Program-made: the position numbers and the translations under genes
In this document: piece by piece, positions 1-64,000 of the stretch
How the letters are laid out: every line of letters begins with the position of its first letter
Numbering within the stretch: the first letter of the stretch is position 1
The notes under the pieces: model-generated
What the model was told of the DNA's origin: nothing
Seen by the model: only the letters and a program-made list of their open reading frames with translations
Databases searched by the model: none
From: Thermoplasmata archaeon
GTDB lineage: Archaea; Thermoplasmatota; Thermoplasmata; RBG-16-68-12
NCBI GenBank assembly: GCA_035283985.1
Contig: DATESQ010000009.1
Coordinates: 953-64,952 of the forward strand
DNA length: 64,000 nt
Direction of reading: 5' to 3'

Positions 1-1
1 C

Positions 2-1093
2 ACGGGGATCGTCGAGGAGCATCTCGCCGTTCGATCGGCGGCGGGCCTCTTCGACGTGAGCCACATGGGCAAGCTCCTCCTCACGGGGTCCGGTGCCCAC
101 GAGGCGATTGCTCGCCTCTCGACGAACGACACCCCCGCGACGCCCGGGCGGGCCCGGTACACGCACCTCCTCGACGACGAGGGCCGGATCATCGACGACG
201 TGATCTTCACGTGCCTCGGGCCCGACCGATTCCTCTGTGTGTGCAACGCGGGGCCGCGGCGTCGCCTCGTGCCGTGGATCAAGGACCACTTCCGCGGCCA
301 AAAGCTCCGTGACCTTACCTCCGACTTCCTCTGCCTCGCGCTTCAGGGTCCGGAGGCGCCGGAGATCCTGTCCCGGCTCACCTCCACGGACGTCGCGTCG
401 CTGAAGACCTTCCGGGCCCTCCACGTCCGCCTGAAACTCGGCCAGAAGGCCATGGCCGTCTTTCGTCCAGCGGAAATGGAGGGGTGGGGGAGCCTCGGTG
501 GGCTTGCGGAGGGCCCGGCCAGCGCCGCGGCAGGTTCGGCTGAGGGCCTGACCCCGTCGATCCTCGTGACCCGGACAGGATACACGGGCGAACCGGGGTT
601 CGAGCTCTTCCCGCCGGCGGCTCTCGCGGTCCCCGTCTGGTCCGCCCTCTTGGACGCGGGCGCGGACGTCGGCGTACGGCCCGTCGGGCTCGGCGCGCGG
701 GACACGCTCCGACTCGAGAAGGGCTACCTCCTCTCGGGCCAGGATTTCACGGGTCGGGAGACGAGCCTCGAGACGAACAGCGAGTGGCTCGTGAAGTGGG
801 ACCACGAGTTCATCGGGCGCGAGGCGCTCCGGGTGCAGAAGGAGCGAGGTGACCACCGTCGCTTGCTCGGGCTCCGACTCGCGGATCGCGGCGTCCCCCG
901 GCATGGGTGCCGGGTCTTGGCGGGCGAGCGAGATGTCGGCGTCGTGACGAGCGGCACGATGTCCCCATCCCTGCGCGTCGGAATCGCGCTTGCGTACCTC
1001 GATCCTCCTGTGGCGACCCCCGGGACCGAGGTCGGTGTCGAGATCCGGGACGAGGCGAAGCGCGCGGTCGTCACAAAGCCCCCATTTATCTAG
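2..1093 (+). CDS. gcvT: Glycine cleavage system T protein (aminomethyltransferase), 5' end outside the window
   Basis: The in-frame translation from nt 2 reads GIVEEHLAVRSAAGLFDVSHMGK...TRTGYTGEPGFELF...LGARDTLRLEKGY, which are typical GcvT motifs. No start codon lies within the window, so the gene is N-terminally truncated by the window edge. Confidence 0.85.
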   Translation, partial: TGIVEEHLAVRSAAGLFDVSHMGKLLLTGSGAHEAIARLSTNDTPATPGRARYTHLLDDEGRIIDDVIFTCLGPDRFLCVCNAGPRRRLVPWIKDHFRGQKLRDLTSDFLCLALQGPEAPEILSRLTSTDVASLKTFRALHVRLKLGQKAMAVFRPAEMEGWGSLGGLAEGPASAAAGSAEGLTPSILVTRTGYTGEPGFELFPPAALAVPVWSALLDAGADVGVRPVGLGARDTLRLEKGYLLSGQDFTGRETSLETNSEWLVKWDHEFIGREALRVQKERGDHRRLLGLRLADRGVPRHGCRVLAGERDVGVVTSGTMSPSLRVGIALAYLDPPVATPGTEVGVEIRDEAKRAVVTKPPFI

Positions 1094-1173
1094 TGCACCC
1101 AGATAAAAGTACCTCGGGGCACTTTCGGGGACCTCTGGCGGAAGCCTGATAGCACCCCGTGCTCTGTCATGTG

Positions 1174-1214
1174 AGGTAACAGGTATGGTAACAAACCTCG
1201 TCCCCGATGGTAAC
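1174..1214 (+). promoter_or_regulatory. Three direct GGTAACA repeats in an AT-rich leader upstream of nrdJ (candidate operator/promoter region)
   Basis: GGTAACA occurs at about 1174, 1186 and 1208, with a fourth TAACA near 1235. This is the only AT-rich stretch in the 240-nt intergenic region and lies in front of a GC hairpin (cccgcgcc...ggcgcggg) at about 1255-1285. Function is inferred from placement only. Confidence 0.3.
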
Positions 1215-1332
1215 ATACTTGCTGCAAAAAGGCACTTAACAACCAAGGGGTCTGCCCGCGCCTTACCCCCCCCGCGCGGGTCGTTGGAGACGCCTCTCGT
1301 AGGCCTGCGCATCAATCAATAGAGATGATCCC

Positions 1333-4300
1333 ATGTTGAAACTCGAGCCGACCCTCGACCTCATCGCCGGTGAGCCCGACCCCCGGTTGTCCGAGAACGC
1401 CCTCCGCGTCCTGGAGAGGCGCTATCTTCGAAAGGATGAGACCGGGAAGGTCACCGAGACGCCGAGGGAGCTGTTCTGGCGGGTCGCGTGGAACCTTGCT
1501 CAGGCGGACCGCACATACGGTGCGACGGAAGAGCAGGTCCTCGAGGCCGCGAAGTCGTTCTACCGTCTGATGGCGAACCTGGAGTTCCTGCCGAACTCCC
1601 CGACGCTGATGAACGCGGGACTGGAGCTGCAGCAGCTCAGCGCGTGCTTTGCGGCTGGCACCGCTGTCAGTACCATCGCAGGGCCGAAGCCTGTCGAGGA
1701 GATAGTGGTCGGGGACCTAGTCCTCACTCACCGAGGGCGCTACCGTCGGGTCGTCGCCACGATGCGCCGGGAAGCCCCCGTGCGCAGAGTCAAGATCCAC
1801 CGACTGCCCGCGATGTTTGCGACGGAGGAGCACCCCTTCCTCACCCCGGAGGGTTGGGTCCGGGCCGGCGACCTCGTGGGCCGGCATGTTCGCGTCGGGA
1901 GCGCCGCCGAGGTGGTCACGCGAACGGAGATTGAATTCGAGGCAGAGGTCGACGGGGACCTGGTCTATCGCCGGAAGACGGGGCGTTCCGAAGCGTCCGT
2001 TGCGCGGCACCGAGTTCTCGGCGCCCGGAGCCTCCAGGTCAAGCCCGTGAAGGCCCACGTCCACCTCGACGAGGAGATTGGCTGGTTCTTCGGGATGTAC
2101 CTCGCGGAAGGCGAGATTAACCCGACACTCCGGGCCGCAAGGTTCACCCTAGGCCTGCACGAGCAAGCGACCGCGGACCGTTTGGCGTCGATTCTGAGGA
2201 ATCGGTTCGCGCTCGACTCGGAGATTACCCATGTCGTCGATGCGCCGACCTCTTGGATTTCAGTACGCGTCCAAAGCAAGATTTTCTGCGAATGGCTCGC
2301 TGGGGAATTCGATCGGGGTTTCGCTTCGAAGAGACTGCCCGACTGGATCCACGAGACCCCCGCCGAGTTCCGAACCGGCTTGCTCCAGGGCGTGGCGGAC
2401 GGGGACGGCACGCACGTGAATGTGAATCAGACGAGGATCACCCTTTCGAACGAGGGGCTCGTGCGGCAGCTCTTCGAGCTCGGGGTCGGGCTGGGCCATG
2501 CGCCGGCGATGAAGCCGGAATACATGCCTGCGAACGCGACCGCGCGCCCGTGGTCCATCACCCTCGGCGGGAAGCCCATGTACGTTCGGGACGGCGCCTA
2601 CCTCGTGGAGTCTGTCGAGTCTGTCGAGGGCGTCACCACCGTGTACAACTTGGAGGTCGAGGAGGACAACACGTACGTCGCGAATGGAGTCGTCGTCCAC
2701 AACTGCTTCGTCCTTCCAGTCGAAGACAGCCTCGCAGGGATCTTCCAGACGCTGAAAGAAAGCGCACTGATCCATCAATCGGGCGGGGGATGCGTCGCCG
2801 GCGATTCCCATGTCTTCACAACGTTTTGCGGCGTCGAGCGGCTCGAGACGTTGTACGAGCGAATACGCACGCTTGGGGCCCCCGAGGAGGTCCGCCAAGG
2901 GCACCGGGTCATGGACATCTCGTCCTTGGGCGTTCGGACCTTTGCCGTGAATCCCGCAACCGGCAGGTTCGACACGAAGCAAGTCACACATCTCTGGAGC
3001 TGGGACGTTCCTGCGGAAAATCAGTACAGGATTCGCTGCTCCGACGGTACTGAGGTGACGACGAGCGAGTGGCACCCGTTTCTCGTCATGACGGAAGACG
3101 GGATCGTCGAGCGCCGAGCCGACGCGTTGCAACCCGGCGACGTCCTGCTCGGACCGAACCGTTCCGTCAGAGACGCATGGCCCTTCACAAGTTACCTCGA
3201 ACAGGAGGGCTTCGTCCTCGACGAACCACTGGCATGGTTGATTGGGTTCTTCCTCGGAGACGGTAGCCTCGACTGGTTTCAGAATCGGAAGGTTGGCTAC
3301 CGCGCGCTCCGCCTCAGGCTCTTCGACGGCCGCCCGGAGAACATCCGGTTCGCGCGGGAGGTTCTCGCGGCCCATGGCATCTTGGTTACACCCCAGCAGG
3401 ATCGGCGAGGTCTCTGGTCGCTAACCACGACGGACGCGGGCTTCGTCCCCCGGCTCGCCCGTCTCGCGCAGTCGGGACCGGGACCGAAGGTGGCCCTCAC
3501 GATGCCGGAGTGGGTCGCGAAATCCCCCCTCTCCGTAGTCGCCGCGTTCCTCGGCGGCCTAATTGACTCCGACGGATACGTCTCTCTCGATCGGCGACGG
3601 TTGGAGTTCAGTACGGTGTGTCCAGAACTCGCCAATCGCCTTGTCTCCCTGCTCAGCGCGCTCGGATTCAACCCCTCGATTCGCGCGAAGGCACCGGGAC
3701 CGAGGGCGAAGCTCGTCGAGTACCGACTCCACATGGCGGACGCGAAGAGGACGCCGGAGCTCGTCTCTATGGTTCGGGCCTGGGTCCACGATCCCTTCCG
3801 CGGACACCGCCTCGATCTCCTCACCGAGCGGGTCGCCCACAACACTCACACGCGGATCCCGCTGCCATTTACCTTATTGGAGAAACTCCTCAGAGCGGCG
3901 GGCGTCGAAACCCGGGGCACCGCAATCCACAAGTCGGCCGTGGCCGTGGGGGATGTGCAACTGTGGCTCCACCGCGCGAAGTGGGGCGATGGAATCGGGG
4001 AGGACAAGCTCCGCCAACTCGTGCAGGCCCTCCGATCCGTAACTTCCGAACAGTCCAGCCCGCTCCTGGAATTGTTGGAACACCTCGCCGGCGGATGGAC
4101 AGCCGTGGAGGCCGTGGAAAGACCGGCGGAGCCGAAGGCGTTTTACGATCTGACCGTCGCCGACTTCAACAACTACCTCGCGGGCGGCGGACTCGGCAAG
4201 ATGGCGGTCGTTCACAACACCGGTTTCTCGTTCTCCCGCCTTCGTCCAAAGAACGACTTCGTCCGATCCACGATGGGCGTCGCGAGTGGACCCGTATCGT

Positions 4301-6177
4301 TCATGAAGGTCTTCGACGCGGCGACACAGCAGGTCAAACAGGGATCTCGGAGAAGGGGTGCTAACATGGGAATTCTGCGGGTGGACCACCCGGACATCCT
4401 TGAGTTCATCACGTGCAAGGACGACATCCGCGAGATCACGAACTTCAACATCTCGGTCGCGGTCACGGACGCCTTCATGGAGGCTGTGCGGACGTCGGAG
4501 AAGTACGACCTCGTAAGCCCGCGTACGGGCAAGGTCGTGAGCCAGCTCGACGCCCGCGAGGTGTTCGACAAGATTGCGCACCAGGCCTGGAAGAACGGGG
4601 AGCCCGGGCTCTTCTTCATCGATGAGACGAACCGGCGGCAACCGACGCCCCACATCGGCATGATGGAGGCGACAAATCCCTGCGGCGAACAACCTTTGTT
4701 ACAATACGAATCTTGCAACCTTGGGTCGATTGACTTAGAACGGCACATGGCCCGCGGCTCGGGCGGTCGCTGGGACGTCGACTGGAAGAAGCTCGAGCGG
4801 ACCGTGCGGACCGCGGCGCGCCTCCTCGACAACGTGATCGACATGAACGCGTACCCCGTGAAGCAGATCGAGGAGATGACGATGGCGACCCGCAAGATCG
4901 GACTCGGCGTGATGGGCTTCGCCCGGATGCTGTTCATGCTCGAGGTGGCGTACGACGCCGAAGAGGGCGTCGAGTGGGGCCGGCGGGTGATGAAGTTCAT
5001 CAAGGACGTCGGCTACGACGAGAGCGCGAAGCTCGCGGCGGTCCGGGGCCCGTATCCCGCGTGGACCGGTTCCCGCCACTGGGAGCAGGGCGTCAAGGTC
5101 CGGAACTCGTACGTGACGACGGTCGCGCCGACGGGTACGCTGTCGATGATCGCGGACACGTCCGGCGGTTGCGAGCCCGAGTTCTCCCTGATCTGGTTCA
5201 AGCGCGTGATGGAGGGGGAGCAGCTTCCATATTCCCTCGCGTACTTCGAGGATGTCGCGAAGCGAGAAGGCTTCTGGACGCCGGACCTCGTGCACCGGGT
5301 CCTCGAGAACGGCGGCCGCGCCCGCGGGATTAGCGGGGTCCCGCAGAAGTGGCAGCGCGTCTTCGCGGTCTCGTTCGACGTCGCGGCCGAGTGGCACGTC
5401 CGGATGCAGGCCGCGTTCCAGGATAGTTCTGACAGCGCGGTAAGCAAGACGATTAACCTGCCCCGCGAGGCGACGGTCGAGGATGTGAAGAAGGCCTACC
5501 TCCTCGCGCATGAGTTGAAGTGCAAGGGGATCACGGTGTACCGCGACGGGAGCCGGGAGGACCAGGTCTTGAACGTCGGCGTCTCGGGGGCGGAGACGGT
5601 AAAGCCCGCCGAGGCGAAGCCGGTCGAGGTCCCAACGATCACGCGGCCCCGCCGGCGGCCCGCCGTGATCACGGGACGAACGCAGAAGATCCTCACGGGC
5701 TACGGCCCGCTCTACGTGACCGTCAACGAGGACGACAAGGGCCTTTTCGAGCTGTTCGCACAGATCGGCCGCGGCGGCGGGTACACTGCGAGCTTCACGG
5801 AGGGCCTCGCCCGACTCGTCTCACTGTGCCTGCGGTCCGGCGTGCCCGTCGACGAGATCATCGACCAGCTCGAGGGGATCCGGAGCCCGCGACTCGCACT
5901 CGACCACGGGGAGCGGATCTTCTCGATTCCGGACGCGATTGCGAAGGCGATCAAGCGGCACATCGGAATGCAGCGGACGGGAACGGTCCCGCCGATCGAC
6001 TCGTTCGACGCGGAGGTCGGCAGCGTTCCCGTCGACGACGAAATCGAGAAGGAGGCGCAGCAGGCGCCGGACCTCGTGAAACGCGGGCTCAACCCGGAGT
6101 GCCCGGAGTGCGGGCGCACCCTCATCCTCGAAGAGGGCTGCGCGAAGTGCCGGTATTGCGGGTACTCGGAGTGCTGA
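1333..6177 (+). CDS. nrdJ: Class II (adenosylcobalamin-type, monomeric) ribonucleotide reductase precursor containing two inteins
   Basis: The 1614-aa ORF has exteins matching archaeal/Thermoplasma-Pyrococcus-type NrdJ (PNSPTLMNAGLELQQLSA..., EATNPCGEQPLLQYESCNLGS), including the C-terminal Cys-rich zinc ribbon CPECGRTLILEEGCAKCRYCGYSEC. Two Cys...HN-bounded insertions interrupt the catalytic core. The mature protein would be about 785 aa. Confidence 0.9.
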   Translation: MLKLEPTLDLIAGEPDPRLSENALRVLERRYLRKDETGKVTETPRELFWRVAWNLAQADRTYGATEEQVLEAAKSFYRLMANLEFLPNSPTLMNAGLELQQLSACFAAGTAVSTIAGPKPVEEIVVGDLVLTHRGRYRRVVATMRREAPVRRVKIHRLPAMFATEEHPFLTPEGWVRAGDLVGRHVRVGSAAEVVTRTEIEFEAEVDGDLVYRRKTGRSEASVARHRVLGARSLQVKPVKAHVHLDEEIGWFFGMYLAEGEINPTLRAARFTLGLHEQATADRLASILRNRFALDSEITHVVDAPTSWISVRVQSKIFCEWLAGEFDRGFASKRLPDWIHETPAEFRTGLLQGVADGDGTHVNVNQTRITLSNEGLVRQLFELGVGLGHAPAMKPEYMPANATARPWSITLGGKPMYVRDGAYLVESVESVEGVTTVYNLEVEEDNTYVANGVVVHNCFVLPVEDSLAGIFQTLKESALIHQSGGGCVAGDSHVFTTFCGVERLETLYERIRTLGAPEEVRQGHRVMDISSLGVRTFAVNPATGRFDTKQVTHLWSWDVPAENQYRIRCSDGTEVTTSEWHPFLVMTEDGIVERRADALQPGDVLLGPNRSVRDAWPFTSYLEQEGFVLDEPLAWLIGFFLGDGSLDWFQNRKVGYRALRLRLFDGRPENIRFAREVLAAHGILVTPQQDRRGLWSLTTTDAGFVPRLARLAQSGPGPKVALTMPEWVAKSPLSVVAAFLGGLIDSDGYVSLDRRRLEFSTVCPELANRLVSLLSALGFNPSIRAKAPGPRAKLVEYRLHMADAKRTPELVSMVRAWVHDPFRGHRLDLLTERVAHNTHTRIPLPFTLLEKLLRAAGVETRGTAIHKSAVAVGDVQLWLHRAKWGDGIGEDKLRQLVQALRSVTSEQSSPLLELLEHLAGGWTAVEAVERPAEPKAFYDLTVADFNNYLAGGGLGKMAVVHNTGFSFSRLRPKNDFVRSTMGVASGPVSFMKVFDAATQQVKQGSRRRGANMGILRVDHPDILEFITCKDDIREITNFNISVAVTDAFMEAVRTSEKYDLVSPRTGKVVSQLDAREVFDKIAHQAWKNGEPGLFFIDETNRRQPTPHIGMMEATNPCGEQPLLQYESCNLGSIDLERHMARGSGGRWDVDWKKLERTVRTAARLLDNVIDMNAYPVKQIEEMTMATRKIGLGVMGFARMLFMLEVAYDAEEGVEWGRRVMKFIKDVGYDESAKLAAVRGPYPAWTGSRHWEQGVKVRNSYVTTVAPTGTLSMIADTSGGCEPEFSLIWFKRVMEGEQLPYSLAYFEDVAKREGFWTPDLVHRVLENGGRARGISGVPQKWQRVFAVSFDVAAEWHVRMQAAFQDSSDSAVSKTINLPREATVEDVKKAYLLAHELKCKGITVYRDGSREDQVLNVGVSGAETVKPAEAKPVEVPTITRPRRRPAVITGRTQKILTGYGPLYVTVNEDDKGLFELFAQIGRGGGYTASFTEGLARLVSLCLRSGVPVDEIIDQLEGIRSPRLALDHGERIFSIPDAIAKAIKRHIGMQRTGTVPPIDSFDAEVGSVPVDDEIEKEAQQAPDLVKRGLNPECPECGRTLILEEGCAKCRYCGYSEC
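1645..2703 (+). mobile_element. Intein 1 in nrdJ (353 aa) with a LAGLIDADG homing-endonuclease domain
   Basis: It begins with Cys immediately after QQLSA (CFAAGTAV...) and ends ...NGVVVHN followed by Cys (CFVLPVEDS). It contains two LAGLIDADG-like motifs (WFFGMYLAEGE and LLQGVADGDG). The boundaries were computed from the ORF frame. Confidence 0.8.
2791..4218 (+). mobile_element. Intein 2 in nrdJ (476 aa) with a LAGLIDADG homing-endonuclease domain
   Basis: It begins with Cys after HQSGGG (CVAGDSHVF...) and ends ...GKMAVVHN followed by Thr (TGFSFSRLRP). Its LAGLIDADG motifs are LIGFFLGDGSL and FLGGLIDSDGYV. Only a 29-aa extein separates it from intein 1. Confidence 0.8.
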
Positions 6178-6223
6178 GACGGAACGCGGAACCCTTTTCG
6201 CGGCGTCTTCGTTGGGACCCACC

Positions 6224-7453
6224 ATGGTCCGAGCCCGGCGACTCGCTGCATGCGCCCTCGCGTGCGCCCTCGCGATTCTCGTGTTGGCCACGCACGGTGC
6301 GGCGCAGGGCGGGTTCGCGCGGGAGGTCGTCGCCTCCGGGCTCGACTGGCCCGTGAGCCTCGCGTTCCTGTCCCAGGCGGCGCATGGGTATCCGGTCGGT
6401 GCAATCTTCTACACGGAGCGATTCACGGGCGACATCCGCGTGCTCATCGGTGGCCAGCCCCGTCCGCTCCACGTCGGGAACGTGCCCGTCGAAACGAACG
6501 GCGAGCAGGGGCTCTTGGGCCTCGCGCTGGACCCCGATTTTCTGTCAGCGCCCTGGATTTACGCGTACCACACGTACTTCAACGGGACCCTCGGTCGGGA
6601 TGTGAACCGAGTTGTGCGGTTCTGGCTCGGCCCACAGGTACCGCCGGGTCCGCCCCGAATGGAAGTCGTCCTCGATGGGATCCCGGCGGCGAGCGTGCAC
6701 AATGGCGGGATCATCGGGTTCGCACCGGACGGCACGTTGTTCATCACGACCGGTGATGCGGCGAACGCGGCGAACAGCCAGGACAACGCCACTCTCGCGG
6801 GGAAGGTGCTCCGTGTCAACGCAGACGGCACGATTCCCGCGAGCAACCCGATTCCCGGATCTCCCATCTACTCGCTGGGCCACCGGAACGTCTTCGGCCT
6901 CGCGTTCCATCCCGTCACGGGGCGGCCGTACATCAGTGAGAACGGTCCGAGTCAGACCGACGAGGTGAACATCGTGGAGCCGGGGAGAAACTACGGGTGG
7001 CCCCTTGCTCTCGGGGTTGCGAACGACCCGCGGTTCGTGGATCCCATCCTCACCTACGAGGCGATCATCGCGCCGACGGGTATGGCGTTCTACACCGGTA
7101 CGAATTCATCGTGGCGGAACTCCATGTTCCTCGGCGACTGGAATCGGGGAATCCTCCAGAAGATCGACCTTGGCGGGACTGAGTTTCGCCAGGTTATCGG
7201 CACGGAGCAGGTCGACGACATTGGGAGCAGTGGGATCCTCGATGTCGAAGCGGGCCCGGACGGGACCCTGTACGTGTCCTCGCCAGACACGATCTACCGA
7301 TTCATCGGTCCACCGGACGGAGGCACCGGCGGGACCACGCCATCGCAAACCCCGGTCCCAACCGTCGTTTACATCGTGGTCGCACTTCTCGTCGCCGTCT
7401 CTGTGTTCGCCGCGTGGACCGTCCTCCGCAGCCGGAGAGTTCCACCGTCGTGA
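6224..7453 (+). CDS. PQQ-dependent sugar dehydrogenase family (soluble glucose/sorbosone dehydrogenase-like beta-propeller), secreted with a C-terminal membrane anchor
   Basis: It has an N-terminal signal peptide (RRLAACALACALAILVLATHGAAQ). The propeller motifs include GQPRPLHVGNV..NGEQGLLGLALDPDF and SENGPSQTDEVNIVEPGRNYGWP. The C-terminus is a Thr/Pro-rich linker plus a hydrophobic helix and basic tail (PTVVYIVVALLVAVSVFAAWTVLRSRR). The ATG at 6224 was chosen over the upstream TTG. Confidence 0.7.
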   Translation: MVRARRLAACALACALAILVLATHGAAQGGFAREVVASGLDWPVSLAFLSQAAHGYPVGAIFYTERFTGDIRVLIGGQPRPLHVGNVPVETNGEQGLLGLALDPDFLSAPWIYAYHTYFNGTLGRDVNRVVRFWLGPQVPPGPPRMEVVLDGIPAASVHNGGIIGFAPDGTLFITTGDAANAANSQDNATLAGKVLRVNADGTIPASNPIPGSPIYSLGHRNVFGLAFHPVTGRPYISENGPSQTDEVNIVEPGRNYGWPLALGVANDPRFVDPILTYEAIIAPTGMAFYTGTNSSWRNSMFLGDWNRGILQKIDLGGTEFRQVIGTEQVDDIGSSGILDVEAGPDGTLYVSSPDTIYRFIGPPDGGTGGTTPSQTPVPTVVYIVVALLVAVSVFAAWTVLRSRRVPPS

Positions 7454-7471
7454 GGATTGGGGAGGCCCGCC

Positions 7472-8485
7472 ATGACACGACCCGTTGTCCTGTTCGCGAT
7501 CGACATGGACCCTGAGCGTCGAAGGATTGCCGAGGAACGCCTGACAGGGCGCGCGGAAATCCTGATTCGCCGGGACCTCTCGGACGAGGACCTTTCGCGC
7601 CGGGCGCCGGACGTCGATGTCCTCGTGACGGGCGGCTTCCCGCGGGACATCCCCGCAGAGGTGTGGCCGACGATGGCGCGCCTTCGGCTCCTCCAGACCG
7701 TCGCGGCGGGCGTCGACCACCTGCCGTACGACCGGATCCCGCCGGCCGTAACGATTTGCAGCAATGCCGGCGCATACCGCGTCTCGATTTCGGAGCATTC
7801 GATGGCGCTTCTCCTCGCCGCAGCGAAGAACCTCATCATCCACACCGACGCAATCCACCATGGCCGTTTCCCGCAGGACGTGATGGGCATCTCCGTTCGG
7901 GGGAAGACCCTCGGGATCATCGGGCTCGGCGGGATCGGCGGCGAGGCCGCCCGCCTCGCGTCGGGCCTCGGGATGCGCGTGATTGGGGTCAACCGTCGCG
8001 GGACGACGGATGCGCCCGTCGCGTGGTGCGGCACGCTCACGAATCTCGATCGCCTTCTCCAAGAGAGCGATTTCGTCCTCCTCTCCATCCCGCTCACGAA
8101 GGAAACCATGGGCCTCATGGGCGCGCGGGAGCTTCGGCTCATGAAGCCGAATGCGATCCTGGTGAACATAGCGCGAGGAAAGCTGATCCGGGAACGGGAC
8201 CTGTTCCAGCATCTAAAGGCGAACCCGGGCTTCCAAGCGGCACTCGATGTGTGGTGGCGCTACCCGCGGGGGGAGGGATTTCCCTTCACCGAGCGGTTTC
8301 ACGAACTGCCGAACGTCGTGATGACGCCCCACGTCGCGTGGGCGATCCCAGAACAGGCGCGGTGGTCCCTCGAGGGTGCGCTCGACAACGTCGTGCGATT
8401 CCTCTCCGGCGAGTCGCTCCGTAACGTCGTCGACCGCGCGGAATATGTGTTCGAGAGCGAGCCCGCCGAGGATCGACCCGTCTAG
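7472..8485 (+). CDS. D-isomer-specific 2-hydroxyacid dehydrogenase (PGDH/glyoxylate reductase family)
   Basis: The NAD-binding motif GKTLGIIGLGGIGGEAARLASGLGMRVIG and the catalytic-region motif LVNIARGKLI are present. The ATG at 7472 follows a GGAGG ribosome-binding site. Confidence 0.8.
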   Translation: MTRPVVLFAIDMDPERRRIAEERLTGRAEILIRRDLSDEDLSRRAPDVDVLVTGGFPRDIPAEVWPTMARLRLLQTVAAGVDHLPYDRIPPAVTICSNAGAYRVSISEHSMALLLAAAKNLIIHTDAIHHGRFPQDVMGISVRGKTLGIIGLGGIGGEAARLASGLGMRVIGVNRRGTTDAPVAWCGTLTNLDRLLQESDFVLLSIPLTKETMGLMGARELRLMKPNAILVNIARGKLIRERDLFQHLKANPGFQAALDVWWRYPRGEGFPFTERFHELPNVVMTPHVAWAIPEQARWSLEGALDNVVRFLSGESLRNVVDRAEYVFESEPAEDRPV

Positions 8486-8655
8486 CGTTCCCGGCCTGAG
8501 GGCCGCGCCCCGACGGGAAGGATGGCGCGGGTCTTACCTCTCGAATCCTGTGTATTTAGTATATCGCGAAGCATCCCGAAATCGTTAAGACCCCCCGGTT
8601 TCTACTTGCGGACTACGGTCCGCGAAAGGGGGACGTTCGGTAGGAGATGGCCCCG

Positions 8656-9921
8656 ATGGTGAAAGAACCGAAGGAAACGTTGAACCCGTTTGAGGTTGCC
8701 CAGCGCCAGATTGACCGGGTCGGAAAGCGCCTGAGCCTCGACCCTGGACTCCTCGAGATCCTGAAGCACCCGAAGCGCGAGCTCACGGTGAACTTCCCCG
8801 TGAAGATGGACGACGGCTCGATCAAGGTGTATACGGGATACCGGGTCCAGTACAACGATGCGCTCGGCCCGTTCAAGGGCGGGATCCGATATCACTGGAA
8901 CGTGTCCATCGACGAGGTCCGCGCCCTCGCGGCGTGGATGACGTGGAAGTGCTCCGTGATGGGCCTTCCGTTCGGTGGCGCGAAGGGGGGCGTGATCTGC
9001 AATCCGAAGAAGATGTCCCGCGGCGAGATCGAGCGGCTCACGCGGCGCTTTGCGACCGCAATCTCGATCATCATCGGACCGGACAAGGACATCCCTGCGC
9101 CGGACGTGTACACGGACAGCCAGACGATGGCGTGGATCATGGACACGATCTCGATGAACGTAGGCTACGCGGTCCCGGGCGTCGTGACGGGGAAGCCCCT
9201 CGCGATTGGCGGGTCCCAGGGCCGCGACGAGGCGACGTCCCGCGGGCTCATGTACGCGACCCGCGAGGCCGCGAAGCGTCATGGAATCAAGGTGAAAGGC
9301 GCGGCCGTCGCCGTCCAAGGCTTCGGGAACGTTGGATACCATTACGCCCGTCTGATGCAGGATGAGATGGGCTCGAAGATCGTCGCAGTGAGCGACTCGA
9401 CGGGCGGCATCTACTCCGAGGCGGGGTTCAACCCGATTGAGGTCCTCTCCCACAAGGAGAAGACCGGGAGCGTCGTCGGATTCCCAGGAACGAAGAAGAT
9501 CACGAACGAGGCGATCCTCGAGCTCGACGTGGACATCCTCGCCCCGTGCGCGCTCGAGAACGTGATCACGACGGAGAATGCAGGCCGGATACGAGCGAAA
9601 CTCATCGCGGAGGGCGCGAACGGCCCCACGACGCCGGAGGCGGACGACGTTCTGTTCAAGCGCGGCGTGACCGTGCTGCCGGACATCCTCGCGAATGGGG
9701 GCGGCGTGACGGTGTCGTACTTCGAGTGGGTCCAGAACCTGCAGGAGTTCTTCTGGACGAAGGCCGAGGTCGACGCGAAGCTCGAGGGCCAGATGGTCCG
9801 CGCGTTCGAGAAGGTGTGGGAAACCGCACAGAAGGAGAAGATCGACCTGCGTCAGGCCGCGTACATGGTCGCGATCCAGCGCGTCGTCGGGGCGTACAAG
9901 GTCCGCGGGATTTACCCATAG
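8656..9921 (+). CDS. gdhA: Glutamate dehydrogenase
   Basis: The GDH signature LGPFKGGIRYHWNVSIDEVRALAAWMTWKCSVMGLPFGGAKGG and the NAD(P) fold GFGNVG are present. The second ATG (8656) has better AGGAG spacing than the first (8647). Confidence 0.9.
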   Translation: MVKEPKETLNPFEVAQRQIDRVGKRLSLDPGLLEILKHPKRELTVNFPVKMDDGSIKVYTGYRVQYNDALGPFKGGIRYHWNVSIDEVRALAAWMTWKCSVMGLPFGGAKGGVICNPKKMSRGEIERLTRRFATAISIIIGPDKDIPAPDVYTDSQTMAWIMDTISMNVGYAVPGVVTGKPLAIGGSQGRDEATSRGLMYATREAAKRHGIKVKGAAVAVQGFGNVGYHYARLMQDEMGSKIVAVSDSTGGIYSEAGFNPIEVLSHKEKTGSVVGFPGTKKITNEAILELDVDILAPCALENVITTENAGRIRAKLIAEGANGPTTPEADDVLFKRGVTVLPDILANGGGVTVSYFEWVQNLQEFFWTKAEVDAKLEGQMVRAFEKVWETAQKEKIDLRQAAYMVAIQRVVGAYKVRGIYP

Positions 9922-9934
9922 GGAGAGGTCGCCA

Positions 9935-10696
9935 CTAGGCCGGCTTGCGCGCCCCGATATGGAAGTAAGTCTCGGTCAGGACGAGCCCATCCTCGGTGGA
10001 CAGGCCCCGCTCAAGGTCCAGGAGGGCCTGGAGATCACGACCGAGTGGGTCGAATCCGGGGATCGTCCACGGCGTCACGCACAGCATGAAAACGATGTCC
10101 CCCAGGCCGCGGTACGCGACCTTCGTATCATGGGTCCTCGCGTCCCCGATCGTCAAGCCTGCCGATCTCAGTTCATCTTGGTACCGGTGGAACAGGTCGC
10201 CGAAGTCCTGCATCGTCGGGAAGAATCGCCTGAGCTCCTTCCAATAATCCCGCCCTACCTGCTGGGTGAGGAGGCGGCCTCCCGGGGAGAGAACCCGCGC
10301 AATCTCGGCGGAATCCATCTCCTCGTGCCGATTCAGCACGACACTGAAGACGTCGTCGCGGAAGGGCAGCACAAGGCTGCGACACCGAACCACATCGACC
10401 CCGTGACGGCGTAGGCGCCTGGCCGCGACGGGCGCGTTGACGTGCCACTCCTCCGTTGCGATGGCGCGCCCTCGATAGGAGGGGAGCAGCGCCTCGAAAA
10501 TCTCGCCCCCGCCGGTTCCCATGTCGAGCACGCGTGCAGCGGTCGTGAGGAGCTCGGCCGCCAGACTCGGGTAGCTCCATGGCACGGGCGAGCCGAGGAC
10601 CGTTGAGACGACTTCGTTGAAGCGCCAACCGGAAAACCGGCGGGCTCGGTCGACATACGGTCGAAGTCGATCTCTTGCGCTTTCTGCTCCGCGCAT
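9935..10696 (-). CDS. Class I SAM-dependent methyltransferase
   Basis: It has a VLDMGTGGGE motif I and a methyltransferase-fold pattern. The start was placed at the internal ATG; the ORF could extend to 10825. Confidence 0.6.
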   Translation of the reverse strand: MRGAESARDRLRPYVDRARRFSGWRFNEVVSTVLGSPVPWSYPSLAAELLTTAARVLDMGTGGGEIFEALLPSYRGRAIATEEWHVNAPVAARRLRRHGVDVVRCRSLVLPFRDDVFSVVLNRHEEMDSAEIARVLSPGGRLLTQQVGRDYWKELRRFFPTMQDFGDLFHRYQDELRSAGLTIGDARTHDTKVAYRGLGDIVFMLCVTPWTIPGFDPLGRDLQALLDLERGLSTEDGLVLTETYFHIGARKPA

Positions 10697-10833
10697 CTCC
10701 GTCACACCACGCCGGCCACTCCCATAAACCGGGAGCCCGCTTGAGAGTTGGGCAAGAGAGCCCCGTTCGTGACTCGCTCCCCCTGTTTCCTTGGGCAACG
10801 TTGAAATAGCGTCCGATTTTCCCAACGCCCATC

Positions 10834-11631
10834 GTGGCCTTGAACATCATTGTCTGTGTGAAGCAGATCCCGAACCCGGACCTCCAGTTCCAGATCAATG
10901 CGGAGGGTACGGACATCAGGCGGGACGCGCTGAACTACCGGACGAACGGCGCGGACGAGTACGCGCTCGAGGAGGCCGTCCGTCTGAAGGAGAAGCACGG
11001 TGGCCGCGTCACGGTCGTCACCGCGGGCCCGAAGCGGACGGAGCAGATGTTGCGGGAGGCGATCGCGAAGGGCGCGGACGAGGCGATCCGCATCGCGTAC
11101 GACGATCCCGCCGCGTACGACGCGATGAGGGTCGCACGGGTCCTCGCGGCCGCGGTCAAGTCGATCCCCCACGATCTCGTCCTCACGGGTGTCCAGAGCG
11201 ACGACTACATCCACTCCCTCACGGGGATCGTGATTGCGCGGACCCTCGGCCACCCGCACGCGAGCGTCGTCACGAAGGTCGCCCTCGACGGCACGACCCT
11301 CACCGCGAACCGCGAGCTCGAGGGCGGTGACCAGGAGGTCGTGACCGTCCCGATGCCCGCGGTCCTCACGATCCAGTTTGGTATCAACACGCCGCGATAC
11401 GCGCCCCTCCCCGCGATCATGAAGGCGGCCCGCCAGCCGATCAAGGAGCTCACGCCCGCCGCGGTCGGCGCTTCGTCGTGGGACGCGTTCGCCGCCGGCT
11501 ATACGTTCCGCGTGCGGCGCCTCACGCCGCCGGAGTCGAAGGGCCGCGCGGAGATATTCGCAGGCGGCGTGGCGGACCAGGCGAAGAAGCTCGCCCAGCT
11601 CCTCCGGGAGAAGGGCTTCTATCGGGGGTGA
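10834..11631 (+). CDS. etfB: Electron transfer flavoprotein beta subunit
   Basis: The N-terminus NIIVCVKQIPNPD and overall similarity to the EtfB/FixA family support the call. A GTG start is used. The stop is 4 nt before the etfA ATG. Confidence 0.85.
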   Translation: MALNIIVCVKQIPNPDLQFQINAEGTDIRRDALNYRTNGADEYALEEAVRLKEKHGGRVTVVTAGPKRTEQMLREAIAKGADEAIRIAYDDPAAYDAMRVARVLAAAVKSIPHDLVLTGVQSDDYIHSLTGIVIARTLGHPHASVVTKVALDGTTLTANRELEGGDQEVVTVPMPAVLTIQFGINTPRYAPLPAIMKAARQPIKELTPAAVGASSWDAFAAGYTFRVRRLTPPESKGRAEIFAGGVADQAKKLAQLLREKGFYRG

Positions 11632-11635
11632 TGCG

Positions 11636-12604
11636 ATGGCGGGCGATATCCTTGTGGTCGCAGAGCACCGGGACGGCAAGCTCGCCGGCGCGACGTTCGA
11701 GCTCGTCGCCCTCGGCCGTTCCCTCGCGCGGCAGAGCGGAGGGACCGTGAAGGTCGCGCTTCTCGGCCATGGCGCCGCTATTGCGCCGAGGCTCGCGGAG
11801 TACGCGGATGTCCTCGCCGTCGACGACCCACACCTCGAGCACTACTCCCCCGGCGGCTATGAGCAGGCCCTCCACGCGATCGTCGAGTCCGTCTCGCCCC
11901 GCGCGATCCTCCTCCTGCATTCGTCCCAGGGCTTCGACCTGGCCCCCGCGCTCGCGGTGGCCTTCGACGCCCCGCTCGTCACGAACTGCGTCGCCCTCGT
12001 GTTCGATGGACCCGTGCTCGTCGCGACGCGAAAGATTCTGAATGACAAGGTCGTCGTGGAGATCGAGGTGTCGAGCGAGCGGCCGTACCTCGCGACCGTG
12101 CGACCCGCCGCCGTAAAAGCCGCGGAGCCACTGCCCTCATCCGCGACGGTCACGCACATGCACGTCTCGATCGACCCCGCGAAGCTCGGGGCGACGTTTC
12201 TGCGCGCGGAGAAGCCAGAGGTCCAGGACATCGACATCGCCACCGCGGACATCGTCGTCAGCGCGGGGCGCGGGATCAAGGAGAAGAAGAACCTCGCGCT
12301 CGTCGAGGAGTTCGCGAAGCTCCTCGGTGGCGTCGTCGGTGCGTCCCGCCCGCTCACGGACATGGAGTGGCTCCCGAAGACCCGCCAGGTCGGTCAGAGC
12401 GGGAAGACCGTGCGGCCGAAGCTGTACATCGCGTGTGGGATCAGCGGCGCGATGCAACATGTATCGGGGATGAAGGACGCGGGAACGATCATTGCGATCA
12501 ACACGGACCCGAGCGCACCGATTTTCGAGGTCGCGCACTACGGGTTTACGGTGAACGTCCTCGAACTCCTCCCGGCGGCGATGAAGGAGCTGAGAAGCGG
12601 ATAG
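11636..12604 (+). CDS. etfA: Electron transfer flavoprotein alpha subunit
   Basis: The FAD-binding C-terminal motifs are VSAGRGI...PKLYIACGISGAMQHVSGMKDAGTIIAINTDPSAPIF. Confidence 0.85.
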   Translation: MAGDILVVAEHRDGKLAGATFELVALGRSLARQSGGTVKVALLGHGAAIAPRLAEYADVLAVDDPHLEHYSPGGYEQALHAIVESVSPRAILLLHSSQGFDLAPALAVAFDAPLVTNCVALVFDGPVLVATRKILNDKVVVEIEVSSERPYLATVRPAAVKAAEPLPSSATVTHMHVSIDPAKLGATFLRAEKPEVQDIDIATADIVVSAGRGIKEKKNLALVEEFAKLLGGVVGASRPLTDMEWLPKTRQVGQSGKTVRPKLYIACGISGAMQHVSGMKDAGTIIAINTDPSAPIFEVAHYGFTVNVLELLPAAMKELRSG

Positions 12605-12672
12605 GGCCGTCAGAATCGCACGCGGCAACGCATTCGGAGATTTCATCTAGACCATGGGCCACTCGTCCCGCC

Positions 12673-13095
12673 GTGGCCACCCCTCCGCCGCACTCTCCCA
12701 CCGGGCCGCCGCCCCAATGGTATGCCCCCTCGCCGGCGCCTCGCCAAAATCCCGCGAATATCATCGGATTCGCGCTCATTGCGATCGGGTTCATCGTGTT
12801 CATCGTCGGGAGTCCGATCGCCGCGGTCGCCGGAGGGTTCGCGGAACCGGTCATCGTCGCGTTGGTCGGGTTCGGGATCATCATCGTCGGGGGAATCCTC
12901 CTCGGCGTGGCGGGGATGACGCACCGGAATCCGCTTCCCCCGCCGCCACCGATCCAGCGGCCTCCGACCGCCCCGGGAGGGGAAGGCAGGCCCATGGAAC
13001 TCGCGTGCCCGAACTGCGGCGCCGCGCCTCGGAACATCGATCGATTCGGGATCGCGACGTGCGACTATTGCCAAACGCGGTTCCTCGTCCGGTGA
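12673..13095 (+). CDS. Hypothetical small membrane protein: Pro-rich N-terminus, two TM helices, C-terminal zinc ribbon
   Basis: The reading frame continues from inside etfA. The first usable start after the etfA stop is a GTG at 12673. The hydrophobic helices are IIGFALIAIGFIVFIVGSPIAAVAGG and VIVALVGFGIIIVGGILLGVAG. The ribbon is CPNCGAAPRNIDRFGIATCDYCQTRF. The overlapping 12654 ORF is an Arg-rich alternate-frame artefact. Confidence 0.4.
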   Translation: MATPPPHSPTGPPPQWYAPSPAPRQNPANIIGFALIAIGFIVFIVGSPIAAVAGGFAEPVIVALVGFGIIIVGGILLGVAGMTHRNPLPPPPPIQRPPTAPGGEGRPMELACPNCGAAPRNIDRFGIATCDYCQTRFLVR

Positions 13096-13107
13096 TCCGG
13101 ATGGCGG

Positions 13108-13947
13108 ATGGCGGGTGAGGCGATGGCCCGGTCGATTGGCGTCGAGCTTCCGAGGAACGCGTACTACACGGGCGAGGTCGTTGACGGCGCGGTTGCACTG
13201 CATACGGACGATGGCGTCCGTTGTCGCGGCCTGTTCGTCGAACTCATCGGGCGCGAGGAGACGAAGATCGAGCGGGGATCTGGGAAGAGCCGCCACGTGT
13301 ACAAGTCATCGAAGGATCACGTCGCGTGGCGCCTCCCCCTTCTCGGCGAAGGGACGATCCCGCCGGGCGGACAACGGTTTCCCTTTCGTTTCCAGGTTCC
13401 GATCGAAGGGCTGCCCTCGTATCAAGGCCGCCATGCATGGATGAAGTACACCCTCACCGCGAGGCTCGACGTGCCCTTATGGCTGGATGCCGTCTGGTCC
13501 GGTGAGCTGTTCTTGTTCTACGACCGGAACAGCGTCCGTCGGTTCCCGCGGCCGATTCGGTTTCGCTCGGGCGGCCAAGGTCCCGAGGTGTTCGTTGACC
13601 TGGACGGCGACCGGTTCTTCGCGCGCGAACTCGTCGGTTGCCGGATCACGGTCTTCCGTCTGAGTGGTGCGCGCGTGCGTCGCGTGTACGCTCGCTTGAT
13701 TGGCGAGGAGTGGGCGAAGGCGGATCGCGTCGAGGAGACGACGGAAACGTTTCGGCAGGAGTGGTCGATTCCGATCGGGCGGGTCCAGGAGGGGGTCCCG
13801 TTCGAGTTCGAGATGCCGATTCCCGCGGATGTCCAGTCGAGCTACCACGGCACCCATTCATATTATTCGTACGCGGTCCAAGTCGGCCTCGACATCGCGC
13901 TTGCCTCCGACGTCGTGGCGCAGACTCCAATCGTGATCGTGCGATGA
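13108..13947 (+). CDS. Arrestin-fold (Spo0M-like) protein, tentative
   Basis: The protein has two internal repeats. Each ends in a similar beta-rich segment: YQGRHAWMKYTLTARLDVPLW and YHGTHSYYSYAVQVGLDIAL. It has no TM segments. The family call rests on pattern recognition only. Confidence 0.4.
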   Translation: MAGEAMARSIGVELPRNAYYTGEVVDGAVALHTDDGVRCRGLFVELIGREETKIERGSGKSRHVYKSSKDHVAWRLPLLGEGTIPPGGQRFPFRFQVPIEGLPSYQGRHAWMKYTLTARLDVPLWLDAVWSGELFLFYDRNSVRRFPRPIRFRSGGQGPEVFVDLDGDRFFARELVGCRITVFRLSGARVRRVYARLIGEEWAKADRVEETTETFRQEWSIPIGRVQEGVPFEFEMPIPADVQSSYHGTHSYYSYAVQVGLDIALASDVVAQTPIVIVR

Positions 13948-13953
13948 CGCGGA

Positions 13954-14247
13954 TTACTTCGCCGCGGCGACGGACTTCGCGAAGTCCCCAGCGGGGACGG
14001 CGGGGAGCGTCTCCGCGTGGACGCTCACTTGGCGAGCAACGAGAGCGCTGATCTTCATCATCGTCGCGTCATCGGGTGCCTCGACGATCGCGATCAGATC
14101 GTAACGGCCGAGCGTCGCGTACGCATCAACGACCTTCCCGCCGTTCGCCTCGAACACCTTGCGGGCGTCCGCGAGGAGGTCAGTGAGGCGCGCGACGTTT
14201 TTCACGGCTTGCTCTGTAAATCGCACGAGTCGGATGTATCGTGGCAT
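13954..14247 (-). CDS. GYD-domain protein
   Basis: The sequence MPRYIRLVRFTEQAVKNV...GGKVVDAYATLGRYDLIAIVEAPDD matches the GYD family. The ATG at 14247 is preceded by GGGGGA. Confidence 0.7.
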   Translation of the reverse strand: MPRYIRLVRFTEQAVKNVARLTDLLADARKVFEANGGKVVDAYATLGRYDLIAIVEAPDDATMMKISALVARQVSVHAETLPAVPAGDFAKSVAAAK

Positions 14248-14332
14248 GGGCTCCCCCGGGCGGGGCAAGACCTCTCATGGCTTATACCTTGTCTCGATGG
14301 TCTTTTGTCTTTCCATTGCGTATCGCGGTGAG

Positions 14333-14614
14333 ATGGCCCGCGCGAAGCTCCCGGAAGGGGACATCAGGACGATGCTCGCGGACATCCCGATGTGGACCCG
14401 CATCGGCGATGCGATTGAACGGACGTGGACGTTCGACACGTACCCGGAGGCGATCGCGTTCCTTGTACGGGTCGCTTTTCTCGCGGAGGGGATGAATCAC
14501 CACCCTGATATCACGAACGCTTGGACGAGGGTGAAGCTGTCCCTCACGACCCACGACGCAGGTGGGCTCACCGAGCGGGACTTCAAGCTCGCGACGAAGA
14601 TCGACGCCCTCTAG
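14333..14614 (+). CDS. Pterin-4a-carbinolamine dehydratase (PCD/DCoH)
   Basis: The sequence W..I...........W.F.TYPEAIAFLVRVAFLAEGMNHHPDI matches the PCD family. It starts at the internal ATG of the longer ORF. Confidence 0.8.
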   Translation: MARAKLPEGDIRTMLADIPMWTRIGDAIERTWTFDTYPEAIAFLVRVAFLAEGMNHHPDITNAWTRVKLSLTTHDAGGLTERDFKLATKIDAL

Positions 14615-15018
14615 GCGATTCCGAGGACGCGGTCGAGGGACCAGGGTCCGGGCCCGAGGAGGGCGACCGTGATCGCGAGGACGAGGAACAGGACATCGAG
14701 CTCGTACCCTCCGGTGAACTTCTTCCCGAGCTTCGTTTTCGAGAAGATGGACGTCGCGACCATCTGGAGGGTGAACAGGATGGCCAGGATCTGGACGAGG
14801 AACCCGAGGAGCATGGCGATCGCGCCGAAGAATTCGAGGAGCGTGAACAGGACCGCGAAGACGGCTCCGCCGGGAAACCCTGTGCCCCTGACGAAGGCCA
14901 CGGTCCCCTTCATGTTCTTCATCTTCGGCACGCCGTGGGCGAGGAACAGGATGGCTAATAGAACCCGCGCGAACGTTGCGGCCGCATCTGGGCTCACGGG
15001 GATTGGTAGGAGACTCAT
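14611..15018 (-). CDS. DoxX-family membrane protein
   Basis: It is a four-TM small membrane protein with the DoxX-like pattern LLAILFLAHGVPKM...GFPGG. A TATA-like element (cttatact on the coding strand) lies about 25 nt upstream of the ATG, suggesting a leaderless transcript. Confidence 0.7.
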   Translation of the reverse strand: MSLLPIPVSPDAAATFARVLLAILFLAHGVPKMKNMKGTVAFVRGTGFPGGAVFAVLFTLLEFFGAIAMLLGFLVQILAILFTLQMVATSIFSKTKLGKKFTGGYELDVLFLVLAITVALLGPGPWSLDRVLGIA

Positions 15019-15118
15019 CCAGGCTGCTACCCCAATGAGGAGTATAAGTCGTTTTCAATCCGTAGCATTGAAGTCGCTCCTCATCTCAGGAGTGACACGC
15101 TGCGCGGGGGAACCGGAT

Positions 15119-17095
15119 TCACAGGGCCTTCTCGACGAGTTCCGCGATGTCGTACCGGCGGATGTCCTCGCGGTTCTTCGTCTTCGCCGCGTCGTCGAAC
15201 ATGATTAGGCAGTACGGGCACGCGGTCGCGACGACGTTCGCGCCCGTCTCCTCGACGTGGCTCAGTCTGCGGTGGTTCACCCTCTCCCCGATTCGCTCCT
15301 CCATCCACATCCGCGCGCCGCCGGCCCCGCAGCAGAATCCCTTGTCCCGGCACTTCGACATCTCCACCGTTCGGACGCCAGGGATCCTCATCAGGACGTC
15401 CCGCGGCTCGTCGAAGATGTCGTTGTATCGCCCGAGGTAGCAGGAGTCGTGGTGCGTGATGAGGTCGGAAATCTCCTTCGTGAGCTTGATCCGGCCCTGA
15501 TCGAGGAGCTCCTTTAGGAGCTGGGTGTGGTGTATCACCTCGTAGTTCCCGCCGAACTGCGGGTACTCGTTCTTCAGGGTGTTGAAGCAATGCGGGCACG
15601 CCGTGACGATTTTCTTCACGCCGTACCGGTTGAAGGTCTCGACGTTCGCCGTCGCCATCGCCTGGAACAGGTACTCGTTCCCGATCCGTCTCGCGGGATC
15701 GCCCGTGCACCTTTCCTCGGGGCCGAGGATCGCGAACGGCACGCCGGCGTGGCGCATCAGTCGGGCGAGGGCCTGCGTGACCTTCCGATTGCGGTCGTCG
15801 AACGAGCCCGCGCAGCCGACCCAGAACAGGTACAGGTACCGCCCGCCGTCGGAGAGCTTCGGGACGTACATCCCCTCCGCCCAATCCCCGCGACGGTCCC
15901 ACCCGATTCCCCACGGGTTGTAGTTCTGCTCGATCTTCCGCATCGTCTCCATGGCCTCGGGCGGCATCGTGCCCTGGGTGAGGACCATGTGCCGCCGCAT
16001 CTCAATGATCTTCGGGACGTGCTCGTTCATCACGGGGCACTCGTACACGCACGCGTAGCACGTCGTGCAGGCCCAAATTCCGTCCTCGGAGTGGACCGTC
16101 GTGAACATGTCCGGGAGACCGTCCACCTTCCCGGCGACGATTGCGTTGCCCTGTTCATCGAGTGTGTCCCTCATGTTGGTGATGATCCGCATCGGGTCCA
16201 GCGGCTTGCCTGTGGCGTTCGCGGGGCACGCGTCCGTGCACCGGCCGCACTCTGTGCATGCGTAGCCGTCGAGGAGCTGCCGCCACGACAGCTGCTCGAC
16301 ACGGTTCACGCCGAACGTCTCGGCGCCCTCGAGGTTAACTTTCTTGATTGCGCCGCGCGGCGTAAGGTCCATGAAGAACGTGTTGACGATCGCGAAGATG
16401 ATGTGCATGTGCTTCGAGTGTGGGACGTACGCAAGAAATGAGAAGAGGAGCCCGACATGGGCCCACCAGAAGACCCGCCACCAGAAGACCGGATCCAACC
16501 GAACGACGGAGATGTTTAGGAGCAGGGCCGAGATCGGCTTCCACTCGACCATCGCGGCAGTCCCCGCAGCGATGTCCGCGGCGTTGTACAGGAGGAGTGT
16601 GACGACGATCCCGAGGATTGCGGAGAGGACGATTGTCGCGTCGAACATCCCCTCGTGCATGAGCTTCTTCGGGCGAATTATGTAGCGGCGGTGCAGGGCC
16701 ATCCCGACGCCGATCGCGGCGAGGACCGCGATGACCTCCTGGGCGAGGTACAGCGGACCGAGCAGAGAGAGGCCGAAGATCGTCGGCAGCGGAAACTGCC
16801 ATCCCGGCGCATACGCCTGCGCGGTGATTTCCGCGACACTCGTCCCGAGGATCACGAAGGCCCAGAAAATGAACGAGTGCAATACACCCGCGTACCACTC
16901 CCGCGCGACCTTCCGCTGGAAGATTCCGTAGACGATGAAGTTCTTCAGGCGCCGCGGGAACTGATCCCAGCGCCGCTCCCTGCCCTTGCCCGCGAAGAGG
17001 AACCGGAGGCGGTAATACATCTTCCGGCTGAAGATTCCGAGGCTCACGGCCAGGAAGGCCGTCACGGCGTATGTGTCGAGCGGTGTGACCGCCAT
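15119..17095 (-). CDS. Membrane-bound Fe-S oxidoreductase, fusion of a NarI/HdrE-like cytochrome b membrane domain with an HdrD/DsrK/GlpC-like subunit
   Basis: The N-terminal part has about five TM helices. The 2x[4Fe-4S] ferredoxin motifs are CTECGRCTDACP and CTTCYACVYECP. Two CCG domains are present (...VGCAGSF...CPHCF... and ...HDSCYLGRYN...CCGAGG...ACPYC). Confidence 0.8.
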   Translation of the reverse strand: MAVTPLDTYAVTAFLAVSLGIFSRKMYYRLRFLFAGKGRERRWDQFPRRLKNFIVYGIFQRKVAREWYAGVLHSFIFWAFVILGTSVAEITAQAYAPGWQFPLPTIFGLSLLGPLYLAQEVIAVLAAIGVGMALHRRYIIRPKKLMHEGMFDATIVLSAILGIVVTLLLYNAADIAAGTAAMVEWKPISALLLNISVVRLDPVFWWRVFWWAHVGLLFSFLAYVPHSKHMHIIFAIVNTFFMDLTPRGAIKKVNLEGAETFGVNRVEQLSWRQLLDGYACTECGRCTDACPANATGKPLDPMRIITNMRDTLDEQGNAIVAGKVDGLPDMFTTVHSEDGIWACTTCYACVYECPVMNEHVPKIIEMRRHMVLTQGTMPPEAMETMRKIEQNYNPWGIGWDRRGDWAEGMYVPKLSDGGRYLYLFWVGCAGSFDDRNRKVTQALARLMRHAGVPFAILGPEERCTGDPARRIGNEYLFQAMATANVETFNRYGVKKIVTACPHCFNTLKNEYPQFGGNYEVIHHTQLLKELLDQGRIKLTKEISDLITHHDSCYLGRYNDIFDEPRDVLMRIPGVRTVEMSKCRDKGFCCGAGGARMWMEERIGERVNHRRLSHVEETGANVVATACPYCLIMFDDAAKTKNREDIRRYDIAELVEKAL

Positions 17096-17252
17096 GCGAC
17101 CGAAGACAAGACGGGCGGGCTTTTGAAGGCAGCGTCCCTAGTACGCAGACGGGCACGGTCTCTGATTATCCACGGGTGGTCCCCTCAAAGGCGATGAACA
17201 ATTCAGGACCATCGGCATCCGCGTACGACTCCTACATGAAAACATTCGTGGG

Positions 17253-18494
17253 TCATAGATTCTTGATCACGCCATCCGCGAACTCGGAGCACTTGACCTC
17301 CGTGGCCCCCTCCATCTGGCGGGCGAGGTCGTACGTGACGATCTTCTGCGCGATCGTCCGCTTCACGCCCTCCTTCAGTGCCATGGCTGCCTCCCGCCAC
17401 CCGAGGTGCTCGAGCATCATCACGCCCGCGAGGATTTCCGCGGTCGGGTTCGCCTTGTCGAGTCCCGCGTATCGCGGCGCGCTCCCGTGGATCGTTTCGA
17501 ACAGCGCGTGCGCGTCCCCTATGCTCCCGCCTGCCGCGACGCCGAGGCCGCCGACCTGTGCCGCGGCCGCGTCGCTCAGATAATCGCCGTTCAGGTTCGG
17601 CGTCGCGAGGACGTCGTAGTCCTCCGTCCGCGTGAGGAGTTGCTGGAACATGTTGTCCGCGATGACGTCCTTGATCACGATCCTCCCCTTTGGCGACGTC
17701 CCGCCGTAGTTCTTGTTAATCTCGTCGAGCGTCACGGCCTGCTTCGCGAACTCCTCCCGCGCGACCGCGTAACCCCACTCCCGGAACGCCCCCTCCGTGA
17801 ACTTCATGATGTTCCCCTTGTGGACGATCGCCACGGACCGGCGACCGTTCTCAATCGCGTACCGGATCGCCTTCCGGACGAGACGCTTCGTCTTGAACTC
17901 CGAGATCACTTTGAGGCCGAGCCCCGCGTCCTCAGGAATCTTCAGGCGGAACTCCTTCTCGAGGATCTCCCGGAGCCGCGCCGCCTCCGGTGTTCCCCGC
18001 TGCCACTCGATCCCCGCGTAGACGTCCTCCGTTGCCTCCCGGAAGATTACGAGGTCCATCCGCTCCGGGTGCTTCATCGGGCTCGGCACGCCCGGGAGCC
18101 AGTAGATCGGGCGGATGTTTGCGTAGAGGTCGAGGGTCTGGCGGAGTGCGACGTTGAGGGACCGAAATCCGCCGCCGATCGGCGTCGTAAGGGGGCCTTT
18201 CAGGGCAACGACGTAGTCCCGGATCGCACGGAGCGTCGCCTCCGGGAGCAGGTCGCCGAACTTGTGCAGGGCCATCTCCCCCACGGGGACGTCGAACCAC
18301 ACGATTTTCCGCCGTCCGCCGTACGCTTTTTGAACCGCTGCGGAGATCACTCGCCGCGCGGCCCGCGTGACGTCGGGTCCGATGCCGTCGCCCTCGATGA
18401 TCGGGATGATGGGGTCGTCGGGGACCCTCAGCTGCGTCCCCGCGATGATGATCTTGTGGCCCTCCGATGGCGGGAAGAGCTTGAGCTTCTCCAC
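17253..18494 (-). CDS. icd: Isocitrate dehydrogenase (NADP-type, prokaryotic Icd family)
   Basis: The motifs IIEGDGIGPDV, NVALRQTLDLYANIRP, IVHKGNIMKFTEGAF and GGTSPKG are present. Confidence 0.9.
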   Translation of the reverse strand: MEKLKLFPPSEGHKIIIAGTQLRVPDDPIIPIIEGDGIGPDVTRAARRVISAAVQKAYGGRRKIVWFDVPVGEMALHKFGDLLPEATLRAIRDYVVALKGPLTTPIGGGFRSLNVALRQTLDLYANIRPIYWLPGVPSPMKHPERMDLVIFREATEDVYAGIEWQRGTPEAARLREILEKEFRLKIPEDAGLGLKVISEFKTKRLVRKAIRYAIENGRRSVAIVHKGNIMKFTEGAFREWGYAVAREEFAKQAVTLDEINKNYGGTSPKGRIVIKDVIADNMFQQLLTRTEDYDVLATPNLNGDYLSDAAAAQVGGLGVAAGGSIGDAHALFETIHGSAPRYAGLDKANPTAEILAGVMMLEHLGWREAAMALKEGVKRTIAQKIVTYDLARQMEGATEVKCSEFADGVIKNL

Positions 18495-18548
18495 GGGAAT
18501 CCCGTGCGTTATCGGCGGCCGCTCTTTAATGTATCCGCTGTACAGGCA

Positions 18549-19466
18549 TTACGGTGGAAGGCGTGCCCCGCACTTTCCGCAGAAATCAAAGTCGGCGGGC
18601 ATCCCCTTCGTCCGGCACTTCGGGCACTCCCGCACGGGCGGGCCATGGAGGAACTCCGGGCTGTCCGAGCCCTCCGCGCGATAATCCGGCGTCCGTTTCT
18701 CGACGAACGCCCGCATCCCCTCGAACGGTTCCCGCGTCGCGAAGTGCAGGCTCAGCCAGTCCCGCGCATGGCCGATCGTCGCGTGCCATGCGAGGTCCTT
18801 CCAGAAGTTCACCTGCTGCTTCGTGTACCGCAAGGACTCCGGGAACTTGTCGATTAACTTGTCCGCGGCCTCACGAACCTTCGCGTCGAGCTCGGCCCGG
18901 GGCACGACCCAGTTCACGAGCCCCCATTCGAGCGCTTTCTTGGCGGACACGCGCTCGCACAGGTACAGCATCTCCCTCGCCCGACGGTCTCCGATGAGTA
19001 ATGGAAGCCACTGCGTCGCCCCGCCCGCCGCAACGGAGCCGACCTTCGTACCGACTTGGAGAAAATCGACGTCGTCCGCCGCCACGCTGAGGTCGCACGC
19101 CATATGGAGCTCGTTCCCGCCGCCTGCGCACACGCCGTTCACACGCGCGATCGTCGGCTTCCCGCAATCCCGCAGCGCATCGACCGCCTCCTGGAACACG
19201 ACCATGTACTTCCAGTAATCCCGAGGACGCTTCGTGTACACGTCCGCGTACTCCTTCACGTCCCCGCCCGTGCAGAACGCCTTGTCGCCCTCGCCCGTGA
19301 GGACGATGACGGCCACGTCGTCGTCGAACGCGGCTTGCCGAAACGCGTCCCGCATCTCTCGCAGCGTCTCGAGCGTGTACGCGTTGTGCACGTGCGGGCG
19401 CCGAATCGTCACGGTCGCGACCTTATCCTTGAGTGCGTATCCGATCTCCTTGTACTCCAATCCCAT
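18549..19466 (-). CDS. Enoyl-CoA hydratase/isomerase (crotonase) family protein with a C-terminal zinc-ribbon extension; possibly a ring-hydrolysing Oah-like enzyme
   Basis: The crotonase fold includes ATVTIRRPHVHNAYT, FCTGGDVKEY and ARVNGVCAGGGNELHMACDL. The appended ribbon is CPKCRTKGMPADFDFCGKCG. It is the last gene of the acyl-CoA operon. Confidence 0.8.
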   Translation of the reverse strand: MGLEYKEIGYALKDKVATVTIRRPHVHNAYTLETLREMRDAFRQAAFDDDVAVIVLTGEGDKAFCTGGDVKEYADVYTKRPRDYWKYMVVFQEAVDALRDCGKPTIARVNGVCAGGGNELHMACDLSVAADDVDFLQVGTKVGSVAAGGATQWLPLLIGDRRAREMLYLCERVSAKKALEWGLVNWVVPRAELDAKVREAADKLIDKFPESLRYTKQQVNFWKDLAWHATIGHARDWLSLHFATREPFEGMRAFVEKRTPDYRAEGSDSPEFLHGPPVRECPKCRTKGMPADFDFCGKCGARLPP

Positions 19467-20486
19467 TCAGATCCCTCCAGGGACGACGACCGCACGAATC
19501 AGGTCTGGCGCGGAAGACTCGAGGAGCTTCAGTGCCTCCGCGGTCCGATCGAGAGGGAACCGGTGCGTGACGAGGGCCTTCGCGTCGACCTTTCCGCGGG
19601 CGACGAGGTCGATCACCTTCGGGAAGTCCTGGAGCCCGCACCCGAGAGAGCCGAGGATTTCGATCTCCCGGAACATCACGCGGCTCGCGCTGATTGTGGC
19701 GGGAGCCTCGGAGTAGCCCACGACGACGACTCGTCCGCCGGGCCGCACGGCCTCGACGGCGGCCGCGATCGTGGCGGGCTTCCCGATGATCTCCGCGGCG
19801 ACGTCCGCGCCACCGGTGACCTGGCGAATCGCCTTGCCGAGGTCCGAGGCCTTCGATGCGTCGATCGTAGCCTTCGCGCCGAACCGCTCCGCAGCCCGGA
19901 GCTTCGGCTCTGCAACATCCACCGCCGTTACGTTCGCGCCGAGCGCGACCGCGATTTGGACCGCCGCGAGGCCGACGCCGCCGCAGCCGATGATCGCGAC
20001 GCTCTCGCCTGGTCGCACCCGCCCGCGGTTCGCTATCGCGTGGTACGCGGTCGAGACCGCATCGGAGACGACGCTGCCCTCCACGAGGGGAATCGATGAC
20101 GGCAATGGGAACGCGGCCCACGCGGGTGCGGCGATTCGTTCTGCGAACCCGCCATCTCGGTGGTTCCCGAACATCTCCATGGACGCGCACAGGGTGTTCC
20201 GCCCCTCGAGGCACGCGCGGCACCGTCCGCAGGGAAGGACGGGCGGGAGCAGGACCCGCGCGCCGGGCTTCAGCCGGTCCGAGGACGACTCCCGCACGGT
20301 CCCGCTCACCTCGTGGCCGAGGACGAGGGGCTTCGGTTTCACCGTGGGCACCCCGTGGACGTAGTGGAGGTCCGTTCGACACACGCCGCACGCGGCGACC
20401 TCGACGATCGCCTCGCCGAGCCCCATCGCGGGCTCCGGCACGTCCCGCACCTGGACCCCTGCGGAATCGAGGACCGCCGCCCTCAC
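19467..20486 (-). CDS. Zinc-dependent alcohol/hydroxyacyl dehydrogenase (MDR family)
   Basis: The motifs VAACGVCRTDLHYVHG and GHEVSGTV, and the Rossmann motif IIGCGGVGLAAVQIA, are present. A GTG start at 20486 is preceded by GGGGGAG. It overlaps the upstream gene by 4 nt. Confidence 0.8.
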   Translation of the reverse strand: MRAAVLDSAGVQVRDVPEPAMGLGEAIVEVAACGVCRTDLHYVHGVPTVKPKPLVLGHEVSGTVRESSSDRLKPGARVLLPPVLPCGRCRACLEGRNTLCASMEMFGNHRDGGFAERIAAPAWAAFPLPSSIPLVEGSVVSDAVSTAYHAIANRGRVRPGESVAIIGCGGVGLAAVQIAVALGANVTAVDVAEPKLRAAERFGAKATIDASKASDLGKAIRQVTGGADVAAEIIGKPATIAAAVEAVRPGGRVVVVGYSEAPATISASRVMFREIEILGSLGCGLQDFPKVIDLVARGKVDAKALVTHRFPLDRTAEALKLLESSAPDLIRAVVVPGGI

Positions 20487-21256
20487 CGGGCGCTCCCCCA
20501 CTGCGGCGGCCGCTTCTCAAGGAAGGCCCGCAATCCCTCGACCGCGTCGGGCGTGCGGGCGAGCTCCCGCACGTACCGGCGTTCCGCGGCCTGGAACGGG
20601 TCCCCTTCCCGCTCCTCGCGGAGCGCGCGCTTCAGCACCGCCATCGCGACGCGGCTGTGCCCGGCGAGGACCTCCGTCATCTTCTCGACCCACCCGTCGA
20701 GGGCGGCCTCCGGGACGCAGGCGGTCAGATAGCCCGCCGCCATCGCCTCCGTGGCGGGGAACGTGCGCCCGGTCGCAAGGTCGAGGAACGCGCGGCGGGG
20801 GCCGACGAGCCGTCCGTACCGGGCGACGGCGTACGGCGGAATCGCCGCGAGGCCGATCTCCGGCTGTCCGAACGTCGCGGTCTCCGCAGCGACGACGAGG
20901 TCGCAGGCCATCGCGAGCTCCATGCCGCCGCCGAGGCAGTGGCCCCGCACCGCGGCAATCGTCGGGCGGTCGAACGACTCGACCCGCCGGAGGAGCGCGT
21001 GGAACGACCGGAGCGTGTCCTCGATCCGGTCCGGGAGATGGTCCTCGACCGCGACGCCTGCGGAGAACGCTTGGGGCGTCCCCCGGAGGACGAGGACCCG
21101 CCACTCGTTTCGGGCCTCAAGGGACTCCACGGCGGCGTCCATGGACCGGAGGAGCGCGAGGTCGAGGATGTTCAGGCGGGGACGATTGAGTGTGACGGTG
21201 GCGATTCCGTCCCGGACTTCCGTCGTGATTTCAGACGGGTCGACGGTGCGCGTCAC
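20483..21256 (-). CDS. Enoyl-CoA hydratase (258 aa, Dch-like size)
   Basis: The crotonase motifs are IATVTLNRP, FSAGVAVEDH and AAVRGHCLGGGMELAMACDLVVAAE. A GTG start at 21256 has GGAG 7 nt upstream. The first half of the 551-aa ORF is Arg-rich alternate-frame artefact. Confidence 0.8.
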   Translation of the reverse strand: MTRTVDPSEITTEVRDGIATVTLNRPRLNILDLALLRSMDAAVESLEARNEWRVLVLRGTPQAFSAGVAVEDHLPDRIEDTLRSFHALLRRVESFDRPTIAAVRGHCLGGGMELAMACDLVVAAETATFGQPEIGLAAIPPYAVARYGRLVGPRRAFLDLATGRTFPATEAMAAGYLTACVPEAALDGWVEKMTEVLAGHSRVAMAVLKRALREEREGDPFQAAERRYVRELARTPDAVEGLRAFLEKRPPQWGSAR

Positions 21257-22053
21257 GCGGGCGCTCCTGCCAGCCGCTTCGCGAGTCGCTGCTGTCCGAG
21301 GAGGGTCGCACCGAGCGCACCCGCGAGAGGCGTATCCGCCGAGACGTTCAGCGGTCGCCCGAGCCGGAGCTCGAGCGCGTGGACCATGGCGGGGTTCCGC
21401 GCGAGCCCGCCGGTCAGGGTGACCTCGCCGTCCCCGCCGACCTGGCGGAGGAGCGCGAGGACGCGGTCCGCGATCGAGAGGTGCGCGCCCATCAGGATGT
21501 CCTCCGCCGGCTTGCCCTGGCTGACGTGGTTGATCACCTCGGACTCTGCGAGGACCGCGCAGATGCTGCTGATCGGCTGCGGGTCCTTCGAGCGGAGCGC
21601 AACCGCTGGGAGCTCCTCGAGCGGGATGTCGAGCGCGCGAGCGACGCGTTCGAGGAACTTCCCCGCGCCCGCCGCGCATCGGTCGTTCATCTTGAACCGC
21701 ATCACATGGCCCCGGTCGTCCATCCGCACCGCGCGCGAGCTCTGGGCGCCGATGTCCAGGATGCACCGGGTGGCGGGGAACAGGAACCGCGCACCCCGCG
21801 CGTGGCACGTGACCTCCGTGATCTGGAGGTCGCGGTCCGGCAGCTGGTAGCGGCCGTATCCCGTCGTTGCGACGTAGCGGACATCGGATGGCGCAAGTCC
21901 CGCGCGACGGATCGCCTCCGCCAACGCCTCCCGCCCGGAGGCCTCCAGGTCCACCCGAGTCTTCACCGCGGCGGTGCCGAGCACGCCCCTCTCCGGGTCG
22001 TACAGGACCGCCTTCGTCGAGCCCGCGCCGATATCCACGCCCGCGGAGATCAT
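21253..22053 (-). CDS. CoA-substrate-specific enzyme activase (BadF/BadG/BcrA/BcrD; HgdC-like ATPase with a bridging [4Fe-4S] cluster), copy 2
   Basis: The N-terminal motif MISAGVDIGAGSTKAV, plus ITEVTCHARGA and the conserved Cys, indicate the acetate/sugar-kinase-fold ATPase. It starts at the internal ATG and overlaps the upstream activase by ATGA. Confidence 0.85.
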   Translation of the reverse strand: MISAGVDIGAGSTKAVLYDPERGVLGTAAVKTRVDLEASGREALAEAIRRAGLAPSDVRYVATTGYGRYQLPDRDLQITEVTCHARGARFLFPATRCILDIGAQSSRAVRMDDRGHVMRFKMNDRCAAGAGKFLERVARALDIPLEELPAVALRSKDPQPISSICAVLAESEVINHVSQGKPAEDILMGAHLSIADRVLALLRQVGGDGEVTLTGGLARNPAMVHALELRLGRPLNVSADTPLAGALGATLLGQQRLAKRLAGAPA

Positions 22054-22871
22054 CCGCTCGCCTCCGCCACAAGTTCCGTCGGCGGTGCGCCTCGAGCCCG
22101 CTCGAGGGCGTACAGCGCCGCGCCGATCGCGCCGACATACTGCGAGAGCGGGCTCACGTTCACCTTCGTCCCGAGCTGGCCTTCGAGCGCCTGCACCATC
22201 CCGACGTTTCGCGAGACTCCGCCCGTGAACGTCACCTCCGGGGTGATCCCGACCCGCCGCATGAGGGCGATCGACCGGATTGCGATCGCGTTGTGGACGC
22301 CCCTCAGGACGTCCTCGATTTTCTCGCCGCGGGCCATGTGGGACATGATCTCCGACTCGACGAAGACCGTGCACACGTTCGTGATTCGCAGAGGTTTCGC
22401 AGCCTTCAGGGAGATCGGGCCGATCTCGTCGATCGAGAGGCCCACCGCGAGCGCGGCGTTGTCCAGGAACCGCCCCGTCCCCGCCGCGCACTTGTCGTTC
22501 ATGCAGAAGTCCGTGACCTCGCCTCGCTCGTCCGCGCCAATCGCCTTCGTGTCCTGCCCGCCGATGTCCACGATTGTCCGTGTGCCGGGGAACAGGTAGT
22601 GCGCCCCCTTCGCGTGGCAGCTGATCTCGGTGATCTGCGTGTGCCCGAACGGGATCTTGAACCGGCCGTACCCGGTCCCGACGACGAACTCGACCTCGTG
22701 CTCGTCGATCTTCGCGGCCTCGATCGCCTCCTTGAACCGCCGCTGCGCGGCCTCCACGATGCTCGCGCCCGTCGGGCCGAGGGATGTCGCCGCGATCTTC
22801 CCCTCCCCGTCGAGAATGACGACCTTTGCCGTCGTCGACCCGATGTCCGCGCCCGCGACGTACACGTTCAT
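22050..22871 (-). CDS. CoA-substrate-specific enzyme activase (HgdC/BcrAD-family ATPase), copy 1
   Basis: The motifs VAGADIGSTTAKVVI, ITEISCHAKGAHYLFP, VDIGGQDTK and MNDKCAAGTGRFLD are present. Confidence 0.85.
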   Translation of the reverse strand: MNVYVAGADIGSTTAKVVILDGEGKIAATSLGPTGASIVEAAQRRFKEAIEAAKIDEHEVEFVVGTGYGRFKIPFGHTQITEISCHAKGAHYLFPGTRTIVDIGGQDTKAIGADERGEVTDFCMNDKCAAGTGRFLDNAALAVGLSIDEIGPISLKAAKPLRITNVCTVFVESEIMSHMARGEKIEDVLRGVHNAIAIRSIALMRRVGITPEVTFTGGVSRNVGMVQALEGQLGTKVNVSPLSQYVGAIGAALYALERARGAPPTELVAEASG

Positions 22872-24106
22872 CCCCCCAGGAGCCGCCGGTGGCTCAGGGA
22901 CTCGAAGAACGCGTCGATCCGGTTCTTCAGCTGGGCCTCGGAGTAGTACCGCGGGTCCGCGAGGTCCGATTCCACCATGAGGGTCGGGATCCCGTCGTTC
23001 TTGACGAGGACCTCCCGGAAATCCGCCTGGCCCACGGAGAACGACCGGCAGCTCTTTGTGGAATGGATCACGACCGCGTCCGCCTCGTACTCCTTCACGT
23101 ACCGCCGCAGGAGGTCGAGACGGAGCCCGAGATTCCAGTTCGTGTAGCAGTTCATCGCGTACCGCGCGATGCTCTCGAGCGGTTGCGCGGGATCGTGGAG
23201 AATCCCTTGGTCAAAGAGTCCGCCGACCTTCGAGTACGTCGACGCGACTCCGCAGACGCCCCACCGCTTGAACAGCTCCCAGAACGAGCGGAAGTGCGGC
23301 CACGGCGGCGGGCCCTCGAACACGACGCGGAACTTCTCCTCCGGGACGGGCCCGCGCCTCTCCTTCTGGCGAGCCCGGAGCTCCTCGAGGAGGAGCCGGT
23401 AGTACTCCACGCACCCCTCCGTCCCGCGGAGGATGTTCAGCGGAGCCATGTAGAACACCGCCTCGAAGTACGCGTCGTACGGCGACGGGTGGGACTGCGC
23501 GGTCTTCAGGGCTTCGACCCACAGCCGTTCCGCCTCCATGGACAGCTCGAGGGTCCGGCGGAGGCGACCCCGGTCGAACGGGACGCCGGAGATCCGGGCG
23601 CAAACGGTCGCGAGCTCCTCGAGCTGTGCGACAATGTAGTCCACGTCCTCCTTCGCAGCCTCCCGCTCCCGAAGGTACGGGATGTCGAGGACGAACAGCT
23701 CCGCATCGTAGAAGTGGGCGAGCGCCTCGAACCACTTCACGAACGTGTTGCACCCGGAGTAGTTGCACACGAGGAGGTCCGGCTTCGGGAGCACCCCGAA
23801 CGGGCTCTTCCGGTCGGAGAGCATCAGCCCGATGTCGTTCTTCACGTACCCGCACACGTCGCTCGAGTACCCGAGGTTCTCCGCGCGCAGGATCAGGTCC
23901 CCCGCCATCTTCTTAATCCCGCACTGGAGCGCGTTGATCTCCGGGTACACGGGGAGCATGTCGAAGCACCGCGTGAGCTCGACGACGTTCCCCGGGACGA
24001 ACATGTACGCGACCTTCCGTCCGTTCCGCCCCTCGTCGCTCAGGCTGCCGTAGTACTCGGAGAGCAGCCGCCTCTGGAGGTCCTTTCCCGCATCGCCATC
24101 GGTCAT
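22868..24106 (-). CDS. 2-hydroxyacyl-CoA dehydratase / benzoyl-CoA reductase family subunit (HGD-D; BcrB/BcrC-HgdAB-like), 412 aa
   Basis: The HGD-D family pattern includes conserved Cys-containing segments (LLVCNYSGCNTF, CNSGCVTNW). It is translationally coupled to its neighbours by 4-nt overlaps. Confidence 0.8.
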   Translation of the reverse strand: MTDGDAGKDLQRRLLSEYYGSLSDEGRNGRKVAYMFVPGNVVELTRCFDMLPVYPEINALQCGIKKMAGDLILRAENLGYSSDVCGYVKNDIGLMLSDRKSPFGVLPKPDLLVCNYSGCNTFVKWFEALAHFYDAELFVLDIPYLREREAAKEDVDYIVAQLEELATVCARISGVPFDRGRLRRTLELSMEAERLWVEALKTAQSHPSPYDAYFEAVFYMAPLNILRGTEGCVEYYRLLLEELRARQKERRGPVPEEKFRVVFEGPPPWPHFRSFWELFKRWGVCGVASTYSKVGGLFDQGILHDPAQPLESIARYAMNCYTNWNLGLRLDLLRRYVKEYEADAVVIHSTKSCRSFSVGQADFREVLVKNDGIPTLMVESDLADPRYYSEAQLKNRIDAFFESLSHRRLLGG

Positions 24107-24110
24107 GGTC

Positions 24111-25247
24111 TCACTCGAACAGGATCGATTCCACGAACGTCTCCACCTGCGTGCGCACCGTCTCGAACACGCTCATCTTCTCCTCGAACTCAATGTGGAC
24201 GTACGGGATCCCCGCCGCCTCGAGCCGCTCCTTGTACAACACCTGGTCGTACAGCGCGGGCTCGCAGAACTTCGCCGTGCAGAACACGACGCCCGTCGCG
24301 CCGATCGCCCGAATGCTCGCGGGGAGGTCATCTTGCTTCCGCCGCCCGCGGTAGTGGCTCACGGACGAGGCGGGGCTCTGCGTGACGTACGCTTCCGCGA
24401 GGGCCCGGAGCGGGTCGCCGTCCGCTGGGATCGGCTCCCGGAACCACCGGAGCCCGAGGAGGAGGTCGTCCTCGAGGACGTAGCACCCCGCCTCCTCGAT
24501 CGCGCGGATCAGGTCGATCGGCGGTTGCTCGCAGAACGCGCCGAGGAGGACGACACGGAGCCGGTCCTTCTCCTTCCGCCCCCTCCGCCTCGCGGCCGCG
24601 ACCGCGTTCCGGAGGAACTGCGTGTGCGCGTCCCGGTCCATCGTCGCCCCCGCCCGGAGCAAGAGGTAGCTCTCCCACGCGTCGAGGAGCCACGGCGTCT
24701 CCCGCCGCACGGCGAGGAGGTCTTGCGCCGCGCGGCGGTTCGCGTTGTGGGATTCGATCGCGGCCCGCAGGTCGGCCTCCGAGGCGGGACGGCCCGTCAG
24801 CCGGCTGAGCCCATTCAGAAGCCTCCGGTACTCCGCGATCGCGTAGGGCACGGCGCTCGCGCTGTCGCGGTTCTGCGGAAGGTGCAGGAACTCCACGAAC
24901 GTCTCCGGGAAGTTCCGCGACCACACCCCGGAGAGGTTCCGCGCGACGTCGCAAATCGACGGAAACACGAAGCCGTCAAGCGTGCCGAGGCGGGCGGTGA
25001 GGCCGAGCTCGAGCGTGGAGCGGGAGATCGAGCACACGAACGATTGGATACGGGAGTCTGCGTGGCTGATGTCGATCGAACCGCCCGCGCCGAAGAGCCA
25101 CACGGGCAGCGCCCCGACGGCCTGGATTAGCTCCGTGGGGACGTACACCGGGAACGCCCCGATCGCCTTCCCCGCGGGATGGCCTTCCTTCCACGTCCGC
25201 ACGGCGGAGAGCGACGTGTCCGCTACGGACTCGCGGGCGAAGGCCAT
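24111..25247 (-). CDS. 2-hydroxyacyl-CoA dehydratase / benzoyl-CoA reductase family subunit (HGD-D), 378 aa
   Basis: It is a second HGD-D paralogue (FPVYVPTELIQAVG...CDV...VVFCTAKFCEPALYD) and the first gene of the operon. Confidence 0.8.
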   Translation of the reverse strand: MAFARESVADTSLSAVRTWKEGHPAGKAIGAFPVYVPTELIQAVGALPVWLFGAGGSIDISHADSRIQSFVCSISRSTLELGLTARLGTLDGFVFPSICDVARNLSGVWSRNFPETFVEFLHLPQNRDSASAVPYAIAEYRRLLNGLSRLTGRPASEADLRAAIESHNANRRAAQDLLAVRRETPWLLDAWESYLLLRAGATMDRDAHTQFLRNAVAAARRRGRKEKDRLRVVLLGAFCEQPPIDLIRAIEEAGCYVLEDDLLLGLRWFREPIPADGDPLRALAEAYVTQSPASSVSHYRGRRKQDDLPASIRAIGATGVVFCTAKFCEPALYDQVLYKERLEAAGIPYVHIEFEEKMSVFETVRTQVETFVESILFE

Positions 25248-25299
25248 CAGCTCGTCGAGGGATGGATTGTCGTTCGCCGCAAGGCCCGGGGCTGCCGTC

Positions 25300-25345
25300 G
25301 CAACTCTCCAGTTTAGCTATGCAGTAGCTACAATATAAACACTTT
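25300..25345 (-). promoter_or_regulatory. Candidate archaeal BRE/TATA promoter of the acyl-CoA operon, with TAGCTA direct repeats
   Basis: This is the only AT-rich block in the 176-nt gap. The minus-strand sequence reads aaagtgTTTATATTgtagctactgcatagcta. The TATA element lies about 80 nt upstream of the first operon ATG. Confidence 0.3.
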
Positions 25346-25423
25346 GCAGATGCAACGAGGTATACCGGCGTATTCCCCCCCCGGGGGTCGGGTTTCAGGG
25401 CGGAGCGGCGGGAAGGACGGGGG

Positions 25424-26572
25424 CTAGCGGTTGTCGATCGGGACGTACACGGCCTCGCGGGGCCCGACGTACCAATCGAGCGGCCGCATGATCCGGTTGT
25501 CCTCCCAGTACTCGAGGATGTGTGCAACCCATCCCGAGATGCGGGAGACCGCGAAGGTTGTCGGGAACAAGTCCGGCGGAAGGCCGAGAAGCTGGTACAC
25601 GACGCCCGCGTAGTAGTCCACGTTCGGGTAGACCCCCTTGCCCCCGAGGCGGCGGACGACGGCCTCCTCGACGGCTTTCGCAACGCCGTACAGGGCCATG
25701 TCTCCCTTCCGTTCGCTCAGCTTCTTCGCGTACTCCGCGAGGATGAGGGAGCGCGGGTCCCACGTCTTGTACACGCGATGGCCGAACCCGGACACCCGGT
25801 CCCCGGAGGCGAGGGTCTTCGCGACGTACTCGTCCGCGCGATCCGGCGACCCAATCTCGAGGAGGGCCTTCACGGCCTGCTCGTTCGCCCCGCCGTGGAG
25901 CGGCCCCTTCAAGGTCGCGATCCCGGCCGCGACGCAGGAGTACAAGTCCGCGAGTGTCGAGGCCGCGACGGTCGCCGCGAACGTGCCCGCGTTCATCGAG
26001 TGGTCTGCGTGGAGCACGAGGGCGGCGTCGAGGATTCGCGACGCCACCTTGTCCGGTTTCCGGCCCATGAGCATCCGGAGATAGTCCGTCGCGGCGCTGT
26101 ACTTCGGGTTCGGCCTCACCACCCGTTGCCCGTTCCGAATCCGGTGGAACGCCGCGACGAGGGTCGGCATCTTCGCGACGAGGCGCATTCCCTTCCGGAC
26201 GTTCGCTTCCCGCGACGTCGCGTTCAGTTCCGGATCGTACGCACTCAGCGCGGAGACGGCGGTCCGCAGGGCGTCGATCGGAGTCATCGTCTTCGGCAAC
26301 TTCTTGAGAAGCGCGACGAGCTCCGCCGGTACCTCGCGATGCGAGGCGAGTTCCGCCGAGAACGGCGTCAGCTGCTCGCGGCTCGGCAATCGCCCATGCC
26401 ACAACAGGTACGTCGTCTCCTCAAACGTCGAATGGGCCGCGAGATCTCGGATGTCGTAGCCCGCGTAGAGGAGCCGCCCCGTCGTACCGTCGACGAAGCA
26501 GATGCGGGTCTCCTTCACGAAGATGTCGTCCAGGCCCTTGTCGATCCGAGGACCGCCTGTCGGAGACCCCAT
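25424..26572 (-). CDS. gltA: Citrate synthase (or 2-methylcitrate synthase)
   Basis: The motifs LHADHSMNAGTFAA, GPLHGGANE and GFGHRVYKTWDPR are present. The second ATG has GGAAGG upstream; the ORF could start at 26608. Confidence 0.85.
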   Translation of the reverse strand: MGSPTGGPRIDKGLDDIFVKETRICFVDGTTGRLLYAGYDIRDLAAHSTFEETTYLLWHGRLPSREQLTPFSAELASHREVPAELVALLKKLPKTMTPIDALRTAVSALSAYDPELNATSREANVRKGMRLVAKMPTLVAAFHRIRNGQRVVRPNPKYSAATDYLRMLMGRKPDKVASRILDAALVLHADHSMNAGTFAATVAASTLADLYSCVAAGIATLKGPLHGGANEQAVKALLEIGSPDRADEYVAKTLASGDRVSGFGHRVYKTWDPRSLILAEYAKKLSERKGDMALYGVAKAVEEAVVRRLGGKGVYPNVDYYAGVVYQLLGLPPDLFPTTFAVSRISGWVAHILEYWEDNRIMRPLDWYVGPREAVYVPIDNR

Positions 26573-26697
26573 CACAATCCTTCCATCGCATCGTTCCGAC
26601 CCGGGCACCCGGAGGTCCCCACGGTGGTGCCTACAATGAGAGCGACATCCCTCTTAGGGTTTTCGGCAAAACACGATACTCCGGCGATCCGCGTCGA

Positions 26698-27543
26698 TCA
26701 GAGCGGGAATCGCAGAATCGAGTCGACGACGATCCCGATCAGGAGTGCCCCGAGGTACGCGCTCGAGTACTTGTAGCCCGTCCACGCGGTGTCCGGGCTT
26801 GGGTGCGCGGAGAACCGCCACGTCACGACGACGAGCCCGGCCGCCGCGGCGGCCGCCACAACGACGTACGCGAGTCCGAATGCGTTTGTAAGGCCGAACG
26901 TGAGGGCGACGATCCCGACGAGGATCGACGAGCCCGCGATCGCCCGCACCGCGGTCGAGTCGGTCCGGACTGCAGGGAGCATCGGGAGCCCAGCCCGGCG
27001 GTAGTCCGACTTTTGGCGGTACGCGAGGGCCCAGAAGTGGCCCGGTGTCCAGAGGAACACGAGAAGGGCGATGAGCACGGCGGCCAGGGACACGCCACCG
27101 GACACCGCCGCAGAGCCCGCGAGGGCGGGACACGACCCCGCGAACCCGCCAATCACGATGTTGCTCTCGCTCCGCCGCTTCAGGCCAACCGTGTACACGC
27201 CGAGGTACGTCGCGACCCCAAGGGCGATGAACCCCGCCGTGAGCGGATTGTTCAGGAACCAGGCGATCGCCAGGGACGCGGTGATTAGCCCCCCTCCGAA
27301 CGCGAGGGCCTTCTCCGGGGGCTGGATCCGATGCATCGGGAGCGGCCGCCCGCGCGTCCGGTCCATCAATTCGTCGATGTCTCGGTCGATGTATGCGTTC
27401 ACGACGCTCGAGCCCGTGGACGCGAGGAAGCCCGCGACGAGGAGCGATCCCAGGGCGGACCACCCGACCGCGGCCCCGCGCGTCGCAATGAACCCGGAGA
27501 GGGCGACGAGGAGGAGAAGGCCTGCGATGCGGACCTTCATCAT
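26698..27543 (-). CDS. ctaB: Protoheme IX farnesyltransferase (heme O synthase, UbiA family)
   Basis: It is a multi-TM UbiA-fold protein with NAYIDRDIDELMDRTRGRPLP and WTPGHFWALA. It starts at the internal ATG ATG; the upstream part of the ORF is Arg/Ser-rich artefact. Confidence 0.8.
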   Translation of the reverse strand: MMKVRIAGLLLLVALSGFIATRGAAVGWSALGSLLVAGFLASTGSSVVNAYIDRDIDELMDRTRGRPLPMHRIQPPEKALAFGGGLITASLAIAWFLNNPLTAGFIALGVATYLGVYTVGLKRRSESNIVIGGFAGSCPALAGSAAVSGGVSLAAVLIALLVFLWTPGHFWALAYRQKSDYRRAGLPMLPAVRTDSTAVRAIAGSSILVGIVALTFGLTNAFGLAYVVVAAAAAAGLVVVTWRFSAHPSPDTAWTGYKYSSAYLGALLIGIVVDSILRFPL

Positions 27544-27604
27544 GGAAACGTAGTCACGGAGCACGACGGCAGGCACCCGACACGCCCAGGCGGACGTCCC
27601 GTAA

Positions 27605-28279
27605 TTAACCTTTTGAAGCGGGGCGCGGCCGCTTCTCGTCCGCGTCGCACGCCGCGTACACGGGGCACACCTCACACCGCGGCCTTTGCGCTTGGCAGAT
27701 CTCCCGGCCGAAGTAGATGAGGGCGAGGTGGCCGTCCCGCCGCTGCTTCGGCGGGACGTATCGTCGCAGCTCCGCATTGATTCGCTCGTAGTCCGGAGCC
27801 GTTGAGAGGTGCCACCGCCGCGCGAGCCGCGCGATATGCGTGTCCATCGGCATCGTGTCGCGACCCGCCACGAGGCTCAGCCACACGTCCGCGGTCTTGG
27901 GTCCCACGCCCGGGAGACCGAGGAGCATTTCCCGAGCCCGCGGGGGCGGCGCCCGCAGGAACGCGTCCATCGTCCCGCCATGTGCATCCACGAGGAACCG
28001 GGCGATCTGCTTTATCCGCGGCACCTTTTGGCGGGCGAGCCCCGCAGGCCGGAGGATCCGGACGAGCGCCAAGGACCGCATGCCCGCCATTCGCATCGCG
28101 GTCACGGGTCCCGTCGCCGCGAGGTGCGCCATCACGCGCTCCGTGACGAGGTCCGTGGAGTTCTGCGAGACGATGATCGAGGCGAGCGCCTCAAAGGGGT
28201 CGAGGCCCTCCGCCCAGTTCCTCGGCCGGTACCGTTTCAGAAGAGTCCGGAGCACGCCGCGAAACGTCGGGACGTCCAT
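27605..28279 (-). CDS. nth: Endonuclease III (HhH-GPD glycosylase with a [4Fe-4S] cluster)
   Basis: The HhH motif LLGLPGVGPKTADV and the cluster ligands CQAQRPRCEVCPVYAAC are present. Confidence 0.8.
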   Translation of the reverse strand: MDVPTFRGVLRTLLKRYRPRNWAEGLDPFEALASIIVSQNSTDLVTERVMAHLAATGPVTAMRMAGMRSLALVRILRPAGLARQKVPRIKQIARFLVDAHGGTMDAFLRAPPPRAREMLLGLPGVGPKTADVWLSLVAGRDTMPMDTHIARLARRWHLSTAPDYERINAELRRYVPPKQRRDGHLALIYFGREICQAQRPRCEVCPVYAACDADEKRPRPASKG

Positions 28280-28324
28280 GGCTTGGCGTGGGACCGACAC
28301 ACGCGGCCTTGAACGTGCCGTCCC

Positions 28325-29221
28325 TCACCCGCTCATGAACGAGCGGACCATCGTGAACACGTTGCGGGGGCGCTCACGGAGTCGCCGCGTGAAGTATGGA
28401 AGCCAGTTCGGGCCGTACGGGATGTACTCGAGCACCCGGTGACCTTTCGCCACGAGCTCGTCTTTCAGCGCGTCTCGCACCCCGAGGAGCATCTGGAACT
28501 CGAATCGCCGCGGCGCTGCGCGAACGAGTTCGAGGGTCCGTTCGATCATCGCCCCGTCGTGGGTCGCGACCGCGAACCGGTCCCCGCGCTCGAACAGGAG
28601 CCCGAGGACCCTCCGAAAGTTCGCGTCGACCTCCCGGCGGTCCCGGACGCCGACGGGCGGGAGCTCGCGGTACGCACCTTTGCACAGGCGGACGATTCCG
28701 CCAACCTCTAGAAGCGATTCGACGTCCTTCTCCGTCCGCCGCAGGTTCGTCTGGACCGCGACGCCGACACGATCGTACGCCGCGAGCGCGCGGCGGTAGA
28801 CATCAAGGGTCCGGTCCGTGAACCGCGATCCCTCCATGTCCATCCACAGGAACGCATCGAGGCTCCGCACGCGGTCGAGGATTTTCTTCACGTTAGACCA
28901 AAAAAATTCCTGATCGATGATTATCCCGCACTGCGTCGGCTTGATCGAGACGCACGCATCCATCTTCCGGTTCTCGGCGGCGTCGATGACCTCGATGTAC
29001 TCGTCGACTGCTGCGAGGACCGCAGACCGCCCCTCGACGTGCTCACCCAGGAGGTTGAGGATCGCGCCGATGTGGCGGTCGTTCGCTTCATCCGCCCGTA
29101 CCAGCGCGTCCGCCATCGTCTCGCCGGCGACCCACTGGTTTGCGAACCGGATGAGAAGGCCCACGGGGGTCCGGTTAGCGGACGTTGCGCCATAAATCTT
29201 CGGCACTTGCACTCCTGACAT
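28325..29221 (-). CDS. Proline dehydrogenase (PutA PRODH-domain family)
   Basis: The beta8-alpha8 PRODH pattern includes VSIKPTQ, WMDMEGS and IVRLCKGAYRE. Confidence 0.75.
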   Translation of the reverse strand: MSGVQVPKIYGATSANRTPVGLLIRFANQWVAGETMADALVRADEANDRHIGAILNLLGEHVEGRSAVLAAVDEYIEVIDAAENRKMDACVSIKPTQCGIIIDQEFFWSNVKKILDRVRSLDAFLWMDMEGSRFTDRTLDVYRRALAAYDRVGVAVQTNLRRTEKDVESLLEVGGIVRLCKGAYRELPPVGVRDRREVDANFRRVLGLLFERGDRFAVATHDGAMIERTLELVRAAPRRFEFQMLLGVRDALKDELVAKGHRVLEYIPYGPNWLPYFTRRLRERPRNVFTMVRSFMSG

Positions 29222-29275
29222 GCCCGTGGCTCGAAAGGTTCTTGCCCCGACCCGCGCTCGCCGCGATGTTCTTCG

Positions 29276-29995
29276 ATGGAGATTCTCCTTTTCCTGGGGC
29301 TTGCGCTTGCCCTAGGGTTCAAGCACAGCTACGACGCGGACCACCTTGTCGCGGTCTCGAACCTCCTCACCCGGAGCAAGAACCTCCGCCGGACGATCGC
29401 GATGAGCGTGAGCTGGGCGCTCGGTCATATGCTCACCGCCTCCGGCGTGACCCTCATCCTCTTCGTCTTCCGGGAGGCGTTCCTCGCGCAGTTCCTCGCA
29501 ATCTTCGAGCTTGCGGTCGCGGCGATGCTGATCGCAATCGGCCTCGTGTCCCTCACGTGGGAGTTCCGCGTCCTGCAGCGGCTCGGCCTCCTCCACGAGC
29601 ACCCACACGAACACCTTACGGGAGCGCACGCGCATCCACACTTCCACGTCCGGCGGTTCGGGGACCACGGCACCATGTTCGGGATCGGCGTCGTGCACGG
29701 CCTCGCGAGCAACGACGAGTTGCTCATCCTCCTGGTCGCGGCCCTCAGCGTCGCGACCCTCGGAGGCTTGCTGCTCGGAGTCGCCGTCTTCAGCGTCGGC
29801 GTCGTCCTCGGGATGGTCCTCTTCGGTATCGGTCTGAGCTATCCGATTGTGCGCTGGGGCGATGCGAAGGTTCGGCGGGTCACGACCGTCGTCACCGCGA
29901 TCCTGAGCATCGCGTACGGGATTCTTCTGTTCGCGGGCTTCGGGGGAATCAGCCTTCTGCCCTTCGTGACCGCCGAATGGTCCGCGAGGGTTTAA
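29276..29995 (+). CDS. NicO/RcnA-like nickel/cobalt transporter with a His-rich loop
   Basis: It is a 6-TM protein with the central loop HEHPHEHLTGAHAHPHFH. The family assignment is tentative. Confidence 0.5.
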   Translation: MEILLFLGLALALGFKHSYDADHLVAVSNLLTRSKNLRRTIAMSVSWALGHMLTASGVTLILFVFREAFLAQFLAIFELAVAAMLIAIGLVSLTWEFRVLQRLGLLHEHPHEHLTGAHAHPHFHVRRFGDHGTMFGIGVVHGLASNDELLILLVAALSVATLGGLLLGVAVFSVGVVLGMVLFGIGLSYPIVRWGDAKVRRVTTVVTAILSIAYGILLFAGFGGISLLPFVTAEWSARV

Positions 29996-30013
29996 GCCGC
30001 CCTGCGAGTTTCG

Positions 30014-30514
30014 ATGCCCGTGAACTTCCCGGATGCACTCGATCGCGCGACCTCGCTGCCGGACGTCTTCGAGATCGTAAAGCTCGCTGCGGAGCAGCAC
30101 GTCGGCCGGACCCGCGGCGGCCTGATGCTCGCGCTCGCGGACCTCGGAAATCATCCCCGCGGCTTCCTTGGAGCGTTCTACGTGATCGCCTCGAACGTGA
30201 TCGTGATGAACAAGGTGCCGCTCGTTCGGATCCGCGACACGCAGCCGCACCTGTACAACCACTACGCGTTCCACGTCCTCCTGCACGAATACCTGCACGC
30301 CCTCGGCTACGTCGACGAGGCCCGCTGCCGCCAGCTCGTGTACGACCTGAGCCACACGCTGTTCGGCGAGGATCACGCCGTGGCGCAGATTGCGAGGGAC
30401 GTGACCCGGTTCTTCCCGAGCCTCGTGTACCCGGACGCGGCGTGGCAGCCCGCGGACCTCAAGCTCGAGCTCGTCGCGAACTTCGACCGCGGGAACACGG
30501 GCTACATCGCGTAG
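30014..30514 (+). CDS. Hypothetical protein with an HExxH motif (possible small zinc metalloprotease)
   Basis: The motif is HVLLHEYLHALGY. No other recognisable family features were found. Confidence 0.4.
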   Translation: MPVNFPDALDRATSLPDVFEIVKLAAEQHVGRTRGGLMLALADLGNHPRGFLGAFYVIASNVIVMNKVPLVRIRDTQPHLYNHYAFHVLLHEYLHALGYVDEARCRQLVYDLSHTLFGEDHAVAQIARDVTRFFPSLVYPDAAWQPADLKLELVANFDRGNTGYIA

Positions 30515-30603
30515 CGCCGCGGCGCGTCGAGACTATAATTCCATCGTTTCGATAAAAAGACATAAGTATCACACCCACAATCGCGGCGCGGGGGAGCGAG
30601 TCC

Positions 30604-31299
30604 ATGGAGGCGGGTTGGGGGAAGAAAGTTCTTGGCGAAGGACTCGGCGCGTTCGCCCTCGTCGTCGTGGGCGCAGGGTCCGTCCTCGCTGCGAGCACGG
30701 CGGGCTCGGACGTCCTGCTCTACGCGACGCTCGGTCACGCATTCGTGATCGCGGTGATGGCGACTGCGCTCGGCCCGATTTCCGGCGGGCAGATCACTCC
30801 AGCGGTGACTCTCGGGCTCATCGCGACGCGACGGATCAAGGCGGACCTCGGCGTCGCGATCATCATCTTCCAGCTGATCGGGAGCATCGTCGGCGGCGTG
30901 CTCCTGTGGTGGCTGTATCCCTCGGAGGTTTCTTCCGGGCTCCGCCTCGCGACGCCCGCCGTGAATTCGTCGATTACGCCGCTCCAGGCGATGGTCGTTG
31001 AGATCGTGATCACGTTCTTCCTTGTGTTCGTCGTATTCGCGACCGCGATCGACGCGCGCGGTGCGGGCAAGACCCTCGCCGCCTTCCCCATCGGCTTCAC
31101 GGTCGGGATCGGCTGGTTCTTCGGCGGGGCCCTCACGGGTGCGGCGATGAGCCCCGGGCGGTGGATCGGTCCCGCGGTCGCGTCCGGGTTCTACGACAAC
31201 GGGTGGGTCTATTGGATCGGACCCTTGCTCGGCGGTTTGATTGCCGCGCTCGTTTACGAGTACGTCTTCAAGCCACAGGCCGCGCTGAAGAGCGCGTAG
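30604..31299 (+). CDS. MIP-family channel (aquaporin/glycerol facilitator-like) with non-canonical NPA boxes
   Basis: The six-TM MIP pattern is present, but box 1 is SGGQITPAVT instead of SGxHxNPAVT and box 2 is MSPGRWIGPAV instead of NPARSFGPA. Confidence 0.75.
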   Translation: MEAGWGKKVLGEGLGAFALVVVGAGSVLAASTAGSDVLLYATLGHAFVIAVMATALGPISGGQITPAVTLGLIATRRIKADLGVAIIIFQLIGSIVGGVLLWWLYPSEVSSGLRLATPAVNSSITPLQAMVVEIVITFFLVFVVFATAIDARGAGKTLAAFPIGFTVGIGWFFGGALTGAAMSPGRWIGPAVASGFYDNGWVYWIGPLLGGLIAALVYEYVFKPQAALKSA

Positions 31300-31404
31300 A
31301 TTGTCAAGACGGGACACGGCCGCGCCGCGATTATCTAGTACATTCTCTCCATACAATAGCCATAGGCAAACGTTTAAATCGAACCCGACTCTCGGGGCCG
31401 GCGC

Positions 31405-32196
31405 ATGATGCAACAGGAGGCGGCGAAGAAGCTTTCGCAGGCTCCGAAGACCGCCTTCCAAGAGCCGCCCTTGAAGTTCCGTGCCTCGCGGTACACGGCC
31501 ATCGTGAAGGAAGTTTTCGACATCACGCCGACGTTCCCGGAGACGTACGTCATTCGATTCACGTTCGAGAACCTGCCTCAGGTTTTCGACTTCCAGGCGG
31601 GCCAGTTCATCTCCGTGTTCGCGGAGAAGGACGGGAAGTCAATCTCCCGCCCATACTCGATCGCGTCCCCGCCGGAGACGAAGGAGCACATGGAGCTCGC
31701 GATCAAGGTCGTCGGGAGCGGCTTCATGTCGAACTACCTCCACCGCGTCGCCCCTGGAACGAAGCTCCGGGTCATCGGCCCCCTCGGTCGGTTCATCCTG
31801 CTCGAGCCGCCGGAGCGGGACATCATGTTCGTCGCAACGGGCACGGGCGTGGCACCGTTCGTGGCGATGCTCGGCCACATCTTCTCCCTGAACTACGACG
31901 TCGAGCTGCACCTCGTGTTCGGCGTCCGGTACCTCTACGACCTGATCTATCGGAATCTTTTCGAGAAGTGGGCCCGGGAGCACAAGAACTTCCACTTCTA
32001 CCCGACGATCTCGCGACCCGAGACGCCGGACTGGAAGGGCCGCGTCGGGTACGTCGAGAAGATCATCGAGAACGAGATCGAGGACCGGACGCACAAGGAT
32101 GTCTACATCTGTGGCCTCCGCCACATGGTGGAGCAGGTGAAGACCCTCTGCGAGAGCCTGAACTTCCACCTCGTCCGGTTCGAGAAGTGGGACTGA
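31405..32196 (+). CDS. Ferredoxin-NADP reductase-like FAD/NAD(P)-binding oxidoreductase
   Basis: The FAD motif is RPYSIAS, the NAD(P) motif is IMFVATGTGVAPF, and the C-terminal motif is VYICG. Confidence 0.7.
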   Translation: MMQQEAAKKLSQAPKTAFQEPPLKFRASRYTAIVKEVFDITPTFPETYVIRFTFENLPQVFDFQAGQFISVFAEKDGKSISRPYSIASPPETKEHMELAIKVVGSGFMSNYLHRVAPGTKLRVIGPLGRFILLEPPERDIMFVATGTGVAPFVAMLGHIFSLNYDVELHLVFGVRYLYDLIYRNLFEKWAREHKNFHFYPTISRPETPDWKGRVGYVEKIIENEIEDRTHKDVYICGLRHMVEQVKTLCESLNFHLVRFEKWD

Positions 32197-32205
32197 GCGG
32201 CGCGG

Positions 32206-32721
32206 TCACGCGGGCTTGCGCTTCCTGCGCACGGCGTAGTATGCGACCGCCACGAGGCCGACCGCGAGGCCGACGATGACGATCACGATGATCGGGACGA
32301 GATCGGCGGGGCGCGAAGGGTCCCCGACCTCGAGGCGGCCCGCCATCCCGGTCCACCGGCCACCGCCCGCCTCTGTCGCGTGGCCGGCGATGCCGCAGTG
32401 GAAGTAGAACACGCCCGTCTGGTCGGCCGTGAACGTCACGGAGCGGTTCTCTCCCGGCTGGATCGGGGCGGATACGGTCCCCAGATGGACGTTTAACGTT
32501 GGCAGGTCGAACGTGTGGGGCACGCCTGTATCGTTGTTGAAGACTCGGATCGTCACGACGTCACCGGGGTCCACCCGGACTAGATCGGGGGTGAACGCGA
32601 TGGATCGCATCTCAATCGCGAAGGACACATCCTTGGCCTGCGCGCGCGGAACGTCGACGAGCGCGACGGTGAGGATGAGGAGCGCGGGCAGGAACGGTGC
32701 GATGCGGCGCAAGCCAGACAC
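32206..32721 (-). CDS. Cupredoxin (type-1 blue copper protein), membrane-anchored
   Basis: It has a signal/anchor segment (RRIAPFLPALLILTVALV). The copper ligand pattern is H...C...H...M (PHTFD...FYFHCGIAGHATEAGGGRWTGM). A C-terminal TM helix is followed by a basic tail. The start (GTG at 32721) is uncertain. Confidence 0.6.
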   Translation of the reverse strand: MSGLRRIAPFLPALLILTVALVDVPRAQAKDVSFAIEMRSIAFTPDLVRVDPGDVVTIRVFNNDTGVPHTFDLPTLNVHLGTVSAPIQPGENRSVTFTADQTGVFYFHCGIAGHATEAGGGRWTGMAGRLEVGDPSRPADLVPIIVIVIVGLAVGLVAVAYYAVRRKRKPA

Positions 32722-32827
32722 GGGATCATGAGGGCTGAACCGCCGGAGTTCAATAGACTTTTCGGATTCAGGGCGGACGCGCCAAAGTATATAGTTTGCC
32801 AGGGGTTCCCCAGGCGGAGGCGGGCCT

Positions 32828-33355
32828 ATGGCCGAGGCGATCGACTTCTGGTTCATCATCCTGCGCTGGATCCACTTCGTCGGCGGAATCACATGGATCG
32901 GGCTTCTGTTCTACTTCAATTTCGTTCAAGTGCCCACCTTCAAGGAGCTCGACGGCGCGACGAAGAATATCCTCATTCCGCGGCTTGTGAAACGCGTCCT
33001 GTTCTGGTTTCGATGGTCGGCGGTCGTCACGGTCCTTGCGGGTTGGCTGTACTTCCTATCGCGGTGGACGATTGACGGCTTCTCGATCACCGCATTGACG
33101 ACGGTGTGGTGGTACGTCTCGATCCTGACGGGCGGATTCCTGGGGACGTTCATGTTCGTGAACGTGTGGGGTGTGATTTGGCCGAACCAGAGGAAGGTGA
33201 TCTGGGCCACGGAGCAACTCGCGAAGGGCACGCCCCTACCTCCCGACATGCCGAAGTGGGGCCGGCGGGCCCTCATCGCATCGCGAATGAACTTGGCGCT
33301 GTCGTTCCCGATGCTCTTCTTCATGGCGTCGGCGAGCCACCTGACACTGATCTAG
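32828..33355 (+). CDS. Hypothetical 4-TM membrane protein, divergent from the cupredoxin
   Basis: It is a hydrophobic, Trp-rich protein (HFVGGITWIGLLFYFNF) with a GGCGGAGG ribosome-binding site. Confidence 0.5.
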   Translation: MAEAIDFWFIILRWIHFVGGITWIGLLFYFNFVQVPTFKELDGATKNILIPRLVKRVLFWFRWSAVVTVLAGWLYFLSRWTIDGFSITALTTVWWYVSILTGGFLGTFMFVNVWGVIWPNQRKVIWATEQLAKGTPLPPDMPKWGRRALIASRMNLALSFPMLFFMASASHLTLI

Positions 33356-33367
33356 GAGGTCCAGTGG

Positions 33368-33550
33368 ATGGCGTGGGGGATGGAGACGAAGTCGGGGTTT
33401 GGTTGGTCGGTGGCCGTTGTCATTGTCTTCTTGGTCGCGATTGTGGGCATGACCGGAGTTTATGGCTCCGCCCTAAGAACTCCCGCGATGCTGATTCTTC
33501 CCCTCTTGGCATACATCGGGTTTCTCGCGTGGGTTCGCCGCGTGAAGTAG
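33368..33550 (+). CDS. Small hypothetical 2-TM protein
   Basis: It is 60 aa with two hydrophobic helices and GGAGG 8 nt upstream. Confidence 0.3.
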   Translation: MAWGMETKSGFGWSVAVVIVFLVAIVGMTGVYGSALRTPAMLILPLLAYIGFLAWVRRVK

Positions 33551-33636
33551 CGCACCCGTTGTCGCCGAGCGCGACGAACGCGACAAACCAGAAGATATTT
33601 CTGCGAGGACCGTTTCGTTGCGGACGACGTGATTCG

Positions 33637-34137
33637 ATGTCATCATTGGTGAGCGCTTTGAAGCACCTTGGCGAGTCGATTGAACGGAAGCGGTCCCCAC
33701 GGGTTGCACATGCGCACTGCGACATTCCCTGCGGGATCTACAATTCGTTCCCCGCCATCCAAGCCGCGCAGACCGTCCAGAAGATGGTAGCACGGCTGAC
33801 GGACCTGAAGGAACCGACGGCGAGGGATTCCCAGGTGATGCTCGAATACCTGAACGCGGTTGCGCGCCACGTCCAGGTCAAGGAGGAGCACGCACAGCTG
33901 TGCAAGAAGGAAATCCTCATCCTGTGGACGGACTACTTCAAACGGGAGCACCTCGCGATGTTTCCGGACCTCCACGAAAAGGTGTGGACCGCCGCGAAGC
34001 TGTGTTCGAAGAACAAGCAAAGCGTGGACAGCAAGGCGGCGAGCGACCTGCTTGAGGCGGCCCACGAAATCGGGCACATGTGGGAGAAGGCGGAAGCCGC
34101 GAAGGCCGCGGCCGCAGAGGGACCGAGGCGTCGATAG
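33637..34137 (+). CDS. sodN: Nickel-containing superoxide dismutase precursor
   Basis: A 23-aa leader (MSSLVSALKHLGESIERKRSPRVAHA) is followed by the Ni-hook HCDIPCGIY, the defining NiSOD motif in which His1 becomes the N-terminus after processing. Confidence 0.85.
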   Translation: MSSLVSALKHLGESIERKRSPRVAHAHCDIPCGIYNSFPAIQAAQTVQKMVARLTDLKEPTARDSQVMLEYLNAVARHVQVKEEHAQLCKKEILILWTDYFKREHLAMFPDLHEKVWTAAKLCSKNKQSVDSKAASDLLEAAHEIGHMWEKAEAAKAAAAEGPRRR

Positions 34138-34139
34138 CG

Positions 34140-34553
34140 ATGGCTCGGTTCATCGTGCGCGGGAACAGCATGGAGCCAACCATCGAGTGGGGGCAGTATC
34201 TCCTCGTGAGCCGTCTCGCGTATCGGATCCGGAAGCCCGCTCGGGACGACCTCGCGATCGTCCGTCACCCGCTTCGGCATGGGTTTCTTCTCGTGAAGCG
34301 CGTCGTCGGCATCCCCGGTGACAACATCCGGTTGGAAGCCGGCGCGCTGGTGGTCAACAACATTGTCGTCTCCACGTCTCATGAAGTGCTACAATCGAAC
34401 GCGCAATGGCACCTCGCTGGGGACGAGTACTTCGTGTCGGGGGACCGAACCGACGGGAGCGCGGACAGCCGCGCCTTCGGGCCTGTGCCCCGATCCCTGT
34501 TCCTCGGGAAGGTGCGATCCCCGCGACGACGAGGACCCGGAGGCCGTGGGTAG
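34140..34553 (+). CDS. sodX: NiSOD maturation peptidase (signal peptidase I / S26 family)
   Basis: The catalytic Ser is in GNSMEPT and the catalytic Lys in VKRVVGIPGD. The gene is adjacent to sodN with a 2-nt spacer. Confidence 0.75.
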   Translation: MARFIVRGNSMEPTIEWGQYLLVSRLAYRIRKPARDDLAIVRHPLRHGFLLVKRVVGIPGDNIRLEAGALVVNNIVVSTSHEVLQSNAQWHLAGDEYFVSGDRTDGSADSRAFGPVPRSLFLGKVRSPRRRGPGGRG

Positions 34554-34635
34554 GTCATCCGGCTTCACGGCCGGCCCGTACTTTCACAACGTTCATGAGG
34601 ACTCGCCGCGTGGAAGGCGAAACGAGGGAACGCGC

Positions 34636-35112
34636 ATGGCGGTTGAAATCGGAATCCCAGAACGAAGTCGTGAGGCGGTCGTCCGAATTCTGAACGACAT
34701 TCTCTCCGACGAGTACGTCCTGTACACGAAGACGAGAAACTACCACTGGAACGTCGTTGGCCCACAGTTCAATGACCTGCACAAGTTCTTTGAAGCTCGG
34801 TACGAGGAACTTAACGAGATCGTCGACGACGTGGCGGAGCGTGCCCGTGCGCTCGGGGGACGGTCGCGGGCGACGATCGTGGAGTTTGCGAAGACTGCGA
34901 GGCTCAAGGAGCACCCCGGCGACTACCCAGGCGCCAAGGAGATGGTCGCGAACCTCCTCGAGGACCACGAAGCGCTCATCCGAACCTTGCGCATGGACTT
35001 GGAGGCGTGCGCGGAAAAGTATGAGGATATGGGGACGAACGACTTCCTGACGGGACTCATGGAGCGGCACGAGAAGATGGCGTGGATGCTCCGCGCGATG
35101 CTCGAGGGCTGA
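34636..35112 (+). CDS. dps: Dps (DNA protection during starvation, ferritin-like)
   Basis: The ferritin-like di-iron ligand spacing is present (NYHWNVVGPQFNDLHKFFE...ELNEIVDDVAER). GAGGG lies 8 nt upstream of the ATG. Confidence 0.85.
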   Translation: MAVEIGIPERSREAVVRILNDILSDEYVLYTKTRNYHWNVVGPQFNDLHKFFEARYEELNEIVDDVAERARALGGRSRATIVEFAKTARLKEHPGDYPGAKEMVANLLEDHEALIRTLRMDLEACAEKYEDMGTNDFLTGLMERHEKMAWMLRAMLEG

Positions 35113-35122
35113 AACTCGGCCA

Positions 35123-35821
35123 GTGCGAACGGCTTATATTCCCCGAAGAATCCGGAACGGGATGCGGACCCCTCGCTATCGCCATATCGAGGAACTACTG
35201 AGGGAGTACGCGGAGAAGCGGAACGCGATCCTCGAGCGGCTCACTGAGTTTCGCGCAATGTGGCACGAGCCGGACGAACGGCTTTTCGAGGAGGTGGCGT
35301 ACTGCATCCTTGCGATTCAAACGAAGGCTCGCGCGGCGGATGCGGCGGTCCGCGATTTGAAGGTGAGCGGCCTTCTCTATGAGGGAGATGTCGCTTCTAT
35401 CGCGAAGTTCCTCCGAAGCCGGACGCGGTTTCACAATCACAAGGCCGCGTATCTCGTTGCGGCGCGAGAGCGGTTCCGAGAGGACGGTCAGTGGGCTCTC
35501 AAGAAAATGCTCTCCTCGATTCCGGGAGCGGACGCGGCCCGCGATTGGCTTGTCCGCGAGGTCGACGGCTTCTCGATGAAGGAGGCGTCCCATCTCCTGC
35601 GAAACATTGGCTTTTCCGACGAGCTTGCGATTCTCGACCGTCACGTTCTTCGGAATCTCTACCGCCACGGCGTCATTCGTGCGATTCCCAAATCCCTCAC
35701 ACCCCGCCGATATCGCGAGATCGAGGCGCGATGGGGGCGGTTCGCGGAGGCCGTCGCGATTCCGGTCGCGGAGATGGACCTCTTGTTCTTCAGCCGCGGG
35801 GCGGGAGAGATTTTGAAGTAG
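35123..35821 (+). CDS. ogg: 8-oxoguanine DNA glycosylase / N-glycosylase-DNA lyase (archaeal Ogg2-like, HhH-GPD)
   Basis: The motif is GFSMKEASHLLRNIGFSDELAILDRHV. The start may be the internal ATG at 35162. Confidence 0.7.
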   Translation: MRTAYIPRRIRNGMRTPRYRHIEELLREYAEKRNAILERLTEFRAMWHEPDERLFEEVAYCILAIQTKARAADAAVRDLKVSGLLYEGDVASIAKFLRSRTRFHNHKAAYLVAARERFREDGQWALKKMLSSIPGADAARDWLVREVDGFSMKEASHLLRNIGFSDELAILDRHVLRNLYRHGVIRAIPKSLTPRRYREIEARWGRFAEAVAIPVAEMDLLFFSRGAGEILK

Positions 35822-35838
35822 CTGGCCCATCGTGTTTT

Positions 35839-36906
35839 GTGGACCTCGCGACGCCGCTCCTCGAGTGGTACCGCGCGAACCGACGCGACCTCCCGTTTCG
35901 CCGGACACGAGACCCGTACGCGATTCTCGTCGCGGAGGTGATGCTCCAGCGAACCCGCGTCGTCGCGGGTGTGCCGTACTTCGAACGGTTCCTTGCGGCA
36001 TTCCCCACGGTCGTGGATCTCGCGAAGGCCTCCGAGGAGGAGGTGCTCAAGGCCTGGGAGGGCCTTGGCTTTTACGGTCGCGCGCGGAACCTCCATCGCG
36101 CGGCGAGCGCGATTGTCGAGCGGTATGGCGGGCGCGTGCCGTCGCGATTCGCGGCCCTCCGCGAGCTTCCGGGGATCGGGGACTACACGGCGGGTGCGGT
36201 CGCAAGCATCGGGTTTGGTGAACAGGTCCCCGCCATCGACGGCAACGCCGTGCGGGTCCTCGCCCGCGTATTCCGGCTGCGAGGCGATCTGACCCGGAGC
36301 GGCGCGAAGCGGCGACTCCAAGGGATTGCGGCGTCGCTCGTCCCTTCCGATGAGCCCGGGTCCTACAACCAAGCCCTCATGGAACTCGGCGCCACGATCT
36401 GCATCCCGCGGGCGCCGCGATGTTCTCTCTGTCCGATCCGCTCGATGTGCGGCGCGTACGCGGAGGGGCGTCCCGCTGCCTATCCGGAGCCGCGTCGTGC
36501 AGCCGTGATACCGACCGTTCGCGTGGCGTTCGTCCTCGTCGAGCGGGACGGCAAGATGCTTCTCCACAAGCGGCCTGCCAAGGGGCTCCTCGCGGGATTC
36601 TGGGCGCTGCCGGGCGGGGAAATCGCCGATGTCTCAGACGAAACGGTGGCGTTGCGAACCGTTCTTCGTTCGATGGGCCTCCACGTCCGAATCGGAGATC
36701 CCGTGGCGCGCGTGGATCACAGATTCAGCCACCGCCGCTGGGAGGGTCAGGTCGTTCGCGGACGCCTCCGTGGGCGCCCGTCCTCGTCGCCCGAGTTCCG
36801 ATGGGCGTCCCTCGAAGAACTTCGGGATCTCCCCGTCGTCTCGTTCCACCGGCGAATCCTCGAGCGCGTCGCATTCCCGCCACGCAGGCAGACCCGCCTC
36901 GTCTGA
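35839..36906 (+). CDS. mutY: A/G-specific adenine DNA glycosylase with a C-terminal NUDIX (MutT-like) domain
   Basis: The HhH-GPD core is LPFRRTRDPYAILVAEVMLQRT. The [4Fe-4S] ligands are CIPRAPRCSLCPIRSMC. The C-terminal NUDIX-like segment is WALPGGE. A GTG start was chosen just after the ogg stop. Confidence 0.8.
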   Translation: MDLATPLLEWYRANRRDLPFRRTRDPYAILVAEVMLQRTRVVAGVPYFERFLAAFPTVVDLAKASEEEVLKAWEGLGFYGRARNLHRAASAIVERYGGRVPSRFAALRELPGIGDYTAGAVASIGFGEQVPAIDGNAVRVLARVFRLRGDLTRSGAKRRLQGIAASLVPSDEPGSYNQALMELGATICIPRAPRCSLCPIRSMCGAYAEGRPAAYPEPRRAAVIPTVRVAFVLVERDGKMLLHKRPAKGLLAGFWALPGGEIADVSDETVALRTVLRSMGLHVRIGDPVARVDHRFSHRRWEGQVVRGRLRGRPSSSPEFRWASLEELRDLPVVSFHRRILERVAFPPRRQTRLV

Positions 36907-36988
36907 CTCTAGTGCAATTCCTTCTCATCGAGTGGAATGTAGCGAAACGTATTTGTGCTGGCCGTGGCCTAGTTTTCCTGTGAGCGTG

Positions 36989-37162
36989 ATGGACCTCGAG
37001 GAGTCGTACACCGAACGCGGTGTGGCGGAAGAGCCGTCGCTGCGCCGGATGTATCGACACGTCGAGATTACGGAGGAGAACATCCGCATTATCTTCGGAA
37101 TGTCGATGGATGCATTCTTCGCGGCCGTCGCGCGAAAACTCGGGTACGCGATTGAAGGCTGA
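36989..37162 (+). CDS. Small hypothetical protein (58 aa)
   Basis: Only the C-terminal 58 codons of a longer Ser/Arg-rich ORF look protein-like (MDLEESYTERGVAEE...IRIIFGMSMDAFFAAVARKLGY). It is weakly supported. Confidence 0.25.
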   Translation: MDLEESYTERGVAEEPSLRRMYRHVEITEENIRIIFGMSMDAFFAAVARKLGYAIEG

Positions 37163-37206
37163 TGCTCGAGAAAGGCTTTCTAGCGACGCGCGCGTGACCC
37201 GGAGGG

Positions 37207-37797
37207 ATGCGACGGTTCATCGTCGTGGGACACCGAGCCGTGACTACGGCGGAGTTTCCTCTCAACGACCTCGCGGGTGCGGCGGGCCGCATGGACCTCC
37301 TGCTCAACGCCGCAAATGCCGCGCTCCTCGTGTCTCATGACCTGCGTCGGGACGTGGAAGTCACACTCCTTCTTCTCGGTCCTCCGGACCCGCCACGCGC
37401 GATTCGCATTCTTGGCGAACGGATCGAGCGATGGGGCCCGGACATCCGAGGCAATGCCGCGCTGATCCGGCGGGCCCTCGAGCACGGGTCCCGACTCGAG
37501 CGCGAAACCTCGCCAGGAATTTTCGCGAGCAAGCGCAGCCTCGAGGAGGTGTTGGCGGGAGTGCCGGAGCCCCTCGTCGAGCTCCTGGAGGACGGACACG
37601 ACATTCGCCAGGCCTCCCTCCCCCCCGACGTCGCGTTTCTTCTCTCGGACTCGGTCGACCTCACATCCGAGGAACGCGAGATCATTTCGAGGAAGAATCC
37701 CCTGGCATGTCGCGTGGGTCCGCGCTCGCTCCATACCGACCACGTGATCGCGATCATCCACAACGAGCTCGACCGGAGGTACGCGTCCGTCACGTGA
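37207..37797 (+). CDS. trmY: tRNA (pseudouridine54-N1)-methyltransferase TrmY (SPOUT, COG1901)
   Basis: It is close to archaeal TrmY throughout (RFIVVGHRA...DLAGAAGRMDLL...SHDLRRDV...HTDHVIAIIHNELD). Confidence 0.8.
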   Translation: MRRFIVVGHRAVTTAEFPLNDLAGAAGRMDLLLNAANAALLVSHDLRRDVEVTLLLLGPPDPPRAIRILGERIERWGPDIRGNAALIRRALEHGSRLERETSPGIFASKRSLEEVLAGVPEPLVELLEDGHDIRQASLPPDVAFLLSDSVDLTSEEREIISRKNPLACRVGPRSLHTDHVIAIIHNELDRRYASVT

Positions 37798-38866
37798 GCT
37801 CGTGGAGAACTCTCCGGACGTTCGAAAGGCCGCGGCGGAACACGCCACTGTCCCCGCCAAGGCCGATCCGGAAGTGGTCCTGCGTTCCGAAGAATCGGCC
37901 GTGCGCGATGACGGTCCGATGCTTCGTCAGGAGCCGCTGCTCGAGCGCCGTGACGTCGACATCGGAATGGGGGAAGTAGAGGTTCCCGACTTCGGGGACC
38001 TCGCCGTGGAGGGCGGGCATCCTCTCGATGGCGTCCCTCAGGATCCTTCGGTTCTCGTCCGTGATCGTCTTCGCACGTCGAACGAAGAACCCATGGCGCT
38101 GAAGTGCCCACGTCGCGATGACCTGGCTCACGACGGACGTCGCCGCCGTTGTGTAATCCTTCACGGCCTTCGCCTTCTCGAGGACTTCCGGGTCGGCGAC
38201 GACCCACCCCACGCGGAGGGCCCCGAGGCCGAACAGCTTCGTGACGGTAGAGATCGCAATCATGTGGGGACCTAGGTTCGCAACGCTCGGGGGCGCCTTC
38301 GAGAACCCCATCTCGCGAAACGTCTCGTCGACGAGGACGTAGGCGCCGGCCTCTGCCGCAAGGTCCGCAAGCTCTCGGAGTTCGCCGCGCGAGATCGCCG
38401 AGGAGGTCGGGTTCGCGAGGTTCGCAAACACGAGGAGCCGCGCACCGCCTCGCAACGCCTTGCGGAGGGCGCGCATGTCGAGCGCCCATCCGTTCGAACA
38501 ATCACGGGCGACCGGAACGACGCGGGCCCCCAGGCCCACCGGGCAATCCCGCAACGGGGAATACATGGGGAGGTCGACGACCACGCGATCGCCCGGGCGC
38601 ACGAGCGCCGCGTTCACGAGGAAATTTGCTTCCGTCGCGCCGTTCGTCACGAGCACTCGATCCGGGTCCACGCCATGGCGCTTCGCGATGCGCTTCCTGA
38701 GATCGGGCATCCCCCGGAGGTCGACCCAGACCGTGTCGATGTCCATCGGGAACTCGCGGTGGAACTCCCGTAACGGGAATTCCCTCATGTCGGAGAACGA
38801 GATGTTGAGGAACCGCCCGCGGAGCCGCTCGTAAAAGTGGAGGTGCTCGAAGGGCGGGAACTGCAT
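37790..38866 (-). CDS. Class I/II PLP-dependent aminotransferase (HisC/CobD-like)
   Basis: The fold pattern is NPTS...YVLVDETF...TVTKLFGLGALRVGW; the T-K pair is at the Lys-PLP site. Confidence 0.75.
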   Translation of the reverse strand: MQFPPFEHLHFYERLRGRFLNISFSDMREFPLREFHREFPMDIDTVWVDLRGMPDLRKRIAKRHGVDPDRVLVTNGATEANFLVNAALVRPGDRVVVDLPMYSPLRDCPVGLGARVVPVARDCSNGWALDMRALRKALRGGARLLVFANLANPTSSAISRGELRELADLAAEAGAYVLVDETFREMGFSKAPPSVANLGPHMIAISTVTKLFGLGALRVGWVVADPEVLEKAKAVKDYTTAATSVVSQVIATWALQRHGFFVRRAKTITDENRRILRDAIERMPALHGEVPEVGNLYFPHSDVDVTALEQRLLTKHRTVIAHGRFFGTQDHFRIGLGGDSGVFRRGLSNVRRVLHELT

Positions 38867-38954
38867 AGCGTGCGGATGCGAAACGGCTTGATGAACTTTG
38901 AGAGCATGCTAAGAACGTCTAAATAGACCGAGACGGTAGCGCCCGCCGTTCTCC

Positions 38955-40145
38955 ATGGCGGGGGAGTCTCCGACGCGGGAATTCTTCATCGCGACGCCGG
39001 AGGAAATCCGCGCGGGCAAGACGTCGGACATCTACTTCATCCGTACCCTCGAGGTCCTCAAGAAGGCCCGGAAGGACCGCACGAAGGTCGTCCTCGAGAC
39101 GACCGTGCAGAGCCTCCCGAACGGCTGGCCATGGGCCGTGTTCTTGGGTCTCACGGAGGTCCTGAACCTCCTCCGCGGGAAGCCGCTCGATGCGTGGGCC
39201 CTCCCGGAGGGCACGATCTTCACGCCGAAGACGCCACGTGGGATCCCCGTCCCCGTCCTCGTCGTCGAGGGACCGTACGGCGAGTTCTGCATCTACGAGA
39301 CGCCCGTCCTCGGCTTCCTGTGCCAGTCAAGTGGGATCGCGACGAAGGCCGCCCGCATCCGGAAGGTCGCGGGGACCCGCGAGGTGATCTCGTTCGGTGT
39401 CCGGCGGATGCATCCCGCCCTCGCGCCCCTCATCGAGCGGTGCGTGTACATCGGCGGCCTCGACGCGGTCACAACGCCCCTCGGCGCGGCGATCCTCGGC
39501 AAGGAGCCCGTCGGCACGATGCCCCACGCGCTCGCGATTGTGATGGGCGGGCCGCGGGAGGCATTCCTCGCCCTCCAGAAACACCTCGAGAAGCGCCTGC
39601 CCCGGATCGCGCTCGTCGACACGTTCTACGACGAGAAGACGGAATCGATGATCGCGATCGAGGCGATCAAGGGCCTCGCGGGCGTGCGGCTCGACACGCC
39701 GTCCTCCCGCCGCGGGAACTTCCCCGCGATCGTGCAAGAGGTCCGGTGGGAGCTCGACCTGCGTGGGCGCAAGGACGCGAAGATTTTCGTGAGCGGCGGG
39801 CTCGACGAAGCCTCGCTCCCCGTCCTCGCGGCCGCAGGCGCGGATGGCTTTGGGATCGGCACGTCGCTCTCGAACGCCCCCACGGTCGACTTTGCGATGG
39901 ACATCGTCGAGCGGGAGGGGAAGCCGATTGCGAAGCGCGGGAAGTTCGCGGGCCGGAAGGTGCTGATGCGGTGCAACCAGTGCGCAACCTTCGAGGTCGG
40001 CACCCGCAAGTGCCCGACGTGTGGGGGGAGGATGGCCTCCGCGCTCGTGAAGGTCCTCGACAAGGGCCGATTCACGCGGAAACCGCCAAGCGCGGACGCG
40101 ATCCGCGCGTACGTTCTCGAGCAGCTCCGGAGCCGGACTCCATAG
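38955..40145 (+). CDS. Nicotinate phosphoribosyltransferase (archaeal type) with a C-terminal zinc ribbon
   Basis: The PRTase type II motifs are GTMPHALAIV and VRLDTPSSRRGNF. The C-terminal ribbon is CNQCATFEVGTRKCPTCGG. Confidence 0.85.
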   Translation: MAGESPTREFFIATPEEIRAGKTSDIYFIRTLEVLKKARKDRTKVVLETTVQSLPNGWPWAVFLGLTEVLNLLRGKPLDAWALPEGTIFTPKTPRGIPVPVLVVEGPYGEFCIYETPVLGFLCQSSGIATKAARIRKVAGTREVISFGVRRMHPALAPLIERCVYIGGLDAVTTPLGAAILGKEPVGTMPHALAIVMGGPREAFLALQKHLEKRLPRIALVDTFYDEKTESMIAIEAIKGLAGVRLDTPSSRRGNFPAIVQEVRWELDLRGRKDAKIFVSGGLDEASLPVLAAAGADGFGIGTSLSNAPTVDFAMDIVEREGKPIAKRGKFAGRKVLMRCNQCATFEVGTRKCPTCGGRMASALVKVLDKGRFTRKPPSADAIRAYVLEQLRSRTP

Positions 40146-40186
40146 GCGGAGACTTGGTTTTAGGCGGGGGCCGCGATGCGGGTGTC

Positions 40187-40846
40187 GTGGATCTGCCGAC
40201 GCGCGGGGACATCATCCGGACGTATGATGCAATCGCCGAATCCTTTGACCGGGCGCGGGAGCGGCCATGGCCCGAGGTCGCGGAGTTTGCGGCGACGTTC
40301 GCGCGGTCCACTGTCGTCCTCGACCTCGGCTGCGGGAACGGCCGCCATGCGAAGGTCCTCTGCGACGCTGGCCATCGCGTCGTAGGCCTCGACGCCTCGA
40401 GAGGGCTGCTCCCGATCGCACGACGCCGCGAGCCACGCGCCGCTCTCGTCCAGGGGGACGTGTGCGGCCTGCCATTTCGCGATCGCACGTTCTCCTCCGC
40501 CATCGCGGTCGCAACGATCCATCACTTACCATCGGACGCGGAGCGACTCCTCGCGATTCGGGAGATGTATCGCGTCCTCACGATCGGGGGCCGTGCACTC
40601 GTGAGCGCATGGGCCTTCGAGCACGCCCGTTCCGAGAAAGACCTCGATGTGCGGGCTGCGAGCGATGCGCGCGAGGCGACGGATGTGTGGATCCCGTGGC
40701 GGGGCGGTGGCGCAACCGTCGATCGGTTCTACCACCTGTTCCGGGACGGCGAACTGCGCGACCTCATTCTCAAATCGGGTCTCCGGCTGGAAAGATACTT
40801 CCGAAGCGGGGACAACTATTTCGTCGTCGCGGAGCGCGATGGCTGA
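40187..40846 (+). CDS. Class I SAM-dependent methyltransferase (Methyltransf_11-like)
   Basis: The motifs are VVLDLGCGNGRHA, LPFRDRTFSSAIAV and TIGGRALVS. The start (GTG 40187 or TTG 40154) is uncertain. Confidence 0.6.
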   Translation: MDLPTRGDIIRTYDAIAESFDRARERPWPEVAEFAATFARSTVVLDLGCGNGRHAKVLCDAGHRVVGLDASRGLLPIARRREPRAALVQGDVCGLPFRDRTFSSAIAVATIHHLPSDAERLLAIREMYRVLTIGGRALVSAWAFEHARSEKDLDVRAASDAREATDVWIPWRGGGATVDRFYHLFRDGELRDLILKSGLRLERYFRSGDNYFVVAERDG

Positions 40847-41027
40847 TCTCTACCAATCAATTGCAGGTTTCCTCGAGGCCCTCGTCACGAACCCCGCGTA
40901 CCTCTTCCTGTCTTTGGGGTTCATCGCCTTCCTGATCCTCTGGCTCACCGTCCGTCACATTCGCAAGATCCGGGGCGAGGACATCTGGGTCCACCAGGCG
41001 TGGGGCGCGAAGTGGAAAGGACGTTAG
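40839..41027 (+). CDS. Small hypothetical 1-TM protein
   Basis: The 62-aa ORF overlaps the methyltransferase stop (ATGGCTGA). It has a hydrophobic helix (AYLFLSLGFIAFLILWL). Confidence 0.3.
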   Translation: MADLYQSIAGFLEALVTNPAYLFLSLGFIAFLILWLTVRHIRKIRGEDIWVHQAWGAKWKGR

Positions 41028-41066
41028 CCACCAGGTTGAAGCTCGCTCGCTGCCATCTGACTCGCA

Positions 41067-41345
41067 GTGCCGCATACGATCGAGGTGTTCACCGACGACT
41101 CTCCTCTGTGCCGCAGCGTCCTCGACATCGTCGAGGTAGGGAAGTGCGCCTCGTGCGTGATGATTGAACGCAACCTCGGTCGGGAGACGAGGGCCCACGC
41201 GGCTCTACTCCGGAAGTACAGGATCCAGGCGGTTCCGACGATTGTCGTTGACGGCCGAATCAAGGTCGAGGGGAAGCCGGATTTTGCGTGGATCTGCGGG
41301 GACGAGTTCTTCGCGTGGCTCGAGCGGCGCTACCCGATGCGGTGA
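41067..41345 (+). CDS. Thioredoxin-fold (glutaredoxin-like) small protein
   Basis: The 92-aa protein has Cys pairs (C..C) and a beta-alpha-beta thioredoxin-like pattern (IEVFTDDSPLCRSV...QAVPTIVVDG). Confidence 0.45.
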   Translation: MPHTIEVFTDDSPLCRSVLDIVEVGKCASCVMIERNLGRETRAHAALLRKYRIQAVPTIVVDGRIKVEGKPDFAWICGDEFFAWLERRYPMR

Positions 41346-41394
41346 CCACGAAATCCTCATAAACGAAACCCGGCATCGCCGCGCGGGTCCGCCT

Positions 41395-41778
41395 TTGTCG
41401 ACGATTCCCGAGAACCTGAAGTACACGAAGGACCACGAGTGGATCCACGTCGAGGGGAGGCGGGCCACAGTCGGGATCACGGACCATGCGCAGGAGCAGT
41501 TGACGGATGTCGTGTACGTCGAGCTCCCCCCCGTGGGAAAGGTCGTGAAGGCGGGCGATGTCCTCGGGACGGTCGAGTCCGTAAAGGCCGTGTCGGAGAT
41601 ATTCTCGCCGCTCAGCGGCAGGGTCCTCGAGGTGAACCACGCGCTCGAGGACACGCCCGAGGTCGTGAACAAGGACCCGTACGGCAAGGGATGGATCGTC
41701 GTCCTCGAGACCTCACATCCCGCCGAGGCCGATCGCCTGCTCGACCCCAAGGCCTACAGGGCTTTGATCGGGGCATGA
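41395..41778 (+). CDS. gcvH: Glycine cleavage system H protein
   Basis: With a TTG start it reads MSTIPENLKYTKDHEWIHVEG...VESVKAVSEIFSP, with the lipoyl-Lys in ESVKA. This matches the GcvH N- and C-termini. Confidence 0.8.
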   Translation: MSTIPENLKYTKDHEWIHVEGRRATVGITDHAQEQLTDVVYVELPPVGKVVKAGDVLGTVESVKAVSEIFSPLSGRVLEVNHALEDTPEVVNKDPYGKGWIVVLETSHPAEADRLLDPKAYRALIGA

Positions 41779-42123
41779 CGCGGCGAAAAGGAAGCCCGTC
41801 GTCGGCTCGAGGCGCCGCCGGACGAGGTCGACCTTGAAACCGAGGTTTTCCAAGGTCGTCATCCCGACGAGGTTCAGGTGCGCGATTGCGACGGACATCA
41901 CCATCGATCGGCCGAGGATATCGACCTCCGCTTCGGCCACGTCTAAGTCCCGAAGGCCGTTCGCGGTTTCAAATGTGTGCCGCCAGCGGGGCGTAAGGCC
42001 GAGCGCTTCGGCAAGGCCCGCTTCGATGACCGTGTGGGTTGCTTCCGTATCGACGAGAACGTTCCCGACGGTTGCCGTCCCCTTCGGCCCACGAAAGGTC
42101 ACGGTAACGCGGACGTCGCCCAT
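41713..42123 (-). CDS. Retropepsin-like (clan AA) aspartic protease homologue, possibly inactive
   Basis: The motif LVDTEATHTVIE sits where D-T/S-G-A is expected (Gly replaced by Glu). It overlaps the gcvH 3' end by 66 nt, and the start is uncertain. Confidence 0.4.
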   Translation of the reverse strand: MGDVRVTVTFRGPKGTATVGNVLVDTEATHTVIEAGLAEALGLTPRWRHTFETANGLRDLDVAEAEVDILGRSMVMSVAIAHLNLVGMTTLENLGFKVDLVRRRLEPTTGFLFAASCPDQSPVGLGVEQAIGLGGM

Positions 42124-42273
42124 CGGATCGGCAGGCATCGCACACGGCATTGGGCGCTCGGGCTACACGTACATTACGGTCGGAAGTCCTAATACCCGTG
42201 GCGGGGTTCGACCTGCGAGCACGTCGGGCTACTATGCTGCCTGGCTGCGACAAGCCTAGCGTCCTGAGTTTGA

Positions 42274-42347
42274 CGCCCGCGCCCGGATTTGAACCGGGGT
42301 CGTCGGGTCCGAAGCCCGATAGTCTATCCGGACTAACCTACGCGGGC
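42274..42347 (-). tRNA. tRNA-Arg (anticodon TCG), 74 nt, no encoded CCA
   Basis: The acceptor stem is GCCCGCG/CGCGGGC. The D-arm has a GG loop. The anticodon arm is TCGGG-CTTCGGA-CCCGA. The T-arm is CCCGG-TTCAAAT-CCGGG. The discriminator is G. Coordinates may be off by 1 nt. Confidence 0.7.
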
Positions 42348-42700
42348 ATTGTCTTGCCGGAGCAGCCTCACGGACTTAAATTAGTTAGGCGCCCAAATAC
42401 TCTATCCCCCCTCCGATTGCGAGAAAACGCCCCACATTTGATCTAGGGTACCGGATGCTGAGATTCGAACCAATGGATAGAACGCGAGACAATCTGTCGG
42501 AATTGGGAGAGGGCGCTCTCGATGCAGCCCGAGGAAGATGATGTTCGGATCGGTCATCCCATCTTCGAAGTGTGACGTCCCATCGGCTTTCCGTAGCCCG
42601 TGGGACGGGTGCTCCGGCGAAGAATGAGTCCGCCCTCTCGCCGCGAAATCAGCCGAAACCTACCTATTCTCACCGGTTGATACGAGCGCGGGGGAGGATC

Positions 42701-43162
42701 ATGACGGCACCTCGTGTTGAGAAGGCGTATGAGAAGCACGCGTGGATAATCTTCTTCGCAATCGGCCTACTCGCTGCGATATCTTCTCCGATCGGTCTGC
42801 TGGGCTCCCCACCCAATCCGCCATCGCCCGAAAGCACGACCGGTCTAACCTTGGATGAGATCGCGTCTCGGGTTCCCGGAATACTCGTCTATATCGGTGG
42901 GATTGCTAGGCAACTTGGAAACTTCATGCTTGCAACTGGAGTGCTGCTAGCCGGGATCGCCGCAGTCCCATACAGGAGGGGAGAAAAGTGGGCATGGTAC
43001 ATTTCCTGGATCTTTCCAGTGGTCCTCATCATCCAAATTGCGAATAGTCTCAGCACGGGCGGATATCTCGTGGAGCTCGATTTTGCTTTCTTGTTTGTCG
43101 CTTTGGCGGGTCTATTCATGCCTTATCGAAAGTTCTTCCCAAAGCGCGTCGCGCCGTGTTAA
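42701..43162 (+). CDS. Hypothetical 4-TM membrane protein (lower GC than surroundings)
   Basis: An internal ATG follows GGGGGAGG. The hydrophobic helices include WIIFFAIGLLAAISSPIGLL. Confidence 0.5.
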   Translation: MTAPRVEKAYEKHAWIIFFAIGLLAAISSPIGLLGSPPNPPSPESTTGLTLDEIASRVPGILVYIGGIARQLGNFMLATGVLLAGIAAVPYRRGEKWAWYISWIFPVVLIIQIANSLSTGGYLVELDFAFLFVALAGLFMPYRKFFPKRVAPC

Positions 43163-43442
43163 GAGGCCAAAGGGCTGGTCCGTGCGCGCATCTTGATGGC
43201 ACAGGCAAAGGAATTCTGCAGACCACCGAGGACGAACTCGTTGCTAGATAGGTACAGATGGGCCTGCTCGGACCGAACCCGGCCGCCGGACGGAGCTCCC
43301 GCAATGTGCATTGGCTGCAGACATCACCTGATTCTGACAGCCTCTTCGCCCCCCACTCGTTGGCCGATGCAGTTACGTCAAGGTCCAAACGGCCGCGCAA
43401 CGTCCCAGGGCCGCGCCCGGGCACCGACGGCGGGCCAATTGT

Positions 43443-44126
43443 CTAGAAAGCGGTCCAGCCCGAATCGACCGTGACTACGGCACCATTGAGGAAACTGGCC
43501 TCGTCGGATGCGAGGAATGCCACCACGTTGGCGATCTCGGCCGGCTCACCCATGCGTGGGTTGGCTCCGAGGGTCTTCTCGAGGGCCGCGTATCCGCGCT
43601 TGCTCGGCTCGCCGCCCAACGGGATGCCGGTCTTGACGGCGCCGGGGGCGATGGCGACGCACCGGATTCCGTCGTTGGCGTACGTGGCCGCGATGTTCTT
43701 GGTCAGGCCGACCAGGCCATGCTTGGAGGCCGTGTAGGCCGCCCCGGCACGACCCCCCGCAAAGCCGCCGATCGACGCGACGTTAATGATGACGCCCTGC
43801 TTTGCACGCAACATGTGGGGGAGGGCGGCACGGCTCAACCGCATCGGCCCTGTGAGGTTCACCGCCAACACGTGCCCCCACACATCGTCGGTGACTTCGC
43901 CCACCGGGAGGAACCGGTCTAGGATGCCCGCGTTGTTGCACACGATGTCCAGGCGACCGAGGCCCAACGCGGCCGCCACGATGGCGTCCACGTCCGACTG
44001 GACGGTGACGTCGGCGCGAACGGGCGTGACCTCGTGAATCCGCTTCAACTCCTCGAGGTGGCTGTCGATTACGTCAGCACCCACGACCCGGGCGCCCTCC
44101 TCCACGAAGCGCCGCGTGATGGCCAA
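43443..44126 (-). CDS. Short-chain dehydrogenase/reductase (SDR); start unresolved, possible pseudogene
   Basis: The SDR catalytic region is NVASIGG...YTASKHGLVGLTK. The Rossmann motif LKGRVAIVTGAGSGIG is encoded in frame immediately upstream (about 44127-44219). No ATG/GTG/TTG lies between it and an in-frame stop at about 44220. The listed ORF starts at a TTG downstream of the motif. Confidence 0.55.
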   Translation of the reverse strand: MAITRRFVEEGARVVGADVIDSHLEELKRIHEVTPVRADVTVQSDVDAIVAAALGLGRLDIVCNNAGILDRFLPVGEVTDDVWGHVLAVNLTGPMRLSRAALPHMLRAKQGVIINVASIGGFAGGRAGAAYTASKHGLVGLTKNIAATYANDGIRCVAIAPGAVKTGIPLGGEPSKRGYAALEKTLGANPRMGEPAEIANVVAFLASDEASFLNGAVVTVDSGWTAF

Positions 44127-44368
44127 CCCAATCCCGGAACCCGCTCCCGTAACGATTGCGACCCGGCCCTTTAGCCCTCTCGTAGAATGCCTCCAGTTCG
44201 AATAGCACGGCTTGGCGGATTATGCTTTCTGGGGAAGGAGCATTCCCATTGGCAGGCGAGAGGCGATTCGGGCCAAAGAGCGCCGGTCGAAACGCTCTGA
44301 CCAGGGTCGATTTGAGGCCACGGGCCCACTGGGACTCGGATCGCGGCGCCGTTGCGGTGCGCGTAGCT

Positions 44369-44824
44369 TCAAAGCCGCAGGGCTTGTGGGGGAGCGAAGA
44401 TCGCGTTCGGATCCTCCTTCCACGTGGCGGGCTGGACATCAATGTAAAGTTCGATCTCGTTGCCGTCTGGGTCAAGAATGTACACGCTGTGAGTGACCCC
44501 GTGGTCGGCGGTGCCCACGATGCGGACCTTGTTCCTTCGTAGTGTGTCGAGAACGGCTCGCAACTCCTCATCGGTCTCGCCCACTTTGAGACCGAAGTGG
44601 TACAGACCGAGGCGGGGTCCCCGCGGCGGGGGCTCCGCATGCGGTCCGACCTCCAGCAGGAGGAGCTCGTGGTGGGTGCGACCGGAAGAGAAGGCAGCTA
44701 CGCCCGGGACGGGTGCCGGGGAGATCTCGTTCCACCCCAGTGTGTCGCGGTAGAAGCGGCGACTCGCCTCGATGTCACGCACGTAGAGTACGAGATGGCC
44801 AAGTTCCTGGACGACCATATTCAC
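44369..44824 (-). CDS. Glyoxalase/bleomycin-resistance/dioxygenase (VOC) family protein
   Basis: The paired beta-alpha-beta-beta-beta module pattern is HLVLYVRDIEASRRFY...YHFGLKV...HSVYILDPDGNEIEL. Confidence 0.7.
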   Translation of the reverse strand: MNMVVQELGHLVLYVRDIEASRRFYRDTLGWNEISPAPVPGVAAFSSGRTHHELLLLEVGPHAEPPPRGPRLGLYHFGLKVGETDEELRAVLDTLRRNKVRIVGTADHGVTHSVYILDPDGNEIELYIDVQPATWKEDPNAIFAPPQALRL

Positions 44825-45027
44825 CTCTCCTTGATGCTGTCGCCTGTCACCTCGTGGGGTGCCTTATAACCAATCGCCTCGACACTGTCACCCATCTCAT
44901 GAGTTAGCGCGCGGGTTCCTCTGCCGGGTTGAATCGGAGAAACATCGAGGGTTCGAATCCCAGGGTCCCCGTCCCCTCTTCGGGATTGCGAACCCGGTCC
45001 TCACCGGCTACCGCCGTGGCGGTAATT

Positions 45028-45840
45028 TCACAGGGGCCCGCAGGTCCACGTCGGATGGCTCGGCACCCCGAGGCCGTCGGGCAGCTCGGCCCAGAGGTCG
45101 AACGAGAACCCGCCGCGAATCGTCGGCGCGAACACGATCCTAAATCCGGCACCGATCCCATCGCTCGGCATCCACGCGTCCGCGAACGCGACGGTCAGGC
45201 GCGAATCCATGGCGTTCCCGTTGTCCGGGACATCGGACGCGACCATCCCGAAGTAGTACAGTGCCTTCAGCGCGAGGCTCGTCGTCGTCCTGACGCCAAG
45301 GGACGCGTTGTTTCCCGGCGTGATCAGGGATGCGTAGCCGGCCGGATCGCGGTTCGCAATCTCCCGCAGCACGACATCCCAGTGGCCCGTCTCGCCGAGC
45401 GCGGCTTCGATCGTTGCGACGGTCGTGCCCGCCGCGAACGTTGTCCCGTTCGGGGCGAGGAGCGGCCCATGGGAGCCGATGTAGTACCGGATCGTCCGCG
45501 TCGACATCGCCTCCTCCGCGCCGCATCCCGCGTACAGGGTCAGGTCGCCGGGCAGGAGGGTCGTGTTCACGTTCCGGACGTCCATCCGAAGAACCGCAGG
45601 GAGCGGTCGGTTCGCGTTGTTCTTCAGCGTCGCGGTCACGCGGAACACGTCGCCCGCGTGGGCCGTCGACGGGATCCCCGCCACGGTCAGCGAGACCGCG
45701 GGGCCCACGGGCGGGAGGTCTTGTTCCACGGTCGGGCTCAGCGTCACACTCACGACGGCGAGGACGATCGCCGCGAGGAGGGCGAGCCCGAGCACAGGAT
45801 ACGTCCGTCGCGCGAGGCGCGATGGGAATCGGGGCTTCAT
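45028..45840 (-). CDS. Hypothetical secreted/membrane-anchored protein
   Basis: It has an N-terminal anchor (PVLGLALLAAIVLAVVSV) and a Thr/Gly/Ala-rich body. No family was recognised. Confidence 0.45.
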   Translation of the reverse strand: MKPRFPSRLARRTYPVLGLALLAAIVLAVVSVTLSPTVEQDLPPVGPAVSLTVAGIPSTAHAGDVFRVTATLKNNANRPLPAVLRMDVRNVNTTLLPGDLTLYAGCGAEEAMSTRTIRYYIGSHGPLLAPNGTTFAAGTTVATIEAALGETGHWDVVLREIANRDPAGYASLITPGNNASLGVRTTTSLALKALYYFGMVASDVPDNGNAMDSRLTVAFADAWMPSDGIGAGFRIVFAPTIRGGFSFDLWAELPDGLGVPSHPTWTCGPL

Positions 45841-46007
45841 GGCCCGCCCAGCCGGTGAGACGCAGATGAAGGGCCGGGATACAAGTAGCCTACGCGGGAC
45901 GGGGGGGCGAACCGCTTATTCCGGCCTGTGGCGTGGAACCCGATCGCGGGGTGAGGTCCTGACGGACGTCGGGATCGCGAGCGCGTGCCGTACGCCAATC
46001 GGCGGTC

Positions 46008-47267
46008 TCAGTTCAAGCCCTTCGGCCGATGCGCCTCGGGTTCAGGGACATAGGCTTCCTCGCCGAATTCCGAGATGTCCAGGCCCGCGTCTTCTCCCGC
46101 CGGACTCACTCGCAACGGTGTGAATCTGCCGATGAAGCGCAAGATCGCGTACGACCCGACGAACGAGAATGCCGCGACGACCACAACCGCCAAAGCCTGA
46201 ATCCCCAACTGACCGGGGTTCCCGTAAAACAGGCCGTTCGGCCCGCCGGGGTTGATCATCGACGACGCGAACAGGCCTGTCGCGAGCGTGCCCCATATTC
46301 CACCGGCGCCATGGCATGCGAAGACGTCCAGGGAATCATCGAGGGTCGTCCTCGCCCTCCAGCCTGCGACGTAGTTGCAGAGGACCCCGGCGACGAGTCC
46401 GATGACGATGGATGGCATCGGGCCGACGTATCCGGATGCCGGCGTAATCGCAACGAGACCGCAGACCGCGCCCAGTGACAATCCAACGGCTGATGGCTTA
46501 CCTTTCCTCACCCAATCCGTGAGCATCCAGCCCACCGCGGAAGCCGCGGCAGCCAGGTTTGTGACAACCAACGCATTCACTGCCAAGGCGTTCGCAGCGA
46601 GGGCACTTCCGGCATTGAAGCCGAACCATCCGAACCACAGCACGGACGCGCCCAAGATTACGTAGGGCACATTGTTTGGCCGACTATCTAGACGTCCAAT
46701 TCCTCCCCGTCGCCCGATCACAAGGGCGGCCGCGACCGCGGAGACTCCGGCGGCGGTGTGGACGACCAAACCGCCCGCGAAGTCGATGACGCCCAACGAC
46801 CTCAACCAGCCGCCGAGTCCCCAGTTCCAATGCGCGATCGGGACGTAGATGAAGGTCGTCCATAGAACGATGTAGATCATGAGGGATTTGAACCGGATCC
46901 GCTCCGCGAACGCACCGATGATTAGGGCGGGAGTGATCGCCGCGAACTTGAGCTGGAATGCGAAGTAAAGGATCTCCGGAATCGTCGAAGCGTACCCGAG
47001 ATTGGGCGCCGCCCCGACGTTGTTCAATCCGAAATTGGACAGGTTGCCGATGAAGCCGTTGAACGAGGGCCCCAAAGCCAGCGTGTAGCCCCACAGCGCC
47101 CAGACCAGACTCACGACCGCAAAGATCGCGAAGCACTGGGCGATCGTCGAAACGAGGTTCTTCCTCCTCACGAGTCCGCCATAGAAGAAGCCCAAGGCGG
47201 GCGTCATGATCATCACAAGGGCCGTGGCCGCGATGACCCAGGCGATGTCACCGGAGTCTAACGCCAC
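46008..47267 (-). CDS. amt: Ammonium transporter (Amt/MEP family)
   Basis: The 11-TM Amt signature includes DFAGG.VVH and GAFAERIRF. No glnK follows it. Confidence 0.9.
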   Translation of the reverse strand: MALDSGDIAWVIAATALVMIMTPALGFFYGGLVRRKNLVSTIAQCFAIFAVVSLVWALWGYTLALGPSFNGFIGNLSNFGLNNVGAAPNLGYASTIPEILYFAFQLKFAAITPALIIGAFAERIRFKSLMIYIVLWTTFIYVPIAHWNWGLGGWLRSLGVIDFAGGLVVHTAAGVSAVAAALVIGRRGGIGRLDSRPNNVPYVILGASVLWFGWFGFNAGSALAANALAVNALVVTNLAAAASAVGWMLTDWVRKGKPSAVGLSLGAVCGLVAITPASGYVGPMPSIVIGLVAGVLCNYVAGWRARTTLDDSLDVFACHGAGGIWGTLATGLFASSMINPGGPNGLFYGNPGQLGIQALAVVVVAAFSFVGSYAILRFIGRFTPLRVSPAGEDAGLDISEFGEEAYVPEPEAHRPKGLN

Positions 47268-47474
47268 TAACGAGCCCCCCGCCGAAGTCCGTTTGGGCGG
47301 GGAAGCCGACTACGGCATATAACGCCTCCCCTCTTCACCCGCACAGACCTAACGGTGCCACCCTTCCCGCGGCGAATCCGATCGAAAATGTCCTGCGCCC
47401 CTGCTCCGCAAGATGGTCGCTGCGGGTCTCCTCGGTGCAAGACGGGCCGCGGTTTCTATGAATATGAGTAGTCG

Positions 47475-49454
47475 CTAGCGCGGCTCGCCCTCGAGCTCAC
47501 CCTCGTCCCACTCCGCCTCGGGCTCGCCGGGTGGCTCCATGACGACGACCTTCGCGGGCTTCCACGTCTCGTACGGCGGCTCGGCCTCCGGGCGGCGGCG
47601 CCACCGAAGAAACGCGACGACCACGATGGCGCCAAGGACGACGGCCGCCGCGGCGATCACGAGCGCGACGTTCGATGGGGGCGGCACGGGTCGCAGGACG
47701 ATCGTTCCGAGCGCACCCTGCTCGGGTGCGATCACGACCTCCTGCCTGTACACCTCGAATCCGTCGCGCGACACGGAGAGCGCGTACGCCCCCTGCTCGA
47801 CCGACCCGATCGCAAAGTCGCCCGTTCCGTTCGTGAGGACGACGCGCCCCCCGAGTTGGACGTGCGCCCCGCCCAAGGGATCCCCGGACGTGTCTTCGAC
47901 CCGCCCCGACACGGTGCCTCGCCATGGCTCCGTGACAAATCGGATCTGCTTCGACTGGAACATCTCGTTCCCGCTGAGGTCCCTCGAAACCGCGCGGACG
48001 AATAGGACGTACGCGGTCTTGTACCCCATCGGGGTGAGAGCCGCGAACTCCACGGTCGCATCGTTCGGCCAGCGGAAGTCCGCGAGCACGACGTCCTCCG
48101 TGATCCCGATTCCGCTCCGCACGGACGCCCGGTCCATCGGCTCGCTGAAGATGATCGAGAACCGCTGGGTCCGGCTCACGTTCTCCTGGCCGTCGAACGG
48201 CGTCGTCCACAGGATCCGGGGCGGACCCGTGTCGCTCTGTTCCGCGGTCGTGAACCGCCAGGTCTCGTTCGCCCCGCCGTTCAGCAGGTTGCCCGTCTCG
48301 TCCTGCGCGACTGTTGCGTCGAGACTTGCCGTGTACCGCGTCCCGAACGCGAGGGTGCGGGTCGGCCGGAATGAGAACGCGTCGAGTCCTGACGCCCAGC
48401 TCGCGGTCCCGTTCGCGACCGTGTAGACGGCCGTGCCGTCCGTGTACGAAAAGCCCTGCTCGACGGAGGCCCGGTCCAACCGCTCCGAGAACACGACGTG
48501 GATCCACGTCGTCGGATTCACGTCGGTCGCATCCGCCGCGGGGGTCGTGCCCGCAACGGTCGGCGGTGTCGTATCCTCGGCCTCGGTTGTGAACTGGATG
48601 CGTAGATCGTCGACGGGGGACCCTTGGGACACCCCGTTCCCGTTTCCATCGAGCCCGCGTCCCTCGCGGTCCGTGGTCCCGCTTCCGGGGATCGTGAGGT
48701 TGTACGTCGTGGCGTTCTTCAGGTTCGGATCCGGATTGAAGAGGACCGTGTCGTCGGGGAACCGGGCCCCGCTCCACGAGACCGTGCCGTTCGCCCTCGT
48801 GAGCGTCGGCGCTCCGTCGCCCGCGAGCCCGAACCCGTTCTCCACGCTGCTGCGGACCATCGCCTTGCTAAAGACGACCCGGATCGACGTGGAGATCGAC
48901 ACATTCTCGGCCCCGGCGACCGGTTCGACCTGGAGCACTCGCGGCGGCGTCGTGTCCGCGATGATCGAAAACGACCACGAATATCCGTCCCCCCCGATTC
49001 CGTCCTGGTTCCCATCGAGGAGGTTCGCCTCGAAGTCCCTCGCCACGCCGCCGTCGATGTACACCGTGACGGTCCCGCCCGTCGCGAACTCGAGGCGGGG
49101 ATCGAACCGCATCGTATCGTCTGGGGCGGAGCCATTCGTCCACTGCGTCGTGCCGTCCGCGACCGTGTAGAGCGAGTTTCCGTCACTGTAACTCAGCGCG
49201 CCCTCGACGGACGCCGGATCCATGCGCGCGGTGAACCGGATATCGATCACGGTACTGGGTCCGACGACGCTTCCGGGGGCGGGCGATGTCGAGAGGACCC
49301 GCGGAGGCACGAGGGAGGGTGGGGCCGTCCAGCGGACCATCCCGTCGGTACGATTTGCAGGGAATTCTGTCGGGCCGCCAGCGAGTTCCATCGTGGGAGC
49401 AAGGACGAGGGCGAGTAGCGGGAGGATTGCAAGCAAGGGCCACAGTCGAGCCAT
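47475..49454 (-). CDS. Large cell-surface protein: signal peptide, repeated Ig-like domains, a carboxypeptidase-regulatory-like domain, a C-terminal TM anchor and an acidic tail
   Basis: The signal is MARLWPLLAILPLLALVLA. Ig-like/Big repeats are rich in Thr and Gly. The CarboxypepD_reg-like segment is GTVSGRVEDTSGDPLGGAHVQLGG. The TM helix is ALVIAAAAVVLGAIVVVAFL, followed by RWRRR and an acidic end. Confidence 0.65.
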   Translation of the reverse strand: MARLWPLLAILPLLALVLAPTMELAGGPTEFPANRTDGMVRWTAPPSLVPPRVLSTSPAPGSVVGPSTVIDIRFTARMDPASVEGALSYSDGNSLYTVADGTTQWTNGSAPDDTMRFDPRLEFATGGTVTVYIDGGVARDFEANLLDGNQDGIGGDGYSWSFSIIADTTPPRVLQVEPVAGAENVSISTSIRVVFSKAMVRSSVENGFGLAGDGAPTLTRANGTVSWSGARFPDDTVLFNPDPNLKNATTYNLTIPGSGTTDREGRGLDGNGNGVSQGSPVDDLRIQFTTEAEDTTPPTVAGTTPAADATDVNPTTWIHVVFSERLDRASVEQGFSYTDGTAVYTVANGTASWASGLDAFSFRPTRTLAFGTRYTASLDATVAQDETGNLLNGGANETWRFTTAEQSDTGPPRILWTTPFDGQENVSRTQRFSIIFSEPMDRASVRSGIGITEDVVLADFRWPNDATVEFAALTPMGYKTAYVLFVRAVSRDLSGNEMFQSKQIRFVTEPWRGTVSGRVEDTSGDPLGGAHVQLGGRVVLTNGTGDFAIGSVEQGAYALSVSRDGFEVYRQEVVIAPEQGALGTIVLRPVPPPSNVALVIAAAAVVLGAIVVVAFLRWRRRPEAEPPYETWKPAKVVVMEPPGEPEAEWDEGELEGEPR

Positions 49455-49612
49455 GGCGCACCGATAGGGTGCAAAACATTGTGGAGGGCGTATAAACGGT
49501 TATTTGTGCCTCCTTCAAATTCTGAGGACGTTTGGGGCCGATTCGGCGGTCCACGACGAAACCTCTTTTAGCACCTGCCGCTATACTCCGCGATTTCTCA
49601 CAGGGACACACA

Positions 49613-52600
49613 ATGATACGCAAGGTAACAAGACAGTACGGCCGGGAGGAGGTCCTTGCGCTCCTCCAGCCGCTCGTCCGGGATTGGTTCGCGTCGAAGT
49701 TTTCCGGCCTCACGGAGCCCCAGGCGTACGCCGTCCCCCTCATCCACGAGCGGAAGAACGTCCTCGTCTCGTCCCCGACAGGCTCCGGGAAGACCCTCAC
49801 TGCGTTCCTCACGATCATCAACGAACTGTATTCGATGCAGCTCCGCGGGGAGCTCGAGGACAAGATTTACGCGGTGTACATCTCACCCCTGAAGGCCCTC
49901 GCGAACGACATCAACCGGAACCTCGAGCAGCCCCTCCAGGAGATGACGGCCCTCGCGCAGGACAAGGGCCTCCCGCCCCCGGAGATTCGCGTCGCAGTGC
50001 GGTCCGGCGACACCTCTGCTCAGGAGCGGCAGCGACAGGCCCGGAAGCCCCCCCACATCTTCATCACGACGCCGGAGTCGTTGACGCTCGTCCTCTCCGC
50101 GCCGAAGTTCCGGGAGAGCTTCACGACCGCCAGGTGGGTCATCGTCGACGAGATCCACGAAGTGTGCGGGAACAAGCGGGGCGCCCTCCTCGCGTTGTCC
50201 GTCGAGCGGCTCCAAGACCACGTCGGGCCTGAGCTCACCCGCGTCGGCCTCTCGGCGACGATCGCCCCGATCGACGAGGTCGCGAAGTACCTCGTGGGCT
50301 ATGCGAAGGGAAAGCTCCGAGAGATTCACGTCGTCGAGGTCGAGAGCCGGAAGTCCCTCGACATCGCCGTCGTGTGTCCCGTCCGGGACCTCGCGGAGTA
50401 TGCACTGGAGGAGGCGAACGCGCGGATGTACGATCTCCTCTCGAGCCTCATCGAGCAGCGCCGCACGACGCTGATCTTCACGAACACTCGGAGCGGGACG
50501 GAGCACGTCGCGTTCAAGCTCAAGGAGCGGGGGATCGAGAACCTCGAGGCCCACCACGGGAGCCTGTCGAAGGAAACCCGGATTGAGGTCGAGGAGAAGC
50601 TGAAGCGCGGCGACCTGAAGGTCGTCGTGTCGTCGACGTCCCTCGAGCTCGGGATCGACATCGGGTACATCGACCTCGTGTGCCAGATTGGCTCCCCGAA
50701 GTCGATTGCGAAAGCGCTTCAGCGGATTGGCCGCGCGGGGCACAACTACGGGGACACCTCCGTCGGACGGCTCATCGTGTTCGAGCCATGGGACCTCGTC
50801 GAGTGCGCGACCCTCGTGAAGAACGCGTACGAGAACCGGATCGATCGCGTCGACATCCTGCGGAACCCGCTCGACGTCCTCGCGCAGGCGATCATCGGGA
50901 TGTCCCTCGAGAAGCGGTGGGACGTCGACGAGGCGTTCGAGCTCGTCCGCCGGACGTACACGTATCACGAGCTCCCGAAGAAGGACTTCCACAGCCTCCT
51001 CGAGTACCTCTCGAGCCGGAACCCGGACGTGAAGGTTTTCGCGAAGATCTGGTACGACGAGGACGAGCAGCGGTTCGGCAAGAAACGCGGGACGCGGCTC
51101 ATCTATTTCACAAACGTCGGCACGATCCCCGAGGAGGGCTCGTACCGCGTGTTCTCCGAGCGCGGTTCGCCGCTCGGCGAGCTGAGCGAGAAGTTCGTCG
51201 AGTACCTGAAGCCCGGCGACATCTTCGTCCTCGGCGGGCGCACGCACCAGTTCGTCCGCGCGCGGGGGATGACCGTGTACGTGAAGGACGCCGCGGGCCG
51301 GCGGCCGACGGTGCCCTCTTGGACGGGCGAAATGCTCCCGCGGTCCTTCGACCTCTCCGTCGCGGTCGGCGAGTTTCGGCGGATCCTCGCAGAGAAGATC
51401 GAGGAGCTCGGCGAGGAGGCCGCGGTCGAGTGGCTCCTCGAGAGCTTCCGACTCGATGAGGGCTCCGCGCGGAGCCTCGTGAGCTACATGCAGGAGCAGC
51501 GGGCCGTGCTGCCGGACCTCCCGACGGATCGCCAGGTCGTCGTCGAGGGGTACGTGGACGAGAAGGGGAACCGGAACCTCATCTTCCACTACCCATTCGG
51601 GCGGCGGGTCAACGACGCCCTGTCTCGCGCGTTCGCCCACGCGATTACGGAGAAGTACCACACGAACGTCCGCGTGGGCGTCACGGACGACAACTTCATG
51701 CTCACGATCCCGAAGCGCGTCGACCTCGAGGGCGTCGAGGCGCTCGTGACGTCGAAGGACCTCGAGGACCGCCTGCGGCGGGCGGTGCGGAACACGGAGC
51801 TGTTCAAGCAGCGCTTCCGTCACTGCGCGACCCGGGCGTTCATGATCCTCCGGAGCTACAAGGGCCGCGAGGTCTCGATCGGCCGCCAGCAGCTCCGGTC
51901 CCAGCGCGTCCTCGACTGGCTCCACGAGATCGAGGACTTCCCCGTTGTGAAGGAGACCTACCAGGAGATCCTGAACGAGGTGATGGACGTCCGCCAAGCG
52001 AAGCACGTCCTCGAGCGGATCGAGGCGGGTGAGATCACGGTGAAGGTCACGGGCTTCTCGAACCTCCCGTCGCCGTTCGCGCACAATGCGATTCTGGCGG
52101 GGATCAGCGACCTCGTCCTCATGGAGGACCGGTCCGCGATGCTTCGCGAGCTTCACAAGCAGATCCTGAAGAGGGTCGTCCCGGTAAGCGAGCTCGAGGC
52201 CGCGCAGTTCACGGAGGAGGAGGTCCGCGCGTACTTCAAGCGAAAGCTGCCGCGGGTCGAGCGGAAGGAGGACATCCTCCACGCCCTCGAGCGCGTCGGC
52301 GCCCTCAATCTCCTCCAGCAGAAGGGTCGCTCCATCTTCGAGTTCTCCGACGTGCCGTTCGAGGAGCTCCGGACGTGGGCCTCGGACTTAATGGAGGCGG
52401 GCACGGTCCAGAGCGTCTGGACCCCGCAGGGGATCGTGTGGGCCCTCACGGACGAGGTCCCGCTGTACGCGGCGGTGTTCGCGCAGGCCGTGCGGCGGAA
52501 GCCGGAGGACGAGGCCGTCGTGAAGGCTCTCGACAGCGGCCCGGCGACCCTCAAGGCCCTTTCGAAGAAGCTCGGCTGGGGCAAGGAGGAGACGAACGAG

Positions 52601-55027
52601 ATCCTTCGGAAGCTCGAGCGCGCGTACCTCGTCCACCGCCGCGGCATCGAGGAGACCGTGTTCGCGCTCCGCCCACTGAAGAAGGAAAGCTTCGAGACCG
52701 CCCTCGATCGCCTCCTCACGCGCCACCTCGACGTCCACGGCCCGACGATCGCGCACGGCCTCGCGTTCGTCCTCGATCTCGAAGAGGACCTCGTGAAGGA
52801 GGCGCTCCGCGACCTCGAGCAGGAGGGGGTCGTCGCGTCCGGGAGTTTCGTCGTCGGCGGGGAGTACCAGTACCTGCTCGTGCACGACCTCCAGAAGCTC
52901 CGGCGGAAGGGCGACACCAGGGAGGTTTTCGAGGAAGGCCAGGTGAAGGCGTTCCTCCTGAGCAAGCAGTTCTCCGGACTCCCGACGATCGAGGACTACT
53001 TCAACCTCTTCGGCGAGGCGGGATGGGCCCTCGACATCGCGAACCACGTCGCGTCGTTCGACTACGCGGACTGGCTGCGACGGCGGGAGAAGGGCGACGT
53101 CCTCGAGGGCCGCTTCCTGAACGGCCGCCTCCGGTACGTCCGCGCAAAGGACGCGCCTCTCTTCCTATCTGCGTTCCCACGCTCGGACCTTGAGCCCCTC
53201 GCTGCGAAAGTCCATGAGATCGTAAAGGCGCATCCGGATGGAATCGACTTCAGCGGGATTGCGGCCGCCCTGCGCGGGGAGGAGCGGGACCGCGTGAAGG
53301 AAGCCTTCGAGTCCCTCGATTACGACTGCTACGTAATCCGGAAATTCCAGGGCGAGGGGTGGACGACGCGGAATGTGTACGTCCCGTTCGACGTTGGGGA
53401 CGACCTCGTCGAGGACGCGGTGGAGACGGTCGTCCTGAACTTCCTCCGGGCCTGCGGGCCCGCGCCGCTCTCCGGGATCCGCGAGTACGCACGGTTCCAC
53501 TGGGACGAGATCGAGTCGTTGATGGACGGCCTCGAGGAAGGGGGCAAGGTGAAACGGATTCTCGTCTCCGGAAAGGGCGAAGGGGAGATGTTCCTCCTCG
53601 CGGACGAAGTCGACGCGCTTCGGAAAACCCACGCGGAGGACGCGAAAGACCGCGTTCGGATCCTCTCGATCCTGGACCCGTGGACGCAGCCGCTGTGGGC
53701 GCAGGTCGCCGCGCGGTGGGGCGAGGGATGGTTCTATCCGATTGTGAAGGACGGGGACCTCGTCGGGATGGCGGAGATCTGGGAGATGAGCGGGTGCATC
53801 GAGATCCGGGAGCTCGACCTGAATGGCCCCGACCTACTCCCGGCCGTCCTCGAGGCCGTGGACCGGTTCATGGAGTTCTTCCGGGCCCGCGGGTTCGATA
53901 TCGTGCGGATCACGCGCGCGCTCGGGAAGGAGGTACCGGAGCTCGACAACGTGCAGGCGTTCCTCGAGGCCGGATACGTGCGCCTCGGCGACTTCCTCGC
54001 AAAAGGGAATCTCGTGCCGCGGGATTTCGAGAAGTCCCAGCTCCTCGCGTACGTGTTCCGCCGCCAGGGGCTCGACCCGGCGCGTCCGTTCAAGGACCCC
54101 ATCGACGTGTCGAACGCGCTCCTCGGCGTTCGCTCGGACCTCGCCGCTCGCCTCAGAGCGCACGAATTCGTTCCCCTCGAGCGCCTCCACCGACGGGGCC
54201 TCCTCGCGCGGGGCCTCGGAATCCCGAGCACGTGGACGTACTGCACGGAGGCGGACCTCATGCTGTTCAAGCGCGCGAAGGACATCCGCCTCACGAAGGA
54301 GATGCGCGCGGTCCTCGAGGTCGTGAAGAATCATGAGCCGATCACGCGGGGCCGGATTCTCGCCCTCGCCCCGTTCGGCTACACGGCCGCCTCCCGGGCC
54401 CTCAAGAAGCTCTACGACGGCCTCCACGTCACGCGGGACCCGAACAACCGGTACCGTTCCGTTCGCGACCTTCGGATTCCCGTCGAAGAGGCCCGTCGGG
54501 CCGTTCTCCGGAGAATCGCAGAGAGCCTCGGCGTCTTCTCCGCGGAAGCGCTCGGTGCGTACACGCGGTTCGCGTACAACATGGCGGAGGTCCGCCGCCT
54601 CCTCCGGGAGTTCGAGAAGGAAGGGTGGCTCGTGAAGGGCTTCTTCGCGCGGGGGGAGCGGACCGTATACTGGATGCTGAAGGAGGGCCTCGACGCGATC
54701 GACGATCTCTCGTTTGACCGCCCGTTCGTCCTCACGCCCCAGGACAACCTGATTCTGTTCCTCCGGGAGGCGATCGTGGAGCGGTGGCATATGGGGATGT
54801 GCTACGTGATCTTCGACGGAACGCAGATGGTCGCGGCGTTCAAGGCGAAGCGCCGGAAGACCTCCCTCGCCGTCACGGAGTACGAGGGCGACCCCGCCGC
54901 GCGCCGGATCCTCGAGGAGTTCGAGGACCAGAACGAGATCGAGGTCGGGGAGCACGTCGAGCGGATCAGCGACGCGGAGGTCATGGAGTGGTACTCGAAG
55001 ATGTACGGCCGGGGGACGATGAAGTGA
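49613..55027 (+). CDS. lhr: Lhr-family superfamily-2 helicase (1804 aa) with a long C-terminal extension containing several winged-helix-like modules
   Basis: The helicase motifs are VLVSSPTGSGKT (I), DEIHE (II), SAT (III), the motif VI region QRIGRAGH, and Lhr-core features. The ATG at 49613 lies about 28 nt downstream of a TATA-like gctatact, suggesting a leaderless transcript. Confidence 0.85.
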   Translation: MIRKVTRQYGREEVLALLQPLVRDWFASKFSGLTEPQAYAVPLIHERKNVLVSSPTGSGKTLTAFLTIINELYSMQLRGELEDKIYAVYISPLKALANDINRNLEQPLQEMTALAQDKGLPPPEIRVAVRSGDTSAQERQRQARKPPHIFITTPESLTLVLSAPKFRESFTTARWVIVDEIHEVCGNKRGALLALSVERLQDHVGPELTRVGLSATIAPIDEVAKYLVGYAKGKLREIHVVEVESRKSLDIAVVCPVRDLAEYALEEANARMYDLLSSLIEQRRTTLIFTNTRSGTEHVAFKLKERGIENLEAHHGSLSKETRIEVEEKLKRGDLKVVVSSTSLELGIDIGYIDLVCQIGSPKSIAKALQRIGRAGHNYGDTSVGRLIVFEPWDLVECATLVKNAYENRIDRVDILRNPLDVLAQAIIGMSLEKRWDVDEAFELVRRTYTYHELPKKDFHSLLEYLSSRNPDVKVFAKIWYDEDEQRFGKKRGTRLIYFTNVGTIPEEGSYRVFSERGSPLGELSEKFVEYLKPGDIFVLGGRTHQFVRARGMTVYVKDAAGRRPTVPSWTGEMLPRSFDLSVAVGEFRRILAEKIEELGEEAAVEWLLESFRLDEGSARSLVSYMQEQRAVLPDLPTDRQVVVEGYVDEKGNRNLIFHYPFGRRVNDALSRAFAHAITEKYHTNVRVGVTDDNFMLTIPKRVDLEGVEALVTSKDLEDRLRRAVRNTELFKQRFRHCATRAFMILRSYKGREVSIGRQQLRSQRVLDWLHEIEDFPVVKETYQEILNEVMDVRQAKHVLERIEAGEITVKVTGFSNLPSPFAHNAILAGISDLVLMEDRSAMLRELHKQILKRVVPVSELEAAQFTEEEVRAYFKRKLPRVERKEDILHALERVGALNLLQQKGRSIFEFSDVPFEELRTWASDLMEAGTVQSVWTPQGIVWALTDEVPLYAAVFAQAVRRKPEDEAVVKALDSGPATLKALSKKLGWGKEETNEILRKLERAYLVHRRGIEETVFALRPLKKESFETALDRLLTRHLDVHGPTIAHGLAFVLDLEEDLVKEALRDLEQEGVVASGSFVVGGEYQYLLVHDLQKLRRKGDTREVFEEGQVKAFLLSKQFSGLPTIEDYFNLFGEAGWALDIANHVASFDYADWLRRREKGDVLEGRFLNGRLRYVRAKDAPLFLSAFPRSDLEPLAAKVHEIVKAHPDGIDFSGIAAALRGEERDRVKEAFESLDYDCYVIRKFQGEGWTTRNVYVPFDVGDDLVEDAVETVVLNFLRACGPAPLSGIREYARFHWDEIESLMDGLEEGGKVKRILVSGKGEGEMFLLADEVDALRKTHAEDAKDRVRILSILDPWTQPLWAQVAARWGEGWFYPIVKDGDLVGMAEIWEMSGCIEIRELDLNGPDLLPAVLEAVDRFMEFFRARGFDIVRITRALGKEVPELDNVQAFLEAGYVRLGDFLAKGNLVPRDFEKSQLLAYVFRRQGLDPARPFKDPIDVSNALLGVRSDLAARLRAHEFVPLERLHRRGLLARGLGIPSTWTYCTEADLMLFKRAKDIRLTKEMRAVLEVVKNHEPITRGRILALAPFGYTAASRALKKLYDGLHVTRDPNNRYRSVRDLRIPVEEARRAVLRRIAESLGVFSAEALGAYTRFAYNMAEVRRLLREFEKEGWLVKGFFARGERTVYWMLKEGLDAIDDLSFDRPFVLTPQDNLILFLREAIVERWHMGMCYVIFDGTQMVAAFKAKRRKTSLAVTEYEGDPAARRILEEFEDQNEIEVGEHVERISDAEVMEWYSKMYGRGTMK

Positions 55028-55085
55028 GGGCCGCGACGAAAACCTCGCAAACGTTTATGGCGACACCTTGGGATTCGCGGCCGGC

Positions 55086-56297
55086 ATGAACCCCGCGAAG
55101 GTGTTCGCCGTTCTCGAGAAGTCCCGCGACGAGATGGTGCGAACCCTTGCGGACCTGTGCCGGATCCCCGCGATCGGTCCCGCCTCGAACGGCGAGGGTG
55201 AGACGAAGAAGGCGGAGATGGTCGAGTCCCTCCTGAATGGCTTCGGCACCAAGGTCGAGCGGCACGACGCGCGGGACGACCGCGTGCCCTCCGGGATCCG
55301 CCCGAACCTCGTCGTGAAGACCGGCAAGGGCTCGCCCCGCCTGTGGCTCCTCACACACCTCGACGTCGTCCCGCCCGGGGATCGCGCAGGATGGCGGTGC
55401 GACCCCTTCGACCCACGCGTGTTCAACGGCAGGCTCTACGGTCGCGGCGTCGAGGACAACGGCCAGGCCCTCGTCGCGACGTCGTACGCTCTGAAGGCGG
55501 TGCTCGACGTCGCGGGCGAGCCGTCCCGCCCCGTCGGGCTGTGCTACGTCTCCGACGAGGAGACGGGGAACGAGAAGGGCGTCCGGCACGTGATTGCGAA
55601 GGGCCTCTTCGCGAAGAAGGACCTCATTCTCGCGCCGGACCGGGGCGTCTCCGACGGCTCCGAGATCGAGATCAAGGAGAAGAACCTCCTGTGGTTCCGT
55701 GTGACGGTCCGCGGGACGCAGGGCCACGCGAGCCGGCCGGAGGTCGCCATCAACGCGCACCGCGCGGGCGCATACCTCGTCACGCTCATCGACGCTCGCC
55801 TCCACAAGAAATTCCGGGCCGCGGATCCACTGTTCCGACCCGCAGAGTCGACGTTCGAGCCGACGAAGCGGGAGGCGAACGTCCCGAATGTGAACACGAT
55901 CCCGGGCGAGGACGTGTTTTACTTCGACTGCCGCGTCCTCCCGGTGTACAAGAACAAAGCGGTTTTCCAGGAGGTCGAGGCCGCCCTCCAAGAGACGGAG
56001 AACCGGTTCGGCGTGAAGGCGGAGATTGAGGTGATCCAGGACGAGTCGAGCCCTCCGACGCCCGAGGCCGCGCCGATCGTCGGACTCCTGAAGACGGCGA
56101 TCGGGACCGCGCGCGGCCTCAAGGCGAGGGTCGTCGGAATCGGCGGCGGGACCGTCGCTGCACACTTCCGAAAGGCCGGGTACCCCGCGGCGGTGTGGCA
56201 GACGACGGACCAGACGGGTCACGCAGTCGACGAATACGTGTCGATCGCGAATCTCGTCGCGGACGCGAAGGTGTTCGCGGCCCTCATGCTTGCGTAG
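55086..56297 (+). CDS. M20-family metallopeptidase/deacylase (ArgE/DapE-like)
   Basis: The metal-ligand motifs are LLTHLDVVPPG, GRGVEDNGQALV and SDEETG. Confidence 0.75.
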   Translation: MNPAKVFAVLEKSRDEMVRTLADLCRIPAIGPASNGEGETKKAEMVESLLNGFGTKVERHDARDDRVPSGIRPNLVVKTGKGSPRLWLLTHLDVVPPGDRAGWRCDPFDPRVFNGRLYGRGVEDNGQALVATSYALKAVLDVAGEPSRPVGLCYVSDEETGNEKGVRHVIAKGLFAKKDLILAPDRGVSDGSEIEIKEKNLLWFRVTVRGTQGHASRPEVAINAHRAGAYLVTLIDARLHKKFRAADPLFRPAESTFEPTKREANVPNVNTIPGEDVFYFDCRVLPVYKNKAVFQEVEAALQETENRFGVKAEIEVIQDESSPPTPEAAPIVGLLKTAIGTARGLKARVVGIGGGTVAAHFRKAGYPAAVWQTTDQTGHAVDEYVSIANLVADAKVFAALMLA

Positions 56298-58626
56298 AGG
56301 ACCCCGGGATTTCCGTGTCCGGCCGTGGGGCCGGCGCGGGCCCCGTGTCCGGCACGAAGCAGTGGGTCTTCCGCCCCGCGCGCTCGACGCGGATCACGCG
56401 GCGCTCGCCCAGGATATTGATGTGGTAGTTCACCGTCGGTGGCGTGAGGCCGAGCCGGTTCGCGATCTCCTTCTGTGTGATGCCCGGCACCGTGCGGATG
56501 AGATCGACGATCGTTCGCTGAATCATATTCGGCGCGAAGTAGTCGTCGTCGGGGATCCGCATGTTCATCGGATAGAACCGCCGGTAGAGGCCGAACCGCT
56601 TCGACTTGAGGAACCGCTCCCGTTCGAGCGTCTTCAGATGGTGCGCGAGGGAGCCGTTCGTCAGGTTCAGCGCAACCTTGATCGCGTTGTAGTGCTCCCC
56701 GGGGTTCGCGAGGACGTACCCATAGATCTGGCCTCGGACGAAGTGGTCGAGGACCCGCTCCCGCCTAATTTTCGTGTACATTGGGAGGAAGATCGCGACG
56801 AGGCCGTACTTGACGTTCTCGCTCGCGAGGGCACCGAACCCGAGCGCGGCGAGGATCGTCGTCACCGCGGCGCCGACGTAGGCACCGATCGGGGGCACGG
56901 GCGCGACCACGCCGACGCGGATCGCGAAGATCTGCTCGGCGACGCCGCCGTGGGAATCCGACGCCCGGAGGCGGACGAGGTGGGCGCCGGTCTGCGACCC
57001 GGAGGGCCGCCACTCCACGAGCCCTGTCGTTGTGTCGATCGTCATTCCGCTCGGCGCCTGCTCGAGGGTGAAGGTGTGGAACTCCACGAGCGGGTATGGG
57101 TCCTCGATCATCGCTTGGTACTCGTACATTCCGTCCGCGACGATCTCCGTAAGGGGTGTGCTCGCGAACATCGGCCGCGCGTTCACGGTGACCGTGAACG
57201 TGTTGCCCATGACGGGGGCGCGGCCCGCCGCGCCATCGGAGGCCGCGACGAGGAACCGCGTCGTCCCGTACCATCCCAGCGTCGCCTCGAAGTCGAGGTG
57301 GTACCCGTCCTCCGCGATCGAGGCCCGCACGAGGCCCGGCTTCTCCTGGTACACGATCGAGAACTTCAGGAGGCCGTGGTCGTCACTGAAGTAGTTCCGG
57401 AGGTCCACGAGACCCGTGCCGAGCGTGCCCTCCGTGAAGACGATGTCCGACGGGATCGTGCGGAGGAGCGCGGGCGGGAGGTCGTCCTGCTCGAACACGA
57501 GGAGGGAACCCGGGACGCGGGCGAGCAGCTCCGAGAAGGGCCTCCCGCTGAACGGCCCGATTGCGAGGGTCGCGTCCACGCCAACGGTATCGAGCGCGAG
57601 CCGGAACGCGGGCGTGGTCTCGAAGCCGCCGACGATTCGCTGGAGGAATACCGCCACCGTCGGACCAAACTCCGCGATCGCGAGGTCGACGCGGCCGTCG
57701 TCGTTGAGGTCCCCGAGCGCGAATCTCTCCGTGAGCCCTCCCGTGAACGTCGTGGACGTCTCGAACGCGCCATCGCGTTGCAGATACAGCGTCACGGTCC
57801 CGGAGGCCTCCGTCGGATGCCGTGCCGCGAACACAAGGTCCATCGCCCCGTCGCCATCGAGATCGGTGAACCGGACCGCCACGGGGCCGCCGAGGCTGTC
57901 CGGGACCATCCGCACGGGTGGGCTCGGGAGCTGCGTCGTGTCGACCTTGTACCGGTAAATTCGAATCTCCCGCGGGTGCACGAGGATCAGGTCCGATCGG
58001 CCGTCGCCGAATACGTCCGCCGTCATGACGTCGAGGAACGTCGATGTCCCCGCCACCGTGAGGTCCGGCTTCGAGGCCCACACGCCGGCCGCAGATCGAC
58101 TCTGATACCAGAGGTGCAACCCCTCATCCGTGAGGGTCGCGAGGTCCGGCAGCGAGTCGGCCCCGAAGTCCGCGATCGCGACCGCGGTCACACCCGGCAC
58201 GGCGATCTCCGCGACCCGGATGTCGAACTCGCCCCAGTCATTGTAGAGGATCGCCACCTGGTCGGAACGGACGACGATGAGGTCCGCGTCCCCGTCGACA
58301 TCGATGTCTTCGAGGGCAATCTTCCGTGCGCCCTCCGTCGCGATGGAAACACTCGGCGCGGCGGGCAGCCCCGTCGCACCCTGCGTGAATACCACCACGG
58401 ACCCGGCGGCCTCATCGAGGACCCCGATGTCAAGGACCGCATCCCCGTTCACGTCTCCGACCGCCATCCCGCCGAGTCCCGCGGCGGCGATGCTCCGGTC
58501 ATGGATCTTGTGCGTGGGAAACGCGGCGGCGGGCGTGGGGAGTGAGAGAATCAGGACGAACGCGACGAGCAACGCTACCGCTGAGGCCGTTAGGAGTCGT
58601 GCTTGCGCGGTCGTCCGAGGTTTCAT
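56284..58626 (-). CDS. Membrane protein with an extracellular FG-GAP/VCBS-repeat beta-propeller, a TM helix and two cytoplasmic winged-helix (wHTH) domains
   Basis: The N-terminal signal/anchor is MKPRTTAQARLLTASAVALLVAFVLIL, with GGGGAG upstream. Repeated FG-GAP-like blades follow (DxNGDGxxD, FGxD, DLDGDG). The TM helix is GAYVGAAVTTILAALGFGALA. wHTH 1 is GYVLANPGEHYNAIKVALNLTNGSLAHHLKTLERERFL. wHTH 2 is GITQKEIANRLGLTPPTVNYHINILGERRVIRVER. Confidence 0.65.
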   Translation of the reverse strand: MKPRTTAQARLLTASAVALLVAFVLILSLPTPAAAFPTHKIHDRSIAAAGLGGMAVGDVNGDAVLDIGVLDEAAGSVVVFTQGATGLPAAPSVSIATEGARKIALEDIDVDGDADLIVVRSDQVAILYNDWGEFDIRVAEIAVPGVTAVAIADFGADSLPDLATLTDEGLHLWYQSRSAAGVWASKPDLTVAGTSTFLDVMTADVFGDGRSDLILVHPREIRIYRYKVDTTQLPSPPVRMVPDSLGGPVAVRFTDLDGDGAMDLVFAARHPTEASGTVTLYLQRDGAFETSTTFTGGLTERFALGDLNDDGRVDLAIAEFGPTVAVFLQRIVGGFETTPAFRLALDTVGVDATLAIGPFSGRPFSELLARVPGSLLVFEQDDLPPALLRTIPSDIVFTEGTLGTGLVDLRNYFSDDHGLLKFSIVYQEKPGLVRASIAEDGYHLDFEATLGWYGTTRFLVAASDGAAGRAPVMGNTFTVTVNARPMFASTPLTEIVADGMYEYQAMIEDPYPLVEFHTFTLEQAPSGMTIDTTTGLVEWRPSGSQTGAHLVRLRASDSHGGVAEQIFAIRVGVVAPVPPIGAYVGAAVTTILAALGFGALASENVKYGLVAIFLPMYTKIRRERVLDHFVRGQIYGYVLANPGEHYNAIKVALNLTNGSLAHHLKTLERERFLKSKRFGLYRRFYPMNMRIPDDDYFAPNMIQRTIVDLIRTVPGITQKEIANRLGLTPPTVNYHINILGERRVIRVERAGRKTHCFVPDTGPAPAPRPDTEIPGSSTQA

Positions 58627-58840
58627 TCGCTCCCCTCGGGGGTCCGATATCCTATCGCGTCGGAATTGATAAATACAGCCTGGTACGGTTTTTGAACTAT
58701 CCGGTCGCCGCGGCCCCGCACTTCGACCAGACCTCCGGGGATCCAGGAGCGCACGCCGCAGATCGGACACTCGACCCCGAAAGCTCCCTGCATCGGCCGA
58801 CCGATCTTGCAGGTCTGGCTTACAGGGACTCGCCCCAATC

Positions 58841-59629
58841 TTGATGATGCGAAGCGGACATCGGCCGGGGGTGTCGAGCCACGAGGCGCGCCTTGCGATT
58901 TCCTTCCTTGTCGGCGTCGGCCCCGCGGCCGCGCTGATGTGGGTCTCCCTCCGCCGGTTCGACTATCCCATGGCCCCGAAGGCGCTTTTCGACGACCGGC
59001 GCGTCTTCCTCGCGTTCGCGGTCGGGATGGGCTTCGGCGTGTTCGCGAGCGTGCTCACGATTTTTCTCTCCGTGATGGTCGCGGCCGCTGGGGGCTTTGG
59101 CGGGACCCTTTCCCTCTTCGTCGTCGCCCTCTTCGAGGTGAGCTTCATGCTCGTGTACCTGAACCGGCCCGGGTACCGCGGCCGCTTCGAAACGACGTTC
59201 TACGGCACCTCGCTCGGCCTCGGCGCCGCGGCGACCCTCACGATGGCGTCCGCGTTCTCCCTGAATCCGACCCTTGCGGGAAGCCCCGAGCTCGCGGCCC
59301 TCCTCGCCCTGTTCGCGGTCTCGATGGCCCTCATCCTCGGGTCGACGGGGTCGCTCGTTGGCTTCGGAACCGCGCGGCAGCAGGCGATTCGCTACTTCGC
59401 CCGCGCGTACCTCGTGCGCCTCTCGCATCTCTTGATCCTGTTCTTCTTCTTCACAACCCGGGAAGTCCCAGTCGCCGCGGCGTCCCTCGTCGCGTCCCTC
59501 GCGTTCGCGGCGGTCGTGTACGTGTTCGTGTACCGTGAAATCCTCCCGGAGACGCTCCCGCGGGAGATCCGGCGGGAGCTGCGGCGGTGGCCTCGCGAGA
59601 CGAAACGCCCCGCTAAGGAGTCGGAGTGA
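58841..59629 (+). CDS. Hypothetical multi-pass membrane protein
   Basis: It has 6-7 predicted TM helices. No family motifs were recognised. Confidence 0.45.
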   Translation: MMMRSGHRPGVSSHEARLAISFLVGVGPAAALMWVSLRRFDYPMAPKALFDDRRVFLAFAVGMGFGVFASVLTIFLSVMVAAAGGFGGTLSLFVVALFEVSFMLVYLNRPGYRGRFETTFYGTSLGLGAAATLTMASAFSLNPTLAGSPELAALLALFAVSMALILGSTGSLVGFGTARQQAIRYFARAYLVRLSHLLILFFFFTTREVPVAAASLVASLAFAAVVYVFVYREILPETLPREIRRELRRWPRETKRPAKESE

Positions 59630-60089
59630 CCGCTCGGTAGAACCCCTCTCGCGGCTCGTACACGACGTTCGATCGGAGGAGCTCGTCGAGAGACTCCTCG
59701 ACGTCTTGGATCCCGAGGGCCTCGAGGACCGCCCGGAGGTCCCCGTATGAAAACATCTCGAGTTCCTTCGAGAGCTCGATCGCGGAGGCCCGGATTCGGT
59801 GCGCCTTATCCCCCGCTTTCATCGCGATCACGACGACGCGCGCGTGGACATCCCCGATTCGCTTCCGGGGTCGAGGCGCGATTGCCTTCTCGTACTCCGC
59901 GAGCCCGCCGGCAAGCTCCGCGCTTACGCGGCGAACGGCCTCGACGAGTTCCCGCTCCGTGCCCACCCGCACAGGGAGGCGCGCGAGGACGACACGAATC
60001 TCGAAGCCGCAAGAGCAGCTCGTCGTTCTCTTTGAGAGTTCGACGCCCTTCGCGCGGTGGCAGCGTGGACAGACGACCACGCCAAACAT
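59613..60089 (-). CDS. Hypothetical zinc-ribbon protein (archaeal conserved)
   Basis: The N-terminal CPRC...CSCG zinc ribbon is followed by an alpha-helical domain. Confidence 0.45.
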   Translation of the reverse strand: MFGVVVCPRCHRAKGVELSKRTTSCSCGFEIRVVLARLPVRVGTERELVEAVRRVSAELAGGLAEYEKAIAPRPRKRIGDVHARVVVIAMKAGDKAHRIRASAIELSKELEMFSYGDLRAVLEALGIQDVEESLDELLRSNVVYEPREGFYRAVTPTP

Positions 60090-60092
60090 CGG

Positions 60093-60560
60093 CTACACCA
60101 GGAAGACGAGCGCCGCGAGGCACGCCCCGTAGTGGTCCATCGGGATACTGAGTTCCTCGATTTTGTACTCGAGTTTCCGAAACTTTACGCCTCGGAGCTT
60201 TGCCATCTCGCCTATCTTCCACTCGAGGACCTCGCGCAGAGCGCGCGCGGTCCCGTGCATGTGTCCCTCCGCGACGTAGCCGCCCATCCCGTCGTCACGG
60301 GATCCCCAGCAGATTCCCGCGCTGATCATCTCGCCCTCCCCGCCCCGTTGCTGCGCGAGGACGCAGTGCGTGATCGCGCCCATTGGGAGCTCCCGCCGCT
60401 TCACGGGCCGGATCCCAATCGGCATCACGGACGAAACGGAGACTATGTTCTGTTCCGAGAGGCTCGCATCGAGGAGCGCCGTGTCAAACGCGTTGAGGTC
60501 GGAGACTTTCGAGACGGCCTTCCCGGACGTCACGAAAAACTTCGTGGGAATCGGTAACAT
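60093..60560 (-). CDS. pdaD: Pyruvoyl-dependent arginine decarboxylase
   Basis: It is close to archaeal PdaD. NAFDTALLDASLSEQNIVSVSSVMP contains the Ser-Ser self-cleavage site that generates the pyruvoyl group. It is 155 aa. Confidence 0.8.
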   Translation of the reverse strand: MLPIPTKFFVTSGKAVSKVSDLNAFDTALLDASLSEQNIVSVSSVMPIGIRPVKRRELPMGAITHCVLAQQRGGEGEMISAGICWGSRDDGMGGYVAEGHMHGTARALREVLEWKIGEMAKLRGVKFRKLEYKIEELSIPMDHYGACLAALVFLV

Positions 60561-60593
60561 CCGTTGCTGCGCGGCGCTATTTATGCGTCCATC

Positions 60594-61037
60594 TTAAGCG
60601 TTTGTGTTGAGCGATTTCTCCATCGCGAGCGCGTCGTCGCCCCACGAGTAGTAGCGCGGGAGGAGTCCCTCCGTCCGGTAGCCCCGCCGTCGGTAGAGCG
60701 CGATTGCGGACCGGTTTTTCGTGCTCACTTCGAGCCGCGCGACGCGAGCGCCGAGCGATCGAGCGATCCGCTCTGCCCCGTCGAGGAGCATGTCGCCGAT
60801 CCCGCGGCGGCGGAACCCCGGCAGGACCGCGATCGAGAGGACCCGTACACGGCTCGTATCGAGGAGGATCATCACCGAGCCCACGATCCGACCGGACTCC
60901 TCCCAGACGAGCGTGCGCGCGCTCGGATTCTTCAGCACCCATTCGAGGAACTCTCGGCGGAAGCGGTGCTCCCGGAAGCAGATCGCCTCGACCCCGTCGA
61001 TCGCGTCGAGGTCGAGCGCGTTCGCGAACCGCAGCAC
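60594..61037 (-). CDS. GNAT-family N-acetyltransferase (RimI-like)
   Basis: The motifs are IVGSVMILL and RRRGIGDMLLDGAERIARSLGARVARLEV. A GTG start at 61037 was chosen. Longer alternatives (61115/61133) would overlap the divergent asnS start. Confidence 0.55.
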   Translation of the reverse strand: MLRFANALDLDAIDGVEAICFREHRFRREFLEWVLKNPSARTLVWEESGRIVGSVMILLDTSRVRVLSIAVLPGFRRRGIGDMLLDGAERIARSLGARVARLEVSTKNRSAIALYRRRGYRTEGLLPRYYSWGDDALAMEKSLNTNA

Positions 61038-61113
61038 ACCGGATCCATTGCGGGGCCCGATATTTCTCTGTGTCGCAAGGGTTAATCTATCGCGGCCAAG
61101 TTGTCCCCGGTCC

Positions 61114-62403
61114 ATGGTCCAGATCCGAGACATCGTGGCGGGAACCGTCACGGGACGCGAGGTCGAGCTGAAGGGCTGGATCCACCGGACCCGCACCGTC
61201 GGCGGGAAGGCGTTCGTCGTCGTCCGGGACGCGACAGGAATCCTCCAGGTCACGATAACGAAGGGCGAGATCCGCCCCGACGCGTTCGAGGCCGCAGAGA
61301 AGGCGTTGATCGAGTCGACCGTCCGCGCGTTCGGGCAGGTCGTGCAGGACAAACGGGCGCCGGGCGGGTACGAGCTCCGGGCGATGGACTTCCAGGTCCT
61401 CCACTACGCGGAGAAGTTTCCGATCTCGGAGGACCAGAGCGAGGAGTTCCTCCTCGACGTGCGGCACCTCTGGGTCCGGTCGCAGCGGATGACGCAGGTC
61501 TTCCGCGTGCGGCACGTCGTGTTCGGCGCGATCCACGAGTACTTCCGGGACCAAGGGTTCTGGGAGGTCCACCCGCCGATGATCACGCCCGTCGGCTCCG
61601 AAGGGGGGGCGACCCTGTTCAACGTGGACTACTTCGGCCGGAAGGCGTACCTCACGCAGTCCTGGCAGCTCTACGCGGAGGCGCTCGTCGCTGCGATGGA
61701 GAAAATCTACTACATCGGGCCCTCGTTCCGAGCGGAGAAGTCCCGCACGACGCGCCATCTCACGGAGTACTGGCACGCGGAGATGGAGCAGGCCTGGGTC
61801 GGGATGGACGAGGTGATCAAGCACGCGGAGGGCGTGATCGCGCACGCGTGCAAGCGGGCCGCGGAGGGGGCCCCCGCCGAGGTCGAGGCCCTCGGACGGT
61901 CGCCGGACTTCTTGAAGCGAGTGACGCCGCCGTTCGAGCACATCCGATATGACGATGCGCTGAAGATCCTCAAGGAGAAGGGGATCGACATCGAGTGGGG
62001 GAAGGACCTCCGAACGCTCGAGGAACGGGCTCTCACGGAGGGGAAGGCGAAGCCGATTGTCGTGACGCATTATCCTGCACTGTCGCAGGCATTCTACAAG
62101 CGACGCGACCCTGAGAACGCGAACTACGTGCTCGGTTTCGATGTGATCGCGGGCGACGACGTCGGCGAGCTCGTCGGCGGCTCCGAGCGGGAGACGGACC
62201 TCTCCGTCCTGGAGAAGAGCCTCCACGAACAGGGGGAGAATCCGAAGGCGTACGACTGGTACCTCGACACTCGGCGGTACGGAAACGTGCAGCATGCGGG
62301 GTTCGGAATGGGCGTTGACCGGCTAATCCACTGGATCTGCAAACTCGATCACATCCGCGACGCGATCCCGTTCCCGCGGACCCCGGCGCGGTTCACCCCG
62401 TAG
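61114..62403 (+). CDS. asnS: Asparaginyl-tRNA synthetase (archaeal-type class IIb)
   Basis: The anticodon-binding OB fold is KGWIHRTR. Motif 2 is GPSFRAEKSRTTRHLTEYW. Motif 3 is GFGMGVDRL, and the C-terminus is FPRTPARFTP (AsnRS-like rather than AspRS-like). Confidence 0.8.
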   Translation: MVQIRDIVAGTVTGREVELKGWIHRTRTVGGKAFVVVRDATGILQVTITKGEIRPDAFEAAEKALIESTVRAFGQVVQDKRAPGGYELRAMDFQVLHYAEKFPISEDQSEEFLLDVRHLWVRSQRMTQVFRVRHVVFGAIHEYFRDQGFWEVHPPMITPVGSEGGATLFNVDYFGRKAYLTQSWQLYAEALVAAMEKIYYIGPSFRAEKSRTTRHLTEYWHAEMEQAWVGMDEVIKHAEGVIAHACKRAAEGAPAEVEALGRSPDFLKRVTPPFEHIRYDDALKILKEKGIDIEWGKDLRTLEERALTEGKAKPIVVTHYPALSQAFYKRRDPENANYVLGFDVIAGDDVGELVGGSERETDLSVLEKSLHEQGENPKAYDWYLDTRRYGNVQHAGFGMGVDRLIHWICKLDHIRDAIPFPRTPARFTP

Positions 62404-62577
62404 GTCCGAGGCGCCTCGCCCACAGAGGTATGCTGCCGGGCGTCAGTGCGACGTTGATCGCAAACAAATCGATGATCAGGAGTAGCCAGGCGGCATTTCG
62501 TCGACCTGAAGTTGTCAGCCGAGGAGGACGCTCAGCCTTTAACTGGGAATGGGATTCCTCATCTTCGGGACGGGGAA

Positions 62578-63066
62578 ATGGACGCGCTCACGGAACTTGC
62601 CGAGGAGCACGCGGACTTCGTCGAGAAGCTGAGCGAGCTCGAGGCCGCCCTCGACGAGATGATGGAGAGCCACGCCGCCTCCGACGAAGACATCGAGCTC
62701 GTCGAGGAGTCGATCCGGTTCTTCGAGGAGGAACTGCTCCCCCACTTTGAGCGCGAGGAGAAACATCTCCTCCCCGCCCTGGAGAGGAAGATCGGACGGT
62801 TCGGCACGCTCGTGAACGTCGTCGCGTACGAGCACGACGAAATCCGGCGGGAGGTTCACAAGATCAAGGAGGCCCTCGCGGCTCTCCAGGCGAAACGGCC
62901 GGCGCCGCACCTCGCGGAAATCGAGGAGCTGAACCGTCACGTTGTTTTCACCGTCCAGTTTCTCTGGGATCACTTCCGCAAGGAGAAGACGAGCCTCTTC
63001 GCGACGGCCCGAGAGGTGTTGAGTCCCGAGGAGCTCGAATCAATCGGCGTCCACTTGAGCGGGTAA
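62578..63066 (+). CDS. Hemerythrin-like (HHE cation-binding) domain protein
   Basis: It has repeated H/E ligand helices (EEHADF, HFEREEKHLLPALE, AYEHDEIRREVHKI). The start was set at the internal ATG; the ORF begins at a TTG at 62512. Confidence 0.55.
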   Translation: MDALTELAEEHADFVEKLSELEAALDEMMESHAASDEDIELVEESIRFFEEELLPHFEREEKHLLPALERKIGRFGTLVNVVAYEHDEIRREVHKIKEALAALQAKRPAPHLAEIEELNRHVVFTVQFLWDHFRKEKTSLFATAREVLSPEELESIGVHLSG

Positions 63067-63130
63067 CTCCCTTCTTCGGGCGGCACGAGGCAAGCTGCCT
63101 CCGGGTACGCTGGAGACGATCCGAGCGCGG

Positions 63131-63571
63131 CTAGCGGGCCGGTGACGCGAGGCCCCGGCGGATCCGCGCCGCCTGTTCCTCAAGCTCCGCGCGATCCGCG
63201 ATCCGCCCGAATCCGGGGGTCGGGCGGAGGCCGAAGCCGTCTCCCGCGAACCGCGGGATCAGGTGCAGGTGGGTGTGGAACACCTCCTGGCCCGCCTCCT
63301 CCCCGTCCGCGAGGTACATGCTGACCGCGTCGCATCGAAGTCCGCTGTGTCTCAACGCGAACGAGATTTCCCGCGCGGCTTCGAAGACAGGCCCCGCCTG
63401 GCCCCGAGGGAGATCCTCCAGGAACGCCGCGTGGGCCTTCGGGATCACGAGCACGTGTCCCGGATTCATCGGCTGGATGTCCATGAACGCGAGGGTGTCC
63501 GCGTCCTCCCGGACGATGCTCGCCGGGGCCTCCCGCCGAACGATCGTGCAGAAGATGCAATCGCCGCTCAT
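63131..63571 (-). CDS. HIT-family (histidine triad) nucleotide hydrolase
   Basis: The triad is HTHLHLIPR and the N-terminus is CIFCTIV. It starts at the internal Met. Confidence 0.8.
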   Translation of the reverse strand: MSGDCIFCTIVRREAPASIVREDADTLAFMDIQPMNPGHVLVIPKAHAAFLEDLPRGQAGPVFEAAREISFALRHSGLRCDAVSMYLADGEEAGQEVFHTHLHLIPRFAGDGFGLRPTPGFGRIADRAELEEQAARIRRGLASPAR

Positions 63572-63578
63572 CGTTGGA

Positions 63579-64000
63579 TCACTGGCGTTTCGCCGACGGC
63601 CCGAGGATCCGCTCCGCGATAATGAGCTTCTGGATCTCGTTCGTGCCCTCGTACAGTCCCAGGACGCGGGCGTCCCGGAAGTATCGTTCCACGTCGAAAT
63701 CCCCGCTGAACCCGTACCCGCCATGAATCTGAATCGCGCGGTCCGTCACGCGCATCGCCATCTCCGCGCCGAACAGCTTCGCCATCGAGACCTCCTTCGT
63801 GTTGTCAAGCCCGAGGTCCCGGAGCTGCGCGGCTCGCAACGTGAGGAGGCGCGCGGCCTCGACTTCCGTCGCGCTCTCCGCGATCATCTCCCGGATGAGC
63901 TGGAAGTCCCCGATCGGGCGGTTGAACGCCTTCCGCTCTTGCGCGTACTTCGTCGCCGCCTCGAGCGCCGCCCGCGCGACGCCGACGGCGCCCGCCGCGA
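63579..64000 (-). CDS. Acyl-CoA dehydrogenase, C-terminal part (N-terminus beyond the window end)
   Basis: The C-terminal ACAD domain (QIHGGYGFSGDFDVERYFRDARVLGLYEGTNEIQ) continues in frame to the window edge (…NRPIGDFQLIREMIAESA). Confidence 0.8.
   Translation of the reverse strand, partial: AAGAVGVARAALEAATKYAQERKAFNRPIGDFQLIREMIAESATEVEAARLLTLRAAQLRDLGLDNTKEVSMAKLFGAEMAMRVTDRAIQIHGGYGFSGDFDVERYFRDARVLGLYEGTNEIQKLIIAERILGPSAKRQ

Follow-up and report, generated by a model that had tools for sequence, protein, structure and literature searches.

What reaction does the seven-gene operon found in an uncultured high-GC Thermoplasmata archaeon serve? The genes, all on the minus strand, occupy positions 18549-25247 of the analyzed stretch of 64,000 nucleotides (hereafter the window). 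The products of the first four belong to the Pfam families HGD-D and BcrAD_BadFG, which are common to two enzyme types: ATP-dependent class I benzoyl-CoA reductases, and 2-hydroxyacyl-CoA dehydratases (Hgd/Had/Fld/Lcd) with their activator. In the first case the three remaining genes would code for enzymes processing the reduced ring; in the second, the operon would serve the fermentation of amino acids or lactate, and the crotonases and the dehydrogenase would be partner enzymes of ordinary beta-oxidation.

Organization of the operon

All seven open reading frames proposed in the sequence-only reading are present at their coordinates (Table 1), and the same genes had been called independently on two ENA contigs of identical sequence. 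The proposed lengths also agree, except that g4 and g5 had been given as 267 and 258 aa. GC3 ranges from 0.76 to 0.92 in the operon frames for which the frame scan gave a value. Pfam searches returned the expected domains: HGD-D twice, BcrAD_BadFG twice, ECH, Zn-MDR, and ECH with a ribbon. The genes had been described as chained by 4-nt overlaps; such overlaps occur at four of the six junctions (ATGA at g2/g3 and g3/g4, GTGA at g4/g5 and g5/g6), whereas g1 and g2 are separated by a 4-nt spacer (TGAgaccATG) and g6 directly abuts g7 (TGAATG).

A single AT-rich promoter had been suggested, and between positions 17000 and 26800 only one stretch reaches at least 75% AT. It contains the heptamer TTTATAT, the sole TTTAWAW match on the minus strand of this interval, located some 90 nt before the ATG of g1 and preceded by the purine-rich BRE-like element GCAAAGTG. 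This region is probably the archaeal promoter of the operon.

Table 1. Positions and predicted products of the operon genes and the putative promoter.
Feature	Position	Strand	Length	Description
g1	24111-25247	-	378 aa	BcrC/MbdN-like gamma subunit; electron-transfer Fe-S subunit
g2	22868-24106	-	412 aa	BcrB/MbdO-like beta subunit; predicted to bind the substrate and carry the catalytic [4Fe-4S] cluster
g3	22050-22871	-	273 aa	Alpha-type electron-activating ATPase, BcrA/MbdQ-like
g4	21253-22053	-	266 aa	Delta-type ATPase, BcrD/MbdP-like
g5	20483-21256	-	257 aa	Crotonase-fold enoyl-CoA hydratase; candidate Dch role
g6	19467-20486	-	339 aa (344 aa from GTG at 20501)	Zn-MDR, best family Had
g7	18549-19466	-	305 aa	MenB/BadI/Oah-clade crotonase with C-terminal zinc ribbon; candidate ring-opening hydrolase
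Promoter region	25317..25355	-		AT-rich; TATA-like TTTATAT, first base 25339

Subunits of the putative aryl-CoA reductase

The bcrCBAD genes of Thauera aromatica are arranged in the order C-B-A-D, matching the order of g1-g4, and the operon likewise provides four subunits. The best match of solved structure is the four-subunit 3-methylbenzoyl-CoA reductase MbdONQP of Thauera chlorobenzoica (PDB 9g87/9gai), in the different order O-N-Q-P, with scores of 278 bits for g1 (MbdN), 257 for g2 (MbdO, 9g87_A; HadB 171), 320 for g3 (MbdQ) and 236 for g4 (MbdQ).

The g1 protein scored highest with the NCBIfam family BcrC (TIGR02263, 335 bits, cut-off 421; HadC 202, BzdN 106), and g2 with BcrB (TIGR02260, 401 bits, cut-off 487; HadB 208, BzdO 108). 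In pairwise comparison, g1 shows 38% identity with T. aromatica BcrC (299 bits) and 39% with MbdN. For g2, BcrB (45%, 366 bits) ranks ahead of MbdO (36.5%, 262 bits), HadB (30%, 176 bits) and BzdO (24%, 127 bits). Since the g1-BcrC and g2-BcrB identities exceed those of BcrC to MbdN (34%, 217 bits) and BcrB to MbdO (32%, 205 bits), both proteins fall inside the range covered by two enzymes whose activity has been validated biochemically. The Bcr-type families thus rank first for this pair, as had been anticipated, although none of the seven operon proteins reaches an NCBIfam equivalog cut-off; MbdO and MbdN themselves obtained 221 and 230 bits with the BcrB and BcrC models, less than g2 and g1.

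A Bzd-type reductase has been reported for the archaeon Ferroglobus placidus. Bzd-type class I enzymes (Aromatoleum BzdNOPQ) share the superfamily and ATP-driven mechanism, and g2 keeps the equivalents of the BzdO cluster cysteines Cys95, Cys128 and Cys380, the catalytic Glu65, Tyr97 and Tyr298 (residue roles from PMC11971306). Identity to them is, however, 24-26% (about 106-127 bits), and BzdO His131 is replaced by Phe, as in MbdO. In g1, Cys72, Cys99 and Cys328 are common to BcrC, MbdN and BzdN, and Cys239 and Cys255 are instead shared with Thauera-type subunits only; a BzdN-like [8Fe-9S] site is therefore not evident. Among seven variable pocket positions of g2, five are as in BcrB and two match MbdO but not BcrB.

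In the phylogenetic tree, relatives of g2 form a clade with BcrB and MbdO, without HadB, in 98 of 100 bootstraps. T. aromatica BcrB is placed among the g2 relatives rather than outside them, with weak neighbor-joining support (about 54/100). This bears on the dehydratase alternative. HadB, HadC and HadI of the Clostridioides difficile (R)-2-hydroxyisocaproyl-CoA dehydratase are the second-best structural relatives, with the same fold, and HadBC shares with g2 the conserved Glu and the [4Fe-4S] site formed by three Cys; moreover, NCBI records name homologues generically "2-hydroxyacyl-CoA dehydratase." Yet HadB and HadC reach roughly half the scores of BcrB and BcrC, and profile scores, identity and tree position all set the HGD-D subunits apart from the dehydratases.

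The ATPases point in the same direction. Dehydratases use a single homodimeric activator encoded by one gene, whereas here two diverged ATPase paralogues are encoded together with the catalytic subunits in a one-to-one ratio. The g3 protein is 55% identical to MbdQ, with which it forms an alpha clade (79/100), and contains the ATP motifs DIGSTTAK and DIGGQDTK; its structure score for HgdC, 223 bits, is below that for MbdQ. It matches only positions 214-432 of TIGR02259, without the long extension that T. aromatica BcrA has at its N terminus; the alpha ATPase of MbdONQP is likewise short, at about 270 aa. The best specific family of g4 is BcrD (TIGR02261, 191 bits, cut-off 313), and its MbdP structure score is 192 bits. 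It falls into a delta clade with MbdP (50/100; 79/100 when the clade is taken without MbdP), and, like MbdP (DIGGQTMK), it has a degenerate second phosphate motif (DIGAQSSR). The bridging-cluster cysteines claimed for these proteins were both found in each (NDKCAAG and VCTVF in g3, NDRCAAG and ICAVL in g4). With 43% mutual identity and separate clades, which together exclude HgdC/HadI (81/100), g3 and g4 are, as judged from these comparisons, old alpha and delta paralogues rather than recent duplicates. The g4 protein is predicted to form a heterodimer with g3 in which a [4Fe-4S] cluster bridges the two ATPases.

Exclusion of HadB, the halved scores, the two-ATPase composition and the linkage to Had-like and MenB/BadI/Oah-like rather than fermentation genes leave a 2-hydroxyacyl-CoA dehydratase a most improbable identity. 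[quoted passage not shown]

Downstream enzymes and linkage to the reductase

In T. aromatica, too, the reductase is followed by enzymes of these three kinds: the hydratase Dch, the Zn-MDR dehydrogenase Had and the ring hydrolase Oah, which has a crotonase fold. The sequence-only reading had equated g5-g7 with this triplet. The g6 protein carries ADH_N and ADH_zinc_N domains, scored highest, by a narrow margin, with Had (TIGR03201, 205 bits, cut-off 339; IolM 200) and contains the catalytic (CRTD...GHE) and structural (CGRCRACLEGRNTLC) zinc motifs. The g5 protein (ECH_1) is not specifically Dch-like, with about 150 bits for generic hydratases and 136 for Dch (TIGR03189, cut-off 292); both catalytic Glu contexts are visible (GGGMELA, GQPEIG), and its operon position and recurrence beside reductase genes make it a candidate dienoyl-CoA hydratase.

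Nor is g7 a canonical Oah. It scored 207 bits with MenB, 205 with BadI and 199 with Oah, each under its cut-off, and its top five PDB matches are all MenB (175-185 bits), with ordinary hydratases at 147 bits or less. Its alignment with BadI runs the full length of the profile (1-254 of 256), whereas that with Oah is confined to the N-terminal half (positions 40-211 of 360). The short MenB/BadI-like g7 differs from T. aromatica Oah (about 360-380 aa), and it lacks the insert of about 50 residues found in canonical Oah and longer g7-family members. Judging by its family and gene context, g7 is a candidate ring-opening beta-ketoacyl-CoA hydrolase, in the place normally taken by Oah.

The same seven genes are found together, in varying order, in many MAGs of Thermoplasmata, in Planctomycetota and in one Nitrososphaerales MAG, and the trio of crotonase, Zn-dehydrogenase and MenB/BadI/Oah-type crotonase adjoins reductases of this clade not only in Thermoplasmata and Planctomycetota but also in Acidobacteria and other groups. 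At one related locus (L022), whose BcrB is 58% identical to g2, two neighboring proteins pass the curated cut-offs, an Oah with 470 bits (cut-off 464) and the g6 orthologue, a Had with 430 bits; the g6 orthologue at another locus (L025) scored 247 bits with Had, again more than g6 itself. Searches seeded with g7 found reductase genes within 10 kb in three of three annotated contexts and, among well-flanked metagenome loci of the family, in 12-13 of 17. The affinities of g6 and g7 and this recurrence across phyla argue against generic beta-oxidation enzymes, in keeping with the original proposal.

The same architecture could carry out other chemistry, acting on a substituted substrate (benzoyl-CoA bearing a methyl, hydroxy, amino or halo group) or performing a four-electron reduction to cyclohex-1-ene-1-carbonyl-CoA. 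The latter was reportedly proposed for BadDEFG of Rhodopseudomonas palustris, a Thauera-type class I reductase to which the operon is likened by class, not sequence; g5 would then act like BadK, g6 would replace BadH, and g7 would act like the 2-ketocyclohexanecarboxyl-CoA hydrolase BadI, yielding pimelyl-CoA. The full-length alignment of g7 with BadI, its lack of the Oah insert, the equal closeness of g1 to MbdN and BcrC, the two MbdO-like pocket positions and the SDR genes adjoining reductase genes in several related loci all fit. Against it, g6 is a Zn-MDR closest to Had and not an SDR like BadH, g2 and its pocket are nearer to BcrB, and bona fide enzymes of the dienoyl-CoA route occur in related loci. 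We consider such altered chemistry unlikely, though still the strongest competitor.

A further alternative is that this low-potential, ATP-driven reductase acts on some other CoA ester, possibly a non-aromatic one, in which case the function of the whole uncultured clade would be undescribed. Close relatives come exclusively from MAGs, with no cultured organism among 80 genome loci (46-85% identity), no benzoate-CoA ligase is encoded nearby, and about one quarter of the well-flanked g7-family loci have, instead of reductase genes, thiolase and 3-hydroxyacyl-CoA dehydrogenase genes or an SDR. This explanation appears improbable, given that T. aromatica BcrB branches among clade sequences, that pocket residues match BcrB, and that canonical Had and Oah, specific to the benzoyl-CoA route, adjoin one clade member.

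Proposed pathway and genomic context

With a probability of roughly 0.7, the operon encodes a Thauera-type (BcrCBAD/MbdONQP) class I aryl-CoA reductase together with three enzymes processing the reduced ring, most likely serving to break the benzene ring of benzoyl-CoA anaerobically and then open it. Reduced ferredoxin, encoded elsewhere, would be the electron donor to the [4Fe-4S] cluster bridging the g3/g4 heterodimer; ATP hydrolysis would lower the electron potential and drive the electron via the g1 cluster to the active-site [4Fe-4S] of g2, where benzoyl-CoA or a close analogue would accept two electrons to form a cyclic dienoyl-CoA. The diene would be hydrated by g5, the 6-hydroxy compound oxidized to a beta-keto compound by g6, and a ring C-C bond cleaved hydrolytically by g7, so that a pimelyl-CoA derivative would enter beta-oxidation.

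The 64-kb window showed no signature of a benzoate-CoA ligase and neither a stand-alone ferredoxin nor a 2-oxoglutarate:ferredoxin oxidoreductase (KGOR), and genes for a benzoate-CoA ligase, ferredoxin or KGOR were likewise absent within 10 kb of the relatives examined; the operon thus differs from the T. aromatica system in having no linked ferredoxin/KGOR genes, as well as in its archaeal host and in uniting all seven genes. The icd gene starts 54 nt after g7, as noted earlier. EtfAB and an HdrDE-like protein had been placed 7-9 kb away; EtfB/EtfA (10810-12604) lie about 6-8 kb from the operon, but the HdrD-like membrane Fe-S protein (15119-17095) is only 1.5-3.4 kb distant. Neighboring genes for Ni-SOD, cupredoxin and hemerythrin suggest an oxygen-exposed organism, which we counted against the benzoyl-CoA reading, although facultative anaerobes are the typical hosts of class I reductases (PMC11971306).

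Archaeal examples of this pathway had been called rare, which holds for experimentally studied cases but not for MAGs: bcr, dch, had and oah have already been listed in Thermoplasmata MAGs (PMC6472368, PMC9239135), and the operon therefore represents a pathway of known kind. Its candidate novelty is an undescribed variant of the ring hydrolase with a conserved zinc ribbon. The CxxC-x11-CxxC ribbon of g7 (Cys281, Cys284, Cys296 and Cys299, at approximately nt 18570-18626) has no counterpart in BadI, to judge by the 256 positions of the TIGR03210 profile, and the four cysteines are invariant in 29 homologues of 64-90% identity.

Organization and setting of the operon

The seven minus-strand genes, designated g1–g7 in order from position 25247 downwards, encode BcrC- and BcrB-like HGD-D subunits (g1 and g2), alpha and delta ATPases (g3 and g4), a hydratase (g5), a zinc-dependent dehydrogenase (g6) and a zinc-ribbon crotonase (g7). 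GC3 was 0.76–0.92 in those of these reading frames that a frame scan reported, and independent gene calling on two ENA metagenome contigs of identical sequence returned the identical seven genes. The sequence-only reading described the genes as chained by 4-nt overlaps, which holds for four of the six junctions (ATGA at g2/g3 and g3/g4, GTGA at g4/g5 and g5/g6); the other two are equally tight, with a 4-nt spacer between g1 and g2 and direct abutment of g6 and g7 (TGAATG).

Between 17.0 and 26.8 kb the minus strand contains a single TATA-like heptamer, TTTATAT at position 25339, located about 90 nt upstream of g1 and within the only stretch of that region with at least 75% A+T. A weaker AT-rich patch (ACATTAAAGA) lies in the 54 nt that separate g7 from icd; the latter gene is probably transcribed from a promoter of its own. 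Scans for sigma-70 promoters and intrinsic terminators returned nothing above shuffled sequences, as expected for an archaeal host, and an Rfam search yielded one tRNA and nothing else. The G+C content of the window is 65%, and its closest relatives, with 85% identity in g2, are MAGs labelled as Thermoplasmata, Methanobacteriota or Methanomassiliicoccales archaeon.

Features of the window discussed in the text
Feature	Coordinates	Strand	Remarks
Ribonucleotide reductase large subunit	1303-6177	+	1624 aa
EtfB and EtfA	10810-12604
Arrestin_N/Vps26 protein	13096-13947	+
Membrane HdrD/DsrMK/ETF:quinone-oxidoreductase-like protein	15119-17095	-	658 aa; directly after icd
g1–g7	18549-25247	-	378, 412, 273, 266, 257, 339 (or 344) and 305 aa
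Proline dehydrogenase	28325-29311
Cupredoxin/multicopper protein	32206-32910
Ni-superoxide dismutase	about 33637-34106
Lhr-type helicase	49526-55027	+	1833 aa
FG-GAP/He_PIG repeat protein	56284-58962	-	892 aa
Hemerythrin	62476-63066
Acyl-CoA dehydrogenase, C-terminal part	63579-63998	-	cut by the window end

Reductase subunits and their relatives

Genes g1–g4 are contiguous or overlapping and encode two different HGD-D proteins (g1 and g2) and two different ATPases of the Pfam family BcrAD_BadFG (g3 and g4). The similarity between g1 and g2 is weak: their local BLASTP alignment spans 227 residues at 22% identity. The best specific NCBIfam families are BcrC for g1 (335 bits, cut-off 421), BcrB for g2 (401 bits, cut-off 487), BcrA for the C-terminal part of g3 (207 bits, cut-off 578) and BcrD for g4 (191 bits, cut-off 313), so that none of the four reaches the equivalog cut-offs (TIGR02259–02263). 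The validated 3-methylbenzoyl-CoA reductase subunits MbdO and MbdN also remain below these cut-offs and score lower than g2 and g1 on the BcrB and BcrC models (221 and 230 bits, respectively), indicating that the curated thresholds delimit narrow proteobacterial BcrCBAD/BadDEFG orthologues rather than the enzyme class. Similarity to the Bzd type of class I reductase is low, with 106 bits for g1 on BzdN and 108 bits for g2 on BzdO against cut-offs of about 450.

Among solved structures, the top matches were the 3-methylbenzoyl-CoA reductase subunits MbdO, MbdN and MbdQ, followed by 2-hydroxyisocaproyl-CoA dehydratase with its activator and, in third place, BzdNO. Comparison with full reference sequences, taken from the Source Data of PMC11971306 and supplemented from PDB alignments, gave for g2 45% identity to Thauera aromatica BcrB (366 bits), 36.5% to MbdO (262 bits), 30% to HadB (176 bits) and 24% to BzdO (127 bits), while BcrB and MbdO are 32% identical (205 bits). 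Likewise, g1 is 38% identical to BcrC (299 bits) and 39% to MbdN (273 bits), which share 34% with each other (217 bits). Both subunits are thus closer to the Bcr and Mbd proteins than these are to one another, placing them inside the sequence span of two validated Thauera-type reductases. A tblastn search with g2 for annotated Bcr/Bad/Oah references in a plasmid collection found only matches of at most 27% identity; the one on an Azoarcus KH32C plasmid was discarded as a reference because it belongs to an unrelated cluster of dehydratase-like genes, with one activase and no Oah.

The domain families of g1–g4 also admit a reading as a 2-hydroxyacyl-CoA dehydratase with its activator. Residue roles are known from the structure of BzdNO (BzdO C95, C128, C380, E65, Y97 and Y298; PMC11971306), and in a MAFFT alignment of g2 with BcrB, MbdO, HadB and BzdO all six are retained: the three cysteines that bind the [4Fe-4S] cluster at the active site, the proton-donating glutamate and the two thioester tyrosines. 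Since HadB has them as well, they indicate competence and not specificity. In BzdO, His131 lies next to the water bound to the cluster; this position is occupied by phenylalanine in g2, BcrB and MbdO. Five of the seven variable pocket positions of g2 agree with BcrB and two with MbdO, a mapping that is only suggestive, as it rests on an alignment at 24% identity. In g1, three cysteines are common to BcrC, MbdN and BzdN and two more are specific to the Thauera type; the [8Fe-9S] cluster of BzdN has six cysteine ligands, and only three cysteine columns are shared between the two proteins. Both ATPases carry the two cysteines bridging the [4Fe-4S] cluster, in NDxCAAG and xCxV motifs, and the second phosphate motif of g4 is degenerate, as it is in MbdP.

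What decides against the dehydratase reading are the family scores, the trees and the number of activators. On the HadB and HadC models, g2 and g1 score only 208 of 750 and 202 of 700 bits, respectively. In a Kimura-distance neighbour-joining tree of g2 with 37 relatives from GTDB genomes and BcrB, MbdO, HadB and BzdO, all sequences except HadB and BzdO form one clade (support 98/100), within which BcrB branches among environmental sequences with weak support (about 54/100). The corresponding tree of g1, with BzdN as the only outgroup, is poorly resolved, BcrC and MbdN falling within or beside the same radiation. The ATPase tree, built in the same way, recovered an alpha clade of g3 and MbdQ (79/100) and a delta clade of g4 and MbdP (50/100), which together exclude the activators HgdC and HadI (81/100). 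Dehydratases use a single homodimeric activator, whereas g3 and g4 are two diverged ATPases; at 43% identity they are too divergent to have arisen by recent duplication of one activase, as the alternative weighed in the sequence-only reading would have it, nor do the HGD-D subunits cluster with the dehydratases as that alternative supposed. The dehydratase reading is therefore close to excluded, and the evidence favours the proposed class I benzoyl-CoA reductase of four subunits, accompanied by enzymes that process the ring. This assignment of g1–g7 is supported at the level of sequence comparison; the substrate and the route, of the Thauera type or, given that g7 is BadI-like, of a Rhodopseudomonas palustris-like variant, we infer. 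The former route leads to 3-hydroxypimelyl-CoA and the latter to pimelyl-CoA.

Downstream enzymes and conserved neighbourhoods

The g5 protein is a standard two-glutamate crotonase with both catalytic glutamate motifs. It scores 136 bits on the NCBIfam model of the dienoyl-CoA hydratase Dch (cut-off 292), compared with about 150 for generic hydratases, and the Dch role is assigned by context only. The zinc-dependent MDR dehydrogenase g6 has both zinc sites; its top family is the dehydrogenase Had by a marginal difference (205 bits, cut-off 339; next family 200), and its counterparts beside related reductases score higher, at 247 bits in locus L025 and 430 bits in locus L022, the latter above the cut-off.

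The second crotonase, g7, matches MenB (207 bits) and the R. palustris ring hydrolase BadI (205 bits) over its full length, below both equivalog cut-offs. On the ring hydrolase Oah it reaches 199 bits (cut-off 464) with its N-terminal half only, covering profile positions 40–211 of about 360, unlike the canonical Oah of locus L022, which spans positions 4–356 at 470 bits. The top five PDB matches are MenB proteins (175–185 bits), with hydratases at 147 bits or less. Where MenB has GQTGPKVGS, g7 reads QVGTKVGS, a GxKxGS loop that replaces the second catalytic glutamate. These features place g7 in the MenB/BadI/Oah clade, among the MenB/BadI-type crotonases, the class performing Dieckmann or retro-Dieckmann C-C chemistry. 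At its C terminus is a CxxC-x11-CxxC ribbon, with all four cysteines retained throughout 29 homologues. An AlphaFold2 model of g7 based on 29 aligned sequences was set aside for its low confidence (mean pLDDT 64.6; below 50 in the C-terminal helices and ribbon). Longer zinc-ribbon crotonases of 355–370 aa (loci L006 and L025) contain an insert of about 50 residues, absent from g7, at a position where canonical Oah likewise has additional residues.

Among 80 genome loci found with g2, the reductase genes recur together with g5-, g6- and g7-like genes in shuffled order; this set is present in many Thermoplasmata MAGs, Planctomycetota, Anaerolineae, Eisenbacteria and one Nitrososphaerales MAG. 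Of 35 loci flanked on each side by 5 kb or more, 14 contain the zinc-ribbon crotonase, in 12 cases along with the zinc-dependent dehydrogenase, and one contains a canonical Oah. In this locus, L022, whose BcrB is 58% identical to g2, both the adjacent crotonase and the adjacent dehydrogenase pass their cut-offs, which connects the reductase clade with the dienoyl-CoA route. When g7 homologues alone served as the starting point, each of the three contexts reached included the four reductase genes; among 17 well-flanked metagenome loci found with the g7 family as seed, 12–13 have these genes within 10 kb. An invariable linkage is ruled out by four of the 17, which lack reductase genes; the exceptions adjoin a thiolase and a bifunctional 3-hydroxyacyl-CoA dehydrogenase/hydratase, or an SDR. 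Citrate synthase and icd were rejected as functional members of the operon, because they adjoin it only in its closest relatives (L004; in L007, citrate synthase) and in none of the other loci.

The module occurs in Thermoplasmata in two versions: C-B-A-D-ech-adh-ech(Zn) in the window and loci L003, L004, L007 and L009, and ech(Zn)-B-A-D-C-ech-adh in L025–L042 and L053, whose BcrB is only about 52% identical to g2. In the BcrB tree the two versions branch apart from each other among bacterial sequences, an indication that the module was transferred between domains more than once.

The zinc-ribbon crotonase found with the reductase may serve as an alternative hydrolase for the ring, and this conserved candidate is the most original element of the operon. 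On the broadest reading, to which we give a probability of about 0.4, g7 represents a widespread ring-opening hydrolase (305–325 aa, with the invariant C-terminal four-cysteine ribbon) replacing canonical Oah/BamA in a large reductase clade known only from uncultured organisms, and the window encodes a Thauera-type ATP-consuming benzoyl-CoA pathway in an oxygen-exposed archaeon. The lineages involved would then tentatively be Thermoplasmata, Planctomycetota, Acidobacteria, Anaerolineae and Nitrososphaerales. We know of no cultured or biochemical precedent for such a pathway in an oxygen-exposed archaeon, and our literature search found no paper linking a zinc-ribbon crotonase to the benzoyl-CoA pathway. 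If the broadest reading is correct, surveys using bamA/oah as marker genes miss anaerobic aromatic degraders with the zinc-ribbon crotonase.

The degradation of aromatic rings under anaerobic conditions is a major step in the carbon cycle and in bioremediation; to our knowledge, it has been studied biochemically in archaea only in Ferroglobus placidus, whose class I system we take to be of the Bzd type. This organism is cited as the archaeon with a working class I system (PMC6472368). Class I bcr together with dch, had and oah was described in Thermoplasmata and Bathyarchaeota MAGs (PMC6472368; cited again in PMC8163825), and bcrABCD in most genomes of 'Ca. Yaplasmales' (RBG-16-68-12; PMC9239135), all of these reports resting on automated annotation. 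The Thauera-type system is thus already known as a kind, and the window adds a further member: a clean, complete, single-operon example in Thermoplasmata that would suit heterologous expression. The NCBI BcrABCD cut-offs leave out a very large environmental clade, with 539 confirmed relatives among matched stretches in GTDB species genomes, which is placed between two validated enzymes.

Electron transfer and other genes of the window

A linked ferredoxin, a ferredoxin-regenerating oxidoreductase and an aryl-carboxylate CoA ligase are common in model clusters, though not defining. No ligase signature of the AMP-binding type was found in the 64-kb window, nor a stand-alone ferredoxin, the CxxCxxCxxxCP motif being confined to the 658-aa HdrD-like protein; Pfam scans of its other ORFs revealed no 2-oxoacid:ferredoxin oxidoreductase. 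None of the three partners was seen in the annotated related loci; in one of these, genes for a two-subunit CoA transferase adjoin the cluster.

The HdrD-like protein comprises an N-terminal membrane domain with at least three hydrophobic helices and several histidines, two [4Fe-4S] motifs and two CCG domains. Adjoining icd, it lies much nearer the operon than the 7–9 kb first estimated. Together with EtfBA it could serve acyl-CoA dehydrogenases of the lower pathway, though such proteins are generic. The truncated acyl-CoA dehydrogenase at the window end could be an enzyme of the lower pathway, such as a glutaryl-CoA dehydrogenase. Oxygen-related genes (28325–34106 and 62476–63066) surround the operon, which encodes an oxygen-sensitive enzyme, and suggest that the organism is facultative or micro-oxic in its lifestyle.

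The ribonucleotide reductase large subunit is interrupted by intein sequence with Intein_splicing, Hint and LAGLIDADG homing-endonuclease domains. Besides DEAD, Helicase_C, DEAD_assoc and WH_Lhr, the Lhr-type helicase includes a fused AlkZ-like DNA glycosylase domain. In the 892-aa protein, extracellular-type FG-GAP and He_PIG repeats are combined in an unusual architecture with C-terminal HVO_0163-like and winged-helix DNA-binding domains. Finally, an archaeal protein with eukaryote-type Arrestin_N and Vps26 domains (E 7e-20) is encoded in the window and also near the locus in a related Thermoplasmata MAG (L004, 18472–19296).

Follow-up and report, generated by a model that had tools for sequence, protein, structure and literature searches.

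A nickel superoxide dismutase gene and its leader

A gene for a nickel superoxide dismutase (NiSOD) precursor, sodN, lies at 33637-34137 on the forward strand (ATG 33637, TAG 34135-34137) of the 64,000-nucleotide stretch of Thermoplasmata archaeon DNA that was analyzed as a whole (the window). The 166-amino-acid product matches Pfam Sod_Ni (PF09055) at 132.6 bits (E 1.6e-38, cutoff 25) and TIGR02753 at 142 bits (cutoff 90), and the GenBank (PGAP) name of the gene is already 'superoxide dismutase, Ni'. The mature enzyme (33715..34137, + strand; 140 aa plus the stop) starts with the Ni-hook HCDIPCGIY, intact at residues 27-35 (nt 33715-33741), and continues into a four-helix bundle. We took the Ni-hook to be His1-Cys2-x-x-Pro5-Cys6-Gly7-x-Tyr9 at the mature N-terminus, which is what the window SodN carries. 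Positions H1, C2, D3, P5, C6, G7, Y9, R39, W59, D61, and H67 are invariant across 81 relatives. The AF2 model (pLDDT 92.3) has four long helices. In a Foldseek search of the PDB its top 16 matches were all NiSOD (target-normalised TM-score 0.80-0.87), with the next match at E > 0.1. A preliminary description of this DNA had recognized NiSOD at 33637 by its Ni-hook, and both the hook and the rest of the four-helix-bundle pattern bear this out. By family and fold 33637-34137 is a NiSOD gene; nickel binding, dismutation, and hexamer formation are predictions.

The hook is preceded by a leader (pro-peptide; 33637..33714, + strand; MSSLVSALKHLGESIERKRSPRVAHA) that ends in an Ala-x-Ala cleavage site (AHA). 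Because His1 of the mature chain in PDB 1q0d aligns with SodN residue 27, the leader is 26 aa long from the ATG, a start kept in two relatives (L089 and L007). The length of 23 aa given earlier is wrong, as it would apply only to a start at TTG 33646; the GTG at 33649, chosen by PGAP, would give 22 aa. The Streptomyces NiSOD leader has 14 aa. The window leader is indeed longer, as the preliminary description said, but it is not unusually long, since leaders in the Chloroflexi/Patescibacteria/archaeal branch of NiSOD have 13-26 aa. When the alignments were checked for a leader before HCDxPCGxY, the junction read xA|HCD in 80/80 relatives. Leader residues 2-18 form a helix in the AF2 model, and the Ala-x-Ala site is present without the hydrophobic core of a signal peptide. 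These features point to a cleavable leader that would end directly before His1 (AHA|H).

A serine-lysine protease gene directly downstream

The ATG of sodX (34140..34553, + strand) lies exactly 2 nt past the sodN stop. It encodes a soluble S26A Ser/Lys peptidase that matches Peptidase_S26 (PF10502) at 100.9 bits. The GNSMEP (Ser10) and KRVVG (Lys53) segments align to Ser90 and Lys145 of LepB, and box E (GDRTDGSADSR) aligns to LepB as well; boxes B, D, and E are all present. The alignment of the dyad and box E upholds the SodX arrangement proposed earlier from these Ser and Lys motifs and the 2-nt spacing. The last 12 residues of SodX are unlike those of its closest relatives, which could affect stability. 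A frameshift was considered as the cause and rejected: the conserved WFSYWPP tail is found in none of the three frames, so the 3' end of the gene has been exchanged rather than shifted.

Gene neighborhood

Upstream of sodN, a 60-aa protein with two TM segments (from hydropathy) is encoded immediately before it (33368-33550, + strand), preceded by a Urate_ox_N-like membrane protein (32828-33355, + strand; PF06181, 57.7 bits). The same pair is found upstream of sodN in four related contigs (L089, L096, L097, and L098). An AT-rich block (CCnGAAnnTATTTCTnCG; 33588..33605, + strand), some 39 nt before the start codon of sodN, is kept in the window, L089, and L007, in a GC-rich spacer that has otherwise diverged. 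We regard it as a candidate archaeal BRE/TATA promoter element. Scans for bacterial-type signals, which are uninformative for an archaeon, gave no sigma-70-like promoters in 33300-37300 and intrinsic terminators at chance level only in 33.3-37.3 kb.

Downstream of sodX, dps (34636..35112, + strand) encodes a 158-aa Dps/ferritin-like mini-ferritin (Ferritin PF00210, 109.6 bits). The inter-subunit ferroxidase residues of Dps (HW...LH...D...E) can be read in its translation as NYHWNVVGPQFNDLH and DDVAER. The Dps equivalog models of NCBIfam, which have cutoffs of 114-170 bits, give it 84-85. Its nearest homologues, at 70-80% identity, come from many phyla. The next genes encode an archaeal-type 8-oxoguanine DNA glycosylase, ogg (35162..35821, + strand; Ogg-HhH, 167.5 bits; start set from the alignment with L089 and L007), and, 17 nt past it, a mutY-like adenine glycosylase (35839..36906, + strand). 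The latter has HhH-GPD and NUDIX_4 domains, as matched by Pfam in the identical gene of L001, and is 65% identical to the syntenic gene in L007. In relatives, ogg directly follows sodX (the two genes overlap by 4 nt at one extreme and are 31 nt apart at the other), and dps is absent from this position in the five related contigs (L007, L089, L096, L097, and L098). A dps gene does follow sodN-sodX here, as first described, but it lies outside the conserved unit. Judged from this synteny, the lineage-conserved unit is sodN-sodX-ogg(-mutY), and dps is an insertion between sodX and ogg limited to this species. The arrangement sodN-sodX-ogg-mutY is operon-like and would be co-transcribed.

A candidate nickel permease gene (29276..29995, + strand) lies 3,642 nt upstream of sodN. 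The encoded His-rich membrane protein carries HSYDADH, a motif of the form HX4DH, at residues 17-23. The loop that joins TM3 to TM4 (about 105-131) is rich in His, with seven invariant His in residues 107-131. A strict hydropathy scan counts four TM segments, and two more hydrophobic stretches (1-15 and ~133-155) were seen by eye, giving six. The window protein itself had no Pfam match even at E <= 5, and so none to NicO. We aligned 28 family members, that is, the window protein and 27 homologues at 58-82% identity; 20/28 match NicO (PF03824; best E 4.7e-07) and 17/28 match DsbD_2 (PF13386). The gene is syntenic in L089. RcnA-type relatives of NicO/NiCoT permeases are exporters, and the direction of transport is not readable from the sequence. 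Members of the UreH/SodT family have six TM segments, a His-rich loop linking TM3 to TM4, and an HX4DH motif (PMC4284471). The earlier suggestion of a NicO-like, His-rich transporter 3.6 kb upstream fits this description, and the protein is probably a nickel permease of the UreH/SodT kind.

Identity of the protease, host, and age of acquisition

Could the gene after sodN encode an ordinary secretory signal peptidase I instead of a SodN maturation protease? It is named 'signal peptidase I' in GenBank (HLA46118.1, PGAP), and the product passes TIGR02227 sigpep_I_bact (88.2 bits, cutoff 47) while falling short of the TIGR02754 equivalog cutoff (58.3 against 63.25 bits). The TIGR02754 model has 90 positions; the window SodX, a long form, has an additional beta-hairpin region and matches the model in two stretches. 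Against a secretory role, there is no TM segment in SodX (hydropathy <=0.88 in every 19-residue window), and thus no N-terminal membrane anchor, the catalytic Ser being already residue 10. The start of the gene 2 nt after the sodN stop, and a leader with an Ala-x-Ala site but no hydrophobic core, also speak for a dedicated partner of SodN. The known secretory signal peptidases of archaea are of the Sec11/ER type (Ser-His), not Ser-Lys. Across phyla, an S26 gene is found near sodN in 61/80 relatives: the distance is at most 300 nt in 54 of them and reaches ~2 kb in the other 7. We therefore consider a secretory signal peptidase extremely unlikely and read the gene as sodX. The other doubt concerns the host, as the pair might be a recently acquired island, or bacterial DNA that ended up in an archaeal MAG through mis-assembly or mis-binning. 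GC falls to 0.58-0.61 across 32.7-35.7 kb, compared with ~0.65-0.69 on either side, and sodN and sodX (GC3 0.80 and 0.78, CAI 0.56) are ~1 SD below the window mean. However, composition failed as a test for recent transfer: the low-GC3/low-CAI block at 33.4-37.8 kb also takes in the clearly archaeal ogg (GC3 0.74) and trmY (0.77), so the signal is not specific to sodN. The comparison of GC and codon usage at 33.6-34.6 kb with the flanks, as suggested in the preliminary description, thus did not single out sodN-sodX from the adjoining archaeal genes. Contigs encoding an identical protein were also read (22 in all), and the gene order agrees among the six loci shown, every one of them from its own metagenome sample, which makes an assembly artefact very unlikely. 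The five related contigs (63-79% SodN identity) keep the order too, with archaeal genes on both sides. A recent island, a mis-assembly, or a binning error is extremely unlikely, and the host of this NiSOD is a Thermoplasmata archaeon, with TrmY, the archaeal-type Ogg, and an HVO_0163 HTH domain among the archaeal genes of the window. The GC3 and codon usage of sodN-sodX resemble those of the archaeal neighbors, which argues for an old transfer, as does the conserved AT-rich element upstream of sodN. On this compositional and syntenic evidence, sodN-sodX was acquired long ago and has been vertically inherited in this lineage since. No second SOD or superoxide reductase was found among the ~60 window ORFs scanned with Pfam/NCBIfam, a set that leaves out a few ORFs, including one of 1831 aa.

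The direction of transfer was assessed from neighbor-joining (NJ) trees of SodN (Kimura distances in numpy, 141 columns, 100 bootstrap replicates). The Thermoplasmata sequences group at 82%; a low-GC archaeal lineage joins them at 75%, and this clade is nested with Patescibacteria. Aenigmarchaeota form a separate group with Patescibacteria, supported at 97-99%. Archaeal SodN as a whole was monophyletic in 0/100 replicates and is nested among Patescibacteria and Chloroflexi sequences, in keeping with the horizontal acquisition proposed earlier. Support for any specific donor is weak, at 12-32% (NJ on 141 columns). One might instead suppose an ancestral NiSOD in these archaea, with bacteria as the recipients of any transfer. 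All the sequences closest to the window SodN (52-80% identity) come from archaea, and the 75% clade unites two archaeal lineages of very different GC. Yet that clade is nested, not basal, Aenigmarchaeota stand apart from it, and the partner protease is of the bacterial S26A type. The family itself is overwhelmingly bacterial, both among the 7,072 matches of our search and in the literature, where NiSOD is found in 1,464 bacterial species (PMC8346466). We consider archaeal ancestry very improbable; a bacterial origin of the sodN-sodX pair is supported, and the trees indicate that archaea obtained the NiSOD cassette more than once. The view that actinobacteria, cyanobacteria, and marine bacteria are the characteristic owners of NiSOD is outdated: the enzyme is common among Chloroflexi and Patescibacteria, and there is a report of it from Thermoplasmatota (PMC9287336).

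Proposed function and significance

We are confident, short of certainty, that this Thermoplasmata archaeon has a functional canonical NiSOD system, with an old sodN-sodX pair from bacteria in a unit with ogg and mutY, and with dps added later. Family, catalytic residues, fold, synteny, and phylogenetic nesting are direct observations, whereas cleavage, nickel loading, activity, transport direction, promoter, and co-transcription are inferred. In the proposed mechanism, SodN would be synthesized as a cytoplasmic 166-aa precursor and cleaved after Ala-His-Ala (Ala26|His27) by the co-transcribed, anchor-less SodX. The Ni-hook on the four-helix-bundle subunit would then be built from the amine of the newly exposed N-terminal His, the amide of Cys28, and the thiolates of Cys28 and Cys32, and the mature enzyme would dismutate superoxide. 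The His-rich, UreH/SodT-like permease encoded 3.6 kb upstream would probably bring nickel into the cell. The dps gene would have been inserted later into the sodN-sodX-ogg-mutY unit, in this species only.

A wider reading is speculative and, taken as a whole, rather doubtful. Here, a single operon sodN-sodX-ogg-mutY with an archaeal promoter would couple superoxide removal to 8-oxoguanine repair, with dps added in one species. Together with the SodT-like permease it would be a laterally assembled aerotolerance module, allowing life at oxic/anoxic interfaces for an organism whose genes still include those for oxygen-sensitive 2-hydroxyacyl-CoA dehydratases. The bacterial cassette would have entered archaea at least two times, possibly by exchange between archaea and Patescibacteria in the groundwater that both inhabit.

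The gene is annotated in GenBank and NiSOD has been reported in related archaea, so the finding is a modest one, and it leaves knowledge of how NiSOD works unchanged. A metalloenzyme family usually treated as bacterial gains a well-documented example from the archaea, and the cassette of enzyme and bacterial-type S26A protease is stably domesticated in Thermoplasmata. The conserved linkage of sodN-sodX to ogg offers a small and testable clue to how oxygen defence was assembled in anaerobe-derived archaea. In public annotation, the entry HLA46118.1, 'signal peptidase I', is better understood as SodX.

Comparison with known NiSOD systems

The NiSOD of Streptomyces coelicolor and S. seoulensis (PDB 1T6U, 1Q0D), with its SodX, shares with the window the Ni-hook H-C-D-x-P-C-G-x-Y, the four-helix-bundle fold (target-normalised TM-score 0.80-0.87), an N-terminal pro-peptide with an Ala|His junction (removed in Streptomyces), and an adjacent gene for a dedicated S26 Ser/Lys protease. 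The window protein differs in sequence (~27-29% identity in the structural alignment), in having 12 residues inserted between helix 1 and helix 2, and in its leader (26 against 14 aa); its sodX is co-directional and 2 nt downstream, and its host is an archaeon. Glu17 and Arg47, which hydrogen-bond His1 in the Streptomyces enzyme, are replaced by Ala and His in the window SodN and in all 81 relatives.

The cyanobacterial sodN-sodX-sodT cluster (PMC4284471) likewise has a six-TM protein with a His-rich TM3-TM4 loop near sodN and sodX, although the window permease gene is 3.6 kb off with five unrelated genes between, and the permease is likened to SodT, a UreH-family nickel permease, by family description only. 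Within Thermoplasmatota, NiSOD (K00518) was listed among the stress-resistance genes of the order Lutacidiplasmatales by Sheridan et al. 2022 (PMC9287336), as a KEGG-level annotation without sodX, leader, synteny, or phylogeny. By description, these organisms resemble ours in phylum and in their high-GC terrestrial genomes.

Close bacterial counterparts are the NiSODs of Chloroflexi (Dehalococcoidia/SAR202) and Patescibacteria (CPR), at 44-58% identity to the window protein. The window clade differs from them in having NSFP instead of DPxxA after the Ni-hook, and in the linkage to ogg and mutY. Its SodX is of the long form (137-160 aa), compared with 81-115 aa in CPR and low-GC archaea. In common with the window, these bacterial enzymes have A17/H47 and leaders of 13-25 aa ending in A[HY]A|HCD, and CPR also share the tight sodN-then-sodX tandem.

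The nickel superoxide dismutase and its predicted protease

The sodN gene runs on the forward strand from the ATG at 33637 to the TAG at 34137. Its 166-aa product matches Pfam Sod_Ni (132.6 bits) and the NCBIfam equivalog TIGR02753 (142 bits; cutoff 90 bits) and carries the Ni-hook HCDIPCGIY at residues 27-35 (nt 33715-33741), so the nickel superoxide dismutase (NiSOD) recognized in the preliminary description stands. The leader was given there as 23 aa. However, the pro-peptide is 26 aa (MSSLVSALKHLGESIERKRSPRVAHA), as His1 of mature Streptomyces NiSOD (1q0d) pairs with residue 27 in a phmmer comparison with PDB sequences. A 23-aa leader is possible only with a TTG start at 33646, and PGAP starts the gene at GTG 33649. 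We prefer ATG 33637 because it lines up with the ATG of two relatives (SodN 77-79% identical). The predicted leader ends directly before His1, and a small-x-small site precedes HCD in every SodN leader compared, in line with a cleavable leader.

An AlphaFold2 model of SodN (54 input homologues; mean pLDDT 92.3) comprises four long helices preceded by a helix in the leader. In Foldseek searches against the PDB, the top 16 matches were all NiSOD chains (target-normalised TM-score 0.80-0.87) and the first match after them had E > 0.1, consistent with the NiSOD four-helix bundle. Residues H1, C2, D3, P5, C6, G7, Y9, R39, W59, D61, and H67 were invariant in an alignment with 81 relatives. Streptomyces NiSOD has Glu17 and Arg47, whereas SodN here has Ala and His. 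All 81 relatives share this replacement, which is therefore a trait of this NiSOD branch and not a defect.

Only 2 nt separate the sodN stop (34135-34137) from the ATG of sodX (34140-34553, forward strand; 137 aa, Peptidase_S26 100.9 bits). Alignment to E. coli LepB structures places GNSMEP at the Ser90 box and KRVVG at the Lys145 box, in agreement with the catalytic residues first proposed, and GDRTDGSADSR at box E. GenBank names this protein (HLA46118.1) 'signal peptidase I' because it falls narrowly under the TIGR02754 equivalog cutoff (58.3 vs 63.25 bits) and passes the generic NCBIfam signal-peptidase model. We consider that identity very improbable. SodX has no hydrophobic segment (highest 19-residue Kyte-Doolittle mean, 0.88) and its catalytic Ser is residue 10, so it is predicted to be soluble, unlike a secretory signal peptidase anchored in the membrane. 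Its position beside sodN also recurs: among 80 related loci, spread over many phyla, 61 have an S26 gene close to sodN (54 no more than 300 nt away, 7 up to ~2 kb away), and all SodN leaders in those loci fit the S26 Ala-x-Ala rule, with mostly A[HY]A immediately before HCD. Context and the missing membrane anchor indicate that the product is a predicted NiSOD maturation protease, SodX. The secretory signal peptidases of archaea are known as Sec11-type Ser/His enzymes, and a Ser/Lys S26A SodX thus fits co-transfer with sodN.

The last 12 SodX residues (RSPRRRGPGGRG, 34515-34553) stand where the closest relatives have a WFSYWPPxRWG tail. A frameshift was rejected as the cause, as this tail is absent from every reading frame in the window. 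Short tails occur in other SodX proteins too, so the change need not inactivate the enzyme.

Conserved gene order and the insertion of dps

As first described, dps follows sodX (34636-35112, forward strand; 158 aa, Ferritin 109.6 bits, ferroxidase residues in NYHWNVVGPQFNDLH...DDVAER), but it lies outside the conserved arrangement. Five related loci (L007, the GTDB representative, and the metagenome contigs L089, L096, L097, and L098) encode SodN 63-79% identical to that of the window (77% in L007). They share an opposite-strand cupredoxin, a Urate_ox_N-like membrane protein, a 55-60 aa TM protein, sodN, sodX, and ogg, then mutY and trmY where the contig extends; the mutY-like gene follows ogg in L007, L089, and L096. 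At the closest, sodX and ogg overlap by 4 nt, and at the widest they lie 31 nt apart; all five lack dps at this position. All contigs with SodN identical to the window's carry dps. The window Dps shares 70-80% identity with Dps proteins assigned to very different phyla, its closest relatives are found in other genomic contexts, and the SodX tail replacement coincides with the insertion. By these comparisons, dps is a species-specific insertion that reshaped the sodX 3' end, and the lineage-conserved unit is sodN-sodX-ogg(-mutY), with dps added late.

The order of ogg and the mutY-like gene (35162-36906, forward strand) is kept in related contigs, and the sodX-ogg-mutY linkage looks like a putative operon joining superoxide removal to 8-oxoguanine repair. 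The genes for the Urate_ox_N-like membrane protein (PF06181) and the small TM protein, here 60 aa with two TM segments, are conserved in the lineage and occupy 32828-33550 (forward strand), directly upstream of sodN. TM1 of the former has an H..GG..W motif and could bind haem. An AT-rich block, CCnGAAnnTATTTCTnCG (33588-33605, ~39 nt before the sodN ATG), is conserved in the upstream spacer; we infer a candidate BRE/TATA-like element.

Archaeal host and origin of the cassette

The archaeal context noted earlier was borne out by TrmY (201 bits, NCBIfam), an archaeal-type Ogg, a best match to archaeal GdhA, and an HVO_0163-type HTH domain. Exact-sequence look-up matched SodX, Gdh, NAPRT, and TrmY to identical GenBank proteins within HLA46088-HLA46125, from a 65,221-bp contig of a 'Thermoplasmata archaeon' MAG. 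A chimeric assembly is excluded because six different metagenome samples, assembled independently, yielded contigs with the same gene order.

A search of GTDB species, each represented by a single genome, placed archaeal sequences closest to the window SodN (L007, 77%; two 'uncultured archaeon' genomes, 61% and 52%), followed by Patescibacteria and many Dehalococcoidia (44-58%) and one Aenigmarchaeota genome (46%). Genes for aIF2-alpha, PAC2, and class III signal pilins on contigs of the 'uncultured archaeon' lineage (GC 42-46%) show that it is truly archaeal. When the mature domain was analysed by neighbour joining (141 columns, 100 bootstraps), the trees recovered a Thermoplasmata clade (82%) and its grouping with the low-GC archaea (75%). 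Bootstraps joining this clade with particular Patescibacteria were 12-32%, Aenigmarchaeota grouped with two Patescibacteria (97-99%), and archaeal monophyly received 0%. The family search returned 7,072 matches, overwhelmingly bacterial, and NiSOD has been reported in 1,464 bacterial species (PMC8346466). The tree groupings and the bacterial predominance support the earlier suggestion of horizontal acquisition, with probable bacteria-to-archaea transfer of the cassette at least twice. In one low-GC unclassified archaeon (L087, CAZYHQ010000002.1), both SOD types are neighbours: an Fe/Mn-SOD gene at 11637-12251 is 1.1 kb away from sodN and a sodX of 90 aa.

Composition, proposed earlier as a check against the flanks, did not set the cassette apart: GC3 and CAI of sodN (0.80, 0.56) and sodX (0.78, 0.56) match those of the neighbouring archaeal ogg (0.74, 0.54) and trmY (0.77, 0.57; window mean ± SD, 0.85 ± 0.05 and 0.65 ± 0.08). 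The locus is syntenic in relatives down to 63% SodN identity. Given this synteny and composition, the predicted transfer into Thermoplasmata is old.

Oxygen-related and other genes

No Fe/Mn-SOD, Cu/Zn-SOD, or superoxide reductase was detected by Pfam or NCBIfam among the ~60 window ORFs scanned. Two HGD-D (2-hydroxyglutaryl-CoA dehydratase-type) subunit genes and a BcrAD/BadFG activator ATPase lie at 22050-25247. Such enzymes are oxygen-sensitive radical enzymes, and their presence on a contig with proline dehydrogenase, citrate synthase, ETF, cupredoxin, and a ROS-defence cluster suggests possible life at oxic/anoxic interfaces. Other oxidative-stress-related products are an endonuclease III-like HhH-GPD glycosylase (27605-28300, reverse strand) and a hemerythrin-domain protein (62512-63066). 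The ribonucleotide reductase large subunit (1333-6177; 1,614 aa) apparently contains two inteins (Hint-type matches at residues 105-195; Intein_splicing and LAGLIDADG homing endonuclease at ~533-962). A 279-aa protein of this archaeal genome (13108-13947) matches arrestin N- and C-domains (Arrestin_N E 6.9e-20; also Vps26).

A candidate nickel permease and comparison with known systems

The 239-aa His-rich membrane protein encoded at 29276-29995 (forward strand) had been called NicO-like. The protein itself has no Pfam match, even at E <= 5, but 20 of 28 aligned family members (it and 27 homologues, 58-82% identical, many from 'Thermoplasmata archaeon' records) match NicO (PF03824), and 17 match DsbD_2. 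A strict hydropathy scan finds four TM segments; counting also the hydrophobic residues 1-15 and ~133-155 gives six, with the His-rich loop (107-131, seven invariant His) between TM3 and TM4. HSYDADH, an HX4DH motif, occupies residues 17-23. In all three features the protein resembles the published UreH-family permeases, one of which is SodT, whose gene in marine cyanobacteria adjoins sodN and sodX (PMC4284471). The homologue matches and this fit make the NicO-like label reasonable. The gene is syntenic in L089, and a weak homologue directly follows sodN in a Patescibacteria locus (L052). It is reasonable to regard the product as a SodT-like candidate nickel permease linked to the sodN locus. 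Beginning 18 nt downstream, 30014-30514 encodes a 166-aa protein with HExxH (HEYLH) and no family match; the pair is conserved in L089, and this product may be a metal-related accessory protein.

The NiSOD identification was previously known, as nickel SOD (K00518) is listed among the stress genes of Lutacidiplasmatales, a Thermoplasmatota order (Sheridan et al. 2022, PMC9287336), and GenBank already names HLA46117.1 on the same contig 'superoxide dismutase, Ni'. Our additions are modest: assignment of the partner gene to SodX and not signal peptidase, the conserved unit with its late dps, the linked candidate permease, and support for at least two acquisitions by archaea.

Follow-up and report, generated by a model that had tools for sequence, protein, structure and literature searches.

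We found that the genes of a large family of archaeal membrane proteins share a bipartite promoter element, and that the gene for one of them, an FG-GAP protein of an uncultured Thermoplasmata archaeon, carries it in the window (the whole 64-kb stretch of DNA that was analysed). The element is asymmetric, takes the form box1-N4-YGTAC(C/A)A and lies directly 5' of the TATA box of the family genes; in the window gene its end is 4 nt upstream of that box. The family itself is large and uncharacterised, with a constant module, namely a TM helix, a juxtamembrane helix and cytoplasmic tandem winged-helix (wHTH) domains, beneath ectodomains that are swapped between members. The common promoter element suggests that family members act on genes directly from their place in the membrane. 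We propose, with a probability of about 60%, that the FG-GAP protein is a type-I, single-pass transmembrane one-component transcription regulator with predicted DNA binding. Its features are collected in Table 1.

Table 1. Features of the FG-GAP/tandem-wHTH gene and its promoter, in window coordinates.
Feature	Position	Strand	Basis and remarks
Coding sequence, 780-aa FG-GAP / tandem-wHTH membrane protein	56284..58626	-	ORF list and translation; stop codon included
Candidate operator AGTTCAAAAACCGTACCAG	58680..58698	-	Family PWM; position shared by the promoters of orthologs and paralogues
Box1, TTCAA	58692-58696	-	Half of candidate operator
Box2, CGTACC	58682-58687	-	Half of candidate operator
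TATA-like box TATTTATC	58668..58675	-	About 43-50 nt 5' of ATG; function predicted from sequence
Shine-Dalgarno-like GGGGAG	58630..58635	-	Right before ATG; predicted from sequence
Signal peptide, aa 1-35	58522..58626	-	Hydropathy peak aa 11-29, three basic residues ahead; cleavage predicted
Extracellular FG-GAP beta-propeller, aa ~40-380, seven blades	57487..58509	-	Pfam, AlphaFold2, Foldseek
First Ig/cadherin-like beta-sandwich of stalk, aa ~392-485	57172..57453	-	AlphaFold2 strands aa 395-482; cadherin/Ig fold matches
Second Ig-like domain, He_PIG / Big_9 type, aa ~490-574	56905..57159	-	Pfam; AlphaFold2 strands aa 494-572
Single TM helix, aa ~578-602	56821..56895	-	Hydropathy; AlphaFold2 helix aa 580-601
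Juxtamembrane helix, aa 603-630	56737..56820	-	Invariant columns, alignments of 89 and 21 sequences
wHTH1, aa 631-688, PF24266 type	56563..56736	-	Pfam; C-terminal model pLDDT above 95
wHTH2, aa 700-758, HTH_24 / ArsR / MarR-like	56353..56529	-	Pfam, profile matches, Foldseek
Pro/Thr/Ser-rich disordered C-terminal tail, aa 759-780	56287..56352	-	pLDDT below 50 at aa 761-780; not conserved

The ORF is real by the ORF list and its translation, and the open frame spans 56284..58770 of the minus strand. The supported start is the ATG at 58626, because the TATA-like box and the GGGGAG lie upstream of it and the conserved promoter element falls inside the longer frame; in the promoter alignment the TATA-like TATTTATC lines up with TATATATG and TATTTATG of orthologs. 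Homology searches recovered a protein with 96% identity, together with eight full-length FG-GAP orthologs whose identity goes down to 40%. The conserved neighbour gene encodes an uncharacterised polytopic membrane protein.

The initial annotation had described a transmembrane protein with an FG-GAP propeller and two cytoplasmic wHTH domains, an architecture borne out by Pfam, hydropathy, AlphaFold2 and charge, though with a different division of the ectodomain. The FG-GAP repeats score above threshold (85.3 bits for FG-GAP_3 over six stretches, the cut-off being 26.9; 34.3 bits for FG-GAP), and the region aa 44-378 is modelled as all-beta at a pLDDT of about 90, within a full-length model of mean pLDDT 83.4. 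Foldseek likewise points to a seven-bladed propeller, the best ectodomain fold matches being the FG-GAP propeller of ITFG2 (target TM-score 0.64) and cadherin/Ig ectodomains, with a further propeller match to LGI1 EPTP at a target TM-score of 0.75. Rather than the roughly 600 aa of FG-GAP repeats first assigned, the propeller occupies about 340 aa; two Ig/cadherin-like domains make up the other 180 aa of the ectodomain, and of these the first has no Pfam match of its own and the second matches He_PIG at aa 517-571 (34.2 bits against 24). As for the multiple calcium-loop motifs that had been noted, the ortholog consensus shows about six calcium-loop-like motifs of the FG-GAP kind, but only three loops (aa 107, 255 and 306) fit the strict pattern D-x-[DN]-x-[DN]-G. 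Hydropathy agrees with the N-terminal signal/anchor and single TM helix originally called, and puts them at aa 11-29 and about aa 578-602; the signal peptide is likely cut after PAAA and before FP, and this end, AxA followed by (F/Y)P, is kept among orthologs.

After the TM helix comes an 11-residue hydrophobic stretch, YGLVAIFLPMY, which is too short to cross the membrane and is modelled by AlphaFold2 as the beginning of the long juxtamembrane helix. This helix holds the family-invariant E603, P615 and Y617 together with a VLDHFVRG motif, and passes unbroken into helix 1 of wHTH1, aa 603-640 being continuous in both the full-length and the C-terminal models. By its charge distribution, the protein has the wHTH pair on the cytoplasmic side: the pI is 4.4 for the ectodomain and 10.35 for the cytoplasmic part, and across 87 family members K+R number 4.0 in the flank that follows the membrane segment, as opposed to 0.8 in the outer one. 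An N-out/C-in arrangement, with the wHTH pair inside, is thus supported by hydropathy, charge rules and the conserved signal-peptide end.

Both wHTH segments match Pfam profiles above the curated gathering thresholds: wHTH1 matches HTH_HVO_0163_N (PF24266) at aa 631-688 with 59.2 bits against a cut-off of 31, and wHTH2 matches HTH_24 (PF13412, Lrp-AsnC-type wHTH) at aa 703-746 with 44.5 bits against 21.9. In the full-length model the two domains lie at aa 646-686 and aa 701-757. wHTH1 is nearly invariant family-wide, with 20 of the 24 invariant alignment columns in or beside it; its nearest solved relative is 5duk_A, a "putative DNA binding protein" (profile E 2.8e-8; single sequence E 4e-4) that is, unlike the FG-GAP protein, a 77-residue chain of wHTH-domain size. 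wHTH2, whose recognition helix LTPPTVNYHINIL is variable within the family, gives profile matches to ArsR, AdcR and CzrA chains in the PDB. Single wHTH domains superpose on ArsR/MarR repressors with an rmsd of about 1 Å, and the wings are basic. The C-terminal part, flagged at the outset for a fold and profile check, therefore matches DNA-binding ArsR/MarR-type families. Within these, membership in the metalloregulator subfamily is rejected, since the ArsR/SmtB metalloregulator NCBIfam NF033788 gave 37 bits against a cut-off of 55, and the ArsR-like fold is retained; the Pfam MarR models also fell short (PF01047 at 23.3 bits against 24.6; MarR_2 at 26.7 against 27). The suggestion of an "anti-sigma-like" sensor did not hold up: there is no anti-sigma domain, a sub-threshold Sigma70_r4 match (13.4 bits against 24.1) amounts to generic HTH similarity, and the host is archaeal. 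Archaea use TBP/TFB rather than sigma factors.

Far from being an unusual combination, as had been supposed, the TM and tandem-wHTH module ends the proteins of at least 540 clusters, counted as representatives at E<=1e-30 and 50% identity with lengths of 173-2185 aa, and those sampled all come from uncultured Thermoplasmata. The search for homologous architectures proposed earlier thus met with abundant cases, and the FG-GAP version is itself conserved down to 40% identity and kept in about 20 genomes. The module is C-terminal in nearly all full-length entries among the matches listed, and the ectodomains above it are interchangeable across the family (Ig, FG-GAP, WD40, beta-helix and CARDB). 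A genome scan returned 119 loci; all 80 of the 119 that were listed belong to Thermoplasmata-type MAGs, many with 2-4 paralogues. Among 113 homologs of the C-terminal module, the few with a source annotation are named wHTH or MarR regulators, and the label "MarR family" is approximate because the MarR thresholds are missed. Literature searches returned only a proteomics mention of HVO_0163 as "ArsR-type"; this protein, whose PF24266 domain is shared by wHTH1, is known to rise after hypochlorite stress.

The promoter element is closely tied to these genes. In the 64-kb window, the site at 58680-58698 is the only strong match, both to the family PWM (score 20.0) and to a PWM trained only on long-form sites of other genomes (score 20.2); the PWM scan found no second strong copy in the window, and the other TATA-bearing promoters there lack the element, save for a weak copy 5' of a Big_5 gene. 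That gene encodes an unrelated surface protein. In all 10 FG-GAP-ortholog loci, ATTCGA-N6-TACC occurs once per locus and always at the promoter of the FG-GAP gene, with one occurrence elsewhere. A strict core-plus-TATA test is passed by 38 of the 69 family promoters. Across 639 kb of flanks, the PWM scan gave 100 matches against 8 in shuffles; family promoters account for 44 of the 100 and next-gene promoters for 36, and most other genes lack the element. At short-form loci it also stands ahead of adjacent peptide ABC-transporter genes, namely an SBP_bac_5 gene and an ABC permease gene, neither homologous to the regulator family. The core GTAC[C/A]A is constant in all paralogues; a wHTH2 helix ending in ..YH[IVM] goes with a box1 of TT[CA][GA]A, and one of the form SQQ..SYNL with ACAAA. 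Box1 co-varies with the wHTH2 recognition helix, a trend phylogenetically confounded because it rests on essentially two deep clades and three or four agreeing outliers. The centres of the two boxes are about one helical turn apart. A palindromic operator had been suggested as something to look for; there is a candidate operator at the gene's own promoter, but it is asymmetric and bipartite, and the palindrome search found no convincing palindrome. Together with the topology and the identity of the wHTH domains, this candidate operator supports the one-component, membrane-tethered regulator with an extracellular sensor that was originally suggested.

Briefly, we advance the following plausible mechanism. 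The seven-bladed propeller, raised on its two-domain Ig-like stalk, would bind an extracellular ligand or surface, and the TM helix, followed by the juxtamembrane helix, which is rigid and invariant, would carry the signal to both wHTH domains. A single polypeptide might then read the asymmetric operator with both of them, the near-invariant wHTH1 binding the constant box2 (YGTAC[C/A]) and the variable wHTH2 the variable box1 (TTCAA in the window gene). The plasmid initiators RepE, RepA and pi bind iterons in a comparable manner, as monomeric tandem wH proteins occupying adjacent major grooves on an asymmetric site of about 19 bp; they serve as an analogy for the proposed box1-N4-box2 binding mode only, with no sequence or functional relationship. 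Since the element abuts the BRE/TATA region, binding could help or hinder TFB/TBP recruitment; the gene is probably autoregulated by its own product, and a small regulon of envelope genes would probably be controlled as well. The protein most likely acts while still tethered to the membrane. Generalised to the whole family, the picture becomes more tentative, and we rate it as somewhat less than an even prospect: a large, modular and undescribed class of archaeal receptor-transcription factors, in which swappable ectodomains (FG-GAP propeller, WD40, beta-helix, CARDB/NEW3 and Ig) are joined to an invariant TM, juxtamembrane helix and tandem-wHTH output, and one polypeptide recognises an asymmetric, bipartite operator that overlaps the BRE, with wHTH1 taking the constant half-site and wHTH2 providing paralogue specificity. 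If true, surface contact or a ligand would, in Thermoplasmata, govern the promoters of envelope and uptake genes by a direct outside-in route like that of integrins.

Other accounts of the same observations can be offered. The protein might be a surface adhesin or envelope protein whose cytoplasmic tandem-wH is a protein-protein or nucleoid-tethering anchor of the ScpB/ESCRT-II kind, with the element belonging to another regulator of envelope genes. The ectodomains are indeed of kinds typical of adhesins or surface proteins (FG-GAP, cadherin-like, CARDB, Big and WD40), the element-bearing genes (family members, the solute-binding protein and possibly the Big_5 protein) all encode envelope proteins, and the concentration of invariant columns in wHTH1 beneath such different sensors would also fit a constant protein partner. 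Further, the whole-module Foldseek matches are to tandem-wH scaffolds, namely TFIIIC, RPC34, ScpB and ESCRT-II. These, however, reach TM-scores of just 0.25-0.30 (for the ScpB/ESCRT-II-type scaffolds, E 2e-4 to 4e-4, TM-score 0.26-0.30 and rmsd 10-13 Å), and the PDB profile search gave no sequence-level match to ScpB or ESCRT-II, whereas the sequence matches above curated cut-offs are to DNA-binding ArsR/MarR/Lrp-type HTH families. The strongly basic character of the module and its wings also speaks against an anchor, and the variable half-element changes in step with the recognition helix of wHTH2, which is not expected from an unrelated regulator; we therefore consider this account unlikely.

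The element could also be bound by a different regulator: the protein would bind DNA but have its targets elsewhere in the genome, the element being the site of another shared envelope-gene regulator or of a specialised TFB/TBP pair. A core constant in all paralogues and abutting the BRE/TATA is as expected of a shared factor, and the weak copy before the Big_5 gene is in keeping with one; yet the other recognisable promoters of the window and most other genes of the flanks are devoid of it, box1 co-varies with wHTH2, and at short-form loci the element is found exactly at the regulator gene and its transporter neighbours, a classic local regulator-target arrangement, which makes this alternative less probable still. 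The lowest probability goes to a membrane-held inactive factor freed by regulated proteolysis, in which a cut in or beside the membrane at the invariant (S/T)E.GKY...PLY would release a soluble tandem-wHTH to act on DNA. It would account for E603, P615 and Y617, which lie between the TM helix and wHTH1 without obvious structural need, and for the helix-breaking Pro in the short hydrophobic stretch, and the conserved polytopic neighbour could be drawn into it. That neighbour, however, has no protease signature or any family match, even at E<=10, and in relatives another gene stands between it and the FG-GAP gene, in a region of syntenic housekeeping DNA. Moreover, membrane-tethered regulators working without release are well documented (PMC10269533, PMC6396743). 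The continuous modelled helix into wHTH1 fits a rigid coupling element, as the tethered-regulator reading has it, equally well as a cleavage site.

How, then, does the proposed regulator compare with known systems? ToxR and CadC carry an OmpR-type wHTH (Trans_reg_C) at the N-terminus, in the cytoplasm, and a sensor at the C-terminus, in the periplasm. The opposite polarity by hydropathy and the absence of a Trans_reg_C match in Pfam rule out a receptor of this kind, though the single-pass layout, with sensing and DNA binding in one chain acting at the membrane, is alike (PMC5430869). The census of transmembrane transcription regulators, or TTRs (Demey et al. 2023, PMC10269533), takes as such any one-component regulator in which a TM region and a DNA-binding domain are predicted, puts the archaeal average at about four per genome, counts HTH_24 and HTH_20 among the DNA-binding domains, and tabulates combinations of beta-propellers (WD40, PD40 and Kelch) with HTH; the portions of its supplementary tables that were covered list no FG-GAP entry. 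The FG-GAP protein has a predicted TM region and Pfam DNA-binding domains in one chain, on the cytoplasmic side by the positive-inside rule, and like the TTRs would wire an extracytoplasmic sensor through one TM helix to a DNA-binding output; unlike them, its family carries a C-terminal tandem wHTH behind a signal-peptide-led, type-I ectodomain.

The membrane-bound transcription activators that have been characterised in archaea, ArnR and ArnR1 of Sulfolobus acidocaldarius, are likewise membrane-anchored HTH regulators, which bind cis elements just 5' of the BRE/TATA and act at the membrane (PMC6396743). ArnR, however, has an N-terminal HTH, cytoplasmic HAMP-like and sensor domains and two C-terminal TM helices, and recognises inverted-repeat boxes, TCGAC-N5-GTCGA (PMC6396743), in contrast to the large extracellular sensor, one TM helix, C-terminal tandem wHTH and asymmetric bipartite element of the FG-GAP protein. 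This difference in architecture rules out membership in the ArnR/ArnR1 type, and no sequence relationship to either was seen. With integrin alpha and ITFG proteins, the likeness comprises the seven-bladed FG-GAP propeller, the DxDxDG calcium-loop-like motifs, the Ig-like stalk and the single TM helix. It is one of fold and not of function: no beta-subunit partner is evident for the FG-GAP protein, and where integrin alpha ends in a short tail for cytoskeletal adaptors, its cytoplasmic end is a predicted DNA-binding module.

The feature described in the initial annotation, a membrane protein joining an extracellular FG-GAP propeller to two cytoplasmic winged-helix domains (window 56284-58626, minus strand), is confirmed, and its reading as a membrane-tethered regulator is supported by its architecture, its topology and a candidate operator at 58680-58698. 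The third-position GC of 0.86 in a window of 65% GC indicates that the gene is real. Its ATG at 58626 is a credible start codon, given the GGGGAG before it and TATTTATC 43-50 nt upstream, and translation from it yields 780 aa; a promoter element conserved in other genomes falls within the longer open frame.

Features of the FG-GAP/tandem-wHTH gene, its product and two neighbouring genes (nucleotide positions in the window; aa, positions in the product)
Feature	Position	Strand	Source or remark
Open frame	58770 to 56284	-	ORF list
Signal/anchor	aa 11-29		hydropathy
FG-GAP_3	six stretches		Pfam, 85.3 bits
FG-GAP			Pfam, same protein
He_PIG	aa 517-571		Pfam
TM segment, one	aa 578-602		hydropathy
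HTH_HVO_0163_N / PF24266	aa 631-688		Pfam, 59.2 bits vs cut-off 31
HTH_24	aa 703-746		Pfam, 44.5 bits vs cut-off 21.9
Beta-propeller	aa 44-378		AlphaFold2 full-length model
Beta-sandwiches, two	aa 395-482, 494-572		AlphaFold2 full-length model
TM helix	aa 580-601		AlphaFold2 full-length model
Long helix, continuing into wHTH1	aa 603-640		AlphaFold2 full-length model
wHTH1	aa 646-686		AlphaFold2 full-length model
wHTH2, then disordered tail	aa 701-757		AlphaFold2 full-length model
Polytopic membrane protein, 262 aa	58841-59629	+	divergent from the gene; similar-sized homolog is a conserved neighbour in relatives
Lhr-type helicase, ~1830 aa	49532-55027	+	adjoins the gene in all relatives examined

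The full-length AlphaFold2 model, built from 21 orthologs (mean pLDDT 83.4), retains the layout first annotated, but the propeller, then put at about 600 aa, occupies ~340 aa, with two Ig/cadherin-like domains after it. The neighbours of the ectodomain in Foldseek are the FG-GAP propeller of ITFG2 (target TM-score 0.64) and cadherin/Ig ectodomains. The C-terminal 208 aa, modelled separately from 89 homologs, reach a pLDDT of 87.9, rising above 95 in both wHTH domains, each of which by itself superposes on ArsR/MarR repressors at ~1 A. A profile search against PDB sequences likewise links wHTH1 to 5duk_A (a 'putative DNA binding protein') and wHTH2 to ArsR, AdcR and CzrA. Membership of the protein among the ArsR metalloregulators or the MarR family was rejected, as curated thresholds are not reached; its NCBIfam matches are ArsR-type and sub-threshold only. 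The finding corrects loose 'MarR family' annotations of related proteins.

With respect to topology, the protein begins with a typical signal peptide whose end, AxA followed by (F/Y)P, is kept in orthologs; a pI of 4.4 makes the ectodomain acidic, against a very basic 10.35 for the cytoplasmic part; and 87 family members carry on average 4.0 K+R in the 15 residues past the membrane segment vs 0.8 on its outer side. Judged by these hydropathy and charge rules, the wHTH pair is therefore predicted to be cytoplasmic, as the initial annotation had it, rather than outside the cell. An 11-residue hydrophobic stretch after the TM helix is too short for a membrane span and is modelled within the juxtamembrane helix.

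The combination had been considered unusual, which is wrong for this lineage: the family sharing its membrane and tandem-wHTH module numbers at least 540 sequence clusters, from uncultured Thermoplasmata. When phmmer was run exhaustively against 1.84 billion representatives, 540 proteins passed E<=1e-30 and 2577 passed E<=1e-10; the matches listed span 173-2185 aa, and in nearly all full-length entries the shared module (TM helix, juxtamembrane helix and both wHTH domains) is C-terminal. A search with the C-terminal 208 aa found 113 proteins, mostly of ~330-350 aa with an Ig-like (Big_1) ectodomain; the source annotations, for a few of these homologs only, name wHTH or MarR regulators from Thermoplasmata-type MAGs. 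The full-length search recovered eight orthologs that repeat this protein's arrangement of FG-GAP, He_PIG, TM and tandem wHTH, down to 40% identity. Scanning one genome per species gave 119 loci, and all of the 80 listed are from uncultured Thermoplasmata, Methanomassiliicoccales-labelled or 'Methanobacteriota' MAGs. Genomes with two to four paralogues are numerous, the usual set being a long FG-GAP form plus a short Ig form, and further ectodomains combine NEW3 with CARDB, a beta-helix with Glucodextran_B and Big, or WD40 with PKD. In the window itself, tblastn with the N- and C-terminal halves as queries detected no paralogues. By these homolog counts, the scan of loci and the eight orthologs, the architecture is common in the lineage and its FG-GAP version is a conserved orthologous group.

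Across an alignment of 89 members, the juxtamembrane helix and wHTH1 account for 20 of the 24 invariant columns and wHTH2 for the other four, with the pattern (S/T)E.GKY.L....PLY.(K/R)....VLDHFVRGQIYGY...NPG.HYN...L...NG.L..HL..LE. Its juxtamembrane part, (S/T)E.GKY.L....PLY.(K/R)....VLDH (window 56737-56820, minus strand; aa 603-630), lies between the TM helix and wHTH1. Among its residues are a Glu at the edge of the membrane and a Pro-x-Tyr, both invariant; it could serve as a hinge for coupling, make contact with lipid or be a site of cleavage.

Aligned upstream regions of the orthologs share a bipartite element, ATTCGA-N4-(C/T)G(T/C)ACC, which precedes the TATA box by four to seven bases. 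Each of ten ortholog loci has a single match to the pattern ATTCGA-N6-TACC, in every case at this promoter position, and there is one further copy across all loci examined. The short paralogues have (T/A)ACAAA-N4-CGTACAAAT-N5-TATA, always 43-44 nt away from the start codon, and the same layout recurs in giant forms (ATTAGA-N4-CGTACC in L028, CTTCGA-N4-CGCACC in L075 and GTTCAA-N4-TGCACA in L037). A 19-nt PWM finds 100 matches in 639 kb of loci vs 8 in shuffled sequence: 44 are at family promoters, 36 at promoters of the immediately downstream genes, and several of the remaining 20 at promoters of other family genes or at a third promoter of the same cluster. Within the 64 kb of the window, the family PWM has exactly one match, AGTTCAAAAACCGTACCAG at 58698-58680 (score 20.0), and a PWM trained on long-form sites of other genomes only returns the same single strong match (20.2), its next-best scores being at chance level (14.1 and below). 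The element being a general promoter feature of the lineage was rejected on two counts: other TATA-bearing promoters of the window are without it, bar a weak copy before a Big_5 gene, and in the 639 kb of flanks it is concentrated at family genes and their downstream neighbours. The initial annotation suggested looking for a palindromic operator in 58627-58840; the inverted repeats present from 58600 to 58860 are all short, imperfect or far apart, none convincing, and we take the conserved asymmetric element instead.

The weak copy, ATTTGAAGGAGGCACAAA followed by TAACCG and TTTATACG (49503-49520, minus strand), lies 66 nt upstream of a gene for a 659-aa secreted Big_5/CarboxypepD_reg protein (47475-49454, minus strand). 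Its PWM score of 9.6 is at chance level taken alone and its placement relative to the TATA box is right; the regulator may have this gene as a further target. In several orthologs (L001, L008-L010, L016, L017), GC-rich hairpin-like stretches, e.g., gccgggcgcgccgcccggc, occupy the 5' leader ~20-60 nt upstream of the start codon, between it and the TATA box; the leader in the window is shorter.

The two halves of the element differ in their variability. Box1 reads TT[CA][GA]A in all cases where the recognition helix of wHTH2 follows ..(T/V)(V/I).YH(I/V/M), and ACAAA in all cases where that helix is SQQ..SYNL (compare LTPPTVNYHINIL on the TTCAA/TTCGA side with VSQQTVSYNLRHL on the ACAAA side); box2 and the wHTH1 helix are nearly constant across the family. 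As this co-variation comes from few independent lineages, it is suggestive of recognition, not proof. The genes downstream in short-form loci encode an SBP_bac_5 solute-binding protein and an ABC permease, and the element stands before the regulator gene, in two copies 33 nt apart before the SBP_bac_5 peptide-binding gene and once before the permease gene, which points to a compact regulon. In one such locus, L044, the copies are at 3534-3553, 4635-4687 and 7701-7719, and they keep these positions in L043, L046, L047, L049, L052 and L054. Most simply, the family members themselves would bind the element, with wHTH1 on box2 and wHTH2 on box1, and so regulate their own gene and, in the short forms, also the adjacent transporter.

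Building on this architecture, the family, the distribution of the element and a topology with charge-based support, we advance the following mechanism, each functional step of which, beyond the architecture, is drawn from comparison. The propeller would sense a ligand or contact outside the cell, and the signal would pass via the TM helix and the invariant juxtamembrane helix to the wHTH domains. One chain would then bind the asymmetric site with both of these, the box centres being ~one helical turn apart. Since the element abuts the BRE/TATA region, binding is proposed to modulate TFB/TBP recruitment. By analogy with ArnR and bacterial transmembrane transcription regulators (TTRs), our default view is that the protein would do so while tethered to the membrane. 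Proteolysis at the invariant juxtamembrane segment, freeing a soluble fragment, is possible, but nothing specific speaks for it. That the tandem winged helices are akin to ESCRT-II or ScpB has a low probability: the whole pair matches tandem-wH proteins loosely, the TM-scores are low (0.25-0.30) and support from sequence is absent.

The protein falls under the operational definition of a TTR (PMC10269533); in the parts of that census considered here, HTH_24 and HTH_20 are counted among DNA-binding domains, propeller-HTH combinations are listed and the tables hold no FG-GAP entry (PMC10269533). The protein has the opposite polarity to ToxR/CadC and is without their Trans_reg_C domain. It is also unlike ArnR, with its N-terminal HTH, HAMP-like domain, two C-terminal TM helices and palindromic boxes, and the anti-sigma-like role once suggested does not apply. 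Our literature search on membrane-bound wHTH regulators of archaea or Thermoplasmata yielded the TTR census and the ArnR papers, with nothing on the present family, and for HVO_0163 one proteomics mention. New here are the family-wide picture and the specific candidate operator (58680-58698), which together delineate a well-defined, testable and so far unstudied family of receptor-type regulators. Archaeal signal transduction is poorly understood, with just a handful of membrane-bound regulators studied (ArnR/ArnR1). The present family resembles a plug-and-play receptor system in which one conserved predicted DNA-binding output is combined with many extracellular domains. Comparative genomics supplies a concrete candidate operator, and the short paralogues offer candidate targets too (a peptide ABC transporter). 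Three questions can hence be addressed directly in vitro: by what means a protein tethered to the membrane governs an archaeal TBP/TFB promoter, in what way two winged helices in tandem recognise an asymmetric site, and what archaeal FG-GAP propellers sense.

The neighbourhood, consisting mostly of housekeeping genes, says little about function. Relatives broadly share the order Asx-tRNA synthetase, acetyltransferase, pyruvoyl arginine decarboxylase, small zinc-ribbon protein, 250-aa membrane protein, the FG-GAP gene and Lhr-type helicase. The divergent 262-aa membrane protein, which matches nothing in Pfam or NCBIfam even at E<=10, was rejected as a partner protease or sensor: another gene intervenes in relatives and the region is syntenic housekeeping DNA, so that a functional link is without basis. 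In relatives, a DZR/TPR protein gene, missing at this position in the window, lies directly upstream of the FG-GAP gene. Double-zinc-ribbon (DZR) proteins adjoin both long and short paralogues (e.g., L001 4067-5902, plus strand; L044 2430-3404, minus strand), those of long-form loci carrying TPR repeats. On the other side, an M20 peptidase gene (55068-56297, plus strand), not at this position in relatives, is inserted between the FG-GAP gene and the helicase, and converges on the former with a 14-nt overlap of 3' ends (56284-56297). The helicase in relatives comprises DEAD, Helicase_C, WHD_Lhr, DEAD_assoc and AlkZ-like domains.
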